A stretch of 64,000 bases of DNA from IMGVR_UViG_3300022698_000267:1-64000, one strand, 5' to 3'; counted from the first letter of the stretch, positions 1 through 64,000 are shown. Translations and numbers: made by a program. The notes: generated by a model from the letters alone, not told the origin.

Positions 1-1
1 A

Positions 2-3000
2 GTAAGTTCCAGCAGTAGCAGTTCAAGTAGTTCTTCAAGCAGTAGTGAATCATCAAGCTCAAGCAGTAGTGAATCATCAAGCTCAAGCAGTAGTGAATCA
101 TCAAGCTCATCTAGTAGACCAACATTAGGAAATAATGATTTTTCTAACGATGATAATTGTGTAGCTTTATGGTCCTTCGAAGAAGGTGCGTTAACAACTG
201 ATTCCATCGGGACAAATACGCTCACAGACAATAACACTGTCGGCACAAGCACTGGTGATTATAAGGAGGGTGCTGCCTGTGCGGATCTAGAGCACGACAA
301 CGATGAAAATTTATCCATTACTGATTCAAATTTAGATGCTGGATTTCCGATCAAAAATGGTGCAACTACTCCGGCTTTTTCGTTAGCATTTTGGTTTAAA
401 CTTGAAAGTGCTTCGACTTACTGCGGATTAGTTTCTAAATATGCTGTTGATAAGACGACATTTTGGCTGGATCATTCTTCTTCCGGAGGAGGATTACGGT
501 TTTACATAGGGTATAACGGTGGGAGTAGCACTGAGCAGGTTTATAAAACAGATACGGATGGTATTTCGTCATTATCGAACGGGGTATGGTATCATGTAGG
601 GTTAACTTTCAACGATTCAGATAAGTCGTGGAAACTTGTACTATGGGATGATACAGCGGGTAGCAAAATCATTAATGCGAGTGGCACTTCCACGAACAAT
701 ATCAATATAGAAGATGGTCCTCTTGAAATTGGTGGAGCGTCGCCAAATACATTCGATGGCCTTATTGACGAAGTAGTCGTCTTCAAAGACATCCTGACAA
801 CGGATGAGATTGATGCAATTCGCACTGGAACATATTCAGTGGTTAATCCTGCTGATTGGGCTAATAATTTAGAACTTACCATAGATTCTTCTAAAGTTGA
901 TGAAGATCTAGTTGATTTCCCGGTTACGATTCAGCTTAATTCATCCTGTGGTATTACTTCTGCAGACACAACAGCGGTTTTTGACGAACTTGCTTCTGAT
1001 GCTAATAGAAAGAAAATAGCTGTTACAGATTCATCATATCGTCAACTATTCGTGGAGATAGAAAAGTGGGATGATGCTAATGAAACTGCCGTTCTTCATG
1101 TAAAAGTGCCAACGATATCAAGCTCCGCAGACACTACTCTTTATCTGTTCTATGATTCTACTCAGGATGACAACACCTCCTATGTTGGCGACACCACCGA
1201 TGCTGTAACGCATAATGTTTGGGATTCCAATTTTGTCGGCGTCTGGCATATGGCTCAAGATCCGAACGGGGATGCTTCTGGTGCTATAAAGGATTCCACT
1301 TCAAATGCCAATGATGGAACTCCTGATGGAAGCATGACCACCGCTGACTTGGTTGCTGGTAAGGCTGGTGATGCAATAGAGTTTGATGGGACTGATGACC
1401 AAATAAATGTCACAGCAGACGCTAGTCTTACAAATATGTCTGAATTGACTGTTTCGTTGGTAGCGTATATTACTTCAAAAGGGGACTTCGACGGATTCAT
1501 TTCTAAAATGGATGCGTCAATAAATAATACAGATAGACAATATCTGATTTTACTCAACAATGATGCTGATCAAAAGTTATATTCTCCTATTTTCGCTGAC
1601 GATGGCAGGACATCCCCCGATCCGGTTTCTGATGCGGCTTTCCCTGTTGATACATGGAAACATGTAGTTGTAACCTATAACGGGACAACCGCTATCCTAT
1701 ACATTGACGGAGTAGCCCAAACCACTACCGGAGCCACAACAGGTGGTATATTAGACATTTCTAACCCTTTGTTTATCGGAGCGCAAAACCCCACCACCAG
1801 TACGCCTCAAAGAATAAATGGTATAATTGATGAGGTCTGCATATCCTCCACCGCCCGTTCAGCGGCATGGATCAAAGCTACATACAACAGTCTATGGGAT
1901 TCTTTATTAGAGTATTCTGTTGAAGCAGTAAGTTCCAGCAGTAGTAGTTCAATAAGTAGTTCTTCAAGTAGTAGTGAATCATCAAGTTCAAACAGTTCAA
2001 GCAGCAGTAGCTCAAGCAAATCGAGTAGTAGCTCAAGCAGCAGTAAATCATCAAGTTCATCTAGTAAATCTAGTAGTAGCTCATCATCAATCAGTTCAAG
2101 CTCGAGCAAATCATCATCTTCAAGTAGTAGTAAATCATCATCTTCAAGTAGTTCAAGTAGTTCAAGCAGTTCAAGTAGTTCAAGCAGCAGTAGATCATCA
2201 TCTTCAAGTAGTTCAAGTAGTAGTAAATCATCATCTTCAAGCAGTTCTTTTAATATTGAAATTCTAGATTCTTGGACAAATGTTGAACATGAATTAATAC
2301 AAGTAGAATTCGAAGATATTATATACAGTAGTTCATCATCAAGTTCAAGTAGTTTATCAAGTTCAAGTAGTTCAAGTAGTAGCTCTTCTTCAAGCTCAAG
2401 TAGTGAATCATCAAGCTCAAGTATCTCTTCTTCAAGCTCAAGTAGTGAATCATCAAGCTCAAGTAGTGAATCATCAAGTTCAAGTAGTTTCAATCCAGAA
2501 AAGTATGAAGTTCTAGATTCTTCCTGGAGAATTTTTATAGAAGATTTGTTAGATACTTCATGGACAACTGGTTATTTCTCTAATACTTTAGAATCCAAAT
2601 GGAAAATTCAGACTGAAAAAGAGATTGATATAAATTATCGAATCCTTACAGAAAAACAATTCATAACAAGTTATTCGATTTTTACAGAAAAATATCTACA
2701 AACTTCTTATATACTTCATGTCAAATATCTGGAAGCTACAACATCCTGGAAAATTGAAGCAGAACAAGTAATTCGAATAAGCAGCAAAATTCTTACTTTT
2801 AAAGAGCTGCAAACTGCCTGGAGGAAAGCTATTACTTCCAGGAGATTCACTTTCAAGAATTATATTTCTGGAAAGTTAAATAGAAGATTTGGATTAGAAT
2901 ATCATATAACAGATAAAGATTATATAAGCAGGAGATTTACCTCTATTTATGGATTTTCTGAAGAGGGAATTAGAGGTGTATCAGAAAGAATATCTGGAAC

Positions 3001-4111
3001 CTTCAATCCATGGCAAATAGTACATACTGATGTTAATATTCACCCACATTTATATAACACCTATGAATCTGAAACAAATACAACATATGAAAGATACTAC
3101 ATCCTTACAGCCGAAGTAAAGTCTCTAGTATCTAGAGAGTTAATCTATACTGAAGTAAACAACACGTATGAATTCTATTCTGTTGAGGGTGAAGGAAGAA
3201 GAGCATTTTTACATTCCTCTGAGGAACATACCGACGAAAGAAGTGTAACACTAGAAATAACATACGAAGAATCTGGAGAAAGATACACAGTTTCAAGTCA
3301 ACAAGTAATGTTAGTCGATGAGAGGATTAATGTTTTCTGGTCCATTTACGACACATTCAGATATGCTTATGCTAAATCTTGGTATGTAGACGAAAAATTT
3401 GTAATCACACATGCAAGAGATAAATTTAGACAAGCTGATCAAAGATTTTGTATAGCACAAACAGAAGAGAATGTCTTCTCAGGAATCATTCAGCAATTTG
3501 TTGAATCATGTGCAACACAATTCTCTTTCACAGTAAGTCCAAAAACTACGGATTTTGAAATTGGCACTATTGATCCACAATACAGAGACATTTTTACTGA
3601 TGAAATTGTGACTCCAGATTTAATCACTTTTAATATTCTTGACCTAGAAGACAAGTTTTCGGATTTAGATTTCTTCTTCATCGATGCAACAGATAATAAA
3701 AATGTTTCAGTTAATATGGGTACTAATTCAATGTATCTCGCCACCACTTACCAAATAACTGGAACAGATTCAAAATACATTGATGGCTTTTTTGCATGTC
3801 CTCAAGAAGGTTTAGTACATTTTATGATTTGGTTAGAAATAAGCAATTATCGAAAATCTGAATACGGAACTCCACAAGAATTTTTAGATTACCTACGAAG
3901 TAAAGGTTATATAAAAATTACAACCATGGGTGAGGACCTACAAACGATACCACAAATATACGATTGGACTTATCCAAGACTTTCTTTAGTTCCAATTAGA
4001 ATGGAATTTCACAAGGATTTGATAAAAGAGTGTGGTGTAAGATTACGAGTAAGATGGGGCTATCCGATAATAACGCAAAGGATTTATGACTCTTTGATCT
4101 TGATAAAGTAA
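2..4111 (+). CDS. Large virion fibre/adhesin protein (5'-truncated): poly-Ser, LamG-like, DUF2341-like + LamG-like, poly-Ser, C-terminal region
   Basis: The frame of track ORF 839..4111 stays open back to base 2 (VSSSSS...RPTLGNNDFS...FSLAFWF...GVWYHVGLTF...FDGLIDEVVVF), so the GTG at 839 is internal. LamG-like motifs WKHVVVTY, LYIDG and INGIIDEV; DUF2341-like motifs VEIEKWD..AVLHVKVP and TLYLFY. Confidence 0.8.
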   Translation, partial: VSSSSSSSSSSSSSSESSSSSSSESSSSSSSESSSSSSRPTLGNNDFSNDDNCVALWSFEEGALTTDSIGTNTLTDNNTVGTSTGDYKEGAACADLEHDNDENLSITDSNLDAGFPIKNGATTPAFSLAFWFKLESASTYCGLVSKYAVDKTTFWLDHSSSGGGLRFYIGYNGGSSTEQVYKTDTDGISSLSNGVWYHVGLTFNDSDKSWKLVLWDDTAGSKIINASGTSTNNINIEDGPLEIGGASPNTFDGLIDEVVVFKDILTTDEIDAIRTGTYSVVNPADWANNLELTIDSSKVDEDLVDFPVTIQLNSSCGITSADTTAVFDELASDANRKKIAVTDSSYRQLFVEIEKWDDANETAVLHVKVPTISSSADTTLYLFYDSTQDDNTSYVGDTTDAVTHNVWDSNFVGVWHMAQDPNGDASGAIKDSTSNANDGTPDGSMTTADLVAGKAGDAIEFDGTDDQINVTADASLTNMSELTVSLVAYITSKGDFDGFISKMDASINNTDRQYLILLNNDADQKLYSPIFADDGRTSPDPVSDAAFPVDTWKHVVVTYNGTTAILYIDGVAQTTTGATTGGILDISNPLFIGAQNPTTSTPQRINGIIDEVCISSTARSAAWIKATYNSLWDSLLEYSVEAVSSSSSSSISSSSSSSESSSSNSSSSSSSSKSSSSSSSSKSSSSSSKSSSSSSSISSSSSKSSSSSSSKSSSSSSSSSSSSSSSSSSSRSSSSSSSSSSKSSSSSSSFNIEILDSWTNVEHELIQVEFEDIIYSSSSSSSSSLSSSSSSSSSSSSSSSSESSSSSISSSSSSSESSSSSSESSSSSSFNPEKYEVLDSSWRIFIEDLLDTSWTTGYFSNTLESKWKIQTEKEIDINYRILTEKQFITSYSIFTEKYLQTSYILHVKYLEATTSWKIEAEQVIRISSKILTFKELQTAWRKAITSRRFTFKNYISGKLNRRFGLEYHITDKDYISRRFTSIYGFSEEGIRGVSERISGTFNPWQIVHTDVNIHPHLYNTYESETNTTYERYYILTAEVKSLVSRELIYTEVNNTYEFYSVEGEGRRAFLHSSEEHTDERSVTLEITYEESGERYTVSSQQVMLVDERINVFWSIYDTFRYAYAKSWYVDEKFVITHARDKFRQADQRFCIAQTEENVFSGIIQQFVESCATQFSFTVSPKTTDFEIGTIDPQYRDIFTDEIVTPDLITFNILDLEDKFSDLDFFFIDATDNKNVSVNMGTNSMYLATTYQITGTDSKYIDGFFACPQEGLVHFMIWLEISNYRKSEYGTPQEFLDYLRSKGYIKITTMGEDLQTIPQIYDWTYPRLSLVPIRMEFHKDLIKECGVRLRVRWGYPIITQRIYDSLILIK
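35..106 (+). repeat. 24-bp tandem repeat x3 (tcaagcagtagtgaatcatcaagc) encoding the poly-Ser linker
   Basis: Three exact copies at 35-58, 59-82 and 83-106. Confidence 0.85.
1928..2490 (+). repeat. Low-complexity Ser-codon tracts (two poly-Ser linkers, ~105 and ~55 aa)
   Basis: Runs of agt/tca/agc/tct codons; translation SSSS(K/E/I)SSSS. Confidence 0.9.
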
Positions 4112-4159
4112 AAGGGTCCTAAAACATAATTAAAATACAGATGGAAGGAAACCATAGCT

Positions 4160-4915
4160 GTGTATTTAAAAGAAGAAATTGTATTGCTAAATAAACCTAT
4201 TGTATACCTCAGATACTGCATGGTACATGGAACAACTGTGGAAGCTTATCTTTATGACAATGTCAGAAAGGAGAATGTCTACAAGCTGGATAGGATTTAT
4301 TCGTTGCATAATTCAATACTACAAAATCAATTTTCTATAGATGAAGATAAATCTATGATGTACGTTTCTATGGGAATGGATGGTTTGTATCTTCGAATTC
4401 TATACTACACAGAAGGGAAGGACAACACTTACTATGTTGGGGGTAATCTGGATAGATTTCTTACCAGAATGTTACAATGGTCGGAAACCAGAATAGTAGA
4501 TGGTTTATTTATACATTGGCCAGCAAATGAAGAGGGACAACCAATAAAACAAATAAAGGGTGGATCTTTCATATATGAAGGGGAATTATACGTCTATCCG
4601 GGTGGTGTTTTCGATATTAGACAGCAAGCACCTCCAACTGTTAAAGAAACTTTTAGATCCTATTTTCTATTCGTTAATGGTGAATGGTTGTCTAGTTATG
4701 TGTATAGACAAAATAAAATGTTGAATAAAATTGGGATTATTCATTCTACCTGTACTGATCCTGATGTTTGGGTTACATTAAAAGACGTTAATGCGAAGTA
4801 TGAAAATATGTATACGTCAGCACCATTAGGAATTGCTTATATTCACATATACTTAATGAGCTCGATGGATTATGAAATTTGGGTTGAATATCCTAGAGAT
4901 GCAAGGGTGATATAA
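4160..4915 (+). CDS. Hypothetical protein (virion module)
   Basis: 251-aa ORF with RBS ggaagg; stop overlaps the next start (taatg). Confidence 0.6.
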   Translation: MYLKEEIVLLNKPIVYLRYCMVHGTTVEAYLYDNVRKENVYKLDRIYSLHNSILQNQFSIDEDKSMMYVSMGMDGLYLRILYYTEGKDNTYYVGGNLDRFLTRMLQWSETRIVDGLFIHWPANEEGQPIKQIKGGSFIYEGELYVYPGGVFDIRQQAPPTVKETFRSYFLFVNGEWLSSYVYRQNKMLNKIGIIHSTCTDPDVWVTLKDVNAKYENMYTSAPLGIAYIHIYLMSSMDYEIWVEYPRDARVI

Positions 4916-5451
4916 TGAGTTGTGTCTACAATTACAATAAAATCTTTCAGGAATACGGTTCAGAGATTCGAAATATTATTTTGAATGACACATCCAAACC
5001 CTTTTTAGTTTATGAAACAAAACCTGATGTTCCAGATGCACCATTTTATGGAATGTTGATATGGAACACACAACAGTACTACAGTACCATATATGAAGCA
5101 GATAGCACTGAGAATTCAACGACTTATCTGAATGACATAGGATTTTTCGTTGTTCCAGAATTTGGAGATGTTAAAATCATTCCAAGTGTAGAATACAGAC
5201 AAACAATAACAATGGCATTTGACACGAATACTGATCCAGATTTTGATCCGTATGGATCTAAAATAATCGAATTTATAGATTGGTATATAAATAGGCATTT
5301 GGAATTGGTGGAAAATTTAAATTTTACTCTCAGTAATAATACCAGATTGTTTTGTATGTTATCTAATATATCAAAACCAATATATGGTAGAGGGAGTTCA
5401 TTATTAGTAAGGAGGTCGGTTTTAATAACGTTGCGATATTGTCGATGTTAA
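4915..5451 (+). CDS. Hypothetical protein, possible tail terminator/neck protein
   Basis: 178 aa, directly upstream of the putative tail tube; function inferred from position only. Confidence 0.4.
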   Translation: MSCVYNYNKIFQEYGSEIRNIILNDTSKPFLVYETKPDVPDAPFYGMLIWNTQQYYSTIYEADSTENSTTYLNDIGFFVVPEFGDVKIIPSVEYRQTITMAFDTNTDPDFDPYGSKIIEFIDWYINRHLELVENLNFTLSNNTRLFCMLSNISKPIYGRGSSLLVRRSVLITLRYCRC

Positions 5452-5502
5452 TCGAACATTGATAAAACCTTAGATAGAATTTTTAAATAGGAGGTACTTA
5501 TT

Positions 5503-6210
5503 ATGGGCGCATGTCCAGTTGTTGATTATGGAATTCCAGAAACTGGTGCTACAGAATATTCAGTTAGTAGTGGAAGGGAGTTATTCCAGTGTGGCAATTC
5601 CTGTGTTAAGTTGTTTATTGTAAACCTTACGGTTGAAACCACAACAGTTACTATTTCTTGTGGATCTATTGACCAAGCTGTTCAAGGCGATATTTGCTTG
5701 CGAAGTGCCAATGTTGGTCTTCAAGATCAGGCAATTGTTAATTGGGTAGCAAAAGATGATGTTGATACGAACACAGAAGTGGGTTATGTTATCAATCGAG
5801 CAAAACCTTGTGGAGGTGGTGAAAGCACAATCTATACACATACTGATGGTCAAATGTCAATTAGAGTAACTGCCAATATTGACAGTATTATAAGCGAGAG
5901 AGATAATCTGGAATCGCTAGCTTCTGGCAAACTAGCAGAAGTTTGTACTGGACAGGTTGCTACGATGATTGGTGTGGTAGATTTCATCTTTTCAGATACC
6001 AGCACAGATGCAAGTCCTACAGATTGGCAGGGTGGTGGTCTTACCTTTCAAGCTTTTGGAACAGATGAGGGTGCAGGTGGAACTAGAACCGCACGTGCCA
6101 ATTTCAATTGGCAAAATGGACAGGCAGAATGTAGAGATGGGTCTTTGGAGTACGATGAAACTGCAACACCACAGGATGTTGGTGCTTTGATTGATGCAAT
6201 GATTGCTTAA
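5503..6210 (+). CDS. Probable major tail (tube) protein
   Basis: Strong RBS aggagg; 235 aa, acidic, Gly/Thr-rich; immediately precedes a frameshifting chaperone gene (lambda V-G-GT order). Confidence 0.5.
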   Translation: MGACPVVDYGIPETGATEYSVSSGRELFQCGNSCVKLFIVNLTVETTTVTISCGSIDQAVQGDICLRSANVGLQDQAIVNWVAKDDVDTNTEVGYVINRAKPCGGGESTIYTHTDGQMSIRVTANIDSIISERDNLESLASGKLAEVCTGQVATMIGVVDFIFSDTSTDASPTDWQGGGLTFQAFGTDEGAGGTRTARANFNWQNGQAECRDGSLEYDETATPQDVGALIDAMIA

Positions 6211-6230
6211 TTCAGAAAGGAAAAGTCGAA

Positions 6231-6770
6231 ATGTCAGTACAAAAACTTACGATTGAACAGGTCCCAAAAGATGTTCTAGGTGATTTAGAAGCATTGATCA
6301 CCGATTCAAAGAAAGAGTACGTTGCTATTGGCTCTTCTTACTATGCAATGACACCAATGCCAGCTATCCAATTAATGGAAATTCTAGGAAGGTTCATGGA
6401 AGCTTTAGAAGGGGTTAGACGGAAAGTTATTGAAAACATACTTTCCGAGCTAACCCCTGATCAACAAAAGGAATTTAATTCTGCTAACGTATTTGTAACA
6501 ATGCGAGATATGTTAAAGGATACAGATTCTTTAGAATTAATAAAAGAGTTGATGTCCAAGGTCCTTACTGGTGTAGAACCAAAAGATTTAGATTCTATTA
6601 CTACTAATCAATTGGCTAAAGTGATAGATGTTGTGGTAAAAATAAATATCAATACATTGCCACAATCATTCCGGGAAGCTTTACTTCCTGGTTCTACTAT
6701 GACAGATGAAGAGGGTATAAAGTCTCCTGAGGAAAAAGAGGAGGCTACTGATCCAACAAAAAACCCCTAG
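6231..6770 (+). CDS. Tail assembly chaperone (gpG-like), ends at a slippery site
   Basis: Ends ...ACA AAA AAC CCC TAG, with heptamer A AAA AAC at 6758-6764. Confidence 0.65.
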   Translation: MSVQKLTIEQVPKDVLGDLEALITDSKKEYVAIGSSYYAMTPMPAIQLMEILGRFMEALEGVRRKVIENILSELTPDQQKEFNSANVFVTMRDMLKDTDSLELIKELMSKVLTGVEPKDLDSITTNQLAKVIDVVVKININTLPQSFREALLPGSTMTDEEGIKSPEEKEEATDPTKNP

Positions 6771-8113
6771 ATGCCCGACTATACCTACCGTTTTTACAAG
6801 TAGTTTGTAATGCGGTAAATTCAATAGTTTCGTATGGTATTAGTCGTGGCATAATTAATGTTAATGATCTTCTTTACGACAATTCTTTTACTAGATGTAC
6901 GCTAAGTGGAAACCTTTGTACAGCTAGTTGTCCAAAAATAGTGCAGTTTTGTAAACATAAAAAACTGGAGAACAGGTTTCTGACCATAGGACAAGTTTAT
7001 CTATTGAGTAGAAACGTACAAACCAGAAATATACAAGATAAAGATTTCCTAGTTAATGTTATCACAGGAAATTCAATAATCGACGATGGCAATCGTGAAG
7101 TTTTGATTTATGACCCTATGGAAACACTAGAAGAAGATTGGATGCATTTATTTCCAGAACCAGATATTGAGCAAATTAGATTTTCTTCCACAAGTAAACC
7201 AGCCGAAAAAGAAAGTTCTACGAAAAAAGAGGAAAATCCCATTCTACTTTACAGATCTAATATGAAAGATTTAATGGAAAGATTAAAAGGAGAATCTAGA
7301 ATAAAAGAGGTCCAAGATTTAAAGAAGTTACTTCAATCAGAGCAGGTTGACAAAGGATTCATTCGAAATTTATTAGCAAAAATGGAAAGAAAAGAGATTT
7401 CACATAATTACATCTCTTTAATTGAATATGGAAAGATGTTAGAATCTTACATTAACCTTGAATCTGATTTTGAAACGAAAGATATTGAAATCATCCTCAC
7501 TTATTTAATGCTAGCCTATCAACCAATGGATAGATTGGATTTTCCACATATAGATGTAAATAAAGGAAAGATAAACAAGTTGATATTAAAAACAAAGGGT
7601 TTGAAAGATGAGCATCCAAATAAATGGACTAAAGATAGGTATGATAATATTAGGAAACAAGTAGATCCATATAAGAAGTTGCTCTACTTTGATAATAGAA
7701 TGTTCATTTGGTTTACATATATTAAAAATTCTAACATAGAAAATGTTGGGAAAGAAAGTATATTAACCAAATATCTTTTAGACATTATTTTAGTTAAAAT
7801 TTATCAGTTATATGGAACCAGATTTATGGTACTTCCTTACAAAGAAAATGAAGAGTTTTACAATAGATTCAAGAAGTTTTTTAGTATAGTTTTTAAGATC
7901 ATATCTTCAAATCCAAATATTTTTAATGTTGGATCTAAACCTAATTTAGATTTTTTTCTTCCAGAACAATTAGATAATCAATACAGAATCAAAGAAAAAG
8001 TAAGTATGAAGAAAGATATTGAGTCTAAATTAGAAAAAGCTATTCCAAAGAAGCGTGAGGTCTTTCAATACATGTTACAGAAAGGATTTTTAGAAGAGTT
8101 CCCGGTTATATAA
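6761..8113 (+). CDS. -1 frame extension (gpGT-like) of the chaperone; includes track ORF 6941..8113
   Basis: The -1 frame is open from 6761 (K P L D A R L Y L P F L Q V V C ...) through the GTG at 6941 to TAA 8113; there is no clear RBS before 6941. Confidence 0.65.
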   Translation, partial: KPLDARLYLPFLQVVCNAVNSIVSYGISRGIINVNDLLYDNSFTRCTLSGNLCTASCPKIVQFCKHKKLENRFLTIGQVYLLSRNVQTRNIQDKDFLVNVITGNSIIDDGNREVLIYDPMETLEEDWMHLFPEPDIEQIRFSSTSKPAEKESSTKKEENPILLYRSNMKDLMERLKGESRIKEVQDLKKLLQSEQVDKGFIRNLLAKMERKEISHNYISLIEYGKMLESYINLESDFETKDIEIILTYLMLAYQPMDRLDFPHIDVNKGKINKLILKTKGLKDEHPNKWTKDRYDNIRKQVDPYKKLLYFDNRMFIWFTYIKNSNIENVGKESILTKYLLDIILVKIYQLYGTRFMVLPYKENEEFYNRFKKFFSIVFKIISSNPNIFNVGSKPNLDFFLPEQLDNQYRIKEKVSMKKDIESKLEKAIPKKREVFQYMLQKGFLEEFPVI

Positions 8114-8146
8114 AAAGGGGACCAGCATTTCTACTGTCCCCTTCTA
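8112..8146. terminator. Intrinsic terminator between convergent genes
   Basis: aaggggac (8115-8122) pairs with gtcccctt (8136-8143); an A-tract on the left gives a U-tail on the minus strand. Confidence 0.6.
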
Positions 8147-8164
8147 ATCTTTGAATTAAATCAA

Positions 8165-8377
8165 TTAGGCTGGTATTGCCAAACTTGCTGATTTAATTTC
8201 ATTCTCGTCTTCTTCCACCGTCAAAGTCAAAGACTGTGTGCCGGCAAGAACGTTGTTATATTGTGTTTCCGTTAACAGGATCGGTTCCAGTTTCATAATT
8301 TCGCTTTGTGAAATATCATCACAAACCAGAACAAGCAATCCTTTTACGGGGGCATTTTGCGTTGTGGGATTTGCCAT
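8165..8377 (-). CDS. Small protein downstream of the MCP (possible capsid accessory)
   Basis: 70 aa with strong RBS aggaggg; function inferred from position only. Confidence 0.5.
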   Translation of the reverse strand: MANPTTQNAPVKGLLVLVCDDISQSEIMKLEPILLTETQYNNVLAGTQSLTLTVEEDENEIKSASLAIPA

Positions 8378-8404
8378 ATTAAAATTCCCTCCTTGTGTTG
8401 TTTT

Positions 8405-8430
8405 TAAGTCGCCAAATTAATGGCGACTTA
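8405..8430. other. Perfect 10-bp inverted repeat (hairpin) downstream of the MCP
   Basis: taagtcgcca-aattaa-tggcgactta; there is no U-tail on the minus strand, so it may be a stability or processing hairpin. Confidence 0.5.
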
Positions 8431-8465
8431 TTAACCTTTAGTAGATTATAGGGCCAAGTGATAAA

Positions 8466-9569
8466 TTATGGGGTCACGACAGTGACTTTACCATAAAGTT
8501 TTGACATGACCATTTGCTTCGCGTAGAAAGAACCGACTGAACGAATCCATGACCAGTTCTCCACGTTATAGAAGCTGTCCATGATGATCATTGGAATATA
8601 CGGTGCATAAATGTACCCTGATTCCATTTCACTGGGACCTTTGTACCCGACCAGGATGTCATCGGTATTCAAGTTTGGCATGATATGAATATCGAATTCA
8701 TCATTCAACGTACCGGAAACGATCAACCTTTTGGAAATTTGTGGCTGATGATTTGTTCCGTCGGTGTAAGATACATATTCACCTGTTCTTCTGAAGTATG
8801 CACCTGTTCTGGGTGAACATACCACGAAATTGGGATAACGTCTTGTGAGGTTATAAATCTCAGTGGCAACTTCAATGATCTGGAAGTACAATTCTTTTTC
8901 TTTCCGATCTTTAATTTGTGGGGAGTCTGAGCTTCCTGGTTTGGTCCATGTTGCCGTACCTCCACTTGCACCATTGTAAAGATCGTTAAGGACTTCAAAA
9001 TTCACTTCCTCTACGATTTTCGCTGCCAGGGCTTTGGTGATCTGTGTTTCCAGATTGAGACCAAGTTTGTCACTGGAATCTTGGGCTTCAAATGTCCATT
9101 TACCAGCTAACTTTCTCTGGATTGCTTTAACACCAATCTCCCTCACGATGAAGTCGATTCCCTGTGTGATGCTTTCACCTTCCGCGGGCCCGAGTGAATA
9201 CTCGGTGGTGGGATGATCAACCACTGAATCCCCTGCTGCAATCTGGTCCGCTGTACTGGTGAACATTGGGTCATCCGTATGAGCGTTGGTATAGACATAA
9301 TCCAACATCTGTAGAATGGCCACTCTATCCGGAATTGGTTGTACACCAACAATTTTGCTAATGATGGAATCCCTGGCCAATTTCTTGATGGCCGGCAGAA
9401 ACACGGTAGCAATTCTGTCAATGTTCTTTGTTGAAGTCTGCTCTTCAATTCTTGTCAGCTCTTTACATTCGTTGTCCAGCAGAGCGTTGTAGATATCAAG
9501 CATATCTTCCGGAATCCCGGCAATATCTTGCCTTGCAATATCAACATATTTTTGAACTGTTTCGTTCAT
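8466..9569 (-). CDS. Major capsid protein, T4 gp23-like (HK97 fold)
   Basis: IVGVQP, RKLAGKWTFEAQD and VGYKGPSEMESGYIYAPYIP match recalled gp23-family motifs (RKLKA.WT.E..QD; VGYKG....DAG..YAPY). Confidence 0.9.
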   Translation of the reverse strand: MNETVQKYVDIARQDIAGIPEDMLDIYNALLDNECKELTRIEEQTSTKNIDRIATVFLPAIKKLARDSIISKIVGVQPIPDRVAILQMLDYVYTNAHTDDPMFTSTADQIAAGDSVVDHPTTEYSLGPAEGESITQGIDFIVREIGVKAIQRKLAGKWTFEAQDSSDKLGLNLETQITKALAAKIVEEVNFEVLNDLYNGASGGTATWTKPGSSDSPQIKDRKEKELYFQIIEVATEIYNLTRRYPNFVVCSPRTGAYFRRTGEYVSYTDGTNHQPQISKRLIVSGTLNDEFDIHIMPNLNTDDILVGYKGPSEMESGYIYAPYIPMIIMDSFYNVENWSWIRSVGSFYAKQMVMSKLYGKVTVVTP

Positions 9570-9612
9570 AGCAACTATCCTCCTTATTTATAATGAATCT
9601 CTTACAAAGGTT

Positions 9613-12189
9613 TTATATCATTCCCATAACTTTCTGGAACCGGGCATTAGCATCAGTATCCGGCGCCACATCTTCTACCACGGATCTGCCTTTTCCCTTA
9701 ACAGATTCGGTTACTTTCTCGGTTTTCTTTTCCAATTCGGCAACAACTGCTTCTACTTCTTCTGGACTGGAAGCCTCTTTAAGGGCTGCTTTAATTTCAT
9801 CTTTTTCCAATCCAGCTTCCATAAGCTTTTCAGTGGCTTTCGTCTTCAGACCTTCTAACTGAAGTGTGTTCAGTTCCATGTAAGTCTGTTGGTAATCGCC
9901 TGTAAGTTTGTTAATGGTTTTTACAATATCCTCTGGTTTCGAAACTTCTATCCCTTCGAAATTATCTTGAAGGATTGTTTGAATTTCTTCGAATAGCATG
10001 GCGTCTATCTCCTCCTCTGTTCCAGAAGGTTTCCCTTCTGATTTTTTCTCTTTCACAGGACTCATTCTTTGGTCCTTTGTTTTTTCTTTGACCGCTTCCA
10101 CGTCTTTTCCTGCTTCATCTTCTACTGGAGCAGAATCCTTCTCCGAATTCTCTTTACCATCAGCGGGTGACAAGTTTTCATCTGTCTTCCCACTAAGCAT
10201 ATCTGACAATTTTGAGAAGCAGGAACCCATGACCTTATCTAACCCCTTAACGTCTTGCATTTCCGATTGTACAAAGGCTAAGGCAAGGTTTTGGATCATG
10301 CTAAGAGAGGTAGTATGATCACCACTTTCCAGAAGTTTATTAAGTTCATCAACAAACTTCTCTTTGAAATCTTCCAGTGATGTAATATCGAAAGCTTGTG
10401 CAAAAGCACTGACTTCATCCGAACCTTCTTCTTTACCAATCAATTTGGTAACAAAGTCTTCATCTTGAAGTGCTTCAAGAATCTCTTCTTTCTTTTCATC
10501 AGTGCCTTTGTCATCCTCTTCTGCTGTTTCATCAGCACTTCTTGTGATGGAATCGATAATGGAATCGATGACTTTCATTTGAAGCCCAGCTGCATCCACT
10601 TTAATATTTTCTTGAATTGTTTCCAAGTCAATAAAATCATTGATTACAGCGTATTGAATAAGTGGCTCAACAATACTTGAGGTTTCATGTTGTTCGATCT
10701 CCATCCCTTCGATAACCTCAATGACTTTATCTCGCAGTGAGGAGGGAATTTCTGCAAGACCAGCAGCTTGAAGGGCTGTATACTTGTCTTTCAAAAATCG
10801 AAGCACAGATGCCCTTTCCTCTTTGGTTTGTGAATCTGTGATAAGTGATTGAATGAAATCTGTTGTTTGTGTCAATCCATTCACATTCAAAACCAGATCA
10901 ATATCAAAATCCTCTTCTTGAGAGGCAAATGGCTGGTATATTGGATGATTAAGACTTTCGTGATTTTCCATTCCTCGAACAAGGGCAAATACCTGTTTTG
11001 CAACGTCTTCGTTTTCAGACAGGTATACCAGTTTTTTGATTTTTTCCTTGTTCACGGAGGCCCACTCGGATTTTGTAACTCTTTCTTCCGGTGATACAAC
11101 CCGAAGTCTTGGTTTTTCATCTTTGCTGAAAATCATCCCAGCAATCCTCACAACCATTTCACCTTTCTTGGCTTTTTCCAAGACCTTTTCCAGATCCTCT
11201 TCGATAGATTTGATTTCTGTTTCCTTCGCCTCTATCAGTTTATTGAGTTCTTCCACTTTTGCTTCCTTGATCGAAGTCTCAGATGCAATTTGAGAAAAAC
11301 CAGTCATAAGGGTTTCTTTCTCTTCCACCTCCTTCGTCAATCCATCCATTTTGGCTTGTAGAGATTCAACCTCTTGATTCAATTTTTCTTTATCTAGGTT
11401 GAGCCTCTCAACCTCATTTGATATCTTGTCCTTTTCCAGAACAAGTTTATCGTAAGTTTCATCTGTCTTCATAATTTCATCCTCCCTAAAACTGGTTTTT
11501 AATGTTTTATCGAACATTAATTCTTTTATGTCAGAAATCGAATTTTTACCTGTTTGCTCGACAACCCTAGTTGCAAAACTTTCTATTAGAGAATCGAAAA
11601 ACACTCGTTCACCCTCTAATTTACTTCCTTTGGCATCAGGAATAAAAACTTCCTGATGCTGTGATTTTTCTACTATGTTATCACTTGCAGCATGTGTTGT
11701 AACGTAGGATGGGTACACAACAAAGTCCACACCTTGCAATTTCAAATCAATTCTTTTATTAACGGACACTGTCGTGTTATTAACAATTGCTGTGTCTGGA
11801 CGTTTTTTTGCACCTCCTCTTATAGAAAGACCAATTTTATATTTATTATCAAGTAGCCAGGAAATGAAACAACCCCATACAGTAGGAAATAATGTAAAAT
11901 CTGCTTTTACAATTCCATCTGAGAAATAGATATCATCCATATACCCTGCAATTAAACCAACCCATTCTTCTTCTTCGTTTTTTGGGTGTTTAGCGAATGA
12001 ATATCTATAGGTAGGATCTTGTTCCGTCAACTTGTTGTAAAAATCTATTGCCTTTGTTAATTCTTCTGTAGAATATACATTCCTGTTAACTCCAGGTCTG
12101 TCAGGATAGATTACTGGAACTCCTTCCAATTTACGGGGTTTTACGTCCGCTAGTAAAAACCTATCCATTCCTTGTGTTGCTGTTTCCAT
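9613..12189 (-). CDS. Prohead protease (N-terminal) fused to a long acidic coiled-coil scaffold
   Basis: N-terminal NRNVYS..EL, KHP, IGLSIRG and VDFVVYPS resemble gp21/HK97-type maturation proteases; the remainder is E/K-rich coiled coil; adjacent to the MCP. Confidence 0.75.
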   Translation of the reverse strand: METATQGMDRFLLADVKPRKLEGVPVIYPDRPGVNRNVYSTEELTKAIDFYNKLTEQDPTYRYSFAKHPKNEEEEWVGLIAGYMDDIYFSDGIVKADFTLFPTVWGCFISWLLDNKYKIGLSIRGGAKKRPDTAIVNNTTVSVNKRIDLKLQGVDFVVYPSYVTTHAASDNIVEKSQHQEVFIPDAKGSKLEGERVFFDSLIESFATRVVEQTGKNSISDIKELMFDKTLKTSFREDEIMKTDETYDKLVLEKDKISNEVERLNLDKEKLNQEVESLQAKMDGLTKEVEEKETLMTGFSQIASETSIKEAKVEELNKLIEAKETEIKSIEEDLEKVLEKAKKGEMVVRIAGMIFSKDEKPRLRVVSPEERVTKSEWASVNKEKIKKLVYLSENEDVAKQVFALVRGMENHESLNHPIYQPFASQEEDFDIDLVLNVNGLTQTTDFIQSLITDSQTKEERASVLRFLKDKYTALQAAGLAEIPSSLRDKVIEVIEGMEIEQHETSSIVEPLIQYAVINDFIDLETIQENIKVDAAGLQMKVIDSIIDSITRSADETAEEDDKGTDEKKEEILEALQDEDFVTKLIGKEEGSDEVSAFAQAFDITSLEDFKEKFVDELNKLLESGDHTTSLSMIQNLALAFVQSEMQDVKGLDKVMGSCFSKLSDMLSGKTDENLSPADGKENSEKDSAPVEDEAGKDVEAVKEKTKDQRMSPVKEKKSEGKPSGTEEEIDAMLFEEIQTILQDNFEGIEVSKPEDIVKTINKLTGDYQQTYMELNTLQLEGLKTKATEKLMEAGLEKDEIKAALKEASSPEEVEAVVAELEKKTEKVTESVKGKGRSVVEDVAPDTDANARFQKVMGMI

Positions 12190-12233
12190 ATATAATGATC
12201 CTCCTACATCAAGGTTTTATGGAAGGTACGTTT

Positions 12234-15200
12234 TTATCCATACAAACTCGCTGAAGGTGTATTAATTGTGACATGAGTTGCCGCTGGTCCTCCCGATTGT
12301 TGTTGCATCGAATTTCTCATTACTGGTTCTGGATTCTGCATTGCTGGTTGTTTCTGTTCTATTTGTTGTACTGCCGGAGGTTGTCTTTGTATTCCTGATA
12401 AAGTGTCGAAGCTGCTCATTTCCTTATTCATTTTTTGAAGATCATCACTTTGATTTCTTTCTATAACAGTTCCTAAACTCTTATCACTTGCAGATTGTCT
12501 TAGATTAAAAGCAGCTACTTCTTGTAGTGTTTTTGATCCTTCTGGTGTAGGTGTTCCTAAATCAGTTTCTAATTTCTTTCTAGGACCTCCACTAATGGAA
12601 TTTATTGCTTGTGAAACGCTATCTCCTATTTTATCTGCTTCTGAACCACCAGAAAAAGAACCATAACTAAATCTTCCACCCATCTGTTCAACTAGTTTTT
12701 GAGCTGTATCAACAGATTTTTCTGCTTGTTCACGTGTTCTTTCTGGACCACCCATAGACATATTGATTGCAATACGTCTTTCTTTATCCTTTCTAGCAGC
12801 AAGATCTTCTTCTGCCCCAACAAGGTCATAGGCATCATAATCTCTAGGACCAGCTAATAATGCTGGGTCTATTTTTTTAGAACCTTCATCTGGTGGAGCA
12901 CCTCCAGATTGCCATTTTTTATTCCACTCCCGAAGTCTTGCTGCCCTTGCTTCTTCAGGAGTCATTCTAGGTCCTGTTCCACCAGCCTCCTTTGTAGCAG
13001 CATCCTGTGCAGCAGCCTTTTCTTTCTCATATTGTTCTTCTTGTAATTTAATTCCCCAAGGACTTAGTGCTAATCCTCTAGCAGAACTTCCAGCTGGTGC
13101 CATCCAGCTTCCTGGCAAACTCCCTGGTATGTTGCTTCCTGGACTATTAACATTTCCTCCTCCTGCATTTTGTTGTAAAGCCATAAGTGTCGGTGAGAAT
13201 TGGGTTGGATCAACAGTATACTTTCCAACTTCAGTTCCTCCAGTTCCAGCTCCAGGAACTGTTATGCCACCAGAACCTTTTGGACTGGTTTTAAGAGACT
13301 TATAACTAATACCACCAGAACTATCATAAATTTTGGCTTGTTGTTCAAATGACCTTCCGGTTTGACTAGCCATTTCCTGTATTTTGGCTCTTTCTACTTC
13401 TGTATACTTTCCAGGTCCTTCAGTTCCTCCGGCTCCGATATTTCCAAAAAACTGCTGTGCTGCAACGTTGTCTGTGACTTGTTTTGTTTTTTGAATTTCT
13501 TGTTCAACAGCGTCTTTCGTTATTCTGGCAGAACCTGATGCTGTTGCACCTGCTTCAGTTGATATTCCGGCTGTTGCTCCTTTTGCTTTTGCAATTCTTT
13601 TTGCAGATGCTTCTGCTTCTTCTTGAGTAACTGTAAAAGAATTTCCAAAAAGATCTCCTATTTTGTGTCCAGCTTTAAGTCCTCCTGTTCCCCAATCTAG
13701 TAAAGCTTGACTCTCTGCCATATCTCTGTCTGTTAGTGCTAAAGCTTTCATCGGATTAGCACCTTCAGCACGATGTTTTGCAAATTGTCTAGCTCTTGTT
13801 TCAGCTCTAAACATCTCTGGAGACATTTCATTGCCACGATATGTTTTTCCAGTAGAAGGATCTGTGGATGTTATATATTTTGCATTAAAGTCCCTTAACC
13901 TAGAAATTCGTTCCTGATCAGTTTCTTTTGTTTTGCCATCTGCAGTTGCTCCTCCTCCATATTTTGATTGCAATTGCTTCATCGTTTCTTGGGCTCTTGC
14001 ACCTAATGGGCCCAAAGCTTGTTGAATTGAATCTTTACCATACCCTTCTGCTTCCAGATCCGCACCTAATCTTTCAAGAGTCCTGCTTCCAGAGGAAAGA
14101 AGACCCATAGATTTTTCTGCAACAGTACCTCTTGGTACTGTTCCAGATCCAGTAGACTCTGCTGCTCTTCTACCTTGACTTTGTCTTCTTTCTTCATATG
14201 ACTCTCTAGCAGATCTTTTTAGACGTTCCCATTGAGTTGATTCTTGACCAGTTCCGGGAGTCGTTCCAGGACGGACGGGTGATTTGGAACTACCCAAAAT
14301 ATCTTTAAGTGGTCCTGGAACTTCATCTCCAGTAGGACTTGTTCCAGGAATTTCTGCAGCTCCTGCTTCAGTTCCTCCAAATAACCAATCTGCAGCTTGT
14401 AGCATCAATCCAAGCATTGGATTAATAGTACGAACTCCATGTTTTGCAGCACCCAAACCTAATTGACGCAAACCTTTTTTCTGTGCAGCAGCTTTTGCTT
14501 TAGAGCTCGAAGGAGATTCCCCTGGAGGGTAATTGATATCATCATGTCCAAGTTCTGTGTCGAACAAGATATCACTCCACCGTTTATTATTTACTGGTTC
14601 AGGCCAACCGAAATCCTGAACAGTTCTATTCATTCTATATTGACCTGTTTTTTTATCTTTAATAGGTGTTTCTAAAGGTTTGTAACCTATAACTTTATCG
14701 TCCTTATCTCTCACTGGTTGTAAACCTTGTAGTGCATACATTTCATCTATACTTAATTGTGCAGACCTATCTTTACCAGGACCTTCTCCAGCTTTTCGAA
14801 CAACGGCAGAGTCAGGTTTACTTCCATCCAGAGGAACATAAGCTAATGGATTATCGTTTTTATCGTAGGTTTCTCTTCTACCAGTTGCTGTGTTGTCCAA
14901 TGTGGTAGTAACTATACCTTTGGAAATCATGTTCAAAGCTTCAGCTGCTATAATTGCTGAACTTGCTACACTGTCTAATCCTATTGACGCAGTTTTACTA
15001 GCATCTGCCTCTTGATTTTTAGCTTGTTCTAAAGACTGACCTTGACCTTCTTTCGTTTTACCAGCCATGTCATCAAGAAGTTTTTTAGCTAATCCTGTAT
15101 TACCACTAGATGTGGCCTTTTCTAGTTCTACTATTTGTTTTTCAAACTCATCTGTGCTCATATTTCTTTTCATACTAGGTCTAATGAGTCTACCAATATC

Positions 15201-18200
15201 ATCCATACTACGACCACTCATTAGAAGGGAACTCATCATATCTGGAAAGTTCTTGGTCATAGTGCCAACATCAGCTGCTCCGGTACGTAATAATCTGGCA
15301 TATAAGCCGCCTTTTTTCTTTTCACTAGCTGTCCACTCTTCAGCAGTTATGGCTCCACTAGCTACACCTAAAGTTATAGCGCTCCTAGATCTAGTAAATT
15401 GATCACCAAACATTTGATTTACAGTACCAACCACTTTTGCAACGTTTTGTTCGTATTCAGTTCTGGTGGCTATAGTAGCATCTGGAATTGGTTCTGCTTT
15501 TATTGGATATAAAGCTCTATCTAAGGCTTTTCCATATATTGGTGCCTGGATAGCTTTAAAAACATCAACATCTGCTCTTCTATAATCGGCACCTTGTTGT
15601 GCTCGTTTTCGTAATTCACCTTCTGAAAAAAGATTCTGAAGAGCTTTATATGAATCAGGTTTCATTTTAATATCTGTGAATTGACCTATAGCATCTACAA
15701 ATTTACCTATAGCTTGTACGAAAGCATCTGTTGTTCCAGCTTTCATTTCTCCAACTTTACCAGTTTTTTTATCATATTCAAAATATTTTCCTGGTTCAGT
15801 TGCAAGAGAAGCCACCATTTGTCCTAGGTCACTTCTCTGCCATTCTTTTCTAAGATCTGAATCATTCTGTGGCATTAGTAATGACAATTTTGATGCTGAA
15901 ACATCTGATCTTCCACTAAGTTGTTTTCTAATTAAACCTACAGAAGATTCATATGTATCAAGCATTCTTCTAGCAGGTAAAGAGTATGAAGCCTGTGTAT
16001 ACTGTTTTATAGCATCATATTCTTCTGGACTAACCACTTGATTTTTAACTAAACCATAAGTTTCATTTATTCCTTCAACATCCTTTGCTGCTTTCGTTTT
16101 CGTTTCTGTGACTGCTAATTCAAGAGGTCTAATTTTTGTGGATTCCGCTCTTTCTCTAAAGAATTTTAGGGCTTCTGCTTGTCTTTGTTCATCACCTTTT
16201 TGTCCAAGGAATTGTTGTCCCATCAATCCAGAAAGACCTATTCCTGCACCTACCAATGCTCCAACTGGACCTCCTACAGCCATACCCACAGCAGTACCAC
16301 CTAATACTCCCGCTCCTCCAGAAAGTATAGATCCAATATCCCATGCATTTGGAGCTCCCCCACTTCTTTGTACAGATTGGTAACGTTCATAAGCGGAAAG
16401 TCCTAAAGCTGCCACTCCTGCTCCAATCCCAGCTCTTCTAGCCCATTTTCCAGGTGTTCTTAGTCCAAATCTCTCTCTTAGATTTTTTGGTTCTCTTCCT
16501 ACATAAAGTCCAGTTTCATCCAAGTCATAAACTAAACGGTTCATACCTCTTTGTGCAGTTCTGGAGGCCATTTTTCTTGCAATTGCAGAGCTTGAATCTC
16601 TGTAAGCGTCTCTACCCATTCCATAGAGTCCTCTTCCAAGCTGAGGTCCAAACATCATTGCAGCAGTCAGTCCTACAGGCATTGCTAGATCAGAATAATC
16701 TGCTTGTCCAGTTCTCTCTTGTAATCTTCTTAAAGCTCCATATTTTTCGAAACTTCTTTGCATCATTGCAAATCCAGCTATCTTTGGTGTAGCTTCGTAC
16801 CACTTAGCCTGTTGATTAAAAATTTTGCCAATTTGTAACCAAGTTCCGGCTCCACCAATGGTTGAACCAATATCAGATACACCAATATTGCCACCTTTTC
16901 CAGACAGAAAATCTAAACCACCTTGAGCAGTATTTTGTATCACTCCACCAAATAATTGTCCAGGCATTCCTAATGCAGCCTTTCCAGATTGGACCATAAT
17001 AGCTTGTGAAATTGGTTCGAATAGACGCATTCCAATTTTTCCAAGAGAATCCCGCACAGATTTTATAGCCCTAGAACCAGGACCAGTTGCTAGACCATCC
17101 ATTGCATCATTGACAGAATCTTCCAAATCTTTCATGAAAGTCTTTATATATCGAACTACTGCGTCTGATTTGGCTTTTTGTCTTCCTTCTGGAGTTTCCA
17201 CCTCCCCTCTATCAATGGCACTCATTCTTCCCCTAAAAGATGACATTCCTTCTAAAGTTCTGCCACCAAATCTTTCAACAAGTCCAGCTATACCACCAGA
17301 TATTCCAAACCCTTCCATAATTGGGGATAAGGCTGAGTTAAAGGCAGTTGTTAGAAGAGCCAACATTCCTTGGGTTGTTCCATATGAACCTTGAACAAGG
17401 GATTGTACATTGCGACCATAACTTTCTTGAAATTGTTCTTGTCTTCCTGGTTCACCTTTTAACTGGTCTAGATATTGAGCAAGATTTTTACTGGGATCGT
17501 ATTTCACACCAACATCTACTGCTGCCCTTTCTAATGCAGCATTTTGAAACAACTTTACTTGAGCTTCTGGAAGTATTTTTTCTAAATTTGATCCTTCTAT
17601 TCTAGATCCTCCTGGACCTGGAGTCATATTTTGTTGAAGCAGACCTGCATATTCTGATCTAATATTGGTAACCATTGGTTCAATTATAGAACTGGTTAGT
17701 GTGTCTCCAATATTCTTTATCTGTACATCAAATTGTGCTCCTTTTTTCAAAAGGACTTCCTGACCACCCATCATGTTGGATAAACCTAAATTTAAAGTTC
17801 GAATCATATCTGCTCCAGATTCTCCCTTAAATTCTTCATAGGATTTTCCAGCATATCCAGCAATAATTTCTGGGGAAATATTAAATCTTCTTTCCAGTGA
17901 TCTAAATTGTCCTGCTAAAAGCTCTCTGATAGCAAACACTGCACCACTGGTCCCCTGTTCAGGTGCAAGCATTGTTAATAACTGCGTTGCATCAAACATC
18001 TTTTCTTGAAATTCACTATTTGTAGCTTGTGATCTAGTACCAGGGTAAATGGACATGGCTGTTAAAACTTCCATGGCCTCTGGAAATTGGATAGGTTTTG
18101 TTCTAGCAGTTTCTAATGCTTTTCCAACGGCTTGTTGTGCATACATCGATGATCCCAAGAGAGATGTCATTGTATTTACTCTTGAAGTCATATCATTCAT

Positions 18201-19934
18201 AACTGCTGGAGCGGTTTGAGCAAAACCAGTAAATTCTTGTTGGAACGATTGCATACCAGTAAGGCTTCCTAAAGCCTGATGCACTGGTCCCATCGTTTGA
18301 TAGGTGGATTCCATTGGAACTTGTGTAAGTCCTTGGAAGATAGGACTGGAAAACCCAAACATCAATGCCCACTGGAGTTGCATTGCATTCATTTCAACGA
18401 ATTTGCCCATTGTTTGGGTCATTGGTTCAACTGTTCCAGATTTAAATTTTTGTGTAGTACTAAGGCCCCTTTCGCCACCTAGAATACTTTCTCCAGTTTT
18501 AAGAGATTTAATAGTGTCTGTCAGACTTACAGCATCATTCATTCCGGCTTTTCTAAGTGTTCTTCTATCCATTCCAGCCATGATTTCATCCATGGCTTGC
18601 ATAGCTCTTTCAGAACTTGCTATGGCTGCTGTATTGGCAGTGGCGAATCTTGGATCACTTGGATCCATTTCAGCCACTTTTCTTTGTAACATTCTAGATG
18701 AGCTAAATTGTTTTTGTACATCTTCTAATTTCTTAGAAAATGTATCTCCACTAGAAGCTGTAGTTCTGAATTTAGCATTTACTTGATCAAGGGTTTTGAG
18801 CAATTCTGGATTGGATTGAACCCTTTGTATAACACCTGCACCTAAAGCTCCACGATATCTTGACAAATCTTGTACAACAGCACCAGTTGCACCTTTGGTC
18901 GAACTTACCTGAGTAGCAGTTTGTACTTGTCTAATAAGGTCTTGTGCATAACTTCCCATTGCAGTTGGAGAAGATCTATAACCTCCACCAATGCTCCCCG
19001 CGTCTAAAGATATTCCTCTGGAATGGCCCAAAGATTTGTAGGATTCTTGGTAAGCTGCTGAGTATCTTTCAAGTGAAGATTTTGTTAGTCCAGACACATC
19101 GGCCATATGTCTAGCAGTTCGTTGTTCCAAACCAGTTCTAGCATTTGATATTAGGCTCATTCTTTGAGGTTGTGGAATTGAATTGAAGGCACCAGCATTA
19201 ACCATCTGATCCAGTTTACCTCTAGTAAACATTGCTGATGTTACATCATCCAGGACTTTAGCACGTGCACCTAAGAAATCGAAGGACCGTCCTAGACTTC
19301 CCATTAAAGAATTGATTTGATCTGGATTCATTCCTTGTTGTGCTATCCGACCAAATTCATGCGCAGCCTGTCTGTGTGGAGCCCTGCCATATGCTAAAGG
19401 AGCTTTGTTTAGCCCCATCATTGTAGCTTGGATTTCAGATTGTCTTAAAGAAGTGACAACACCAGTACGTTGTTGATAAATACCAGCATTTGTTATTCCA
19501 GAGACTCTTTCTTCTCTGGTTATTTGATTTTTAGTTCCTGCTGAAAAATTCTTGACATTAGCTGCAGCTGCATTTAATTCACTGCTGAATTGTTTAACAT
19601 TACCTGCTGCTCCTCCCAATGCTCTGACGAGTTCAACAATGGCATTTAGATCTGCACTGTTGATACCACCACTACCTCTAGTAGCGGTGTTGTTGTCAAC
19701 TCTTCCAAAAGCTGCAGTACCTGGTGTTGCAGTTGTACCACCTGACGTGGATCCTCTTCCAGTTCCAGATCTAATTCTATCTGTTTGACCTTGTACATAT
19801 TGGAGGATTTGCATAACTCTTTCTCTTGCTGCAGCATCCATTTGTGAAAAAGCAGCATCAAGTATAGAGCCATCAAGTAGATCAGAACCTAAATCAGTAC
19901 CATCTGGTGGTCCTTCATCAAAGGGAGTTGGCAT
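12234..19934 (-). CDS. Tape measure-like protein
   Basis: 2566 aa, Ala/Gly/Ser/Gln-rich and helical, with glycine-zipper hydrophobic segments (GGAGVLGGTAVGMAVGGPVGALVGAGIG) and AIRELLAGQFRSLERRFNI. Confidence 0.7.
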   Translation of the reverse strand: MPTPFDEGPPDGTDLGSDLLDGSILDAAFSQMDAAARERVMQILQYVQGQTDRIRSGTGRGSTSGGTTATPGTAAFGRVDNNTATRGSGGINSADLNAIVELVRALGGAAGNVKQFSSELNAAAANVKNFSAGTKNQITREERVSGITNAGIYQQRTGVVTSLRQSEIQATMMGLNKAPLAYGRAPHRQAAHEFGRIAQQGMNPDQINSLMGSLGRSFDFLGARAKVLDDVTSAMFTRGKLDQMVNAGAFNSIPQPQRMSLISNARTGLEQRTARHMADVSGLTKSSLERYSAAYQESYKSLGHSRGISLDAGSIGGGYRSSPTAMGSYAQDLIRQVQTATQVSSTKGATGAVVQDLSRYRGALGAGVIQRVQSNPELLKTLDQVNAKFRTTASSGDTFSKKLEDVQKQFSSSRMLQRKVAEMDPSDPRFATANTAAIASSERAMQAMDEIMAGMDRRTLRKAGMNDAVSLTDTIKSLKTGESILGGERGLSTTQKFKSGTVEPMTQTMGKFVEMNAMQLQWALMFGFSSPIFQGLTQVPMESTYQTMGPVHQALGSLTGMQSFQQEFTGFAQTAPAVMNDMTSRVNTMTSLLGSSMYAQQAVGKALETARTKPIQFPEAMEVLTAMSIYPGTRSQATNSEFQEKMFDATQLLTMLAPEQGTSGAVFAIRELLAGQFRSLERRFNISPEIIAGYAGKSYEEFKGESGADMIRTLNLGLSNMMGGQEVLLKKGAQFDVQIKNIGDTLTSSIIEPMVTNIRSEYAGLLQQNMTPGPGGSRIEGSNLEKILPEAQVKLFQNAALERAAVDVGVKYDPSKNLAQYLDQLKGEPGRQEQFQESYGRNVQSLVQGSYGTTQGMLALLTTAFNSALSPIMEGFGISGGIAGLVERFGGRTLEGMSSFRGRMSAIDRGEVETPEGRQKAKSDAVVRYIKTFMKDLEDSVNDAMDGLATGPGSRAIKSVRDSLGKIGMRLFEPISQAIMVQSGKAALGMPGQLFGGVIQNTAQGGLDFLSGKGGNIGVSDIGSTIGGAGTWLQIGKIFNQQAKWYEATPKIAGFAMMQRSFEKYGALRRLQERTGQADYSDLAMPVGLTAAMMFGPQLGRGLYGMGRDAYRDSSSAIARKMASRTAQRGMNRLVYDLDETGLYVGREPKNLRERFGLRTPGKWARRAGIGAGVAALGLSAYERYQSVQRSGGAPNAWDIGSILSGGAGVLGGTAVGMAVGGPVGALVGAGIGLSGLMGQQFLGQKGDEQRQAEALKFFRERAESTKIRPLELAVTETKTKAAKDVEGINETYGLVKNQVVSPEEYDAIKQYTQASYSLPARRMLDTYESSVGLIRKQLSGRSDVSASKLSLLMPQNDSDLRKEWQRSDLGQMVASLATEPGKYFEYDKKTGKVGEMKAGTTDAFVQAIGKFVDAIGQFTDIKMKPDSYKALQNLFSEGELRKRAQQGADYRRADVDVFKAIQAPIYGKALDRALYPIKAEPIPDATIATRTEYEQNVAKVVGTVNQMFGDQFTRSRSAITLGVASGAITAEEWTASEKKKGGLYARLLRTGAADVGTMTKNFPDMMSSLLMSGRSMDDIGRLIRPSMKRNMSTDEFEKQIVELEKATSSGNTGLAKKLLDDMAGKTKEGQGQSLEQAKNQEADASKTASIGLDSVASSAIIAAEALNMISKGIVTTTLDNTATGRRETYDKNDNPLAYVPLDGSKPDSAVVRKAGEGPGKDRSAQLSIDEMYALQGLQPVRDKDDKVIGYKPLETPIKDKKTGQYRMNRTVQDFGWPEPVNNKRWSDILFDTELGHDDINYPPGESPSSSKAKAAAQKKGLRQLGLGAAKHGVRTINPMLGLMLQAADWLFGGTEAGAAEIPGTSPTGDEVPGPLKDILGSSKSPVRPGTTPGTGQESTQWERLKRSARESYEERRQSQGRRAAESTGSGTVPRGTVAEKSMGLLSSGSRTLERLGADLEAEGYGKDSIQQALGPLGARAQETMKQLQSKYGGGATADGKTKETDQERISRLRDFNAKYITSTDPSTGKTYRGNEMSPEMFRAETRARQFAKHRAEGANPMKALALTDRDMAESQALLDWGTGGLKAGHKIGDLFGNSFTVTQEEAEASAKRIAKAKGATAGISTEAGATASGSARITKDAVEQEIQKTKQVTDNVAAQQFFGNIGAGGTEGPGKYTEVERAKIQEMASQTGRSFEQQAKIYDSSGGISYKSLKTSPKGSGGITVPGAGTGGTEVGKYTVDPTQFSPTLMALQQNAGGGNVNSPGSNIPGSLPGSWMAPAGSSARGLALSPWGIKLQEEQYEKEKAAAQDAATKEAGGTGPRMTPEEARAARLREWNKKWQSGGAPPDEGSKKIDPALLAGPRDYDAYDLVGAEEDLAARKDKERRIAINMSMGGPERTREQAEKSVDTAQKLVEQMGGRFSYGSFSGGSEADKIGDSVSQAINSISGGPRKKLETDLGTPTPEGSKTLQEVAAFNLRQSASDKSLGTVIERNQSDDLQKMNKEMSSFDTLSGIQRQPPAVQQIEQKQPAMQNPEPVMRNSMQQQSGGPAATHVTINTPSASLYG

Positions 19935-19955
19935 TTCTAAACCCTCTATTTAGAA

Positions 19956-20669
19956 TTAAATGATAGCATCAGCAAAGCCCATTTGTATGGCTTGTTCAGT
20001 TGTCAACCAAGATTCATTCTTGAGCAACTTTATCATTTGATTCTTTTCCAAATTTGTGTTTTCTGTTAGAAAACTTATCAACTGTTCTTGAACATCTTCC
20101 AAATGTTTAAAGTAATCTAACAATTCTTCTCTTTTTCCACTGAAACCGGCTCTAAATTGGTGTACAAGAAGATGGCTGTTTTTAGTCAGATATTTTTTCT
20201 TTCCTGCAACCAAGAGTAAAGTCGCCATGGAAGCAATAGTTCCACTACCAATTGTTGTGATTGGAATATAATGTGTTCTCATGAAATCAATAAGATTGAA
20301 ACCACTTGCAATTGATCCACCCATACTATCAATGTAGAGTTTGATTTCCATTTCACTTGTATTGTTGATTCCAAGTTCAATGTACTTTGGAACAATGTCT
20401 CGACTGACTTCTATAATCTTTTGTTTAACTTCTTCCACACTGTCTCTATGAATCTCGCTGTGGAAAAAGATCCTGTTACCATCTGAATAAACACTGGGAC
20501 CAGAAAATAAATCAAAAATGGATCCCCAGATAAATTCTGGAGACTCTTCTAGATTTGGTCTTTGGTCTTCATTTTCACTAACTTTCTCCGAGACTTTTTC
20601 CTGTTTCTGAAAATAAGTATCATCATCCAAAGTATCATTGACAGGAACAAATAATGGCTTGTTTGACAT
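19956..20669 (-). CDS. clpP: ClpP-family serine protease
   Basis: IKLYIDSMGGS, IASMATLL (catalytic Ser), LLVHQ (His), WLTTEQAIQMGFADAI. Confidence 0.9.
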   Translation of the reverse strand: MSNKPLFVPVNDTLDDDTYFQKQEKVSEKVSENEDQRPNLEESPEFIWGSIFDLFSGPSVYSDGNRIFFHSEIHRDSVEEVKQKIIEVSRDIVPKYIELGINNTSEMEIKLYIDSMGGSIASGFNLIDFMRTHYIPITTIGSGTIASMATLLLVAGKKKYLTKNSHLLVHQFRAGFSGKREELLDYFKHLEDVQEQLISFLTENTNLEKNQMIKLLKNESWLTTEQAIQMGFADAII

Positions 20670-20683
20670 AGTAAACTCCTCCG

Positions 20684-22756
20684 TTAAAATGCTTCATATT
20701 GATCTAAATCTGTTTCATGAACTATCCTACTCATAAATCCATAGAAGGGCTGATTCTTCATTTTCCTAAGCTTTACCAATTCCTTCTGTGTTATGAGTTT
20801 AAATTCGTCCCTTAACTTTTCCAGATCTATTTCCTCTTTTCTTTTTAAGACTGATTTTTTTGGATGTTCAAGAGACTTCCTGGTTTCTTCCAATATTTTA
20901 TTTGGAATAATTTCTACGTTGCCTTCTTCATAAATTTCTTCATAATGAATTTCTGTTACTTGTTCCTGAACAGAATCATCATTTTCTTGCAACCATTTCT
21001 TGTATTTTGGCAACAGTCTATTAGCAATGATACATAAAGCTAATGAAATTATATGGTCGTCGTCATAACCTGATTGTGCACCCCATCGACCATTGTCTTC
21101 TATGAATGTTTTAAATTCCTCAGCAGTATCTTTAGGAATTGCCAAATCTTTAATCTCACTGACGTAATTAAAAAGGGCATTCAACATAATCTCTCTGGCA
21201 ACCGTTCCCGTATGCCAACCCTTAACGTCTTTCATAAAAACCATTTTGTTTGGATCATATCTATTTATGATTTTGGATGCTGGGTATTCATCATCTTCCA
21301 TCAAATCTGTTAAAACAACATGCCCGTGATTATTCCTTTCAATGTTCAACCAGGCAGTATTGTACAAAAATCCGGTTCTTTTTATCATGTTCTTATAATT
21401 TTTGAGAGATATTGTATTGGAAGAAAATTTTGCAACTACATTTGGTAACATATTTTTGGAACCATCTGCGTATTTTATTACATGAAACGCGCTTAGATGC
21501 CCCCCACGTCCCTCTGCAGAGTCTACCCCAATAATGTATTCACACCCCTTTACTGGTTTCTCGTAAACAATCAAATCCCTCAATTTATCCTTCATTATTT
21601 TGTAAGGTTTATTAGCCTCCAGACAGTTTTTTAAGAGGTTTATAATGGTATTTACATTTATTGTATTTCCAGAAGCAAGGAAGCTTAGATCGAGTTCCTG
21701 TGCTGCAACTCTCTCATCTTTTTCCATCATGATTTTGGCTTTCATATGTTTGTACCAAGCCAAACCATCTGTAAATCCACGTCTTTCAAATTCTGATTGT
21801 GGTAGCTGTGACCAATGAACGGCCATGGGACGAAAAACTTGAACATCTTTTTCCAGATCTTCATCTACTTTTCCAGCTAGATTGATATGAAAAGAAGATG
21901 TTGTATTAACTGCTTCCCACATTTTATGAAATAAATTTCCAACACCTTTTGGGGTTGATATAATAACAATGATTCCGCCAGCAGCAACTGACATTGATAT
22001 GGCCGTCCAAACCGGAGCAGCTTTCTTTCCATACATTGCAAACTCATCTAGAATAATTAAGTTTGGTGAGTAGGATCTACCAGCACCAACTGTTGGTGGG
22101 AAGGCTTGTATGACAGATTTATAACCTCTATGTCCAGCTAAACTTAGACTGATTTCATGTTCATTTGAATTGAGTTTTTTGGATTTTAAAGGTGCAGCCA
22201 ATAATTCATAAGAAGAAATTATATCACCAACGAATTTCTTGGCCTCTGTATCTCTTTGTGAAACTACTAAATCATAAGCAGAAGGGTGAAAATTTATGTG
22301 CCATAAACTCAACTGTTCAAAGATGGTTGACAATCCTGTCTGTCTAGACTTCACAACTATTGTATCTACTCTAGATTTTAAATCTTCTTGTTTAGCGGTA
22401 ATTTTATGATAATTGTGAAATTCTACAGGTACTACTTTAGACATTTCAATATTCTTTTCACAAACCTCCTTCCACCATTTTTCGTAATTAAAAGCATTTT
22501 TGTATTTTTTAATTTCTTCTACACTTTTTTCACTTCTACTATGAAGAAGCGGGATGGAGATTGGAATAGATACATCCAATTGATAGTCGAAAGGTTCCAT
22601 TCGAATTACACCAGCATTTGGATGCCGTATTTTTGCATAATTCAAAAGATAATATTCGTAATCGTTACTACATTTTCTGAACTCATTTATAACAATATCT
22701 CTTTTTTCTTTTTGTTTAAGAGTTCGAAAATCATCAGAATTGAAATCAATGGCCAA
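20684..22756 (-). CDS. terL: Terminase large subunit (T4 gp17-like)
   Basis: PFDYQ adenine-binding motif, KSRQTGLST Walker A, IILDEFA Walker B, ISTPKG, nuclease IGVDSAEG, IERNNHG and DDDHIISLAL. Confidence 0.92.
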   Translation of the reverse strand: MAIDFNSDDFRTLKQKEKRDIVINEFRKCSNDYEYYLLNYAKIRHPNAGVIRMEPFDYQLDVSIPISIPLLHSRSEKSVEEIKKYKNAFNYEKWWKEVCEKNIEMSKVVPVEFHNYHKITAKQEDLKSRVDTIVVKSRQTGLSTIFEQLSLWHINFHPSAYDLVVSQRDTEAKKFVGDIISSYELLAAPLKSKKLNSNEHEISLSLAGHRGYKSVIQAFPPTVGAGRSYSPNLIILDEFAMYGKKAAPVWTAISMSVAAGGIIVIISTPKGVGNLFHKMWEAVNTTSSFHINLAGKVDEDLEKDVQVFRPMAVHWSQLPQSEFERRGFTDGLAWYKHMKAKIMMEKDERVAAQELDLSFLASGNTINVNTIINLLKNCLEANKPYKIMKDKLRDLIVYEKPVKGCEYIIGVDSAEGRGGHLSAFHVIKYADGSKNMLPNVVAKFSSNTISLKNYKNMIKRTGFLYNTAWLNIERNNHGHVVLTDLMEDDEYPASKIINRYDPNKMVFMKDVKGWHTGTVAREIMLNALFNYVSEIKDLAIPKDTAEEFKTFIEDNGRWGAQSGYDDDHIISLALCIIANRLLPKYKKWLQENDDSVQEQVTEIHYEEIYEEGNVEIIPNKILEETRKSLEHPKKSVLKRKEEIDLEKLRDEFKLITQKELVKLRKMKNQPFYGFMSRIVHETDLDQYEAF

Positions 22757-22874
22757 AACTAGACCTCCATTTTAGAATAAATTATGCTTGTATTGGAATG
22801 TTTTTGAAAAAGCGAACTAAAACCTAAACAAAGTCTGTTCTATTTTTGTGTTTTACATTTCGGAGAATCAAAAT

Positions 22875-24599
22875 ATGGGTTTACTAAACAATTTATTCGG
22901 TAAGGCTGAAGAAAAAGTTGAATTTAATATAGACAGTTTTACAAATAAACTGCAAGAGTCTGGGTACGACTCTGAACAGATAGATGATATCTTGAGTGAG
23001 CTTCAGGATACTATGGAAAGTGTGAAAGAGAAATCACAAGTTTCTTATGATGAATTCTTCGGATTTAGTTCTAACATTGAGAATATATACAACTTTCCAA
23101 AAGATAGATTAAAATCATGTGCTTCTATAGCAGAAATGATTTCACAAAATCCGGAAGTTCGAAACTCAGTTAAACTATATGCTAGCTATATAGCTTACGG
23201 AAATTCTGCTGTTAACGTAGATGACTACAAAGTGGTTGTTGAAAATCTACAAGATGTGGAAGATATTGATGATAACAATGATAACTCCGAAATTTTAAAA
23301 TTCCTAGTGTCTTGGGAAGGACATACCAAAATAAAAAGATTTATCTATCTCATTGGGAAAGATCTTGTATCTTTTGGTGATGCTTTTCTAGAAAAATTAA
23401 AGGATTCTAATGAGAAAATCATTGGTTTTAGTTACATACCTAGTAAAACAATGATTATGAAGTTGGATAATCAAGGAAGAGTTGAGAATTTCTTTCAAGT
23501 TACAGATCCTATGAAAGTAAAGACTCTTGGTTCTTTTGATCAGGCTCAAATATTAAAGCTCGAACAAGAAAATAAAGTTACGAAGTTTGAGGTGGATGAA
23601 ATTGTACATTTTTCAGATGGCTCTATTCCCGGTGAAAATGATGGACCATTAAGCAATTTGATTGTTATATGGAGATTCCTAAAAATATTAGAGGAATCAT
23701 TAGTTATTTACAATGTCACTAGAGCCAGAAGGTTTGTGGTTTACTTCTTAGATGTCACAGGAAAAACTAGAGAAAAAATAAAATCTTCTGTTCGAGGGTT
23801 CACATCCAGATTAAAGTCAGTATTCAAATTGGATACAGAAAGTGGAAGTCTATACTCTGGAAAGTCTACTATTCCAATGTCTGCAGACTTGGTTATTCCA
23901 ATAACAAAGGATTCTAAAACAGATGTAAAAACCATAGCGGCTGATACATCTTCTAAAGGGTTTGGTGATTTAAGTATATTCTCAAACAGGATTGTTGATA
24001 ACTTATTTGTTGGTCATATTTTCTCTGATACGACGGATGCGGAAAAGAGAAGGCAGATAGAAAAGACCTTCTTTAGAATGGTAAGAATCTATCAGAAACA
24101 ATGTTCCTACACACTACAAGATTTATACCAAGAAGTATTGTCTAAAAATAAAGGTAAGAGCAGTAAATACAATGTCGAAGTTTTATTTCCACCAGTGGAT
24201 AATAAAGAAGAGATTGAAGTTGTTGACATGATAGTTCGAAGGATGATGGTTGTAAATCAATTAATGGCAGTCCTTGGAATTGTTCCTCCAACCTCATGGA
24301 TTATCAATTATGTTTTCAATGATCTTTCACAATTGGAAATCAGAGATCTAGTAAAGATGTTGGAAAAAGAACAGGAAGCTGAATCAGAAGAGTACCCAGA
24401 TGTGTTTACTGAAGAATCTAGTAAGAGGGGCGATAAAATGTTTATGTTGTCTATGCTCCAGAATTTGAAAACTGATGATGAAAAGGGTGCGAAAAATGAA
24501 ACAGAAATTCAATTGTTTGAAAGTCGACACAAAGCAATGATAAGATCTATAGAACAGGCTACCAAATACTTGGAATTTCAAAAGGGTTTCAATAAGTAA
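22875..24599 (+). CDS. Portal protein (T4 gp20-like)
   Basis: ATG at 22875 follows ggag. PEVRNSV, DLVSFGDAF, EIVHF, LKILEESLVIYNVTRA..FVVYFLDVTG resemble gp20-family motifs; divergent from terL. Confidence 0.8.
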   Translation: MGLLNNLFGKAEEKVEFNIDSFTNKLQESGYDSEQIDDILSELQDTMESVKEKSQVSYDEFFGFSSNIENIYNFPKDRLKSCASIAEMISQNPEVRNSVKLYASYIAYGNSAVNVDDYKVVVENLQDVEDIDDNNDNSEILKFLVSWEGHTKIKRFIYLIGKDLVSFGDAFLEKLKDSNEKIIGFSYIPSKTMIMKLDNQGRVENFFQVTDPMKVKTLGSFDQAQILKLEQENKVTKFEVDEIVHFSDGSIPGENDGPLSNLIVIWRFLKILEESLVIYNVTRARRFVVYFLDVTGKTREKIKSSVRGFTSRLKSVFKLDTESGSLYSGKSTIPMSADLVIPITKDSKTDVKTIAADTSSKGFGDLSIFSNRIVDNLFVGHIFSDTTDAEKRRQIEKTFFRMVRIYQKQCSYTLQDLYQEVLSKNKGKSSKYNVEVLFPPVDNKEEIEVVDMIVRRMMVVNQLMAVLGIVPPTSWIINYVFNDLSQLEIRDLVKMLEKEQEAESEEYPDVFTEESSKRGDKMFMLSMLQNLKTDDEKGAKNETEIQLFESRHKAMIRSIEQATKYLEFQKGFNK

Positions 24600-25339
24600 T
24601 GCCGACAGATAAAACTATAGTGGGTTTAACATCTGGAAATATTAGGAGTTTTTCTTTTTTCCACAATTACTATGAAGAAGATTTAACTAAATGTAAAATC
24701 CTTGTTTTACTGGAGGATAATAAACTTCTTTTCATTGATATGGATGCTGATTCACAAACTGTGTTGACTAGAAAATTTGTTTTATACAAGAATAAACTAC
24801 TGCAGGTTTTGAATGAAGGAAAAGAAGATTGGGAATTAATAAAAAGTGCTAATCTGGTTACACTTAGTGGTTATGGTTTCGATTTTAAAGACTTTCATTG
24901 TCTGTTCATCTATATGTCAATTCCTACATCAGGAAGTACTTTTCTGTTTCAAGTAAATACTGATGATCTTTTTAATACTGTTGAAGTCATTGCATATCCA
25001 AATTTACTACAAGAAGAAGAAACTTTTATAAATGTTTTTCCTGCTAGAAATCTTATATTTACAGATAATAGGACTGTGGATTCCAGAGAAGTGTATATCA
25101 TATACTTAAAAAAGCAAGAAGGAAGGAAACCAACTTTAAAAGGAATTCAGATTGCTGTAACAGATGAGCAAAAGCAAGAATTGGCAAGTAATTCTTCTAG
25201 AACATTTCCAGATACAAAGTATCCAATCGTAGATGAATGGACGGGTTTAAACATTCCCATTATGGTTCTTCCTGGAGATACATTGGATACTTCTGTCAAC
25301 TTTTCAACGGGTTTATCTTTTCTTAGATTTGGTTCTTAA
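24599..25339 (+). CDS. Hypothetical protein
   Basis: 246-aa ORF coupled to the portal (taatg). Confidence 0.55.
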   Translation: MPTDKTIVGLTSGNIRSFSFFHNYYEEDLTKCKILVLLEDNKLLFIDMDADSQTVLTRKFVLYKNKLLQVLNEGKEDWELIKSANLVTLSGYGFDFKDFHCLFIYMSIPTSGSTFLFQVNTDDLFNTVEVIAYPNLLQEEETFINVFPARNLIFTDNRTVDSREVYIIYLKKQEGRKPTLKGIQIAVTDEQKQELASNSSRTFPDTKYPIVDEWTGLNIPIMVLPGDTLDTSVNFSTGLSFLRFGS

Positions 25340-26075
25340 GATTGGTCATTTCTACTTTCGAATCAGTATTATCAGAATAGTAACCAATAAAATTCCTTTT
25401 CAAATATTTGGAAAATGTCCCTATTACATTTCCCTTTTCTACAAAAGGATCTACAATTAAGTCTTCAGCTATGGAGAACATTCTAATTAATTTGTAGGCA
25501 ATCTGTTCAGACATTTCATTCAATTTGTGTTTATCAATAGACCACCAGACCTGCTGAAACCAAGTATCTCTTTCTGTCTTAGAGTAAGCACACTCCTGCC
25601 TAATCACTTTTTCTTTCTCACTGAATTTTCTTAGTCCACCCTTTCGAAGAATTATAATACTTCCAACTTCTTGTTTAACATAAGCATTTGGTGGTAAAAA
25701 TCCACTTCCCATAAAATTAGTTGTTGGTTGTCCTGGTTTTCTACATATGATTGGAATTAAAGTATTGAAACCAATGTCTTTACATACGATAGTTACTTTA
25801 GAACAGTTTGGATAACATTGAAATACTTTATTAATGGATCTTGTAATATCTGACATAACAATACAACATATACCACCTTCTACCAGAATCCTATAGCTTT
25901 CTTTCCAAGCCTTTTTTAAAAAGGCATGTTGTTTATCGAAATCTACATTCTTATAGAAACGATCCCATTTTTTATACATTGGAAATCTTGGTTTAGTCAC
26001 TACCAGATGAACTGAATTATCATCAATTTCTTTCATTCTAGTTCCAGAGTGATGATAAATTACATTTGTTTTCAT
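25323..26075 (-). CDS. Beta-class N4/N6 DNA methyltransferase homologue with degenerate motifs
   Basis: DNSVHLVVT-KPRF (normally SPPY), YRILVEGG, LIRMFS..EDLIVDPF-VEKG (normally DPFxGxG), RNFIGY. Confidence 0.8.
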   Translation of the reverse strand: MKTNVIYHHSGTRMKEIDDNSVHLVVTKPRFPMYKKWDRFYKNVDFDKQHAFLKKAWKESYRILVEGGICCIVMSDITRSINKVFQCYPNCSKVTIVCKDIGFNTLIPIICRKPGQPTTNFMGSGFLPPNAYVKQEVGSIIILRKGGLRKFSEKEKVIRQECAYSKTERDTWFQQVWWSIDKHKLNEMSEQIAYKLIRMFSIAEDLIVDPFVEKGNVIGTFSKYLKRNFIGYYSDNTDSKVEMTNLKNQI

Positions 26076-27085
26076 TTCAAAAAGTCCTCTAGATATGAAT
26101 TCAAAGTTTCTTTGTAGAAATCGAATGGAAATTTTCTTTTTATGTATTCCTGACCTATTCTTCCAACTTCATAAGAGTATTCTGAATCTTCTGTCAATTT
26201 TGTGATTGCATCCATGAATTCTTCTGTAGTGGAACAAATATGAAATGCTGGAGGGAAGAAACCATCAGATATAAAATCAACTTTTGGTGTTGTTACAACT
26301 GCTATTCCAGCTGCCATAACTTCTAATTGTACAAAGCTGAGAGTTGGAACAAATGATGGATGATATGAAACAGAATAATTTCCAAGATCTTTAATCACAA
26401 TAGATTCTTTAACACAATTTTTTGGAAGACTTGCTAATCTAGTTTCTTGATCCTCTTTATGATCATTCCACCCATATATTTGTAGTCTATCATCCCCAAG
26501 AAATTCATGTACACTTTTTATAGTCTTTCCAACAATAGAATAATTATCATTTAATCTACAACCACTTAAAAGTCTATTTCCAATAATGCAACATTTTCCA
26601 TTTTTAGATTCTTTTGGTTCTACAAAGTAGTCTGGAGTTAAATGTATAGGCAGTACTAGAGTAGACTCTACTTCATTTTTAAACCATTTTAAAACTGAAT
26701 CTCTTCTTGCAAAATCTGTAAAGATAGTATGATAACCCTTGAATTTTTTATTTGCATCTTGTTGAAATCCTAACCAATTCGAATAGGTTCCATGGACATA
26801 CCAAATCTTATTTCTAGTTCTTATTCCACTATTATGTAAGAAATCCCAAGTTTCTATGTTATCAACAATTATAGCATCCCATTCAATATCCTCTGGAATA
26901 TCAGAGTCTATAAATTCAACTTCTCCAGTGTCAACCCAAGAAAAAGTATCTTGACTATGTCGATACAGTTGTAGCTTATCGCCTAAAGCTGCTTTTAACA
27001 TCTTGTCGACACCACGGTGTTGCATAAATTTACATATTTTCATTTCATTTACCCAGCATGTGCTTGTTGGTAAGTTCCATTCCAA
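26072..27085 (-). CDS. GT-B glycosyltransferase (GT4-like)
   Basis: WYVHG, SFVQLEVMAAGIAVVTT and VGRIGQEYIKRKF are typical of the GT4 C-terminal domain. Confidence 0.75.
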   Translation of the reverse strand: MEWNLPTSTCWVNEMKICKFMQHRGVDKMLKAALGDKLQLYRHSQDTFSWVDTGEVEFIDSDIPEDIEWDAIIVDNIETWDFLHNSGIRTRNKIWYVHGTYSNWLGFQQDANKKFKGYHTIFTDFARRDSVLKWFKNEVESTLVLPIHLTPDYFVEPKESKNGKCCIIGNRLLSGCRLNDNYSIVGKTIKSVHEFLGDDRLQIYGWNDHKEDQETRLASLPKNCVKESIVIKDLGNYSVSYHPSFVPTLSFVQLEVMAAGIAVVTTPKVDFISDGFFPPAFHICSTTEEFMDAITKLTEDSEYSYEVGRIGQEYIKRKFPFDFYKETLNSYLEDFLK

Positions 27086-27237
27086 TTACAATGGGAACAA
27101 TTTACTTTTCGTTTGTGTAATTTCTCTTGTTTTTTCCTAATCTCATTTTGTTCTTTCACTGTCCAAACCTGTCCATACGATACAGAACATAACACTGTTC
27201 TACATTCGGGACACACGTAAATCGATTGATAGCTCAT
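27049..27237 (-). CDS. Small Zn-ribbon protein
   Basis: CPEC ... CSHC. Confidence 0.55.
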   Translation of the reverse strand: MSYQSIYVCPECRTVLCSVSYGQVWTVKEQNEIRKKQEKLHKRKVNCSHCNWNGTYQQAHAG

Positions 27238-27497
27238 ATTGCTAAATTTCTCTCCTCTCCCATGGTTTCATCTGGAGTTCTAACCTTAGCCACTTTAAAA
27301 GCCTCTCGAACGGCCATTATGGTAGATATTACACCTCCGTTCATAGTCGACCATTGTGTGCCAGTTATTTTATCAATAACCAAGAATATTGAGGACAATA
27401 TAAGGACTCCTAGTATGCACCAAACTTTAACTGACAGAAGAGTTTCTATTAACTTTTTCTTCACATCTACCTTAAAATCATCATCTATACATTTCAT
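27234..27497 (-). CDS. Small 2-TM membrane protein, holin-like
   Basis: Two hydrophobic segments and a charged C-terminus; RBS ggagg. Confidence 0.5.
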   Translation of the reverse strand: MKCIDDDFKVDVKKKLIETLLSVKVWCILGVLILSSIFLVIDKITGTQWSTMNGGVISTIMAVREAFKVAKVRTPDETMGEERNLAI

Positions 27498-27525
27498 AAC
27501 CGAACCTCCAGTTTTGAATTGACTC

Positions 27526-28167
27526 CTAGATGATGTTTTTCAAGTCTACATAAGGAATGTGAGCATTTAAGGTTGATACTTTAGAACAAGAGAATATTTC
27601 CCTTCCCTTTCTCATCATTTCATCAATAGTTTCTATAAAGTATTTTCGGAATTTTGCAATTTTTTCAGGGGATATAACTTTCTGTCTTTTATAATCATAA
27701 TCGGTATGAAAATTAAATTTTTCTGGAGATGCATCCTCTTTTCTCAAATCTATTCCAACAAGATAGATTGGATTTAATCCCAGAATGTACATAATTCTTA
27801 GAGCAGTAACTCCAACATTGTTCTTGGTTCCAATAGGGGTTGAGAAACTTTCTGGTAGATTAGCTTTCCCAAGAACAGCATGAATTGAAGAATTTCTTAC
27901 ATTTCCTGCTCCGGTTGTGAAATAAGGACAAACTATCTCAGTAGATTCTGGTAGTTGTAACATCTCACCTTGAAATTTTTCCCATATATAATCGTCTTGA
28001 TAGAAAAGAATTGTTGGATTCAAAAGTTTGTAGGCTTTATTGACACCAACTGTAATTTCATTTTCTAAGGATTTAAAATCGAAACCTTCTTGTGTAACAG
28101 TATTGATTGATGGTCCCCCTCCAATTAAAAATCCTCTTCTTCCCAGGTACTGATTATCTAGTAACAT
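27526..28167 (-). CDS. DUF115/MptE-like (Maf/sialyltransferase-type fold) protein
   Basis: FLIGGGPS, ITVGVN, ALRIMYILGLNPIYLVGID. Confidence 0.7.
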   Translation of the reverse strand: MLLDNQYLGRRGFLIGGGPSINTVTQEGFDFKSLENEITVGVNKAYKLLNPTILFYQDDYIWEKFQGEMLQLPESTEIVCPYFTTGAGNVRNSSIHAVLGKANLPESFSTPIGTKNNVGVTALRIMYILGLNPIYLVGIDLRKEDASPEKFNFHTDYDYKRQKVISPEKIAKFRKYFIETIDEMMRKGREIFSCSKVSTLNAHIPYVDLKNII

Positions 28168-28262
28168 TTATAAATCTCCTATTTAAGATTTTCCTTCCTT
28201 TTTACTTTTTAGTATCTGAATTAAAAACCTTTGAAAACGAGAATACTTTGAGGAGTCTACAT

Positions 28263-29255
28263 ATGACTACTATGGTCCTTTCCGAAGATATACAAATGTT
28301 TAAAGCGATTGAAAATTCTGATAATGCTACTACTAATGGTGGTTTGATGTCACCAGTTAGATCATTGTCTACAGTAAAAAACAATCTATTTCCAGATATT
28401 ACGGATGCTGAAAGATTAGCAGGAAAAACTAGATACAGAAAAGCTTTTTGCAAGATATCAAATACAAATAATCTTATGATTAATAGTTTTCGAGTTGCTA
28501 TGTCTGCTCCATCTAATTCGGATGATTACGTTGTTATGATGTTGGGAACTCAAAGAGATACACAATCTGAGATTGTTGCTAGTCCAGGAAGACGTTATGC
28601 CGCTGCTGCTTTACGACAATCCACTAATGTTGGAGATACACAAATAGAAGTGACATTAGAAGATTCAGCTTTAGTTGATACATTACAAGATGGTGATTTT
28701 ATTTGGTTAGGAAATTATGAAACAGAAGAATTTCATGATAACATAACAGTTTCTTTTAATGGGACCGATGTTACAATTCAGTTAGAATCTGGAGATCAGG
28801 TTCTGAATATCTATAATAAAAATAATTCCTGCGTTTGTACAGTTTTAGAATACGGAGATTTACAAACTTCTTTCGATTCAATTGTGGTTAATAGTGTCAG
28901 TGGACAATTCAATGGAACTGCATTAACAGTTCTATTAGATGACATTGGAACTTTAGAACAGGATTGGACCTTTACAATGGTAAACACAAATCAGTTTACT
29001 TGTTCTGGTCACACTGTTGGAAATGTAGGAACTGGATATGTAGGAGTAGATTTTACTCCAGTTAATTCAAATTTTTCAAGACCCTATCTTACAATAAAAG
29101 CTGATGGTTGGAATGGAACATGGCAATCTGGTGAAACTTTAAGACTAACAACACATCCAATAGCAGTACCATTGTGGTTTAAAAATGTAATTCCAATTGG
29201 ATGTGAAGTTTACTTAAACACATTTGAATTGTATATGGGTGGTGAGAGCGTTTAG
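28263..29255 (+). CDS. Phage tail-associated structural protein
   Basis: True start is probably ATG 28263 (RBS gaggag). TNGGLMS...KNNLFPDI..AERLAG..RYRK.F is a motif recalled from phage tail-region proteins. Confidence 0.55.
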   Translation: MTTMVLSEDIQMFKAIENSDNATTNGGLMSPVRSLSTVKNNLFPDITDAERLAGKTRYRKAFCKISNTNNLMINSFRVAMSAPSNSDDYVVMMLGTQRDTQSEIVASPGRRYAAAALRQSTNVGDTQIEVTLEDSALVDTLQDGDFIWLGNYETEEFHDNITVSFNGTDVTIQLESGDQVLNIYNKNNSCVCTVLEYGDLQTSFDSIVVNSVSGQFNGTALTVLLDDIGTLEQDWTFTMVNTNQFTCSGHTVGNVGTGYVGVDFTPVNSNFSRPYLTIKADGWNGTWQSGETLRLTTHPIAVPLWFKNVIPIGCEVYLNTFELYMGGESV

Positions 29256-30808
29256 ATTGTATACAATTGTAGATTATATGGAATATTCTTCATATCTGAT
29301 TGTTCTGGAAAATTTAACCATTTTCTTTCAAGAAATGATCCTGCAACGTCTTGATTGCTAGAGATAATAGAATCTATGTTCGTTTTATTTGGTTCTTGAT
29401 CTTGACTTGTATCAAACCAAAACCAATTAGTTGGAATTCTGGTTGTTAAAATTCCTAAATCTTTTTCTTTTAGTTGAATTGGTTCTTCTACTGCTGCTTT
29501 TCTTGCTCGTACCCAATCTAGCACAATCTTTATGTTATTGGTCTCTATTTTAGTCAAGATTCCAAGTCTAACATTAGAATCTGAAGCAACATCCAACCCT
29601 TTTTTCTCTATTTGTTGAGTATATCTATCATCTGGAATAGATGGTTCATTTTTGTATGAAAAATCACCATCTTTAGGATGTATTGTTGTAATAGATGGAA
29701 TATTAGTAGGTGTTGTCAACAGTCTATTTTTCGCATCTACTACTCGTACCATTCGTAATGTTTGATCATAAGAAAATCTTTCTATAGGAACAGCGATTAT
29801 AGCCCTTGGATAATAATGTTCGGAGAAGAATGCAAATCTTCTTCTTTTTATATATGATTGTGAATCCACTGTCCACGTACCAGCTTCTGTTTTCCAAACA
29901 GAACAGAAATCAAAAACTGGTAGATTAGTATTTCCAAACCCTTGTTTTGCTAATTCAGATATTTCAGACGAGTTTAGGATTCTAGAATATATTCTGAAAG
30001 AATCAAAATCACCTCTAAATTCGTCCTCGTTACCAGCACCAATATAATTAGCGGTCCTATCAACATTTTGTAATGCTCTGGTATACGAATAGTACCAACT
30101 TGTTATATATTCCCCATCTTTATATATCCAACATTGAGGTTTAGTGTCTATGGTTATTAAATAGTGCTTCCATAAGAAAAATTGTTCGTAATATTTACTT
30201 CCATACATATTATAATTGTTGGAATCACGATCTTCTATATATATTCTATCTTGAAAGCTATAGTTTTGTTCTGTCCTCATTCTTATGCGTCCTACGTCAT
30301 TAACCCCATTACTAAATGAGAAATAGGCACGTGTGTCAACAGAACTTCTTACATTATAATACCAGAAAGATATTGTAAGTCCATAAGGGCTGTATAGATT
30401 AATGCTAGGTATTGTCATATACCCACCAGATATAGCTTTCATCACACTACTTTGTATAATTGCTCCAGATGTTAATGTGCCATGTCTATCATTCCCAGAT
30501 GTGTCGTAAACTGTAGATCCATCGTACGAATTCATTGTATATTCTAATAGTAAATCGTCAGATGGAGCTTCTCTATCAGGAATTAAATCGTCATCACCAA
30601 CATTAGATGCAGCTTGTCCATCAAAATAACAATAGAAGAAATTTGGACCTCTATGTACATCTGTTAAAATAAGGACATTCCCTGATGTATTAGGAAATTT
30701 ATGTGGGACCAAAATCTCTTGCTGCTGCTGAGAGATATATTGATTGTCTTGTGACATTCTAACGAAAGCATCTGTTGTTTCGTTTGGGAGAACACTGGAA
30801 GTTGACAT
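29252..30808 (-). CDS. LamG/concanavalin-like domain virion protein
   Basis: VYDTSGNDRHG, LTISFW, WKHYLIT, FRGDFDSFRIYSRIL. Confidence 0.7.
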   Translation of the reverse strand: MSTSSVLPNETTDAFVRMSQDNQYISQQQQEILVPHKFPNTSGNVLILTDVHRGPNFFYCYFDGQAASNVGDDDLIPDREAPSDDLLLEYTMNSYDGSTVYDTSGNDRHGTLTSGAIIQSSVMKAISGGYMTIPSINLYSPYGLTISFWYYNVRSSVDTRAYFSFSNGVNDVGRIRMRTEQNYSFQDRIYIEDRDSNNYNMYGSKYYEQFFLWKHYLITIDTKPQCWIYKDGEYITSWYYSYTRALQNVDRTANYIGAGNEDEFRGDFDSFRIYSRILNSSEISELAKQGFGNTNLPVFDFCSVWKTEAGTWTVDSQSYIKRRRFAFFSEHYYPRAIIAVPIERFSYDQTLRMVRVVDAKNRLLTTPTNIPSITTIHPKDGDFSYKNEPSIPDDRYTQQIEKKGLDVASDSNVRLGILTKIETNNIKIVLDWVRARKAAVEEPIQLKEKDLGILTTRIPTNWFWFDTSQDQEPNKTNIDSIISSNQDVAGSFLERKWLNFPEQSDMKNIPYNLQLYTI

Positions 30809-30825
30809 TTTTCAAAACTCCTTTC

Positions 30826-33800
30826 TTATGCTCCAGAAGCACTACTTGAACTACTACTTGAATTTGATGATGAACTAGAAGAACTACTTGAACTTGAAAA
30901 TGAACTAGAAGAACTAATATCAATATCTTCATCAAAACCGATTTCCAAATTTGTTACCAGTTTCATCTCACTCAAGAATTTGTTTACATAATTCCACATT
31001 TTAGAAGTATCGTAAAGATATATCATATCCACCTGATCTTTATTAAAGTACTGGTCGTAAACCCTAACAACAGCTATTGCACAACGATGATCGGGATTTA
31101 TAAAACCTAGTCTTAAATAATCAGTTACATCCGGAGTCACAGTGACTCCGGATGTAATACTATCTGCTAGTTCACCATCGACGTATAAATCTGCTCTGTT
31201 GTTATCATAATCTACAGATATACAAATAAACATGTTCTGTGAACCGTCTATTGCTATACCACGGTCAGCAGCTCTTGGAAGATATGACATTGTTGTAGAT
31301 AAGGTCCCACCTCCATTGAACGAACATGTTAATGAACTAGAAGAACTACTTAAAATCCAATGATTATTTCTTCTAGCCATTTCACAATTAGGCCAATCGT
31401 ACCATTCATCAACACGCCAGAAGAAACTTATTGTTTCCCCACCGGAGTTTCCATTACCTAAATATAAATCTGCCTCCTCAGCAGATGCTAAAGTGATACT
31501 TGTACTATGGCTTGAATATCCAGTTCGAAGACAGGTTCGAAAAAATTGATCGTACTCTCGCCACCCATCATCCAAGTTAGTTGTACGATCTCCTAGAATA
31601 CCATGATTTTTGAGTGTTGTAGATGTGTTAGAATCCATTATCATGTATACCAGACATTTTGGCGGCTGATACATTGTAGTATTTCCTTGTAACTCAGTAT
31701 GGAATTTAATTTCATATTGTAGATCATTAGATAATGCATTTTTCATAGCAATTCCATGTATTTGCGTTCTATCTGTATCATCATACATGATTTCTAATTG
31801 ATTATTATAATTCAGTCTTAATGGAATTGGGTACTGTGCTGCTAAAACTCTTTCGGAACAGTGACTATCAGTAGCATATTCCTCCTCTGTTGCTGAAACT
31901 GATGATTCAGTAAAATCGTAACTTATATCCCATAAACTGGTATCTAAAGTAGTAAAATCATCGTAGAAGTTAAATAGATCTAAAGCAGTGTATGAATTGA
32001 CATAATCTGTTAGCTCTATATCTACAATCTGACCCGCTGTTAGCAGTTCGATTTTAACCCAAATTCCTTTTCCATTGAAATTAGCCATATTAGTTGTAAT
32101 TGATCCATCCTCTGCTTCATATAGAGTAGGAATACGAATTGAATTAACTACTGCTACAATTCCAGAAGAAAAAGTTCCGAAACTATAATCCTCTACATCT
32201 AATTTTAAAGTATAATTTGTTATATCAACATCATTAGGGTTATAAACTTTCAATATAAAGCTGCTTACGTCACCTACAATAGCCGATTTTGTATTAGAGG
32301 TATATTGGGATGGGATATTAACATAACACCAGTCTACATCGCTGTAATGGGACGTATCGTTTAATTCCATTTGCATTGACAAACTATGAATATATGTTAT
32401 AGATGAAATTTTGGTATAGACAAGGAATCCAATAGACAGTTTATAATCTCCGTTATTGTATTGTGACAACAACGAATTAAAACCTGCAAATGTTTTACTT
32501 TCTCCAAATTTTCCAATTATTCTAGAATTAAGATTGTTATCAATTTCATCATTTGTAAGAATTGAGACGATGGGAGTTATTTCTTTTGGAACTCCATATT
32601 GTGGATCAATGCAAAAGAATTTTTCAGATGAATCAGTTTCATCTATAATCTTTAACATTGGTGCTGTATATAATTTCATATCTTTTTTAGTTTCTAAGTA
32701 CAGGATTGAATCAAGTTCCATATACTGTCTAGCTTCAGAACTGGTTCCAAAATAAAAATCGACATAGATTTTAGTAGGACTTGTAAGATAGCTCTCCAGA
32801 CTAGCCGACCAAGATTGGGCATTTGATTCTTCATTTTCTTCCAACCATAATTTAACACCCATACTTTGACCAACTCTATGAATTTTTAAAATAAACCATT
32901 CGTTTGTATGTTGATAAATTCTGTCTGTTGTATCACCCGAAAATTTTACAGAAGTATTAGCATAAGCTCTATGTAATCTGCCTTCTATAGTGGAAACGTT
33001 ACTAACTTTCTCATACCTTAAAATTATTTCAAAACGATGATCATTATCTATATAAAAAGGAGAAATTCTAAAGTAATTTCCATATGTAGCATCAAACTGA
33101 TCACTAAATCTAAATTTATATTGGATATAGTAGTCGTCGATTTCGCTGCCCGGCATTATAGAATCTACGGAAGTGATATCAGTGGAGTATTGAGTAATTT
33201 TAATGGAATCGTTTGAAAAATCTACCGGTGAACCAGAATTGTAATGTATATTCCAATTAAGTTTGGTTGGAGCAACAAAATCTTCAAGTATATAAGAATC
33301 GAATTCTGGTTCATCATATAAAGTTGGATAACTATTATAAATTCCTGTAGTATTTTTATAATTATAGTGACCACCATGTAATGAATACATTCCGAGTCTG
33401 GTAATATCTTCCACTGGAATTTGTGTGTCATCAAAAACTAAATTACATCTTTTTCCATCATCCTTTGCTAGTAATTGACTATCTGCTAAACTTATAGGTT
33501 TTGTAATTGTTGTTTCTGAATCTACAGATTGTATTCCACTACTAAGTTCGTATCTAGAAGCCAAACTCCATAACATAGGATCGTTATCGAGGGATTCTGT
33601 AGCAGTATTTTTAGAGATTTTGTAACTTACACTTACATCCGAATCTTTTGCTCCGTAAAAGGATTGTTCAATTTCCGAAAATCTTGTAGTTACTTTAGTT
33701 ATAACATTTTCAGTCATACTATCTTCTAAAAGAACAATAGTAGATGATGCAACTTCTAGAGGTGTAACTTCTAAACTTGTGTACTTAGAGTTTGCATAAG

Positions 33801-36800
33801 TCTCATCAATATAAGATATTGGAAAATCAAACTTATAACCAGAAGAAAGAATACTTTGTAAATCTGAATTCTTTACAAATTTAAAATAATCAGTGTCTTC
33901 ATTTTCTTTCTTGGTTCTTGGATTTATGAAGACTAAAATTTCCTCTGGATTTTCTTGTGTAAATATGAAGTTTCCAATACTATTAGAATAGCAAGTTCGT
34001 AGTGGAGTTAAATCTGTAGTTGCATATGTACAAACTTTAAATTGTTCTTCTGAATTTAAATCTTCTGATTTGAATAAGTATAGTTGTGGACCAGCATTTT
34101 CAAGAGGTGTAATAGTATTATTAGTAGTGTAAAGGTATGAATCTTCTGTCCCCATTGTAACTTTATGTATTGGGAAACAGAAGTTCTTCCTCTTTTTAAA
34201 GGTAGTGGATGATGAACTCCAATAATCTGGAGGATACACTGCAATTGGTAATTTGGAATATTGATTTGTAATGAATGGATGCAAATCATAAGCGATTATT
34301 GATATTAGATTACATGTATTGTAAATGATGAATTTATCTGAGTATTCGTCAGAATACGATAATCTAGTTGCATAGATATTCATTCCAATCTGTGTGAAAT
34401 CATCTGGAACTATAGAGTCTTCAATTCCTTCAAATCCATTAAGGTTATAACAATTCGTTTTATGTTTGTCCCTATAGAAAACTAGTTTTCTGTAGGTCAT
34501 GTGATCCATACCAGTTATTGAAAAAGATACACCTGTAGTTGCACTATAATCTTCTGCCGGTTCATTACAAAAAATAGTGAAGTAACTGGAAGAGGGTAGT
34601 GTTTTAAACTCCATCGTAAAATTATCTTCATCTGTAGGTATATCGAAATATAGGCCTTTAGTACTTTGTGAAAAATAGAAGGAATTTGAATTAACATTAT
34701 ACTCAGTCACATTATAGGCAGTGGCTAATGTAAGAATATTGGAAGGAACTATGTAAAGAGATAGAAAAGAACTAGCACTTTGACTCATTGGAGTTTCAGA
34801 ACTGACTATTTTTATTGTGCTAGTGCCTGGTTTGACATAAGTAGATTTTTCATACGTTACATATCCACAATTTTCGAATTCTTTAGTATTAGATATAACT
34901 GGTCTATTGGAATCATAACCCAAATCAGAAAATGAATCAGTTTTGTAATACTCTGCATTATTTCCTAAAATTCCATTTGCATCGTATTGTGTTATTGGTC
35001 TAAAATCCTCTTTTACTCTTACTCCAGCATTTATGGAAGGCATTTTTACAAATATTACATTTCCACAATCCACATCAGAAGACAATTCGTGATTTAAATC
35101 ATCCAATATTAAGAAGTCTAAAGATGTGTCATCTTCATCGGTAACGTCTATATTTCTATCCACACAAAATGGCAGATTTATTTTTGTGTAAACATTGGAA
35201 ACATCTTCTAATGTTCTATTGTAAACTTCTACTTCAAAATCCAGAAGTTCAGATTTTTGTTTTGCTATGAAGTAGGCATATAAAGTTATCCCAGTATTTT
35301 CTATTTCAGGATACAAGTTTTTTAAGGATTCTTTATGTGGAAATATTGTCCAATAGTGCTTTCTTTCATTTAATCCTATCTCTGTTGTAATGTCGTCTCC
35401 AAATTGATCTATAGACCATGGAATTATATGCATGCCATCTGTTAAATACAAACTCTCAATATTTACATATCTTCTGGTAGCTCCAGTCCCAATGTACTTA
35501 GGAACATATAGATGTGGATCAGTATATACATCGGAATTTTGAATAACCATATAGACATAGTAATCAGTAAAATCTTTATCCGCTATTTTCATTGTAGTTT
35601 CTGGAAGAAGAAGTGTTATATCTCTTTTGATATCTTCATGAATAAAATGTCTATAAGTTTCTTGATCCTCTTCTGTTACTATAATATCATCTGTTCCTAA
35701 ATGATCTTTCACTACATTTTCGGAATCATAGTCACCTTCTGAGGATGGAACATTAGAAAGTTTTCGTAACTTCCAAGTTTCTAATGAATCTATGATTAGA
35801 GAATATGGATTATCATTAATTGGAAATGAGAAAAATTCGTCGGAAACAAATACTGAAGATCCTTGGAAAGTTAAGGTTAAATCTGCTATATTTTCCGTAC
35901 TTTGAATAGTATTTTCAAATAAGTAAGTGTCTGAACCTATAGTATAACCAGTAGTATTATCAGCATATATCCACTTGGTTGTTACATAATCGTACGAAGA
36001 TTGAGCTGCAGTTTTCATCAAATAGAATTTTGTTCGATGATCAGAATGAGCTGGATCTCTAGAAAATGTAGAAAGGGCCATGAACTCGTCACTATTTAAT
36101 GTTAGAGACCTTCCAGAAATATCAATAACATCGCCAGTTTTTAAAATAGCAGATATATACAATTTATAATAGTCTTCTACTGGATTGGCATATTGTCGCC
36201 ATATATTGTCTATGTCACCAGCTCTATTAAAATCGTGTTTCGTTTCAGATCTTGTGCTATAATCTAAGAAATGAAATCCTGTTTGATCATCCACATAGAT
36301 TGGAACAACATAAATGTCACCTCTTTCATACATGTTATTAAGATAATTGGAATTTCTAATCCGATAATAGTAACTTACTATATCACCTTCATTTCCTTCT
36401 TCTATGTTTCCAACTATTTTTCCAGCTGTATAATTTGCTTCTGTGACCCATATACCATATTGAAATTGTGAAAGTGTATCTACATTTGCAGAATTTACAT
36501 TTTGAACCAAGTCGACCTTTGCAGCATCTGCTTCAGTCGTGATTAAATTTGTAACCTCTTGATTAGTTCCATCATAGTTAATACAAGATGATGATATCCA
36601 ATTCATTATCTCGCCACTATTGTTTGTTATTAACCCAGCGTATGGAACTACATATCCATACATTGTGGATTCTAGTGTCATTTTCATTCCAGACCAGTAG
36701 TTACCATGATCATTTATATTGAATATCACAATTCCAGATCCAGCGGTCAGAGAAGATATATCATATTCGAAAGCCACATAGTAATGAGTTCTATCTTCAG

Positions 36801-38154
36801 TTGATAGTGGTGCTGTATAAGCATATGATGCTTCATTTACTGTACTAGTTGGTGTATATTCCACACCATCTATAAATAAATGTGATGTGATACTTGCTTG
36901 ACTCTGTCTGGTTTTTATAGCTACTTTTAATGTTGGTGAATTTGGCCAATACAAGTATGCTATAAATTGCAGCTGTTTAGAATCTTCAGTTACATTAAAA
37001 GGCATTAGGTTAATATAGGGGTCGAGGATTGCACCGGTAGGAGGAGTAGTAGAGTATATATAGTCTCTTATAAATGCACCCCTATCATTTATACGAACAA
37101 TACTTGTTGTATCTGCAAATCTGGTTAAACTGGATGGGAATTGAAGTTTAATTGGCTTAACTGGAATATCTGTGGGTAAACGCATTGCTTTTATCTTTTT
37201 ATACTGAATGGTAAAATAATCAGAGTCTGAATATCCAAGATCAGCAACATCCTCTTCACCATAAAGATATTTCAATTTAATATGGTTATCGTTCGAAAAT
37301 TTATAGTATGAATCAAAAAATTTATGAGCACCTGGGAATGCTTTAGTTGCATTTGGAGCACAATCAAGGTATCGAATTGCTTTTGCTGCATTCGGTTGAC
37401 CATCTGATGTTATTTTATAGTAAAGTTCTCCGTTTAAACCCGAAAACCCATTATAATCGAAAGCAGTATTATTTTCCCCACTACTTGTTATCGTTACTAA
37501 AGCAGAACTTTCAACCGTTGAGTCATCGGTATCACATCCAGGATACTCAGAAGTTTTCGAAAAGATTCTAGAATACTTGTAATTTATAACTTCTGGTGAT
37601 ACAGGACTTATTAAATTTAAAGCTATTGTATTACTATTTGATATTGTAGACTGTGAAAAGGATGAAGAAGCCGGATTATCTGGAGTGTCCATGTCATACG
37701 TTATTGTATAGGTTCCATTAACAACATTTAATGGTTCTATACTGATATTAGAAGCACTTAAATCGAAAACTGTATATATTTTCCTTCCATGGTATGAAAC
37801 CAACCCATATAAATCTTTCGTTGCACTAGATGAATTAGACCAAGCAAAAGATATCGAATACTTTTTCTCTGCTTCTGTATATGTAAAAGCAGAGGTTATT
37901 GCTCCAGATGCAACAGTACCAATCTCATCAGCCATAGTATGCACATATTTGCTGTAAGAAGTTTGGTATCTTTCTCCAAGACTTTCGAACATTAAATCTA
38001 AGTTTAAACTTCCTGGAGGAGTATGTGTTTTTGCCCACAAAGTTGCTGTATTAAAATCATTAATTTCTTTCTTCACATTGCCATTATGATCTAGTATTTG
38101 TAAAGAAACTACACCTTTCACCTTGACATTTTGTAAGTCTAAAACAGATTTCAT
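30826..38154 (-). CDS. Very large tail fibre/baseplate-like protein with DUF2341-like and LamG-like regions and a C-terminal poly-Ser tail
   Basis: 2442 aa, Tyr/Ser/Thr/Asp-rich; KGVVSLQILD..GNV N-terminus, IWVKI, FNFYDDF, LYVDGEL, terminal SSSSS... Confidence 0.65.
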   Translation of the reverse strand: MKSVLDLQNVKVKGVVSLQILDHNGNVKKEINDFNTATLWAKTHTPPGSLNLDLMFESLGERYQTSYSKYVHTMADEIGTVASGAITSAFTYTEAEKKYSISFAWSNSSSATKDLYGLVSYHGRKIYTVFDLSASNISIEPLNVVNGTYTITYDMDTPDNPASSSFSQSTISNSNTIALNLISPVSPEVINYKYSRIFSKTSEYPGCDTDDSTVESSALVTITSSGENNTAFDYNGFSGLNGELYYKITSDGQPNAAKAIRYLDCAPNATKAFPGAHKFFDSYYKFSNDNHIKLKYLYGEEDVADLGYSDSDYFTIQYKKIKAMRLPTDIPVKPIKLQFPSSLTRFADTTSIVRINDRGAFIRDYIYSTTPPTGAILDPYINLMPFNVTEDSKQLQFIAYLYWPNSPTLKVAIKTRQSQASITSHLFIDGVEYTPTSTVNEASYAYTAPLSTEDRTHYYVAFEYDISSLTAGSGIVIFNINDHGNYWSGMKMTLESTMYGYVVPYAGLITNNSGEIMNWISSSCINYDGTNQEVTNLITTEADAAKVDLVQNVNSANVDTLSQFQYGIWVTEANYTAGKIVGNIEEGNEGDIVSYYYRIRNSNYLNNMYERGDIYVVPIYVDDQTGFHFLDYSTRSETKHDFNRAGDIDNIWRQYANPVEDYYKLYISAILKTGDVIDISGRSLTLNSDEFMALSTFSRDPAHSDHRTKFYLMKTAAQSSYDYVTTKWIYADNTTGYTIGSDTYLFENTIQSTENIADLTLTFQGSSVFVSDEFFSFPINDNPYSLIIDSLETWKLRKLSNVPSSEGDYDSENVVKDHLGTDDIIVTEEDQETYRHFIHEDIKRDITLLLPETTMKIADKDFTDYYVYMVIQNSDVYTDPHLYVPKYIGTGATRRYVNIESLYLTDGMHIIPWSIDQFGDDITTEIGLNERKHYWTIFPHKESLKNLYPEIENTGITLYAYFIAKQKSELLDFEVEVYNRTLEDVSNVYTKINLPFCVDRNIDVTDEDDTSLDFLILDDLNHELSSDVDCGNVIFVKMPSINAGVRVKEDFRPITQYDANGILGNNAEYYKTDSFSDLGYDSNRPVISNTKEFENCGYVTYEKSTYVKPGTSTIKIVSSETPMSQSASSFLSLYIVPSNILTLATAYNVTEYNVNSNSFYFSQSTKGLYFDIPTDEDNFTMEFKTLPSSSYFTIFCNEPAEDYSATTGVSFSITGMDHMTYRKLVFYRDKHKTNCYNLNGFEGIEDSIVPDDFTQIGMNIYATRLSYSDEYSDKFIIYNTCNLISIIAYDLHPFITNQYSKLPIAVYPPDYWSSSSTTFKKRKNFCFPIHKVTMGTEDSYLYTTNNTITPLENAGPQLYLFKSEDLNSEEQFKVCTYATTDLTPLRTCYSNSIGNFIFTQENPEEILVFINPRTKKENEDTDYFKFVKNSDLQSILSSGYKFDFPISYIDETYANSKYTSLEVTPLEVASSTIVLLEDSMTENVITKVTTRFSEIEQSFYGAKDSDVSVSYKISKNTATESLDNDPMLWSLASRYELSSGIQSVDSETTITKPISLADSQLLAKDDGKRCNLVFDDTQIPVEDITRLGMYSLHGGHYNYKNTTGIYNSYPTLYDEPEFDSYILEDFVAPTKLNWNIHYNSGSPVDFSNDSIKITQYSTDITSVDSIMPGSEIDDYYIQYKFRFSDQFDATYGNYFRISPFYIDNDHRFEIILRYEKVSNVSTIEGRLHRAYANTSVKFSGDTTDRIYQHTNEWFILKIHRVGQSMGVKLWLEENEESNAQSWSASLESYLTSPTKIYVDFYFGTSSEARQYMELDSILYLETKKDMKLYTAPMLKIIDETDSSEKFFCIDPQYGVPKEITPIVSILTNDEIDNNLNSRIIGKFGESKTFAGFNSLLSQYNNGDYKLSIGFLVYTKISSITYIHSLSMQMELNDTSHYSDVDWCYVNIPSQYTSNTKSAIVGDVSSFILKVYNPNDVDITNYTLKLDVEDYSFGTFSSGIVAVVNSIRIPTLYEAEDGSITTNMANFNGKGIWVKIELLTAGQIVDIELTDYVNSYTALDLFNFYDDFTTLDTSLWDISYDFTESSVSATEEEYATDSHCSERVLAAQYPIPLRLNYNNQLEIMYDDTDRTQIHGIAMKNALSNDLQYEIKFHTELQGNTTMYQPPKCLVYMIMDSNTSTTLKNHGILGDRTTNLDDGWREYDQFFRTCLRTGYSSHSTSITLASAEEADLYLGNGNSGGETISFFWRVDEWYDWPNCEMARRNNHWILSSSSSSLTCSFNGGGTLSTTMSYLPRAADRGIAIDGSQNMFICISVDYDNNRADLYVDGELADSITSGVTVTPDVTDYLRLGFINPDHRCAIAVVRVYDQYFNKDQVDMIYLYDTSKMWNYVNKFLSEMKLVTNLEIGFDEDIDISSSSSFSSSSSSSSSSSNSSSSSSSASGA

Positions 38155-38168
38155 GTTAAGTCCTCTTT

Positions 38169-39143
38169 TTAAATACTTCCAACGATAAAAGTTGCCTTGC
38201 TGCTATCATTAATGATATATAAGTATTGGTCAGAATCATATTCATCGATCCAATTAGCGTGATCCACAATTTTTGGGAATTGTGGGTAATTATTAGTTAA
38301 AATCACTATTTTATTTTCTGGAGTGCTCTCACCAAATTTGCTAACAAAGTTGGCTGTTGTTATGGATTCATATTCAGTATATGTGTTTGCTACTCCAAGA
38401 AATTCTGAAAATTCAAAATAGGTTCCACTAGGGCTTTTTTGGTTCCATGTAGAAGTGACGGCATTCCAAGCCCACCAAGTCCCGTCTCCAGAACCGAATA
38501 GAAATCTTGGTTTATGTATGACAACACTTTTACTTGGAAGTACATCATCAGGTATGTAATCTAATGTTACTGTAATTGAATCTACTCCACTCTCTTCAAA
38601 TATAAGATAAAATGCAGAAAATTCAGTTAAGCTAAAGGGATAAATTAATCTTTCGTACTTTGGATCGAATGTGAATTGCAACAAACTATCTGTAAGAAAT
38701 AATAATGAATTTCTTTTGAGTTTTTGGTTTGAACAAGTTATAGGAGTCTGCTTACTAAGAATAACTGATGGCATACTTGTTCCAGATCCTGTTACAATAC
38801 TTTGATTATCAATATCTATTGCAGCAAAACTTTCTTCTTCTGCTAAATCTCTCAAAAATAATGAGGTGATGGTATTATTCAGAAAGTGAAGAACTACTTC
38901 TCCAGTCATTCCTTCATACAATTGAGTAGCCATATACTGTAAAGAAATGTCTTTATTGACTGGAAGAACAGAATCAAATAATTTGAAATGTCTCATAACA
39001 TCTTCAAAGATTATGTACTGAAGACTGTTTTGAATATAAATTCCACTTTCACCAGAAAAGATATAAAAATCTTTGTTATCTACGTAATTGATTTGTAAAT
39101 TTTTACATTCTGTCGTCACTGAAATTTGTGTAGTAGTGAACAT
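38169..39143 (-). CDS. Hypothetical protein (virion module)
   Basis: 324-aa ORF co-oriented with the fibre genes. Confidence 0.55.
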   Translation of the reverse strand: MFTTTQISVTTECKNLQINYVDNKDFYIFSGESGIYIQNSLQYIIFEDVMRHFKLFDSVLPVNKDISLQYMATQLYEGMTGEVVLHFLNNTITSLFLRDLAEEESFAAIDIDNQSIVTGSGTSMPSVILSKQTPITCSNQKLKRNSLLFLTDSLLQFTFDPKYERLIYPFSLTEFSAFYLIFEESGVDSITVTLDYIPDDVLPSKSVVIHKPRFLFGSGDGTWWAWNAVTSTWNQKSPSGTYFEFSEFLGVANTYTEYESITTANFVSKFGESTPENKIVILTNNYPQFPKIVDHANWIDEYDSDQYLYIINDSSKATFIVGSI

Positions 39144-39300
39144 TGGAAAACTCCATTAAAAAATTCGGGTTGTATGATGTTTTAGGAAGAAAAGAAAAAC
39201 ATTGAGAAATATAGAAATTCCACTGTAGAATTTCTAAAATCCTAAACCGACTTTAAACAATGGGCATTTAGTCGGTATGCCGTTATAAGGAGGATTTATC

Positions 39301-40098
39301 ATGGTGTATAAAGAAAAATTTGTGGCAGTGATTAAAGAAAGTGGAAAAATTCTAAGAGAGATAGAAAAAGAAACAGTTATGCTTCCATTTGGAAGTGAAT
39401 ATTCGATACTTCTGAAGAATAAACATTGTAGAAAAGCTAGTGTTCAAGTAGAGATAGATGGACAAGATGTTTTATTTGGTAAGTCGTTGATTCTTGAACC
39501 AAATTCAGATTTAGAACTGGAAAGATTCTTGGAGAATATGGATTCTGGAAACAAATTCAGATTTATTCGAAAAACAGAAAAAATTCAAAAGCATAGAGGT
39601 GACAGACCAGATGATGGTTTAATTAGAATAGAATTTGCTTTTGAAAAATTGGTTCCATGGACAACTTGTTCAACTTACTACACATATCCATGTAATTTCA
39701 ACATCAATATGAGTCCACCCTTCTATAATACAACATTATACAATGCAACATTATCTAGTTCACCAAGTTCAAACTCATCAAGCAGTGGAAATAACAACTC
39801 TTTTATATCTTCTTGTTCAATGAATCAAATATCTGATTGTGGAGAACTTTCTAAGCCTTTAGAAGATGAAGGAATAACAGTTGAGGGTTCGAATTCACAA
39901 CAAAAATTTACTTATGGATACATTGGACAATTGGAAGAACCAGAAGTGATTATTCTAAGATTGAAAGGTCATAGTAACTCAAAAGATGTTAAACAAGCTG
40001 TAACTGTCAATAAGAAATTGACATGTTCAAGTTGTGGAAAGAAACATAAACCCAATATAAAATTTTGTTTTGAATGTGGTACTCGTTTAAAATTCTAA
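39301..40098 (+). CDS. Hypothetical protein with C-terminal double-CxxC zinc ribbon
   Basis: RBS aggagg; CSSCG...FCFECG; internal Ser/Asn-rich linker. Confidence 0.65.
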   Translation: MVYKEKFVAVIKESGKILREIEKETVMLPFGSEYSILLKNKHCRKASVQVEIDGQDVLFGKSLILEPNSDLELERFLENMDSGNKFRFIRKTEKIQKHRGDRPDDGLIRIEFAFEKLVPWTTCSTYYTYPCNFNINMSPPFYNTTLYNATLSSSPSSNSSSSGNNNSFISSCSMNQISDCGELSKPLEDEGITVEGSNSQQKFTYGYIGQLEEPEVIILRLKGHSNSKDVKQAVTVNKKLTCSSCGKKHKPNIKFCFECGTRLKF

Positions 40099-40129
40099 TT
40101 CAATATGAACCTCTTTCATTTGAGGGTAT

Positions 40130-41236
40130 ATGATGGAGAAACTTCTAAATGTTTTGATTATAGAGGATGATGAAAAGATTGCTGAGCTGGAGTCTTCGTA
40201 TCTTTCATCAATTTCAAATGACGTTTTTATAGCCTATACAATGAAAGAGGCTCTGAAGATTATTGATAAGGAGGATGATAAAATAGACATTATTGTTCTA
40301 GATTTAAATCTTCCAGATAGCAAAGAGATTGATTCTTTCTTTTTGATTAAACAGAAAGTTAGAAAAATACCTATTATCGTTGTAAGTGGTATTTCTATAG
40401 AATCTATAGCTATTGATGCTGTTAGTCGAGGAGCACAAGATTATATTGTAAAAGAGTACTTGAATGAGTACGTATTAATTAAATCTATTAGATATGCCTT
40501 AGAAAGACATTCTATTTTTTTAGCAATGGATACGATGGTCGAACAGAAAACTAAAGAAATTGCAATGGCCTCCAAGTTTTCATTTGAATTAGCTAAGGCA
40601 GTAACCTGGATTCTAGAAAATGACATTCTAGACAATGAAGTAGACTATCTGTTAAGAAAATTTGGTTCTATTTTAGAAGCAGATAGAATGACAGTTTTAA
40701 AATTACAAGGAACAGAAAATTCAGTTAATATACAAGATTATGAGGAAGCTTGTAATTATGGCATCACTGATTTTTGGCAGAAAGATACTGTTGAAACGTG
40801 TGAATTCGAAGATTTAAACTTTCCTTGTTTCGATGACAGAAACTATGATATGAATTGGTGGCATAAAGCTTTGGTTGACAGGAAAATTAAACATATATTG
40901 CCAAAAGATACAACTGGACCTACAGTTAATAGATTGATTGTTAAATATGGGAGCAAATCTATCATAGTCGTTCCAATTTACTTAGCTGATGCTACCCCTT
41001 GGGGATTACTAGTTTGTGAACAGTGCAATTATGAAAGACACTGGACAGAGTTGGAAATTAGGAATTTGGGAATTCTTGCTCCATTAATTTCATTGGTTTA
41101 TGAAAGAAATGAAAAGAATAAACGATTAGGAGAACTTTCTAAAAGAGCAGATAATGTTCTGTTGGACTTACAAGAACAACATAGTAAATTCAAGGGTTTA
41201 AATGAAGAGATGAGGGAACATGAACGAACTAGATAA
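40130..41236 (+). CDS. Response-regulator receiver + GAF domain protein
   Basis: VLIIEDD, IIVLDLNLPD, PIIVVSG and GAQDYIVK mark the receiver; KSIIVVPI...WGLLVCEQC...RHWTELE marks the GAF. Confidence 0.85.
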   Translation: MMEKLLNVLIIEDDEKIAELESSYLSSISNDVFIAYTMKEALKIIDKEDDKIDIIVLDLNLPDSKEIDSFFLIKQKVRKIPIIVVSGISIESIAIDAVSRGAQDYIVKEYLNEYVLIKSIRYALERHSIFLAMDTMVEQKTKEIAMASKFSFELAKAVTWILENDILDNEVDYLLRKFGSILEADRMTVLKLQGTENSVNIQDYEEACNYGITDFWQKDTVETCEFEDLNFPCFDDRNYDMNWWHKALVDRKIKHILPKDTTGPTVNRLIVKYGSKSIIVVPIYLADATPWGLLVCEQCNYERHWTELEIRNLGILAPLISLVYERNEKNKRLGELSKRADNVLLDLQEQHSKFKGLNEEMREHERTR

Positions 41237-41828
41237 TGTTGTAAATAAAATTCTTATGATGGTGGAATCCATCAGTAAGACAACTTCTGAGATTCGCATG
41301 TTCATGAATTCCACTAAAGAAACTATGCCAGATACTAGAGATGTTAGAGATATTAAAGATAGTATTGGCAGAAGTGAAAAAAGTCTGGTTACCCATTTAT
41401 CTGAATTAGATAACTTGGTTAAAACATTACACTCTTTGCTAAAACTTCCAGAATGTCTTGATGGGATAGAAAAGAAAACCGAAAGTTTAGGAAGTATATG
41501 TCCACAAAATCGTGATTCTTTAGTTAGCATAGAATCTATAGTTATTGGAATATCTTCTGATGTAACTCAATTAAAGCAAGATTTAGAAAATACTAACAAA
41601 TCCTTGGATTCATTAAAAGCTTGGGCTCTGCGAAGAGTTCCGGCAATAGTAGGAATAATAGTAGCAATTTTAATTGGTATTAGTTATTATGCAACATTTG
41701 TAAAACTATCAGATTGGGTAGTAAAATATAATACACAACAAGATTCGGTTTTATTAAACAACGTTAATTCCAGCCTTGATGAAATAAAAGAAAAAATGGG
41801 GATTCAAGATGACAATCAAAAAAACTAG
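41220..41828 (+). CDS. Coiled-coil protein with one TM segment
   Basis: Heptad-rich, followed by VPAIVGIIVAILIGISYY. Confidence 0.6.
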   Translation: MNELDNVVNKILMMVESISKTTSEIRMFMNSTKETMPDTRDVRDIKDSIGRSEKSLVTHLSELDNLVKTLHSLLKLPECLDGIEKKTESLGSICPQNRDSLVSIESIVIGISSDVTQLKQDLENTNKSLDSLKAWALRRVPAIVGIIVAILIGISYYATFVKLSDWVVKYNTQQDSVLLNNVNSSLDEIKEKMGIQDDNQKN

Positions 41829-42678
41829 TAGACTTGGAAGATACACAGATTCCCTATTTTATTTCAAACAAAAACCAGTTAATTGGAATTTTATTGCTGA
41901 TTCAGGATCTATTGATTTTGTTGTAATAGAATCTGAGAAGGGAGATAATCTAGGAACTTTAAATTCAACATCTTCACAAAATGTGGATGGGTTGTACTTA
42001 GAAGCAACAAAATACTTATCAGCTTCAGAAGGAGACAATGAACAAGTTTCTTTCATCATTGATTTAACTATTAATCTTCCAGTAGAGCATCCAGGTTCAG
42101 TTCTTAAAACAACTATAGAAAAAATAACTTTTCAAAATCCAATATTAAAAGATTCCTCTGAATATATTAGATCTTCAATTATAGAATTGGGTGGTGATAC
42201 TGGAGAATACACATATAATGTAAAGTTCGAAAGAGTACTAGATTCTATAGACGATCTTGATTTGTCTAAAAACAAAGATAGTGTAGTAACTATTGACTAT
42301 AGTAAAGATCATCGATGGTCTGTGATCAGTTTATCATTATCACCATTACCAAGAAAAATTCTACCCTATTATTTTGAAGATACAGTAATTGCTGAAAGGG
42401 GGATTGTACAATCATCTACAAATCAAAGCTTCCCTACTATACAACAAAGCAGATTTATCTATCGAGTTCCATTAATACAAGATAATATAATATATAATGG
42501 TTCTGGGTGCCAAAAAAATTCTATTGTATATCAAGCACCTGCTTTAAGAACCTCTTATGTGCTACTTCGTACCGGTCCAGTAAGTGAGGACGTTGTGATG
42601 GGAGATTTTGTTTCAGGAATGACATCTAGCATCGAATATAGATCAGTAACTTTACAGGAAAGTCTCACTCAGATTTAA
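41809..42678 (+). CDS. Hypothetical protein
   Basis: 289-aa ORF overlapping the previous gene. Confidence 0.55.
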   Translation: MTIKKTSRLGRYTDSLFYFKQKPVNWNFIADSGSIDFVVIESEKGDNLGTLNSTSSQNVDGLYLEATKYLSASEGDNEQVSFIIDLTINLPVEHPGSVLKTTIEKITFQNPILKDSSEYIRSSIIELGGDTGEYTYNVKFERVLDSIDDLDLSKNKDSVVTIDYSKDHRWSVISLSLSPLPRKILPYYFEDTVIAERGIVQSSTNQSFPTIQQSRFIYRVPLIQDNIIYNGSGCQKNSIVYQAPALRTSYVLLRTGPVSEDVVMGDFVSGMTSSIEYRSVTLQESLTQI

Positions 42679-45394
42679 TTCTTCTAATCCAATTTTCAGG
42701 ATCAAATTCCTTCTTAGCATATTCTCTTGCAGCAGAACCCATTTTAAGACGAAATTCTGAATCAAGTAATTTTTTCATTGCTTCGATATGTTCATCAAAA
42801 TTATTACATAAAAATCCAGTCCCTTCAATAACTCTATCTTTTGGACCAGAATGATTATCAGCTATAACTGGCAAGCCTGTTGCCATTGCTTCCATAATTA
42901 CTTTTGGTCCCTGATCATGATATCCTTCTGGAAGATGATACCAAAATACATTTCCAATCTGTAAGTAATCTGGAATAGCAGGTTGATTTTTACGATACTG
43001 TACAACATTGCTCATCGGTTCTAAGAATGAGGGTGCAGGCATTAATCGAATTAAAGTTTCTGGAAATTCTTTAATGATTCTTTGTAATTTCTCTTTAAAA
43101 TCTTTAGGATATTTAGTATCCCCTTGGCTACTGTGTCTGATAAGTTGCAATTTTGTTTGTGTTTCAATATATGGTTTCTTATAGAATGGGGTTAAATCAA
43201 TTGGTGGTGCTAATATGTGTGTATTGGAATTTGGAACTCTTTCTTTAAAGACTGCTTCCAAAGATGAGTTCAAGAAGATGTAGTCATCAAATTCTTTTGT
43301 CCATTCTATTTTTCCAATATGACCAAGTCTAAAATTTACACACATTACTTTTCTATCAGCTTTTACATCTAAGAAGTAATTGCCAAGTTTTGGAAATTCC
43401 CACACATAGTCATTGGTATAAACACAAAGGATGTCACAAGACTTATTAACTTCATTTAAGTCGTTGCTTATTTGTACTTGATGACTTCCAAGATTATTAA
43501 AAGTAGCAGATGGCCTAACTGGTGTTATGTATTGAACATCCCAACCCATTTCAATAAATCTGTTCATTATCCATGTGGTAGAACTCTCGGCTCCTCCTTC
43601 ACCACGTCCATTGAACAGCATTTTCAATAGAGGTTTGTTGGATTTTACTGTTGGTTTTTGTTCTTCGTTTTCTATATTTCTAGTCCAGAGTTTACAACGA
43701 TGTCCACCATTTCTTTTGTGAGCAAATCCTGGTCTGATATGTTTTTCTTGCCATTTGGTTTCCCATTCACGTCCAGCATCGTGAATAATAATATGCTTGC
43801 ATAATTTAGCAGCAATTTTTGTTGAGCACTCTCTATTAGATCCACCAGCAGGACCATCGACAAAACCTAAATCATAAGTTTTGGTCATGTCCACATCTTT
43901 TTCTGTTTTCCCATCCCATTGATGTATATTTAATTTTGGATACTTTTGTCTGAACTTAGTCACCCATTGAGATGCAGATTCATAAGTTGTAACATCCAGA
44001 CCCATTTGATTCATTAAACAAGAAGAAAGTCCTGCACCAAATTCTAAAACAGTTTTAATCTTATTCTGTTCAATAACATTTTTCATAAAGATCCAGTCTT
44101 TATCTGTTATACTAGAACCTCCCCATTTTTCAAATCCCATTTTCTGTGGAAGATCTGCAATTGCATCCAAATTTACATCCTTATTCGCTTCAAAAGCTAT
44201 TGGAGCAGCTATATTTGGTTTAATGAGAACTCTTGGTTGGTTTACTAACAATCTGTTTCCTTCATAGTATCTTTGGAAAGCATTGCATAAATCTTCTACT
44301 CTGATAATATCAACGCATAAGGGAAATTTTTCACCTTTATCATTAGTTACCACATTTTTACAAGATTTGTCTATATCACAACTCCAGCAAGCATTGGTTG
44401 TTGCACATGGTAGACAACCATCTGTTGCTAAGTATTGGTGTCCAGGATATCTGGTAAAACGTGCTGGTTCTCTTGCTCCAGCTATTACAATACAAGGCAT
44501 GTTAAAAGCTGGAGCAAGGTGCATGTGGAAGCTAATCATTCCAATGGAACCTTCTGCATGATAGAATAGCTTAAACAATTTTCTAATTCCATCAGCTCTT
44601 CCTTGTGTCTGTCCAACATAATTAATGACATTGTTACCTTTAAGAATTGGGTGTTTATGTCTACCCCCAGATACACCTATTTGCACGAAAGTATGATCAG
44701 GAAATTTATTTACAAATTCTTGATATCTTGAAAAAGGATACGTTTTGGTTGTCCAATCTCCTTTCTCTCCAGCAACTATAATCCAATAAGGTGGTTGTAT
44801 CAGAGGAGGTGCACTTATTTCCTTTTCTGTCATCCATATGTCAGGTTTAATTGCCCCTTGTTGTATAGAAACACCCAGTTTTTCTTCAATGCTTAATCTA
44901 AAAGCATTAGCAAAATGTCTATCATCTCTATTGCTGGCATTGGTTAATCTAGATGGACCAATTTCTACAATCTCAGCATTATCTAAAGTAACTGATCTAT
45001 CTAGATTAGGATTATTATCCCATATATGCATTGCTGTAGTGGAAACATTGATAGGCCAATCTGGGAAGGTAGCTTTAAAATCTCTGATAGCACAAGTCAT
45101 CATAAGAATATCACCTATGGCTTGTCTATTTTTAAAAACGATTGGTCGAATATTTAATCTGTGTTCCTCAGAGCTTGCAGCAGAAAATCTTGGATTTAAA
45201 TTTTCTTCTAAAACAACATCTTGAATCATTTCATTCAAAGCCTCTTTGCTACTTGGAAGCCTTCTATGAATATGTCCGTCTTGAAATTTTAAAACAATCA
45301 AAGATTCTTCCAAATTTCTGGTTGCACAATTTTCTTCTCTAAGAATAGCCGATACTTCTTTAGCAAGTTTTTCTTTTGTTCTCAGAATTGTCAT
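42665..45394 (-). CDS. Tri-domain protein: GT9 (heptosyltransferase-like) + class I SAM methyltransferase + GT4-like glycosyltransferase
   Basis: AIGDILM, KTYPF..YQ and SFHMHLAPAFNMPCIVI (GT9); VLEFGAGLS and FVDGP..IIIHDA (methyltransferase); PKVIMEAMATGLPVIA and MGSAAREYA (GT4). Confidence 0.8.
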   Translation of the reverse strand: MTILRTKEKLAKEVSAILREENCATRNLEESLIVLKFQDGHIHRRLPSSKEALNEMIQDVVLEENLNPRFSAASSEEHRLNIRPIVFKNRQAIGDILMMTCAIRDFKATFPDWPINVSTTAMHIWDNNPNLDRSVTLDNAEIVEIGPSRLTNASNRDDRHFANAFRLSIEEKLGVSIQQGAIKPDIWMTEKEISAPPLIQPPYWIIVAGEKGDWTTKTYPFSRYQEFVNKFPDHTFVQIGVSGGRHKHPILKGNNVINYVGQTQGRADGIRKLFKLFYHAEGSIGMISFHMHLAPAFNMPCIVIAGAREPARFTRYPGHQYLATDGCLPCATTNACWSCDIDKSCKNVVTNDKGEKFPLCVDIIRVEDLCNAFQRYYEGNRLLVNQPRVLIKPNIAAPIAFEANKDVNLDAIADLPQKMGFEKWGGSSITDKDWIFMKNVIEQNKIKTVLEFGAGLSSCLMNQMGLDVTTYESASQWVTKFRQKYPKLNIHQWDGKTEKDVDMTKTYDLGFVDGPAGGSNRECSTKIAAKLCKHIIIHDAGREWETKWQEKHIRPGFAHKRNGGHRCKLWTRNIENEEQKPTVKSNKPLLKMLFNGRGEGGAESSTTWIMNRFIEMGWDVQYITPVRPSATFNNLGSHQVQISNDLNEVNKSCDILCVYTNDYVWEFPKLGNYFLDVKADRKVMCVNFRLGHIGKIEWTKEFDDYIFLNSSLEAVFKERVPNSNTHILAPPIDLTPFYKKPYIETQTKLQLIRHSSQGDTKYPKDFKEKLQRIIKEFPETLIRLMPAPSFLEPMSNVVQYRKNQPAIPDYLQIGNVFWYHLPEGYHDQGPKVIMEAMATGLPVIADNHSGPKDRVIEGTGFLCNNFDEHIEAMKKLLDSEFRLKMGSAAREYAKKEFDPENWIRRIKSE

Positions 45395-45403
45395 ATTTTA
45401 ATC

Positions 45404-45814
45404 CTAGAAAGAATAGATATTTACGAAAGCATTAGGGGAATGTAATTTTAGAACAAATTCATTATTTATCACTTCCCATTTGTATTTTAACATTATTATA
45501 GTATCTTGGGTACTTTCATAGGAACCAAGATTTTCAAAAATAAGTCTTTTCTTCCAACCTATTGGAGACCCACCTTCATCAACTTTGGTTATAAAAAGAG
45601 ACGCTCCGGACTGCAATTCGTTTTCAACTATAACTTCCACATTATCGAAGGAATTTCCAGATTTAACAATCATGTATATACTTCCTGAACTAGATTTTGT
45701 AGCTGGATCTTCAGAAAAATTTATATCCATTGTTGTATCTTCTGGATTAAGTGAGGTTAAGATTTGATATGGAGCAACATTAGTATTAGATAGAAAAATG
45801 TTTGTGTTCATCAT
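45404..45814 (-). CDS. Hypothetical protein, paralogue of 45811..46224
   Basis: Shared motifs NIF.S....PYQ, I.K.D..G.PIGW...I and YKW.V..N. Confidence 0.65.
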   Translation of the reverse strand: MMNTNIFLSNTNVAPYQILTSLNPEDTTMDINFSEDPATKSSSGSIYMIVKSGNSFDNVEVIVENELQSGASLFITKVDEGGSPIGWKKRLIFENLGSYESTQDTIIMLKYKWEVINNEFVLKLHSPNAFVNIYSF

Positions 45815-46224
45815 TCCTCCACAAAGATATCAAAAATTGAATGACAATCTTGAGCTGTGATTTTGTATATATTATCTAACACAATCCATTTGTAAACGAA
45901 TGGAACTACTAAGTCAGATTGATTTGAAAATTCAAGATCATCATATATTATTTCATTTGTCCATCCAATTGGATTCCCAAGGGTATCTGCTTTACTAATC
46001 TGTAATAAAATCCCGCTGACAGAAGTGGGATTTACAAACAATTTAATTCTAGAATAAGAAGTACCCCTTATAACCACTAGAAATAGGAGATTAGATACTT
46101 TTCCAGTTACAAAACCATCTTTCAATGTAATATTCAAATCTTTTTCATAAGAAATAGATGGGAGGATTTTTTGATACGGTTCAAAACTATTCTTAGAGAT
46201 AAAAATGTTATTTGACATTGTCAA
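45811..46224 (-). CDS. Hypothetical protein, paralogue of 45404..45814
   Basis: Same shared motifs as its paralogue. Confidence 0.65.
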   Translation of the reverse strand: MTMSNNIFISKNSFEPYQKILPSISYEKDLNITLKDGFVTGKVSNLLFLVVIRGTSYSRIKLFVNPTSVSGILLQISKADTLGNPIGWTNEIIYDDLEFSNQSDLVVPFVYKWIVLDNIYKITAQDCHSIFDIFVEE

Positions 46225-46368
46225 TCCTAAATAAGAGTTTTAATTTAGGTTTTTGAACCTCTGTACAACAAAGCATTGAGGGCATACAGGCGATTGATGT
46301 GAATTTGTATAACTTTATATTCATGTGAATCTAAATTAGCAATGTGGGGGATTTGAGAGGGGTTAACT

Positions 46369-48483
46369 TCAATGCAAAACATTTGTTTCTAAATGTGTAA
46401 ATTCTTCGTTCGTTATCTTGAAAGAATCAGGTCGTATCTTTGCATAGTATTCTGGTTTTTGAAAGATTCCATTTTGAAAATCGGCAAGTCGAACTGTATC
46501 TCTTCCAGTCCGGAGCAATGGGGCTCCATCAATAAAAAGCAAACCATTTGGACAAGTCCAAACTCTAACACCTCTTGGTGGACCTAATCCTGTCTTTCGA
46601 AATGGAACATTTCTTATGCCATCTACAACTTCACATTTTACTTCTTGACCAGAAATAGTGTCGAAGAAAGTCCAACTAAAATCATTATTCCATGGATCCC
46701 TCAAACGAAATGTATCGTAAACTTGATCTTCCCACAGTATCATTGGATCTACTTCTAGATCGGAGGTTGCATCCTCTTCATGAAGGTCACCAACGTACTT
46801 TTCAAAACCATCATCTGGTTTTGAATCAAGGACTGCATCTGGTTCCATAAGGGATGGAATATTTTTAATAATCTTTTGATCTTCTTCTGCCTGTTTTTCT
46901 TCAAGTTCTTTTAGTTTCTTTTCTTTTCTGCGATTCCTTTCCTCTAAAATCTGTGCTTCTTTCTTTTTCTCTTTCAGTAATTTTCTTTCATAATCTACTT
47001 TCTTTTCCTGCATCCTCTCTTTAACTTTTCTTTCCAGTTTTTCCCTTCTTATTCGTTTTTCTTTTTCTTTTTCATCCTCAATATCCTGTTTGTCTCCAAG
47101 AGGATTTTCCATTAACTTTGTGATTCTGGCATATTCACTTTTTGCTTCTTCAGAAGTTATTTTTCCTTTTAGAAACTTCTCTTGTAGTGTGAAAAGTTCA
47201 TCATTCAGTCTGCTAGCTTCTCTTGCAAATTCTACTGAGTTTCTAGTTCTGGTTACGATTGGTTGTTCGTCTTTTTGTTTTTCTCTGATCTGGTATTTAA
47301 TTGCTAAAGAAGATTCTTCTGTTTCTAGTAATTTTTCGAATTTATCATAAGTCCAGTCGTTAGTTAATTCCCTTGGTTGGAAAGTTAATAATCTGCTATT
47401 TTTTCTAACACATTCAAGGCTTTTAAAAACTGCTCGAACACCTCTTTCTGCATCATCAGTATCTGTTTTTAAAAGCTCTCTGTGATAAGTTTCAATGTAA
47501 GCTAGGTAATTTGAAAATCCTGAATTAACTTTTGTCAAAATAAAGAAATCAAAATCTTCCAGATTTATGGTTCCATCTTCAAATAATTCTAGTATAGATT
47601 TGGAAAGATCATCAAGAATATCTTCTGCCCTTTTCTTAATCTTCTTGTTTTTCTTTGGAAGAACAAACCATTTCCAGTAGTAGCCTAGAAATAGATTGAA
47701 TAATTTCTCGTGTTCAGGCTTTATTCCAAATCTACCAATGTGGGAGTATCGAAAGTAAAGTGAAGTGACCGTATCTTTTTTGCAGGTTGCGTACCAACTT
47801 GAAACATCCTTGTGAGGTGCATTATCAGATATATGATCTCTGTTGTACTGTGAAATTTTGAAGAATTGTCTTAGGTCTACTGAAAATCCAAACTGTCGAT
47901 AAACAGGTGGTGATTTTTTCTCCATAATGCTTAGCAGATCAGAATATTTTTTCATCACCTCCATTATTTTTTCTTTAGATGTTCTTTCCAGTTTTGTTTG
48001 AATTTCTTTAATTGCATATTGAAAAATTTTGCTCTGGCCTTTAAGTGGTTTTGTTAGTAGAACTCGAACTCTTTTCGTTAGTGGAAGTTTTTGCCAGTAC
48101 TCGAAAACTTCCACTACATTTCGTGGGAACTGTAATTCGATATTTCCTGCAATTGCTAATGTTTCTCGACCAAGTTTAACAGATTTTTTTGCTCTATCAA
48201 GTCTATTTTCTTCTCGCAACAATTCAAATTTTCTTCTGATTTTATTAGATTTTATATGTTTTTCGAAATCTTTCCACTGGTATCTATTGAAATTTTTTAA
48301 TTCTTTTCTGTCATTTCTTCTAAGAAATGGAAGGTTTAATCTGGATCTTGGATCTTCTTTTATTCTGTACTCCCAGACCTTGGATATGAAAAATTCAATC
48401 TTCTTCCAATCCTCGCTTTTTACTTCTTCACATCTTCTAATTCTATTATCGATTCTTCGAATACTAGCAATACTTTTTGACAT
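46369..48483 (-). CDS. Large basic/charged hypothetical protein (possible DNA-binding or replication protein)
   Basis: 704 aa with an Arg/Lys-rich N-terminus and a K/E coiled coil; divergent from the helicase. No family recognised. Confidence 0.55.
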   Translation of the reverse strand: MSKSIASIRRIDNRIRRCEEVKSEDWKKIEFFISKVWEYRIKEDPRSRLNLPFLRRNDRKELKNFNRYQWKDFEKHIKSNKIRRKFELLREENRLDRAKKSVKLGRETLAIAGNIELQFPRNVVEVFEYWQKLPLTKRVRVLLTKPLKGQSKIFQYAIKEIQTKLERTSKEKIMEVMKKYSDLLSIMEKKSPPVYRQFGFSVDLRQFFKISQYNRDHISDNAPHKDVSSWYATCKKDTVTSLYFRYSHIGRFGIKPEHEKLFNLFLGYYWKWFVLPKKNKKIKKRAEDILDDLSKSILELFEDGTINLEDFDFFILTKVNSGFSNYLAYIETYHRELLKTDTDDAERGVRAVFKSLECVRKNSRLLTFQPRELTNDWTYDKFEKLLETEESSLAIKYQIREKQKDEQPIVTRTRNSVEFAREASRLNDELFTLQEKFLKGKITSEEAKSEYARITKLMENPLGDKQDIEDEKEKEKRIRREKLERKVKERMQEKKVDYERKLLKEKKKEAQILEERNRRKEKKLKELEEKQAEEDQKIIKNIPSLMEPDAVLDSKPDDGFEKYVGDLHEEDATSDLEVDPMILWEDQVYDTFRLRDPWNNDFSWTFFDTISGQEVKCEVVDGIRNVPFRKTGLGPPRGVRVWTCPNGLLFIDGAPLLRTGRDTVRLADFQNGIFQKPEYYAKIRPDSFKITNEEFTHLETNVLH

Positions 48484-49064
48484 TTTCGATCTCTGCTAAT
48501 CATCAGTTTTGAATTTTATCAGGTCTTCCCCATGCGACCTTAGAGGTTTTAGTATCTTACTTTTAGTTTTCGTCCAACACAATCCAAATTTCTGATAGAA
48601 TCTATGGGAGTTTCTAATATCGCATACTGAAAAAAAATTCGAAAAATTTAATGCCATAATCTTGGTAGATTTCAATCATCCTTTCGTTAGATTTCACTCT
48701 TCCACCTTCCACTTTCCGGAGGAATGCATTTTTAGGTTTCTGCTGAAAGAAAGATAAGTACATTCAAAGAAGGAATATAAGCTAAAGCTTCTATTCAAGG
48801 AATATCAAAGAATAATATATATAATAACTAATAACTAGTAAATAGTAACTATTAGTACAATTACTACGTAATTGCACCCGTCTCGGCGCTTCGCACCGAA
48901 GACGAAGAATAAGGGACATACCTTCTGGAAATAAGGGACTATTTTCTTTCATTTTCTATCGATTATTCTTCCGTGTGGAAATTGATGTGGAAGTGGAAGT
49001 GGAAGAAAAGTCTTCCACAAGGTAGAAAATAAGCCTCAGTTCTGGAAGCTTTACTAGAGAACAC

Positions 49065-49093
49065 TTGACATTCTTGCTAATAGCCTTTATAAT
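49065..49093 (+). promoter_or_regulatory. Consensus sigma70 promoter upstream of the helicase
   Basis: TTGACA (49065-49070), 17 bp spacer, TATAAT (49088-49093). Confidence 0.85.
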
Positions 49094-49269
49094 ATGGTAT
49101 GTAAAGGTTGAGGGTTCTTCCATTCTTTTTTCAAAAATTTTATCTCGTAGAAAAATATTCCACATCTACTAATACTCGTATATTTATAATGTTCCTAGAG
49201 AAGAAAGAAATATACTAAAATTATTTGCAAAACTACTAAAATAAATCATAAATTAGAATAGGAGATAAA

Positions 49270-51954
49270 ATGACCGAGTACACAATGTTCACTAAAGAAG
49301 AATTTGAAGGGTTTCTGGAAAGTAATTTCCCTGGTTTATGGTCCACAGCAGACACTCCTTATTCGAAAGAGCATATCTACTCAATTCAAACTGATAAAGA
49401 TGATATAACAATTCGAATTTTTTCTTCTGTGGATGTTAGAACCAATCATTCTAGAGATATTGGAAAAGATGCTATTCGATGTATTTTATGGAACGATATT
49501 GAAAATCGTCCAATTGGTAAAACCACTAGAGTTAATAGGGTTGGTGTTGTTTGGGAAAGAATTCTTTCTAGAATTTCTGTTCTTCGAAAAAGGGCTATCA
49601 AAACTCAAGTAGTTGATTACGAGTACATAAAAGCTTTACTTTCTAGTCCTTCAAATAATGGTAGTACTTTTGTAACCTCTTTACGAGATCAGTTAGAGAA
49701 GAAACATTTCTTATCTCCAGCCCAATTGAATTGTATTATTGGAAAGGGAACTGGAAGAACTACTATTGAGCAACAGGTCCTTAGAAAAGATCCAAATTTT
49801 CAAAAGCGTTACATTAGTCAAGAAGATGAATCTATTGAAAAAGAGGTAGAAAAAGAAGAAAAACTAGTTGTTAGAACAAAAGAACTAGTTGATAATAGTT
49901 TATTAGTGGAAGATACTCAAAATGAAGATAACATCGAATTAATTTCCACAGATGGATACCCTTATCCATATGATACTTTTAACAAATTACAATCTAGAAT
50001 TTTCCCTTACATTAAAGAAGATTGTAATGTTGTTGTTGCAGGAAATACAAGCTCTGGAAAAACAATATGTGCAGAATTGTTAATGTTTGCGACTTTGGCT
50101 AAAGGAAGAAAAGTGATTTATCTTAGCCCATTAAAAGCATTAACTCAAGAAAAATATGAAGATTGGCAAAAGACATTTTCTGGTTATAAAATTGTCATCA
50201 TGACAGGTGATTATCAAATGACTGCTGCTCTTCAGAAGAGAGTAGCCGCTGCAGATATTATTCTGATGACCTCTGAAATGCTGGATAGTCGTACGAGGAT
50301 GATTGAAGCAGAGAAGAACTTCTGGTTTTATGAAGTTGGTCTTTTAGTAGTTGATGAAGTTCATATTCTTGGACAGGCTGGTGATAGAGGACATCCAATG
50401 GAAGTTGGAATTATGCGATTTACCAAAGTTAATCCAACCTGTCGTGTTGTTTTCCTTTCAGCAACGATGCCAAATGTCAATGAATTAGGTCTTTGGTTAG
50501 CTATTTTGAATGAAAAGAAAACAGTATCTATTACAAGTCATTGGCGACCAGTTGAACTAACGAAGCATTATATCACTTACGAAGAGGTTCGATTTGGTAG
50601 CGGATTTATGAATTATAAAGCTACACAATCTAGAAAAATATCTGCAGCAGTCAGAGTAATTGCCTCTAAGAAGGATCAGAAATTTTTAGTATTTTGTCAT
50701 GATAAAAATGCTGGAAGATTACTGATGAATACCTTTTCCAAACTTCATAAGGAAGATATTCGTTTTCATAATGCGGATTTGAATTTGAATGAGAGACAAG
50801 AAATTGAAAATGCCTTCATTCATGGAACATTACGAGTTTTAGTAAGTACTCCTACACTTTCATGGGGTAGGAATGTTCCTGCTAGAAACGTGATTTCAGT
50901 AGGAGTACATCGTGGACTTAGTGAGATAGATGAGCTTGATTTAATTCAGATGGCTGGACGTGCAGGTCGTCCTCAATATGATAAAGAAGGTGATGTCTAT
51001 TTCTTAGTTCCAAAACAGGAAGAATCTAAGTGGAAAACCCTAATAGAGAATCCAAAGGATATAACATCTGGATTAAAAAGGATTGATGCCTTAGCCTTTC
51101 ATATTCTTGGAGGTGTACATGTAGGAGATATTTACCAAGCAAATGATGCTTTTGTGTGGTACGAAAGATCATTGGCTCACTTGCAAAATGCAGAGTTTAC
51201 AAAAGATGATCTAGAAGAAGTTTTGAACACTCTTTTAGAATATAAAATGTTAACACGTTCTGAAGATAATAAATTAATTCTTACTGGACTTGGAAAGGTC
51301 AGTGTCTTCTTTTATTTTAGTCCTTTTGATGTCTATCATTGGTTTAAAAATTTCGATGATCTTATTCGAATTGATCCAAATCTTCTAGAGGATGACTACA
51401 CAGTTTCTTGGGCAATGTCAGCTATTCCGAGTAATGATCCTGGATTCTCTCGAAAGAACATTGTTGAAGATTATTTAACTTCTTGGACTGCTATACTTAG
51501 AGGAAGGGGTGTAAATCTTTCTAAGACGGGTGTACCTTTGGTCAATGTTCTTCCAAATGTTATAGCTTTCTATGATTGTTTATCAGGCAATGAGGGACAA
51601 CGTGATCCATTGATTGGAGCCATTTCTAGATCAATTAAACAGGATATTGGAAGATCATCTAATGCTATATCTTTAATAGATTCAATGTATGCCAGATGGA
51701 GCAGAAGAAATTTAACTGTTTCTAATCTTTTTGACGTTCTAGAATTAAGAACGAAGTATGGAGTTGGTTATGAGTTGTTAGACTTAGTAAGAATTCCAAA
51801 TATCGGTGCAAGAAGAGCAGCTAAGTTATACAATGAAGGCTATAAAACTTCAGAGGATTTAAAAAAGGCTACTGAGGAAGATCTTGCTTCTATTCTTGGT
51901 GAAAGAACAGCTCTTAGGATAAAAAGATTCTTTCGAAAAGAGAATCAGACATAA
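49270..51954 (+). CDS. Ski2/Hel308-like SF2 helicase with C-terminal HhH and an extra N-terminal domain
   Basis: GNTSSGKT, SPLKAL, LLVVDEVH, LSAT, STPTLSWGRNVPA, QMAGRAGRP, and LVRIPNIGARRA.KLY..G. Confidence 0.9.
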   Translation: MTEYTMFTKEEFEGFLESNFPGLWSTADTPYSKEHIYSIQTDKDDITIRIFSSVDVRTNHSRDIGKDAIRCILWNDIENRPIGKTTRVNRVGVVWERILSRISVLRKRAIKTQVVDYEYIKALLSSPSNNGSTFVTSLRDQLEKKHFLSPAQLNCIIGKGTGRTTIEQQVLRKDPNFQKRYISQEDESIEKEVEKEEKLVVRTKELVDNSLLVEDTQNEDNIELISTDGYPYPYDTFNKLQSRIFPYIKEDCNVVVAGNTSSGKTICAELLMFATLAKGRKVIYLSPLKALTQEKYEDWQKTFSGYKIVIMTGDYQMTAALQKRVAAADIILMTSEMLDSRTRMIEAEKNFWFYEVGLLVVDEVHILGQAGDRGHPMEVGIMRFTKVNPTCRVVFLSATMPNVNELGLWLAILNEKKTVSITSHWRPVELTKHYITYEEVRFGSGFMNYKATQSRKISAAVRVIASKKDQKFLVFCHDKNAGRLLMNTFSKLHKEDIRFHNADLNLNERQEIENAFIHGTLRVLVSTPTLSWGRNVPARNVISVGVHRGLSEIDELDLIQMAGRAGRPQYDKEGDVYFLVPKQEESKWKTLIENPKDITSGLKRIDALAFHILGGVHVGDIYQANDAFVWYERSLAHLQNAEFTKDDLEEVLNTLLEYKMLTRSEDNKLILTGLGKVSVFFYFSPFDVYHWFKNFDDLIRIDPNLLEDDYTVSWAMSAIPSNDPGFSRKNIVEDYLTSWTAILRGRGVNLSKTGVPLVNVLPNVIAFYDCLSGNEGQRDPLIGAISRSIKQDIGRSSNAISLIDSMYARWSRRNLTVSNLFDVLELRTKYGVGYELLDLVRIPNIGARRAAKLYNEGYKTSEDLKKATEEDLASILGERTALRIKRFFRKENQT

Positions 51955-52343
51955 GCCAATCTTATTTTGAATTGTTTATATGAATTAGATCCAGATATTT
52001 CAAAATATTCCAGGAAATCATCAACCACAGTTTTTATGTAGAATGGAATTTTTACTAAAGTTCCTATTGCATTCAATTGCTCATTCTTCTGGATTGTTGT
52101 TGTCCATTGTAATCTATCCCACGAGAGGAAAACTCGAACCATCGACATTACACCCCTGACTTCCACTTTTATCATTTCTAATTCAATATCATTTACTATT
52201 AGAAATAGAGTCTCCTCTTCTTTCACAACAGTTTTGGTGTCTTTTAATTTGAAAACAGGTGATATTGGATTTAAATAATCTCCTGTTGATATTAGGTCGT
52301 AACTAGCTTGATCACTTCTTCCTATGTAGACTCCAGATAACAT
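51945..52343 (-). CDS. Hypothetical protein
   Basis: 132-aa ORF with RBS gagg. Confidence 0.55.
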   Translation of the reverse strand: MLSGVYIGRSDQASYDLISTGDYLNPISPVFKLKDTKTVVKEEETLFLIVNDIELEMIKVEVRGVMSMVRVFLSWDRLQWTTTIQKNEQLNAIGTLVKIPFYIKTVVDDFLEYFEISGSNSYKQFKIRLAYV

Positions 52344-52364
52344 ATTATACCTCGATTTTATAAT

Positions 52365-53906
52365 CTATTCTAACCAGCTCCACGTCATTTCTCCCATTCC
52401 AGACCCTTGTACTTTAACCGAACCTGTTAAAACTCCTGGTGTCTGTAGAAGAGCAATGCCTTCTCTTATTGCTCCGGTAACACCTTCTTCATAATAGAAA
52501 GTTACACTTTTTGATTTTGTTATAACACTAGTTGGACAGCATGAGCTAAATTTTGTAGCAGAATCCCAGTGATTTGTTCTAATAGAAGCATTTATCATAT
52601 TCTTTCCTGTTTCATCGTCTCCTGGATCCCCTCCACCAACATCTACTTGACCTCCACCACCTCCACCACCTCCACCACCTCCATCACCTCCATCATTCCA
52701 TTCCCCAGATACATCTGCTGTTGCTATCTCCCCATCTTTTACTGAAATTCTTCTTCGCAACATTCTGGCCATCCTAAAATGTCCTTCAGCTGGAACTACA
52801 CTCTTCGATGAGTTTCGAACTGCTACCGTTCCAGATTGTGTCAATCGATAACTTTTTGAATCCAACATTATTGAAGTTCCACCAGCTGAATATTTAGTTA
52901 CATTTGCTGCTGTCATTCTAGTTGAAATATTAAATTGAGCATTACATAGGGCTCCTTTGATCGCATTTATGGTTTCTGAAAATATTTTTAGTTCTGTGTA
53001 ATTTTGTGCACCTTCTGGACTTTCAATATTCTTTAATATGTAAGGGTCTATGTTTGACATTGTTTGTCGTTTTATGGTGTTAATAGCCCATTCTAATATT
53101 TGTGTTCTTCTGTTGAGCATTAACCATTCACCCCATACGTTTCCGTCGAAGTCAACGGTTTTCATATCATTTACAATTCTATGTGCCGCTATAGTCCCGA
53201 AGAAGTTTGCATTTAGGAAAGTTAACGCTGCTATTACCGCTGTGCTACAAGTACATAGTATGTTTGCAGCTAGTAAATGTATCACCAATCCAATTGCTCC
53301 TCTTCCAATGCTTCCTATCATATAAGATTTTGTTTTTGGTGAAGGATCTTCTGGTTGTACTATTGCAGCATCTAAATTTGGAGCATCCATTACTAGCTCC
53401 CATCTAGTATCTGCATCTGCTCTTGGATAAATTAGTGGAAGTTGAATATCAACATCCCTTTCTTGTACATTGTATGTATACACACTTCCCAGTGATGAAC
53501 CACTAGTTAGTGCACCCAAACAATCAGATAGAAAAGAAATGTATTTATCATCACCGGAATTTATGATTTCCTCTGTTGCTTTGAATTTTAATATACCGGA
53601 ATCTATCATGTCTCTTCCAATTGCATCAGAGCCAACATCAGATTTGAATTTAAATTCCTTTCCATCTTCATCTTCTAGAACTTCATGATAGGTATATTGA
53701 GTATTTCTCTCGCTGATTTGCGAGGTATCCCAATGTTCACCAGCTATATTGATATTGTTACTTGTAGCGGCGGATATAACCTGTTCCACTTTACCTAAAA
53801 CGTCTGAAATCTGTGCATCTTCACTTCCTGGAAGTGAATAACTATCATCTTGTAAATCTCCAATTCCAGGAACTGAATCGCCAAATAATATTGATGGTAC
53901 GCCCAT
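52365..53906 (-). CDS. Hypothetical (probably structural) protein with a poly-Gly tract
   Basis: 513 aa; GGDGGGGGGGGGGGQ encoded by ggt/gga repeats. Confidence 0.6.
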   Translation of the reverse strand: MGVPSILFGDSVPGIGDLQDDSYSLPGSEDAQISDVLGKVEQVISAATSNNINIAGEHWDTSQISERNTQYTYHEVLEDEDGKEFKFKSDVGSDAIGRDMIDSGILKFKATEEIINSGDDKYISFLSDCLGALTSGSSLGSVYTYNVQERDVDIQLPLIYPRADADTRWELVMDAPNLDAAIVQPEDPSPKTKSYMIGSIGRGAIGLVIHLLAANILCTCSTAVIAALTFLNANFFGTIAAHRIVNDMKTVDFDGNVWGEWLMLNRRTQILEWAINTIKRQTMSNIDPYILKNIESPEGAQNYTELKIFSETINAIKGALCNAQFNISTRMTAANVTKYSAGGTSIMLDSKSYRLTQSGTVAVRNSSKSVVPAEGHFRMARMLRRRISVKDGEIATADVSGEWNDGGDGGGGGGGGGGGQVDVGGGDPGDDETGKNMINASIRTNHWDSATKFSSCCPTSVITKSKSVTFYYEEGVTGAIREGIALLQTPGVLTGSVKVQGSGMGEMTWSWLE

Positions 53907-53978
53907 TCTTGAAATCCTTTTAAAACATTCGATACTAACATATGTTTTTCTTTACATTGATTTTGTTGTGGAGTTCTT

Positions 53979-54701
53979 ATGAATACAGAAACAGGGGTCA
54001 TCGTTGTTGGTGATCAAACTATAGGGTATACCGAGAGACTAACATGCTTACGGTGGGATATTCCTGCAGATGTTGTTACTGAAAGATCAGCATATACAGA
54101 AGATCCCTTCTATCTTTTTTACACTACAAGGTATTCTACGCAGAATTACATCCTTACAACGTACTCTACCAGATGGACCTCTTATGTAGTTGAACAACAA
54201 ACATATTCAGAAAAGTATATCATTCTAGATTATGCCAAAAGAGAAGTTACAGAAAGACACTATTATTACTATCCAGATAGTGCAAACAGATTCTTATTCG
54301 TTCAAGGTCTTTTAACTAATACTCCATTGTTACTAAAGTATCCAAAATATTTCAATTGGAATTACATTCCACAAATTGTTAATCCTAGATTTGATATCTG
54401 GTCATTTTATCCTTTAGAAAAAAATGATTTAACTTTAAAAATAGTTGGAAGTTCTGGAACGATTTTATATTACAATTATGGAATATCACAGGATTCTTTT
54501 TTGATAGAAGAATTTCCTCAATCACCACCTCCACCACCTCCTGTGGGTTCAATACTTCCACCTGGACCATTGGATCCTCCACCTTGTAGATACAGGATTA
54601 CAGTTTATGTTAATCATGTATTTGAAAATGAAGAGACAATTAATTGCTATCTAACAGTTTTTGATTCGAAAGGAAATTATTTGAAGGATGGAATGTGGTA
54701 A
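53979..54701 (+). CDS. Hypothetical Tyr-rich protein with a poly-Pro insert
   Basis: 240 aa with RBS ggag. Confidence 0.55.
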   Translation: MNTETGVIVVGDQTIGYTERLTCLRWDIPADVVTERSAYTEDPFYLFYTTRYSTQNYILTTYSTRWTSYVVEQQTYSEKYIILDYAKREVTERHYYYYPDSANRFLFVQGLLTNTPLLLKYPKYFNWNYIPQIVNPRFDIWSFYPLEKNDLTLKIVGSSGTILYYNYGISQDSFLIEEFPQSPPPPPPVGSILPPGPLDPPPCRYRITVYVNHVFENEETINCYLTVFDSKGNYLKDGMW

Positions 54702-54760
54702 ATAATGATTATTTTCTAAAAACTTAAAGGTGATTTAAAGGGGATAAGGAGCAGAACATT

Positions 54761-54988
54761 ATGGATTTTCATTCTTTGTGTAGTAGACTAGATGATTTTC
54801 TAGAAAGAATTCCACCTAGTTTAGATAGTAATGACAGTAGAATTCAGTTTTTGTCTTCGATTAAGGATTTCAACAAGACTCTTTCTGAAATAAATTTCGC
54901 TTCTTTATCGGAAGATCAAAATTTTATCATAAAAACGAAGTTGGGTTTGTTAGATAAAGCTTTTGATTTTCATTTGATGAATATATAG
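54761..54988 (+). CDS. Hypothetical protein
   Basis: RBS aaggag. Confidence 0.5.
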   Translation: MDFHSLCSRLDDFLERIPPSLDSNDSRIQFLSSIKDFNKTLSEINFASLSEDQNFIIKTKLGLLDKAFDFHLMNI

Positions 54989-55001
54989 GGAGGTACTAAT
55001 T

Positions 55002-55406
55002 TTGACAAAGCTATTGATTCCAAAAGTTAAAGAACAGGCCCTTAGAAATCCTGATGACACTCCACCAGATCAAACTGTAGATGAAAATCTTCCTCCAGAT
55101 GATTCTGCAATGGATGAGACTCTACAGGAAGATACAATGGTCGAAAAAATAACAGTGGTTGCTTACGATGAAGATCAAAGGATTGCACGTTTATTGGACT
55201 ACATTAAACAACTAAGTGACCAAGGATACAGTTTTCGAATTGTCGTAGATCCGGAACATGAAGAGACTATGAAAGCTTTTCATTGGGAAGGTGAAGGAAT
55301 TGATGAAATTCTAAGTGTTGACATGGAAGAAATTCCGATCAGTGAAGTTGACGTTTCGGGAGATGAAGAGGATATGAATCCTCCCCCTCCTCTCCCTGAA
55401 GAATAA
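55002..55406 (+). CDS. Acidic hypothetical protein
   Basis: RBS ggagg with a TTG start. Confidence 0.6.
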   Translation: MTKLLIPKVKEQALRNPDDTPPDQTVDENLPPDDSAMDETLQEDTMVEKITVVAYDEDQRIARLLDYIKQLSDQGYSFRIVVDPEHEETMKAFHWEGEGIDEILSVDMEEIPISEVDVSGDEEDMNPPPPLPEE

Positions 55407-55768
55407 TCTTTTTCATTCAATGAGTATCTGGATATCCCTGGTGGATCTACTAATTCTTTTTCCTTATTGTGGAAATTCTTTTCATTCCTCCTATAGAAAT
55501 CTTCGATACAAATCTTTTTAGACTACAAAAACTTCCTGTAATTTCTTTTCATTTCTAGAGGTTTTATTATTTTCTATATGAAAAAATTGTAATTCTATAG
55601 ATTTGTAACTTCTGCTTTTCTTATATGTAAGGAAATTTTTAATCCTTTATTCTACTTTCCAATTATTTCTAAAGGTGGAAAATCTAAGTTTTAACTTTTT
55701 GATTACTTCGTTTATTTGTTTTGTGTGATAGTTTAAAAAACCTTGTTTAAATTCCTGAGGAGGTTGAG

Positions 55769-55906
55769 TTGAAAAGAGCTGTAACTTACACTAGAAATGA
55801 ATGTCCTAAATGCCATTCTAGTTTATCCATCAGAAATACTTGATCTGCTACTATCAAAATCTGCAGGGCTTGTGGATATAAGGAAATAGATAAGAGAGAA
55901 AGATAG
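55769..55906 (+). pseudogene. Small zinc-ribbon ORF interrupted by an in-frame TGA
   Basis: RBS gaggagg with TTG start; MKRAVTYTRNECPKCHSSLSIRNT*SATIKICRACGYKEIDKRER; TGA at 55841. Confidence 0.5.
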
Positions 55907-55938
55907 AATTTCATAAATCCTAATTTTGGAGGGTTCTC

Positions 55939-56235
55939 ATGCCTACTTGGTTAAAGTACATTTTTGCTGGTGGTGCCGTTTTAAAGATTTTGATTTCTTC
56001 AATTCCAAAAGCACTTCAAGATAAGAAGTTGACGATTGATGAACTTGCATCTCTCTTGAAGGAAATTTGTTCCATTTTTGGTTGGACTTTAGAAATTCAA
56101 ATTCCAGACAAATTTTCGGATACTTATTTGAATGTTGCTGGAGACATTGGAGCATATAATCCTCCAGTTAAACCACCAACTAGTACACAAGAAGTCAAAC
56201 CAGATAACGAACAAGAACAAATTATCGAAGGATGA
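55939..56235 (+). CDS. Hypothetical protein
   Basis: RBS ggagg; 98 aa. Confidence 0.6.
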   Translation: MPTWLKYIFAGGAVLKILISSIPKALQDKKLTIDELASLLKEICSIFGWTLEIQIPDKFSDTYLNVAGDIGAYNPPVKPPTSTQEVKPDNEQEQIIEG

Positions 56236-56424
56236 TTATCATTTACAACTTTTTGAAAAGGGAATTTTTGTGAAGCCTAGAACTATTAACAGGAATAAAG
56301 AAAGAAGAATTGAAGAAAAGAAAAATAAAGAACTTGAAGAATTTTTGGTTTCTAAAAAGAATTCCAAAAAGAGAAAGTTAAAGAAGAGAGGAATTGTCGA
56401 AGACGAAGTTACAAATAAAAAGGA

Positions 56425-57327
56425 TCATGTTCCAGAGAAGAAAGGTTTGGGAACTCTGGCAGATGTATGGCCTAAGTTACAGACATGATTTTTTAGAATT
56501 TTGTTGATAGCCTCTCTCTCATCACAATTGATTTTACGAATTAACTCTTTTTTGCAGTGCATGCAATAGAGACCTTTATACTGGGTTTCACTTACAATCC
56601 TAGATCGAAAATTTCTACGTTTTCCATCCACACATATCATTCTGAATCTTCCACTTATATTAACCTTTTTTCTTATTTGTTTGTGCCATAAGATTATTCC
56701 ACATTTTCTTATATTCAGTTCTATCTCATTTGCTTCTATTCCAATTTTTAGACCAATTTGTTCTGGAACTCTTTTGTTTTCCACGTATTCACAATAAAGA
56801 AGATCTGAAAAAGTTTCATATCCATGTTTATTAGCAATTTTACATAGAATTTTATTGTTGTGAACAATTTTTGGATCTATACAATGACATTTATTTGTAT
56901 AACCTATATAACCGAAACAATGATGTTTCTTTATAATTTTTCTACAGTCTAAATTTTCTTTCCACTCAGTAATTAGAACTTTTCCACAATGTCTACATCG
57001 AACGTTTGAGAATTTATTTTCCTTTATACTTTTGGAAATGAATATTCTCTCTTTTTTATCAGGACCAAGTATTCTAAATATTCCTTTGGTATTTTTTATA
57101 AAGTTTGCACCACCACTTGTTTTTCTTGTAACACCCAAAGCGTCCATTTTATTAGTGTCTAATGAAAAACCCAGTTTCTTTGAAAAACTACGTACTCCCC
57201 AACCTTCTTCTTCATACAGACAATAAATCATATCTGATACTGTTTCATATCCTAATGTATCTGCTGCATTTTGCCATTCTTCTAATGTATATCCAAAATT
57301 CTTTTCTGTTAGACAGGTAACAAGCAT
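56425..57327 (-). CDS. Internally duplicated Cys/His-rich putative DNA-binding protein
   Basis: Two similar halves: GYETVSDMIYCLYEE/GYETFSDLLYCEYVE, GIFRILGPDKKER/GRFRMICVDGKRR, CRHCGKVLI/CMHCKKELI. Confidence 0.65.
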   Translation of the reverse strand: MLVTCLTEKNFGYTLEEWQNAADTLGYETVSDMIYCLYEEEGWGVRSFSKKLGFSLDTNKMDALGVTRKTSGGANFIKNTKGIFRILGPDKKERIFISKSIKENKFSNVRCRHCGKVLITEWKENLDCRKIIKKHHCFGYIGYTNKCHCIDPKIVHNNKILCKIANKHGYETFSDLLYCEYVENKRVPEQIGLKIGIEANEIELNIRKCGIILWHKQIRKKVNISGRFRMICVDGKRRNFRSRIVSETQYKGLYCMHCKKELIRKINCDEREAINKILKNHVCNLGHTSARVPKPFFSGT

Positions 57328-57393
57328 TCTATTTCCCCTATGAATCGCAAAACATTATTTATTATCAAATTTTAGTAATAACAGGGAATTGTC

Positions 57394-57687
57394 ATGTCTA
57401 CCAACGACGAAATTGAAAAAGATTTACATTTGGATGAATCTGCTAACGAGGCCTGGAATGAATTTATGCATGTAAATGGGATTGATGGAAATACATTTCA
57501 ATTTAGTGTTTCTATTCTTGATGTGGTTGATAAGATAAAAAAGTTCTTTGCAGAAGAGGAAAAGAAAGAAACAAAATGGATTTATGAATGTTGTAAAGAA
57601 CCTCCAGTTAAGGAGGAAGGATGGGTTCCAGATCCCTATTGTCCGAAACATGGAGGTCTTCTAATTCGAGTTGATTCAGAGGAATAA
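57394..57687 (+). CDS. Hypothetical protein with C-terminal CC...CPKH
   Basis: 97-aa ORF. Confidence 0.55.
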   Translation: MSTNDEIEKDLHLDESANEAWNEFMHVNGIDGNTFQFSVSILDVVDKIKKFFAEEEKKETKWIYECCKEPPVKEEGWVPDPYCPKHGGLLIRVDSEE

Positions 57688-57717
57688 TACTAAAAATTTG
57701 GAAGGTGACACATAATC

Positions 57718-58023
57718 ATGAAGATAGCATATTTTCCACAACTTTGTCCTATTTGTACTAAAAAGGACTCTTCTTTTAAATCCATAGATTCTACTGAGAT
57801 TATTTTGTTGAAGAGAATCGAAGCTTTGCAAACTGGACTACGAAAACTTGCTGCATCCAGAGATAGGGCTAGAAACAGACTTAATGTATTTGGTGATCTT
57901 CCATTGGTTAGCAAGTTTATGAACTTGACAGCTGAAGAGACTAAAAATGTAGGTAAATTGAAAGTGTTTGAAAGAGTTTTGAAAGAAAATTTGGACTTAC
58001 GAAAACAAATTGAGGCTATATAA
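57718..58023 (+). CDS. Hypothetical protein
   Basis: 101 aa, directly upstream of the actin gene. Confidence 0.55.
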   Translation: MKIAYFPQLCPICTKKDSSFKSIDSTEIILLKRIEALQTGLRKLAASRDRARNRLNVFGDLPLVSKFMNLTAEETKNVGKLKVFERVLKENLDLRKQIEAI

Positions 58024-58024
58024 A

Positions 58025-59032
58025 ATGGGAACAACTTACTATTGTGGTATTGATTTGGGAACAAGTAGAACTAGTATTGCAACATCAACAGGGATACGAT
58101 ACACGACGGATTCGGTGGTTGGTTATGCTAAAGACCTTATATCAAGTAAGAGATTTGGGGCTAATTACCTTCTTGGAAAAGATGCTATTGAAAATAGACT
58201 TTCTTTAAATATGGTTTGGCCATTGAGCAATGGTGTTATTAACAAAGACGATTCTTTGGCTATGGATACAGTTAAGTTAATTTTGAAGAATCTATTAGCT
58301 TATGCCATACCAGATAAAAAAGATGACGATAATCTAATGGTTGCTATTGGAGTTCCTGCACAAGCAGGAGTTGAAAATAAAGCCGACATTCTTAAAATTG
58401 GAAATGATTTAGTTTCCAAGACCTTGATTGTATCTGAACCTTTTGCAGTAGCTTATGGACTGGATCGTTTTGACGAAGTTTTAATGATTGACTGTGGTGC
58501 TGGAACAGTAGATTTAGTAAGGATTTATGGTTCTTTTCCAGAAGAGAAGGATCAAATCACTTTAACAACTGCTGGTAACTTTTTAGACGAAACATTGAAA
58601 GAAGCAATTTTGAAAAATCATCCAGAAGTACAACTGACAAACAACATTGTAAAGAAACTAAAAGAAAAGTATGGTTTTGTTACGGTTTCTGAGCAAATCA
58701 AACACACTTTCAGAGAAGGTGGTAAGCCAAAGACATATGATATAACTTCACAAATGTATGAGGCTTGTCTTAAATTTACAGCTCCAATTTGTGAGGCTGT
58801 TGAAAAATTGATTTCCGATTTTGATCCAGAGTTTCAAGAAAAACTAAGAAACAATATCATTGTTGCTGGAGGTGGTTCCAGATTAAAAGGTATTGACAGA
58901 GAGATTGAGAAAGGTCTAATCCCTTATGGAGGTGGGAATGTTATAACTGTTCAAGATGCGGAATTTGCAGGTGCTGAAGGTGCTTTAAAGATGGCTCTTG
59001 AAATGCCAGAAGAATATTGGGGTAAATTGTAA
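58025..59032 (+). CDS. mamK: Actin-like ATPase, MamK-like subfamily
   Basis: GIDLGTS, SVVGYAKD, IGVPA, VSEPFAVAYGLD, IDCGAGTVD, DQITLTTAGNFLDE, NIIVAGGGSRLKG and GALKMALEMPEEYW are collinear with MamK as recalled (SEPF.VGYGL, DQVTL.KAGN, GAL.LA.ELP..YW). Start is ATG 58025. Confidence 0.8.
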   Translation: MGTTYYCGIDLGTSRTSIATSTGIRYTTDSVVGYAKDLISSKRFGANYLLGKDAIENRLSLNMVWPLSNGVINKDDSLAMDTVKLILKNLLAYAIPDKKDDDNLMVAIGVPAQAGVENKADILKIGNDLVSKTLIVSEPFAVAYGLDRFDEVLMIDCGAGTVDLVRIYGSFPEEKDQITLTTAGNFLDETLKEAILKNHPEVQLTNNIVKKLKEKYGFVTVSEQIKHTFREGGKPKTYDITSQMYEACLKFTAPICEAVEKLISDFDPEFQEKLRNNIIVAGGGSRLKGIDREIEKGLIPYGGGNVITVQDAEFAGAEGALKMALEMPEEYWGKL

Positions 59033-59057
59033 AATCGAAATTGAAGGAGTATGTCAT

Positions 59058-59228
59058 ATGAGTAAAAATTCGGTATTAGAAGCAGAAGATGTTGAACGCA
59101 AAATAGAAACTTGTCCTGGCATACTTGGGTCTGTTGGTGAAACTTTAATTTGTTCTTTAACTAAATCTGCCTGTATTAAATCTAAAGGCAAGTGTATTTT
59201 TCTTCATTGGATGAATGACAATAAATAG
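59058..59228 (+). CDS. Small Cys-rich protein
   Basis: RBS aaggag before ATG 59058; four Cys. Confidence 0.5.
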   Translation: MSKNSVLEAEDVERKIETCPGILGSVGETLICSLTKSACIKSKGKCIFLHWMNDNK

Positions 59229-59242
59229 GAAGGAGACTTAGA

Positions 59243-59473
59243 ATGAGCTACAAAGAACTAAATGATTTTGAGTTAATTCCCGAAAATGCTGAAATAAAAA
59301 TCTATAAGAATTGGATTCCTGTCCAAGAATATGAACATGGAAAATTGATTGGGAAGCCTGTTGCCGAATATAACATTCCTGCTAGAGTTAAACAGCAACT
59401 TCCAAAGTCCAATCGTTCTAATGCTGATGCAATAAGATTTAGAAAACCACCGCATCTTAGAGAGAAAAAATAG
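59243..59473 (+). CDS. Hypothetical protein
   Basis: RBS aaggag. Confidence 0.55.
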   Translation: MSYKELNDFELIPENAEIKIYKNWIPVQEYEHGKLIGKPVAEYNIPARVKQQLPKSNRSNADAIRFRKPPHLREKK

Positions 59474-59482
59474 GAGGACACT

Positions 59483-59842
59483 TTGGGAAGAGTTAATATG
59501 AAAGAAGTTCTTTCTAATCTTGAAATGTCACCTGATTCTTTCGATTCTGTTTCTAAATGCAGAGATTTTAGATTGGCATCGAAGAACTTGGATCTTTTTA
59601 AATCTGATGTTCGGAAGAAAAGAAGACAACTTGCCAAGAAATATCATCCAGATATTTCTGGGGATGTAAATTCTTCTAGAATGCAGTTAATCAATCATAT
59701 GGTAGAGATTGTTGAAAAATTAGCTATAAGACCTCCGATTAGAAGACCCCTACCTGGAATAACGATGGTTTTTCAACACCGTTCTGGAAATGGAGCAGTG
59801 TCTTTCACCATGCGTACTCAGTTTAATTCTGCCCGACATTGA
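59483..59842 (+). CDS. J-domain-like protein
   Basis: VRKKRRQLAKKYHPD...MQLIN; RBS aggagg. Confidence 0.7.
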   Translation: MGRVNMKEVLSNLEMSPDSFDSVSKCRDFRLASKNLDLFKSDVRKKRRQLAKKYHPDISGDVNSSRMQLINHMVEIVEKLAIRPPIRRPLPGITMVFQHRSGNGAVSFTMRTQFNSARH

Positions 59843-59873
59843 TGATTGTGATTCAAAAATTTAAAAATTTCTC

Positions 59874-59902
59874 TTGACAAACTTCTAAAATATACTAATA
59901 AT
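59874..59902 (+). promoter_or_regulatory. Sigma70-like promoter for the structured-RNA array
   Basis: TTGACA (59874-59879), 17 bp spacer, AATAAT (59897-59902). Confidence 0.65.
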
Positions 59903-59946
59903 ACATTGTAGTTAAAATTTTGTTCTTTTTCAAATGAATAGCTTAA

Positions 59947-60092
59947 AATTAAAGGGCTTGAAAGGTTGTTCAGAATACCATGGGTTCGATCCCCATTTTT
60001 CCAGCCAAAAATTTGGAAAATAGCCTAATTGGTTAAGGCACTTGACTGATAATCAAGAATTTAATAATCAACCTTTTTCCCATCCTTTAATT
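59947..60092 (+). ncRNA. Array unit 1: scaffolded, circularly permuted tRNA-like RNA (break in variable loop; anticodon GAT)
   Basis: T arm atggg-ttcgatc-cccat (59980-59996); ttttcca-G-CCA; linker aaaatt; tggaaaa; D arm gcct..aggc; anticodon arm cttga-ctGATaa-tcaag. Closing stems aattaaagg/cctttaatt and aaaggttg/caaccttt. Confidence 0.85.
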
Positions 60093-60098
60093 CTAATA

Positions 60099-60229
60099 TT
60101 TTAGGAATAGAGCTTGTAAGTGATTACAGATTAGCTCAATTGGATAGAGCATCAACCTCAAAAGTTGAATGTTGTGGGTTCAATTCCCATATCTACAAAA
60201 TATTACTTTCGTCTATTCTATTCCTAAAA
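60099..60229 (+). ncRNA. Array unit 2: scaffolded tRNA-like RNA, unpermuted, joined via a truncated acceptor (anticodon CAA, no CCA)
   Basis: agat; D arm gctc..gagc; tcaac-ctCAAaa-gttga; T arm gtggg-ttcaatt-cccat; atct. Closing stems ttttaggaataga/tctattcctaaaa and aagtgat/attactt. Confidence 0.8.
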
Positions 60230-60403
60230 AATTTAAAATTTTGAGAAGCTCAATAGTTATTACAGAGTATAATACGGAACGCTTGGTTGGAGGTTCAAGT
60301 CCTCCACCCCCGACCAAATTTGACGGGGGTTAGCTCAATTGGTAGAGCAGGTGTAAAAATTACAAAGAAATGACTATTTAAAAATTTCTCAAAATTTTAA
60401 ATT
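60230..60403 (+). ncRNA. Array unit 3: permuted tRNA-like RNA opened in the anticodon loop (YrlA-type geometry)
   Basis: acgct-tggtt; T arm ggagg-ttcaagt-cctcc; acccccg-A-CCA; linker aatttga; cgggggt; D arm gctc..gagc; ggtgt (pairs with acgct). 18-bp closing stem aatttaaaattttgagaa/ttctcaaaattttaaatt. Confidence 0.85.
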
Positions 60404-60414
60404 CTAAAAGCATA

Positions 60415-60462
60415 AAAATATACTAATAATATATTGTAGTTGAAAATTTTGTTCTTTGAAAA
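60415..60462 (+). promoter_or_regulatory. Second copy of the array leader (dup of 59887-59928) with a boxA-like element
   Basis: aaaatatactaataata(c/t)attgtagtt(g)aaaattttgttcttt occurs twice; TGTTCTTTGAAAA at 60450-60462. Confidence 0.6.
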
Positions 60463-60626
60463 TAAGCTAGAAGGCTCAGAAGGTGTTACAGAAATATGGA
60501 GGTTCGAGCCCTTCCCTGGCCACCACATTTATGGCCAGGTAGCCGAATTGGTACAGGCACTTGACTATGGATCAAGCAATACATTTTACACATCTTGTAA
60601 CCTTCTTCTAGCTTATTTTGAAAGAA
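60452..60626 (+). ncRNA. Array unit 4: permuted tRNA-like RNA (break in variable loop; anticodon ATG)
   Basis: T arm ggagg-ttcgagc-ccttc; cctggcc-A-CCA; linker catttat; ggccagg; D arm gcc..ggc; cttga-ctATGga-tcaag. ~22-bp closing stem with one mismatch. Confidence 0.85.
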
Positions 60627-60653
60627 TAAATTTTGTTCTTTGAGATGTAAATA

Positions 60654-60805
60654 AAACTAGAGGGCTAAAAAGTTATTACAGAAAATTTTGCCTAGTAAGC
60701 AGAAGATGTGGGTTCGAATCCCATACCCTCCACCAAATCTTATGGGGGGTTGGCTCAATTGGTAGAGCTCAAATTATGAAATAACTTTTATCCAACCTTT
60801 GGTTT
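60654..60805 (+). ncRNA. Array unit 5: permuted tRNA-like RNA (break between D and anticodon arms; anticodon AGT; G3:U70)
   Basis: tttgc-ctAGTaa-gcaga; agat; gtggg-ttcgaat-cccat; accctcc-A-CCA; linker aatcttat; ggggggt; gctc..gagc. Stems aaactagagg/cctttggttt and aaaagttat/ataactttt. Confidence 0.85.
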
Positions 60806-60810
60806 ATAAT

Positions 60811-64000: not shown

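What the first reader, a model, noticed from the sequence alone, without database searches (positions are those of the whole stretch)
58025..59032. Phage-encoded MamK-like actin
Seen: all actin-fold ATPase motifs are intact, and the sequence is collinear with the magnetosome actin MamK as I recall it (SVVGY.KD, SEPF.V.YGL, DQ.TL..AGN, C-terminal P..YW), more so than with MreB or ParM. No other mam genes are present. Established: some large phages encode cytoskeletal proteins (PhuZ/TubZ tubulins, AlpC actin) to position DNA or capsids. Inference: a MamK-type filament co-opted for phage DNA or virion transport, and a possible hint at the host lineage. Flanking small ORFs may be adaptors.
Basis: partly seen in the sequence, partly recalled or inferred. 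Interest (0 to 1): 0.7.

Follow-up and report, generated by a model that had tools for sequence, protein, structure and literature searches.

The report
Jumbo-phage MamK-family actin with adaptor
A 274-kb phage carries an intact gene for a bacterial actin of the MamK family, paired with a small upstream gene whose conserved tail is predicted to dock on that actin, so the phage probably builds its own filament system, though its cargo and its host remain unknown.

Summary
Its best matches are the MamK profile (381 bits; MreB 62, BeeR 188) and the solved MamK structures (E 2e-80).

The window is the first 64 kb of a 273.6-kb virus record with capsid, terminase and portal genes. That record has no mam genes and no tubulin.

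In trees the protein sits in a strongly supported MamK-family clade. This clade also holds a magnetosome-cluster MamK of Riflebacteria and many non-magnetotactic proteins (Desulfonema, cable bacteria, Beggiatoaceae). It is separate from the canonical alphaproteobacterial MamK. Within it, about 16-20 proteins from phage-like contigs group together. Their position does not point to a host.

The new result is the 101-aa ORF directly upstream (57718-58023). It belongs to an unannotated family found next to MamK-family genes in phages and bacteria. Members share a C-terminal helix motif, while their N-terminal parts differ (membrane anchor, receiver domain, ATPase, phage-specific heads).

A complex model places this helix in the actin's hydrophobic groove (score 0.70; best control 0.00), as ParR sits on ParM.

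The most likely reading is a two-part phage filament system with an adaptor. Its cargo is unknown and polymerisation is untested.

The parts
58025..59032 (+). MamK-family actin-like ATPase, 335 aa
   Evidence: The ORF is intact. NCBIfam MamK scores 381.4 bits, against MreB 61.8. PDB MamK matches at E 2e-80 over the full length. The nucleotide-binding motifs are invariant. It is the only copy in the genome. It falls in clade X of the MamK family.
57718..58023 (+). 101-aa coiled-coil partner (adaptor candidate). It has a short N-terminal part, a helical middle, a conserved SKFMN motif (about residues 64-70) and a conserved C-terminal helix KLKVFERVLKENLDLR (residues 80-95).
   Evidence: It is homologous to the ORF directly upstream of the actin gene in L002, L003 and L005 (phage-like contigs), L011 and L014 (Riflebacteria), L010 (Electrothrix), L012 (Beggiatoa), L013 (Zetaproteobacteria) and L015 (Planctomycetota). 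No Pfam, NCBIfam or PHROG family matches it. The complex model scores 0.70 against a best control of 0.00, with residues 64-101 at the interface. It is the only such gene in the genome.
58011..58027 (+). Junction of the two genes. GAGG lies 11 nt before the actin ATG, inside the end of the partner gene. The partner's TAA stop (58021-58023) is one base before the actin ATG (58025).
   Evidence: Read directly from the sequence. The related loci have the same arrangement, with gaps of -3 to +4 nt. This suggests one transcript and coupled translation, which is an inference.
57701..57720 (+). Ribosome-binding-like GGAAGGTG ahead of the partner's ATG (57718)
   Evidence: Read directly from the sequence. 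The consensus promoter and terminator scan found no more sites than in shuffled sequence, so the transcript limits are unknown.

Best explanation
The phage encodes a two-gene filament module. The first gene (57718-58023) makes a small coiled-coil protein. The second (58025-59032), translated right behind it, makes an ATP-binding actin of the MamK family, which by family membership should polymerise into filaments. The small protein's conserved C-terminal amphipathic helix is predicted to insert into the hydrophobic groove between actin subdomains IA and IIA. ParR binds ParM at this site, and arcadin-2 binds crenactin there. Across the family this helix is constant while the N-terminal part is swapped. 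It is a membrane anchor in Beggiatoa and Zetaproteobacteria, a receiver domain or an AAA ATPase in other bacteria, and a phage-specific head in phages. The helix therefore most likely recruits whatever the head binds to MamK-type filaments or filament ends. The phage version would then link the phage's own filaments to a phage-specific target, such as the genome, a replication site or capsids, to position it in the infected cell.

What is shown: gene integrity, family assignment, phage context, conserved gene pairing and modular partner architecture.
What is predicted by a model with controls: the binding and its site.
What is inferred: polymerisation, dimerisation of the partner, the cargo and the benefit to the phage.
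For: - Family and integrity.
- Phage context. Six relatives have phage-like neighbours, including thymidylate synthase, Dam methylase, dCMP deaminase, RNA ligase, endolysins and an intein-bearing helicase.
- Tree: clade X is supported at 100/100. The window sits in a starred 9-row clade (98/81) inside a 16-row group from phage-like contigs (86/88). One origin for all 20 such rows is not rejected (AU p 0.435).
- Partner homology and position. Of 6,962 ORFs in 89 loci, the 11 strong HMM hits (E below 1e-10) are all upstream of a clade-X actin on the same strand, and 10 are within 35 nt of it.
- Metagenome loci: 36 of 60 complete loci have a motif-bearing ORF within 600 nt upstream.
- Complex model: score 0.70 against a best control of 0.00. 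That mark was reached by 58 of 80 solved complexes and 2 of 110 mismatched pairs. The runs agree in at least 52% of contacts, and the partner's pLDDT is at least 56. The interface is partner residues 64-101 on actin residues 116-124, 134-136, 144, 149-150 and 323-335.
- Groove conservation: several groove residues are at 0.9-1.0 frequency in clade X, namely K119, V136, Y144, F149, D150, M323, E326 and P328.
- Swapped heads.
- Precedent: PMC5173319 reviews groove binding by C-terminal peptides (ParM:ParR 4A62; crenactin:arcadin-2 5LY3).
- Active-site constraint: a related phage actin carries an intein exactly in the phosphate-2 loop, as expected for a constrained active site.
Against: - No experiment shows that this protein polymerises or that the two proteins bind. 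The complex score is the model's own confidence, obtained with my own alignments.
- The window's partner has only about 25 residues ahead of the helical part, which is little with which to hold a cargo.
- Groove binders can also sequester monomers or depolymerise filaments, as arcadin-2 does.
- No cargo candidate was found. There are no centromere-like repeats near the operon, and no second protein in the genome has the motif.
- Some clade-X genes lack the partner, namely Desulfonema magnum (L009) and 17 loci from one metagenome.
- One row in the 'phage' group (L096; GC 49%; partner fused to an AAA ATPase) may be cellular.
Confidence: 0.55

Rival explanations
1. The upstream protein is a regulator of assembly rather than a cargo adaptor. 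By occupying the groove used for longitudinal contacts, it caps, sequesters or depolymerises the actin, as arcadin-2 does with crenactin. As a coiled-coil dimer, it could instead nucleate or bundle the two strands. The phage pair would then be a self-contained, timed filament with no linked cargo.
For: The predicted binding site is the IA/IIA groove. Arcadin-2 uses this site to depolymerise crenactin (PMC5173319). The window's partner has almost no N-terminal head. No cargo-like element was found.
Against: In bacteria the same helix is fused to membrane anchors, receiver domains and an ATPase. That fits recruitment better than pure sequestration. Other phage versions carry a head of about 70 aa plus a basic linker.
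Confidence: 0.2
2. It is a ParMRC/AlpACS-type segregation system. The actin pushes copies of the phage genome apart or to daughter cells, for example in a plasmid-like carrier state, and the partner is the DNA-binding adaptor.
For: It has the same two-gene logic and the same predicted groove contact as ParR-ParM (PMC5173319). The prophage CGP3 uses the AlpC actin with the AlpA adaptor for viral DNA transport (PMC5539076). The C-terminal half of the actin gives a weak hit to a PHROG 'partition protein' family (phrog_691, E 1.6e-10). The L003/L005-type partners have a strongly basic linker.
Against: The actin is not of the ParM or Alp families. The partner matches no Pfam, NCBIfam or PHROG family, including DNA-binding ones. 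No iterated repeats flank the operon. The bacterial homologues of the partner are membrane-anchored or signalling proteins rather than DNA binders. Searches of the window turned up no sign of a plasmid or lysogenic lifestyle, but the rest of the genome was not annotated.
Confidence: 0.13
3. It is a host-takeover tool. The phage actin, or its partner's conserved helix, engages the host's own MamK-like filaments by copolymerising, capping or re-routing them, rather than building a separate phage structure.
For: The phage protein is 55-60% identical to cellular clade-X proteins. The partner's binding motif and the groove residues are conserved between phage and cellular versions, so cross-binding is plausible.
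Against: The phage genes form their own long-diverged group rather than recent captures from one host. The phage keeps both components. The host is unknown, so it is not known whether it has such filaments.
Confidence: 0.09
4. The finding is an artefact or a passenger. The gene is either bacterial DNA mis-joined to a phage contig or a recently captured gene with no function in the phage.
For: IMG/VR records are metagenome assemblies. No sequencing run could be listed to check read support.
Against: Synteny with an independent contig covers eight genes around the pair. Phage hallmark genes lie in the same window. Composition is even. Tetranucleotide usage matches the other phage loci that carry the pair (r 0.68-0.89) and no bacterial locus. 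A conserved clade of 16-20 members with intact motifs argues for long-term selection.
Confidence: 0.03

Closest known systems
MamK, the magnetosome actin of Magnetospirillum (PDB 5JYG, 5LJV, 5LJW)
   Same: Same protein family and fold. It aligns over the full length (E 2e-80), shares all nucleotide-binding motifs and the C-terminal P..YW, and is the best structural match.
   Different: Identity is only about 38-41%. The phage protein lies in a separate, strongly supported clade. It is encoded by a phage with no magnetosome genes. Its neighbour is a small groove-binding partner, whereas magnetospirilla use the acidic MamJ/LimJ proteins. Its scores against the NCBIfam profile are given under Membership tests.
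Clade-X 'MamK-like' proteins of Desulfonema, Electrothrix, Beggiatoaceae, Zetaproteobacteria and Planctomycetota, plus the magnetosome-cluster MamK of Riflebacteria
   Same: These are the nearest relatives, at 55-61% identity. Most have the same upstream partner family with the same C-terminal motif. mamK-like genes in Beggiatoaceae and Thiomargarita have been noted before (bioRxiv 10.1101/2022.04.11.487978).
   Different: They are cellular genes. Their partners carry membrane anchors, receiver domains or an ATPase instead of the phage-type heads. The function of the non-magnetotactic members is unknown.
ParM-ParR-parC of plasmid R1, and AlpC-AlpA-alpS of the Corynebacterium prophage CGP3
   Same: Both consist of an actin-like filament and a small adjacent adaptor. 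ParR's C-terminal peptide binds the IA/IIA groove of ParM (4A62, as reviewed in PMC5173319), which is the site predicted here. AlpC is a precedent for a phage-borne actin that moves viral DNA (PMC5539076).
   Different: The actins belong to different families (no ParM hit). The adaptor is unrelated in sequence and matches no known family, including DNA-binding ones. The gene order is reversed, with the partner first. No centromere repeats were found.
PhuZ/TubZ tubulins of nucleus-forming jumbo phages
   Same: A large phage encodes its own cytoskeletal polymer, presumably to organise the infected cell (PMC7950403, PMC8314001).
   Different: PhuZ is a tubulin, not an actin. This genome has no tubulin-family gene. 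Whether it forms a phage nucleus was not tested.
Coiled-coil Mad proteins (Mad20/23/25/26) that work with MamK and Mad28 in Desulfovibrio magneticus RS-1
   Same: They are small coiled-coil proteins encoded near mamK that interact with it and organise the cargo (PMC12748827).
   Different: No source gives the partner family a name, and it is not confined to magnetotactic bacteria.

Membership tests
MamK family (NCBIfam NF040964; actin-like ATPases related to the magnetosome actin) | Actin-fold ATPase with intact phosphate-1, connect-1, phosphate-2, adenosine and connect-2 motifs | tested here: met
   The motifs are present and invariant in 26 relatives. They align residue for residue with solved MamK.
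MamK family (NCBIfam NF040964; actin-like ATPases related to the magnetosome actin) | The family profile is the best match and the score reaches the curated cut-off (400 bits) | tested here: inconclusive
   It is by far the best match (381.4 bits; next is BeeR at 187.6) but 19 bits under the cut-off. A MamK inside a Riflebacteria magnetosome gene cluster scores lower (371.6), and Desulfonema magnum scores 398.2. The cut-off therefore does not separate true members here.
MamK family (NCBIfam NF040964; actin-like ATPases related to the magnetosome actin) | Groups with MamK proteins in a tree | tested here: met
   It lies inside the MamK-family radiation, in clade X (100/100), together with a magnetosome-cluster MamK of Riflebacteria. 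Clade X is sister to the clade holding the alphaproteobacterial, Magnetococcales, gammaproteobacterial, SAR324 and Nitrospirota MamKs. MreB, ParM and Alp sequences were not in the tree, so their exclusion rests on profile scores.
MamK in the functional sense (magnetosome chain organiser) | Encoded in or with a magnetosome gene cluster (mamA/B/E/I/M/P/Q) | tested here: not met
   The whole 273.6-kb record has no MamP/Q/I/E/O homologues, no cation-efflux protein and no LemA.
MamK in the functional sense (magnetosome chain organiser) | Forms filaments that align magnetosomes | not testable with these tools
   This needs expression and imaging. A phage has no magnetosomes, so the role is not expected.
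ParM/Alp type II partition actins | Match to a ParM or Alp profile; an adjacent DNA-binding adaptor; centromere repeats | tested here: not met
   There is no ParM hit in NCBIfam. Alp7A_C gives only a sub-threshold hit (20.5 bits against 22), and there is a partial PHROG 'partition protein' hit. The partner matches no known family, including DNA-binding ones. No repeat array lies near the operon.
MreB (rod-shape actin), the name some sources give to relatives | Score above the MreB profile cut-offs | tested here: not met
   PRK13927 scores 61.8 bits against a cut-off of 293, and TIGR00904 scores 47.8 against 365.75.
BeeR (tubular actin of Verrucomicrobiota) | Score above the BeeR equivalog cut-off | tested here: not met
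   It scores 187.6 bits against a cut-off of 530. PDB 8R2N matches at E 1.2e-32, against 2e-80 for MamK.
Upstream partner family (unnamed; defined here) | Small protein encoded just upstream of a MamK-family gene on the same strand, ending in the motif K-x-x-[IVM]-[FL]-x-[KR]-[ILV]-[ILV]-x-[ED]-N-[ILV]-x-[LI]-R | tested here: met
   Window residues 80-95 are KLKVFERVLKENLDLR. The HMM E-value is 6e-20. The stop codon lies one base before the actin start.

The most novel reading that the evidence does not exclude
MamK-family filaments, in magnetotactic and non-magnetotactic bacteria alike, are coupled to their targets by a so far unnamed family of adaptors. These adaptors share one groove-binding C-terminal helix and carry exchangeable heads. 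A lineage of large phages has taken over the whole module, replaced the head, and uses it as a phage cytoskeleton of a third kind, beside PhuZ tubulin and AlpC actin. The same helix may be the 'missing' ancestral MamK adaptor that workers on magnetosomes have postulated (PMC10653835).
Probability: 0.35. Interest if true: 0.75.

Novelty: new variant of a known kind. Interest (0 to 1): 0.62.

Why it matters
Phage-encoded cytoskeletons are known from very few systems: PhuZ/TubZ tubulins and the AlpC actin. A MamK-family actin in phages does not appear in the GenBank phage collection or in the papers searched.

If the pair works as proposed, it adds a third kind of phage filament system. It also gives a compact, two-protein handle on how MamK-type filaments are coupled to cargo.

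The conserved partner helix matters beyond phages. It offers a testable binding motif for the many 'MamK-like' genes of giant and filamentous bacteria whose function is unknown. It may also apply to magnetosome clusters outside the Alphaproteobacteria, where MamJ is absent.

The result also corrects an expectation. A MamK-like gene is not evidence of a magnetotactic host.

Tried and rejected
- **Host prediction failed.**
  - No sequencing run could be listed for the locus.
  - Tetranucleotide usage resembles only other phage loci.
  - The tree does not nest the phage group in any bacterial lineage.
  - Cluster names gave a single habitat hint: one member of a related cluster comes from a Tara Oceans mesopelagic 0.1-0.22 um sample.
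  - CRISPR spacer matching was not feasible with the scans left.
- **Stop-codon recoding.** I considered it because the genome has a CTA-anticodon tRNA. Reading through TAG raises long-ORF coverage no more than reading through TGA or TAA does.
- **The A278D question.** This mutation stops MamK from polymerising, and the phage has Glu at the equivalent position. I checked whether that matters. Four of seven magnetosome-cluster MamKs also have Glu there, so it says nothing.
- **Downstream small ORFs (59058-59228 and 59243-59473).** They are shared only with the closest relative and were dropped as adaptor candidates.
- **Centromere-like repeats.** None were found around the operon.
- **Promoters and terminators.** The consensus scan found no more sites than in shuffled sequence.
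- **Naming the partner.** Pfam, NCBIfam, PHROGs, two profile searches of the protein collection and the ESM Atlas gave only generic coiled-coil look-alikes.
- **Relatedness of the other viral records.** The window's terminase and capsid proteins found nothing in the two other viral records with a MamK-family gene, both of which are fragments.
- **Quality of the actin model.** It is mediocre (pLDDT 74.9, TM 0.54-0.63 to MamK), so I rest the family call on sequence rather than on fold.

Full report
**The observation.** Window 58025-59032 (+) is an open frame of 335 codons from ATG to TAA. They align without shifts to solved MamK of Magnetospirillum over residues 5-334 (PDB 5LJW, 5JYG, 5LJV; E 2e-80). 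Pfam sees only the broad MreB_Mbl and Actin families. NCBIfam separates the subfamilies: MamK 381.4 bits, BeeR 187.6, MreB 61.8, no ParM hit. An AlphaFold model of moderate quality (pLDDT 74.9) finds MamK first (Foldseek E 2e-32), then BeeR, then MreB. In an alignment of 26 close relatives the nucleotide-binding residues are invariant.

**The setting.** The window is the first 64 kb of a 273,563-bp virus record rated 97% complete.
- A major head protein (8466-9569 -), a large terminase (20684-22756 -), a portal (22848-24599 +) and a helicase (49270-51954 +) lie in the same window.
- The genome has 20 tRNA genes, GC 35.8%, one copy of the actin and no tubulin-family gene.
- It has no magnetosome genes.
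- An independent 53-kb metagenome contig (L002) has the same eight genes in the same order across window 53979-59473, at 37-71% protein identity.

A chimeric join is therefore very unlikely.

**Relatives and tree.** The word-indexed search returned 5,822 proteins at E below 1e-10.
- The closest (63-71% identity) carry no names. Where DNA or gene lists were available, they sit among typical phage genes: thymidylate synthase, Dam methylase, dCMP deaminase, RNA ligase, endolysins, an intein-bearing helicase and many orphan ORFs.
- At 55-61% identity come proteins of Desulfonema, Desulfococcaceae, Electrothrix, Parabeggiatoa and other Thiotrichales, and Riflebacteria.
- One Riflebacteria gene (L011) sits in a true magnetosome cluster: FeoB, FeoA, small ORF, actin, magnetochrome protein, LemA/MamQ, MamI, MamE, MamO, cation-efflux protein. 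It scores 371.6 bits on the MamK profile, below the phage protein.
- A scan of species-representative genomes added 80 named loci. BLAST with the Riflebacteria markers flagged magnetosome neighbours at L041, L045, L072, L083 and L086 (Alphaproteobacteria, SAR324, Magnetococcales, Nitrospirota).
- A 238-row FastTree and a 94-row IQ-TREE agree on one point. All phage-context rows and all 55-61% relatives form one clade (100/100, long stem), which I call clade X. It is separate from the clade with the canonical MamKs and many Planctomycetota and Acidobacteriota proteins.
- Inside clade X the window falls in a starred 9-row clade (98/81), within a 16-row group from phage-like contigs (86/88). The large bacterial group is also one clade (98/90). 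The branching among the phage group, Riflebacteria and that bacterial group is unresolved.
- Holding all 20 phage-context rows together costs 4.4 log-likelihood units (AU p 0.435). I defined this group after seeing the first tree.

**The partner.** The ORF that ends one base before the actin start (57718-58023, 101 aa) is homologous to the ORF in the same position in several loci. These are L002, L003 and L005 (phage-like), both Riflebacteria loci, Electrothrix, Beggiatoa SZUA-411, Zetaproteobacteria PCbin4 and Planctomycetota OFTM248.
- Among 6,962 ORFs of 89 loci, the 11 strong HMM hits are all upstream of a clade-X actin on the same strand, and 10 of them abut it.
- Weaker hits with the same C-terminal pattern lie upstream of MamK-family genes of other clades: L030, L017, L059, L008 and Desulfamplus L064.
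- In 60 further metagenome loci with a complete gene and room upstream, 36 have such an ORF within 600 nt. Of the 24 without, 17 come from one metagenome.
- Profile searches of the protein collection returned about 40 members, all 'hypothetical'. Many lie on contigs whose lengths match those of actin hits.
- No Pfam, NCBIfam or PHROG family matches the partner.
- The shared part is a short SxFMN-like motif followed by a C-terminal helix, K-x-x-[IVM]-[FL]-x-[KR]-[ILV]-[ILV]-x-[ED]-N-[ILV]-x-[LI]-R, in which N91 and R95 are invariant.
- The N-terminal part varies:
  - a clear hydrophobic anchor in Beggiatoa and Zetaproteobacteria, and a shorter hydrophobic N-terminus in Electrothrix
  - a receiver domain in L105 and L163
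  - an AAA_22 ATPase in L096
  - a head of about 70 aa plus a basic linker in one phage group (L003, L005, L092, L166)
  - another head in the L007 group
  - only about 25 residues in the window and L002

**Predicted contact.** I folded the actin and the partner together with controls. The score was 0.70 and the best control scored 0.00. That mark was reached by 58 of 80 solved complexes and 2 of 110 mismatched pairs. The runs agree in at least 52% of contacts, and the partner's pLDDT is at least 56. The alignments were my own, so the calibration holds only roughly. The confident contacts join partner residues 64-101 to actin residues 116-124, 134-136, 144, 149-150 and 323-335. These actin segments are the helix after the third strand of subdomain IA, the hinge helix and the C-terminal helices. 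Together they form the hydrophobic groove between subdomains IA and IIA. Several of these residues are at 0.9-1.0 frequency in clade X. This groove is the known hot spot for partners of actins. ParR's C-terminus binds ParM there, and arcadin-2's C-terminus binds crenactin there, in that case blocking the longitudinal contact (PMC5173319).

**How it most likely works.**
- Shown: an intact MamK-family ATPase gene in a jumbo phage; a conserved, tightly coupled upstream gene; a constant C-terminal helix with exchangeable heads.
- Predicted with controls: the helix binds the groove.
- Inferred: the actin forms filaments, and the partner recruits its head's target to them or to their ends. The phage version, with no membrane anchor, would tie phage filaments to a phage-specific target.

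I give this 0.55. The main rival (0.2) is that the partner only regulates assembly. It gains weight from the near absence of a head in the window's copy. A ParMRC-like genome segregation role (0.13) shares the logic, but it lacks both a recognisable DNA-binding module and repeats. Interference with a host MamK-like cytoskeleton (0.09) cannot be judged without the host.

**Comparison with what is known.** Phage-borne cytoskeletal genes are known: PhuZ in nucleus-forming jumbo phages (PMC7950403, PMC8314001) and AlpC/AlpA in prophage CGP3 (PMC5539076). mamK-like genes in Beggiatoaceae and Thiomargarita have been noted (bioRxiv 10.1101/2022.04.11.487978). Coiled-coil Mad proteins that cooperate with MamK are described for Desulfovibrio magneticus (PMC12748827), and an ancestral MamJ-like adaptor has been postulated (PMC10653835). 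I found no report of a phage MamK-family gene. The GenBank phage collection has no relative, only one hit at 25% identity. IMG/VR holds two more viral records. L007 (114 kb, 53% complete) is in clade X, with a partner 1.7 kb upstream. L008 (50 kb, 55% complete) carries a Planctomycetota-type gene, which points to a second, independent acquisition. I rate the finding a new variant of a known kind.

**Host.** It remains unknown.

**Limits.** No MreB, ParM, Alp, BeeR or Mad28 sequences were placed in the trees. The 'phage' label of several rows rests on gene neighbourhoods, not on hallmark genes. One row (L096) may be cellular. The complex prediction is a model.

Noticed in passing
window 60014-60954 (+) and 61951-63555 (+): An array of tRNA-like elements lies just downstream of the actin operon. 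ARAGORN calls only tRNA-Leu(CAA) at 60124-60199. Rfam adds two more tRNA matches and three sub-threshold matches to YrlA (Y RNA-like; 27-37 bits against a gathering score of 69). A 65-nt unit (T-arm, spacer, D-arm) recurs four times. The next gene (534 aa, with a vWA-type DxSxS motif) has no sequence-level family hit, but the ESM Atlas places it with TROVE/Ro60 clusters (features 0.98; structure TM 0.64-0.86). Together they look like a phage Ro60/Rsr plus Y-RNA module.
   Followed up: partly
L166:2096-4528 (metagenome contig Ga0233431_1002920): A related phage-type actin (69% identical) is an 810-aa ORF. An intein of about 463 aa (CLAGDT...VFVHN, followed by T) is inserted exactly in the phosphate-2 loop, between DIGAG and TVD. 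The type-2 partner gene lies directly upstream.
   Followed up: partly
L105:1678-2685, L163:2699-3946, L096:1651-3093: In bacterial-looking metagenome loci, the partner's C-terminal motif ends much larger proteins. Two have an N-terminal response-regulator receiver domain, and one has an AAA_22 (ExeA-like) ATPase followed by repeats. This suggests that MamK-type filaments can be wired to signalling or ATPase modules.
   Followed up: partly
L098-L101, L103-L104, L107-L111, L113-L116, L126 (metagenome Ga0272440): One metagenome yields 16 different contigs, each with a clade-X actin gene (57-60% identical to the query; locus GC 30-41%). None has a partner ORF upstream. The contigs could come from many strains, or from many paralogues in one organism.
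   Followed up: no
genome C1:127867-127944 (outside the window) and C1:127867-143033: The genome has a cluster of 19 tRNA genes. One has a CTA anticodon (an amber suppressor, labelled 'Pyl' by ARAGORN). Reading through TAG does not lengthen ORFs more than reading through the other stops does, so recoding is not supported.
   Followed up: partly
window 59483-59842 (+): A 119-aa ORF two genes downstream of the actin has a weak J-domain match (DnaJ, E 0.0011) and contains the HPD tripeptide. A relative's contig (P0011) also has a DnaJ-domain gene about 4 kb downstream of its actin.
   Followed up: no
window 12234-19934 (-) and 30826-38154 (-): Two very large ORFs (2,566 and 2,442 aa) lie in the structural region. 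The first has no PHROG hit.
   Followed up: no
L008:5113-7044 (IMGVR_UViG_3300009370_000045): A second viral record carries a MamK-family gene of the Planctomycetota/Brocadiaceae type (45% identical to the query). It falls outside clade X. A weak partner-motif ORF (…LELLKVVFEENKQLRKDL…) lies 403 nt upstream. This suggests an independent capture by another phage lineage.
   Followed up: partly
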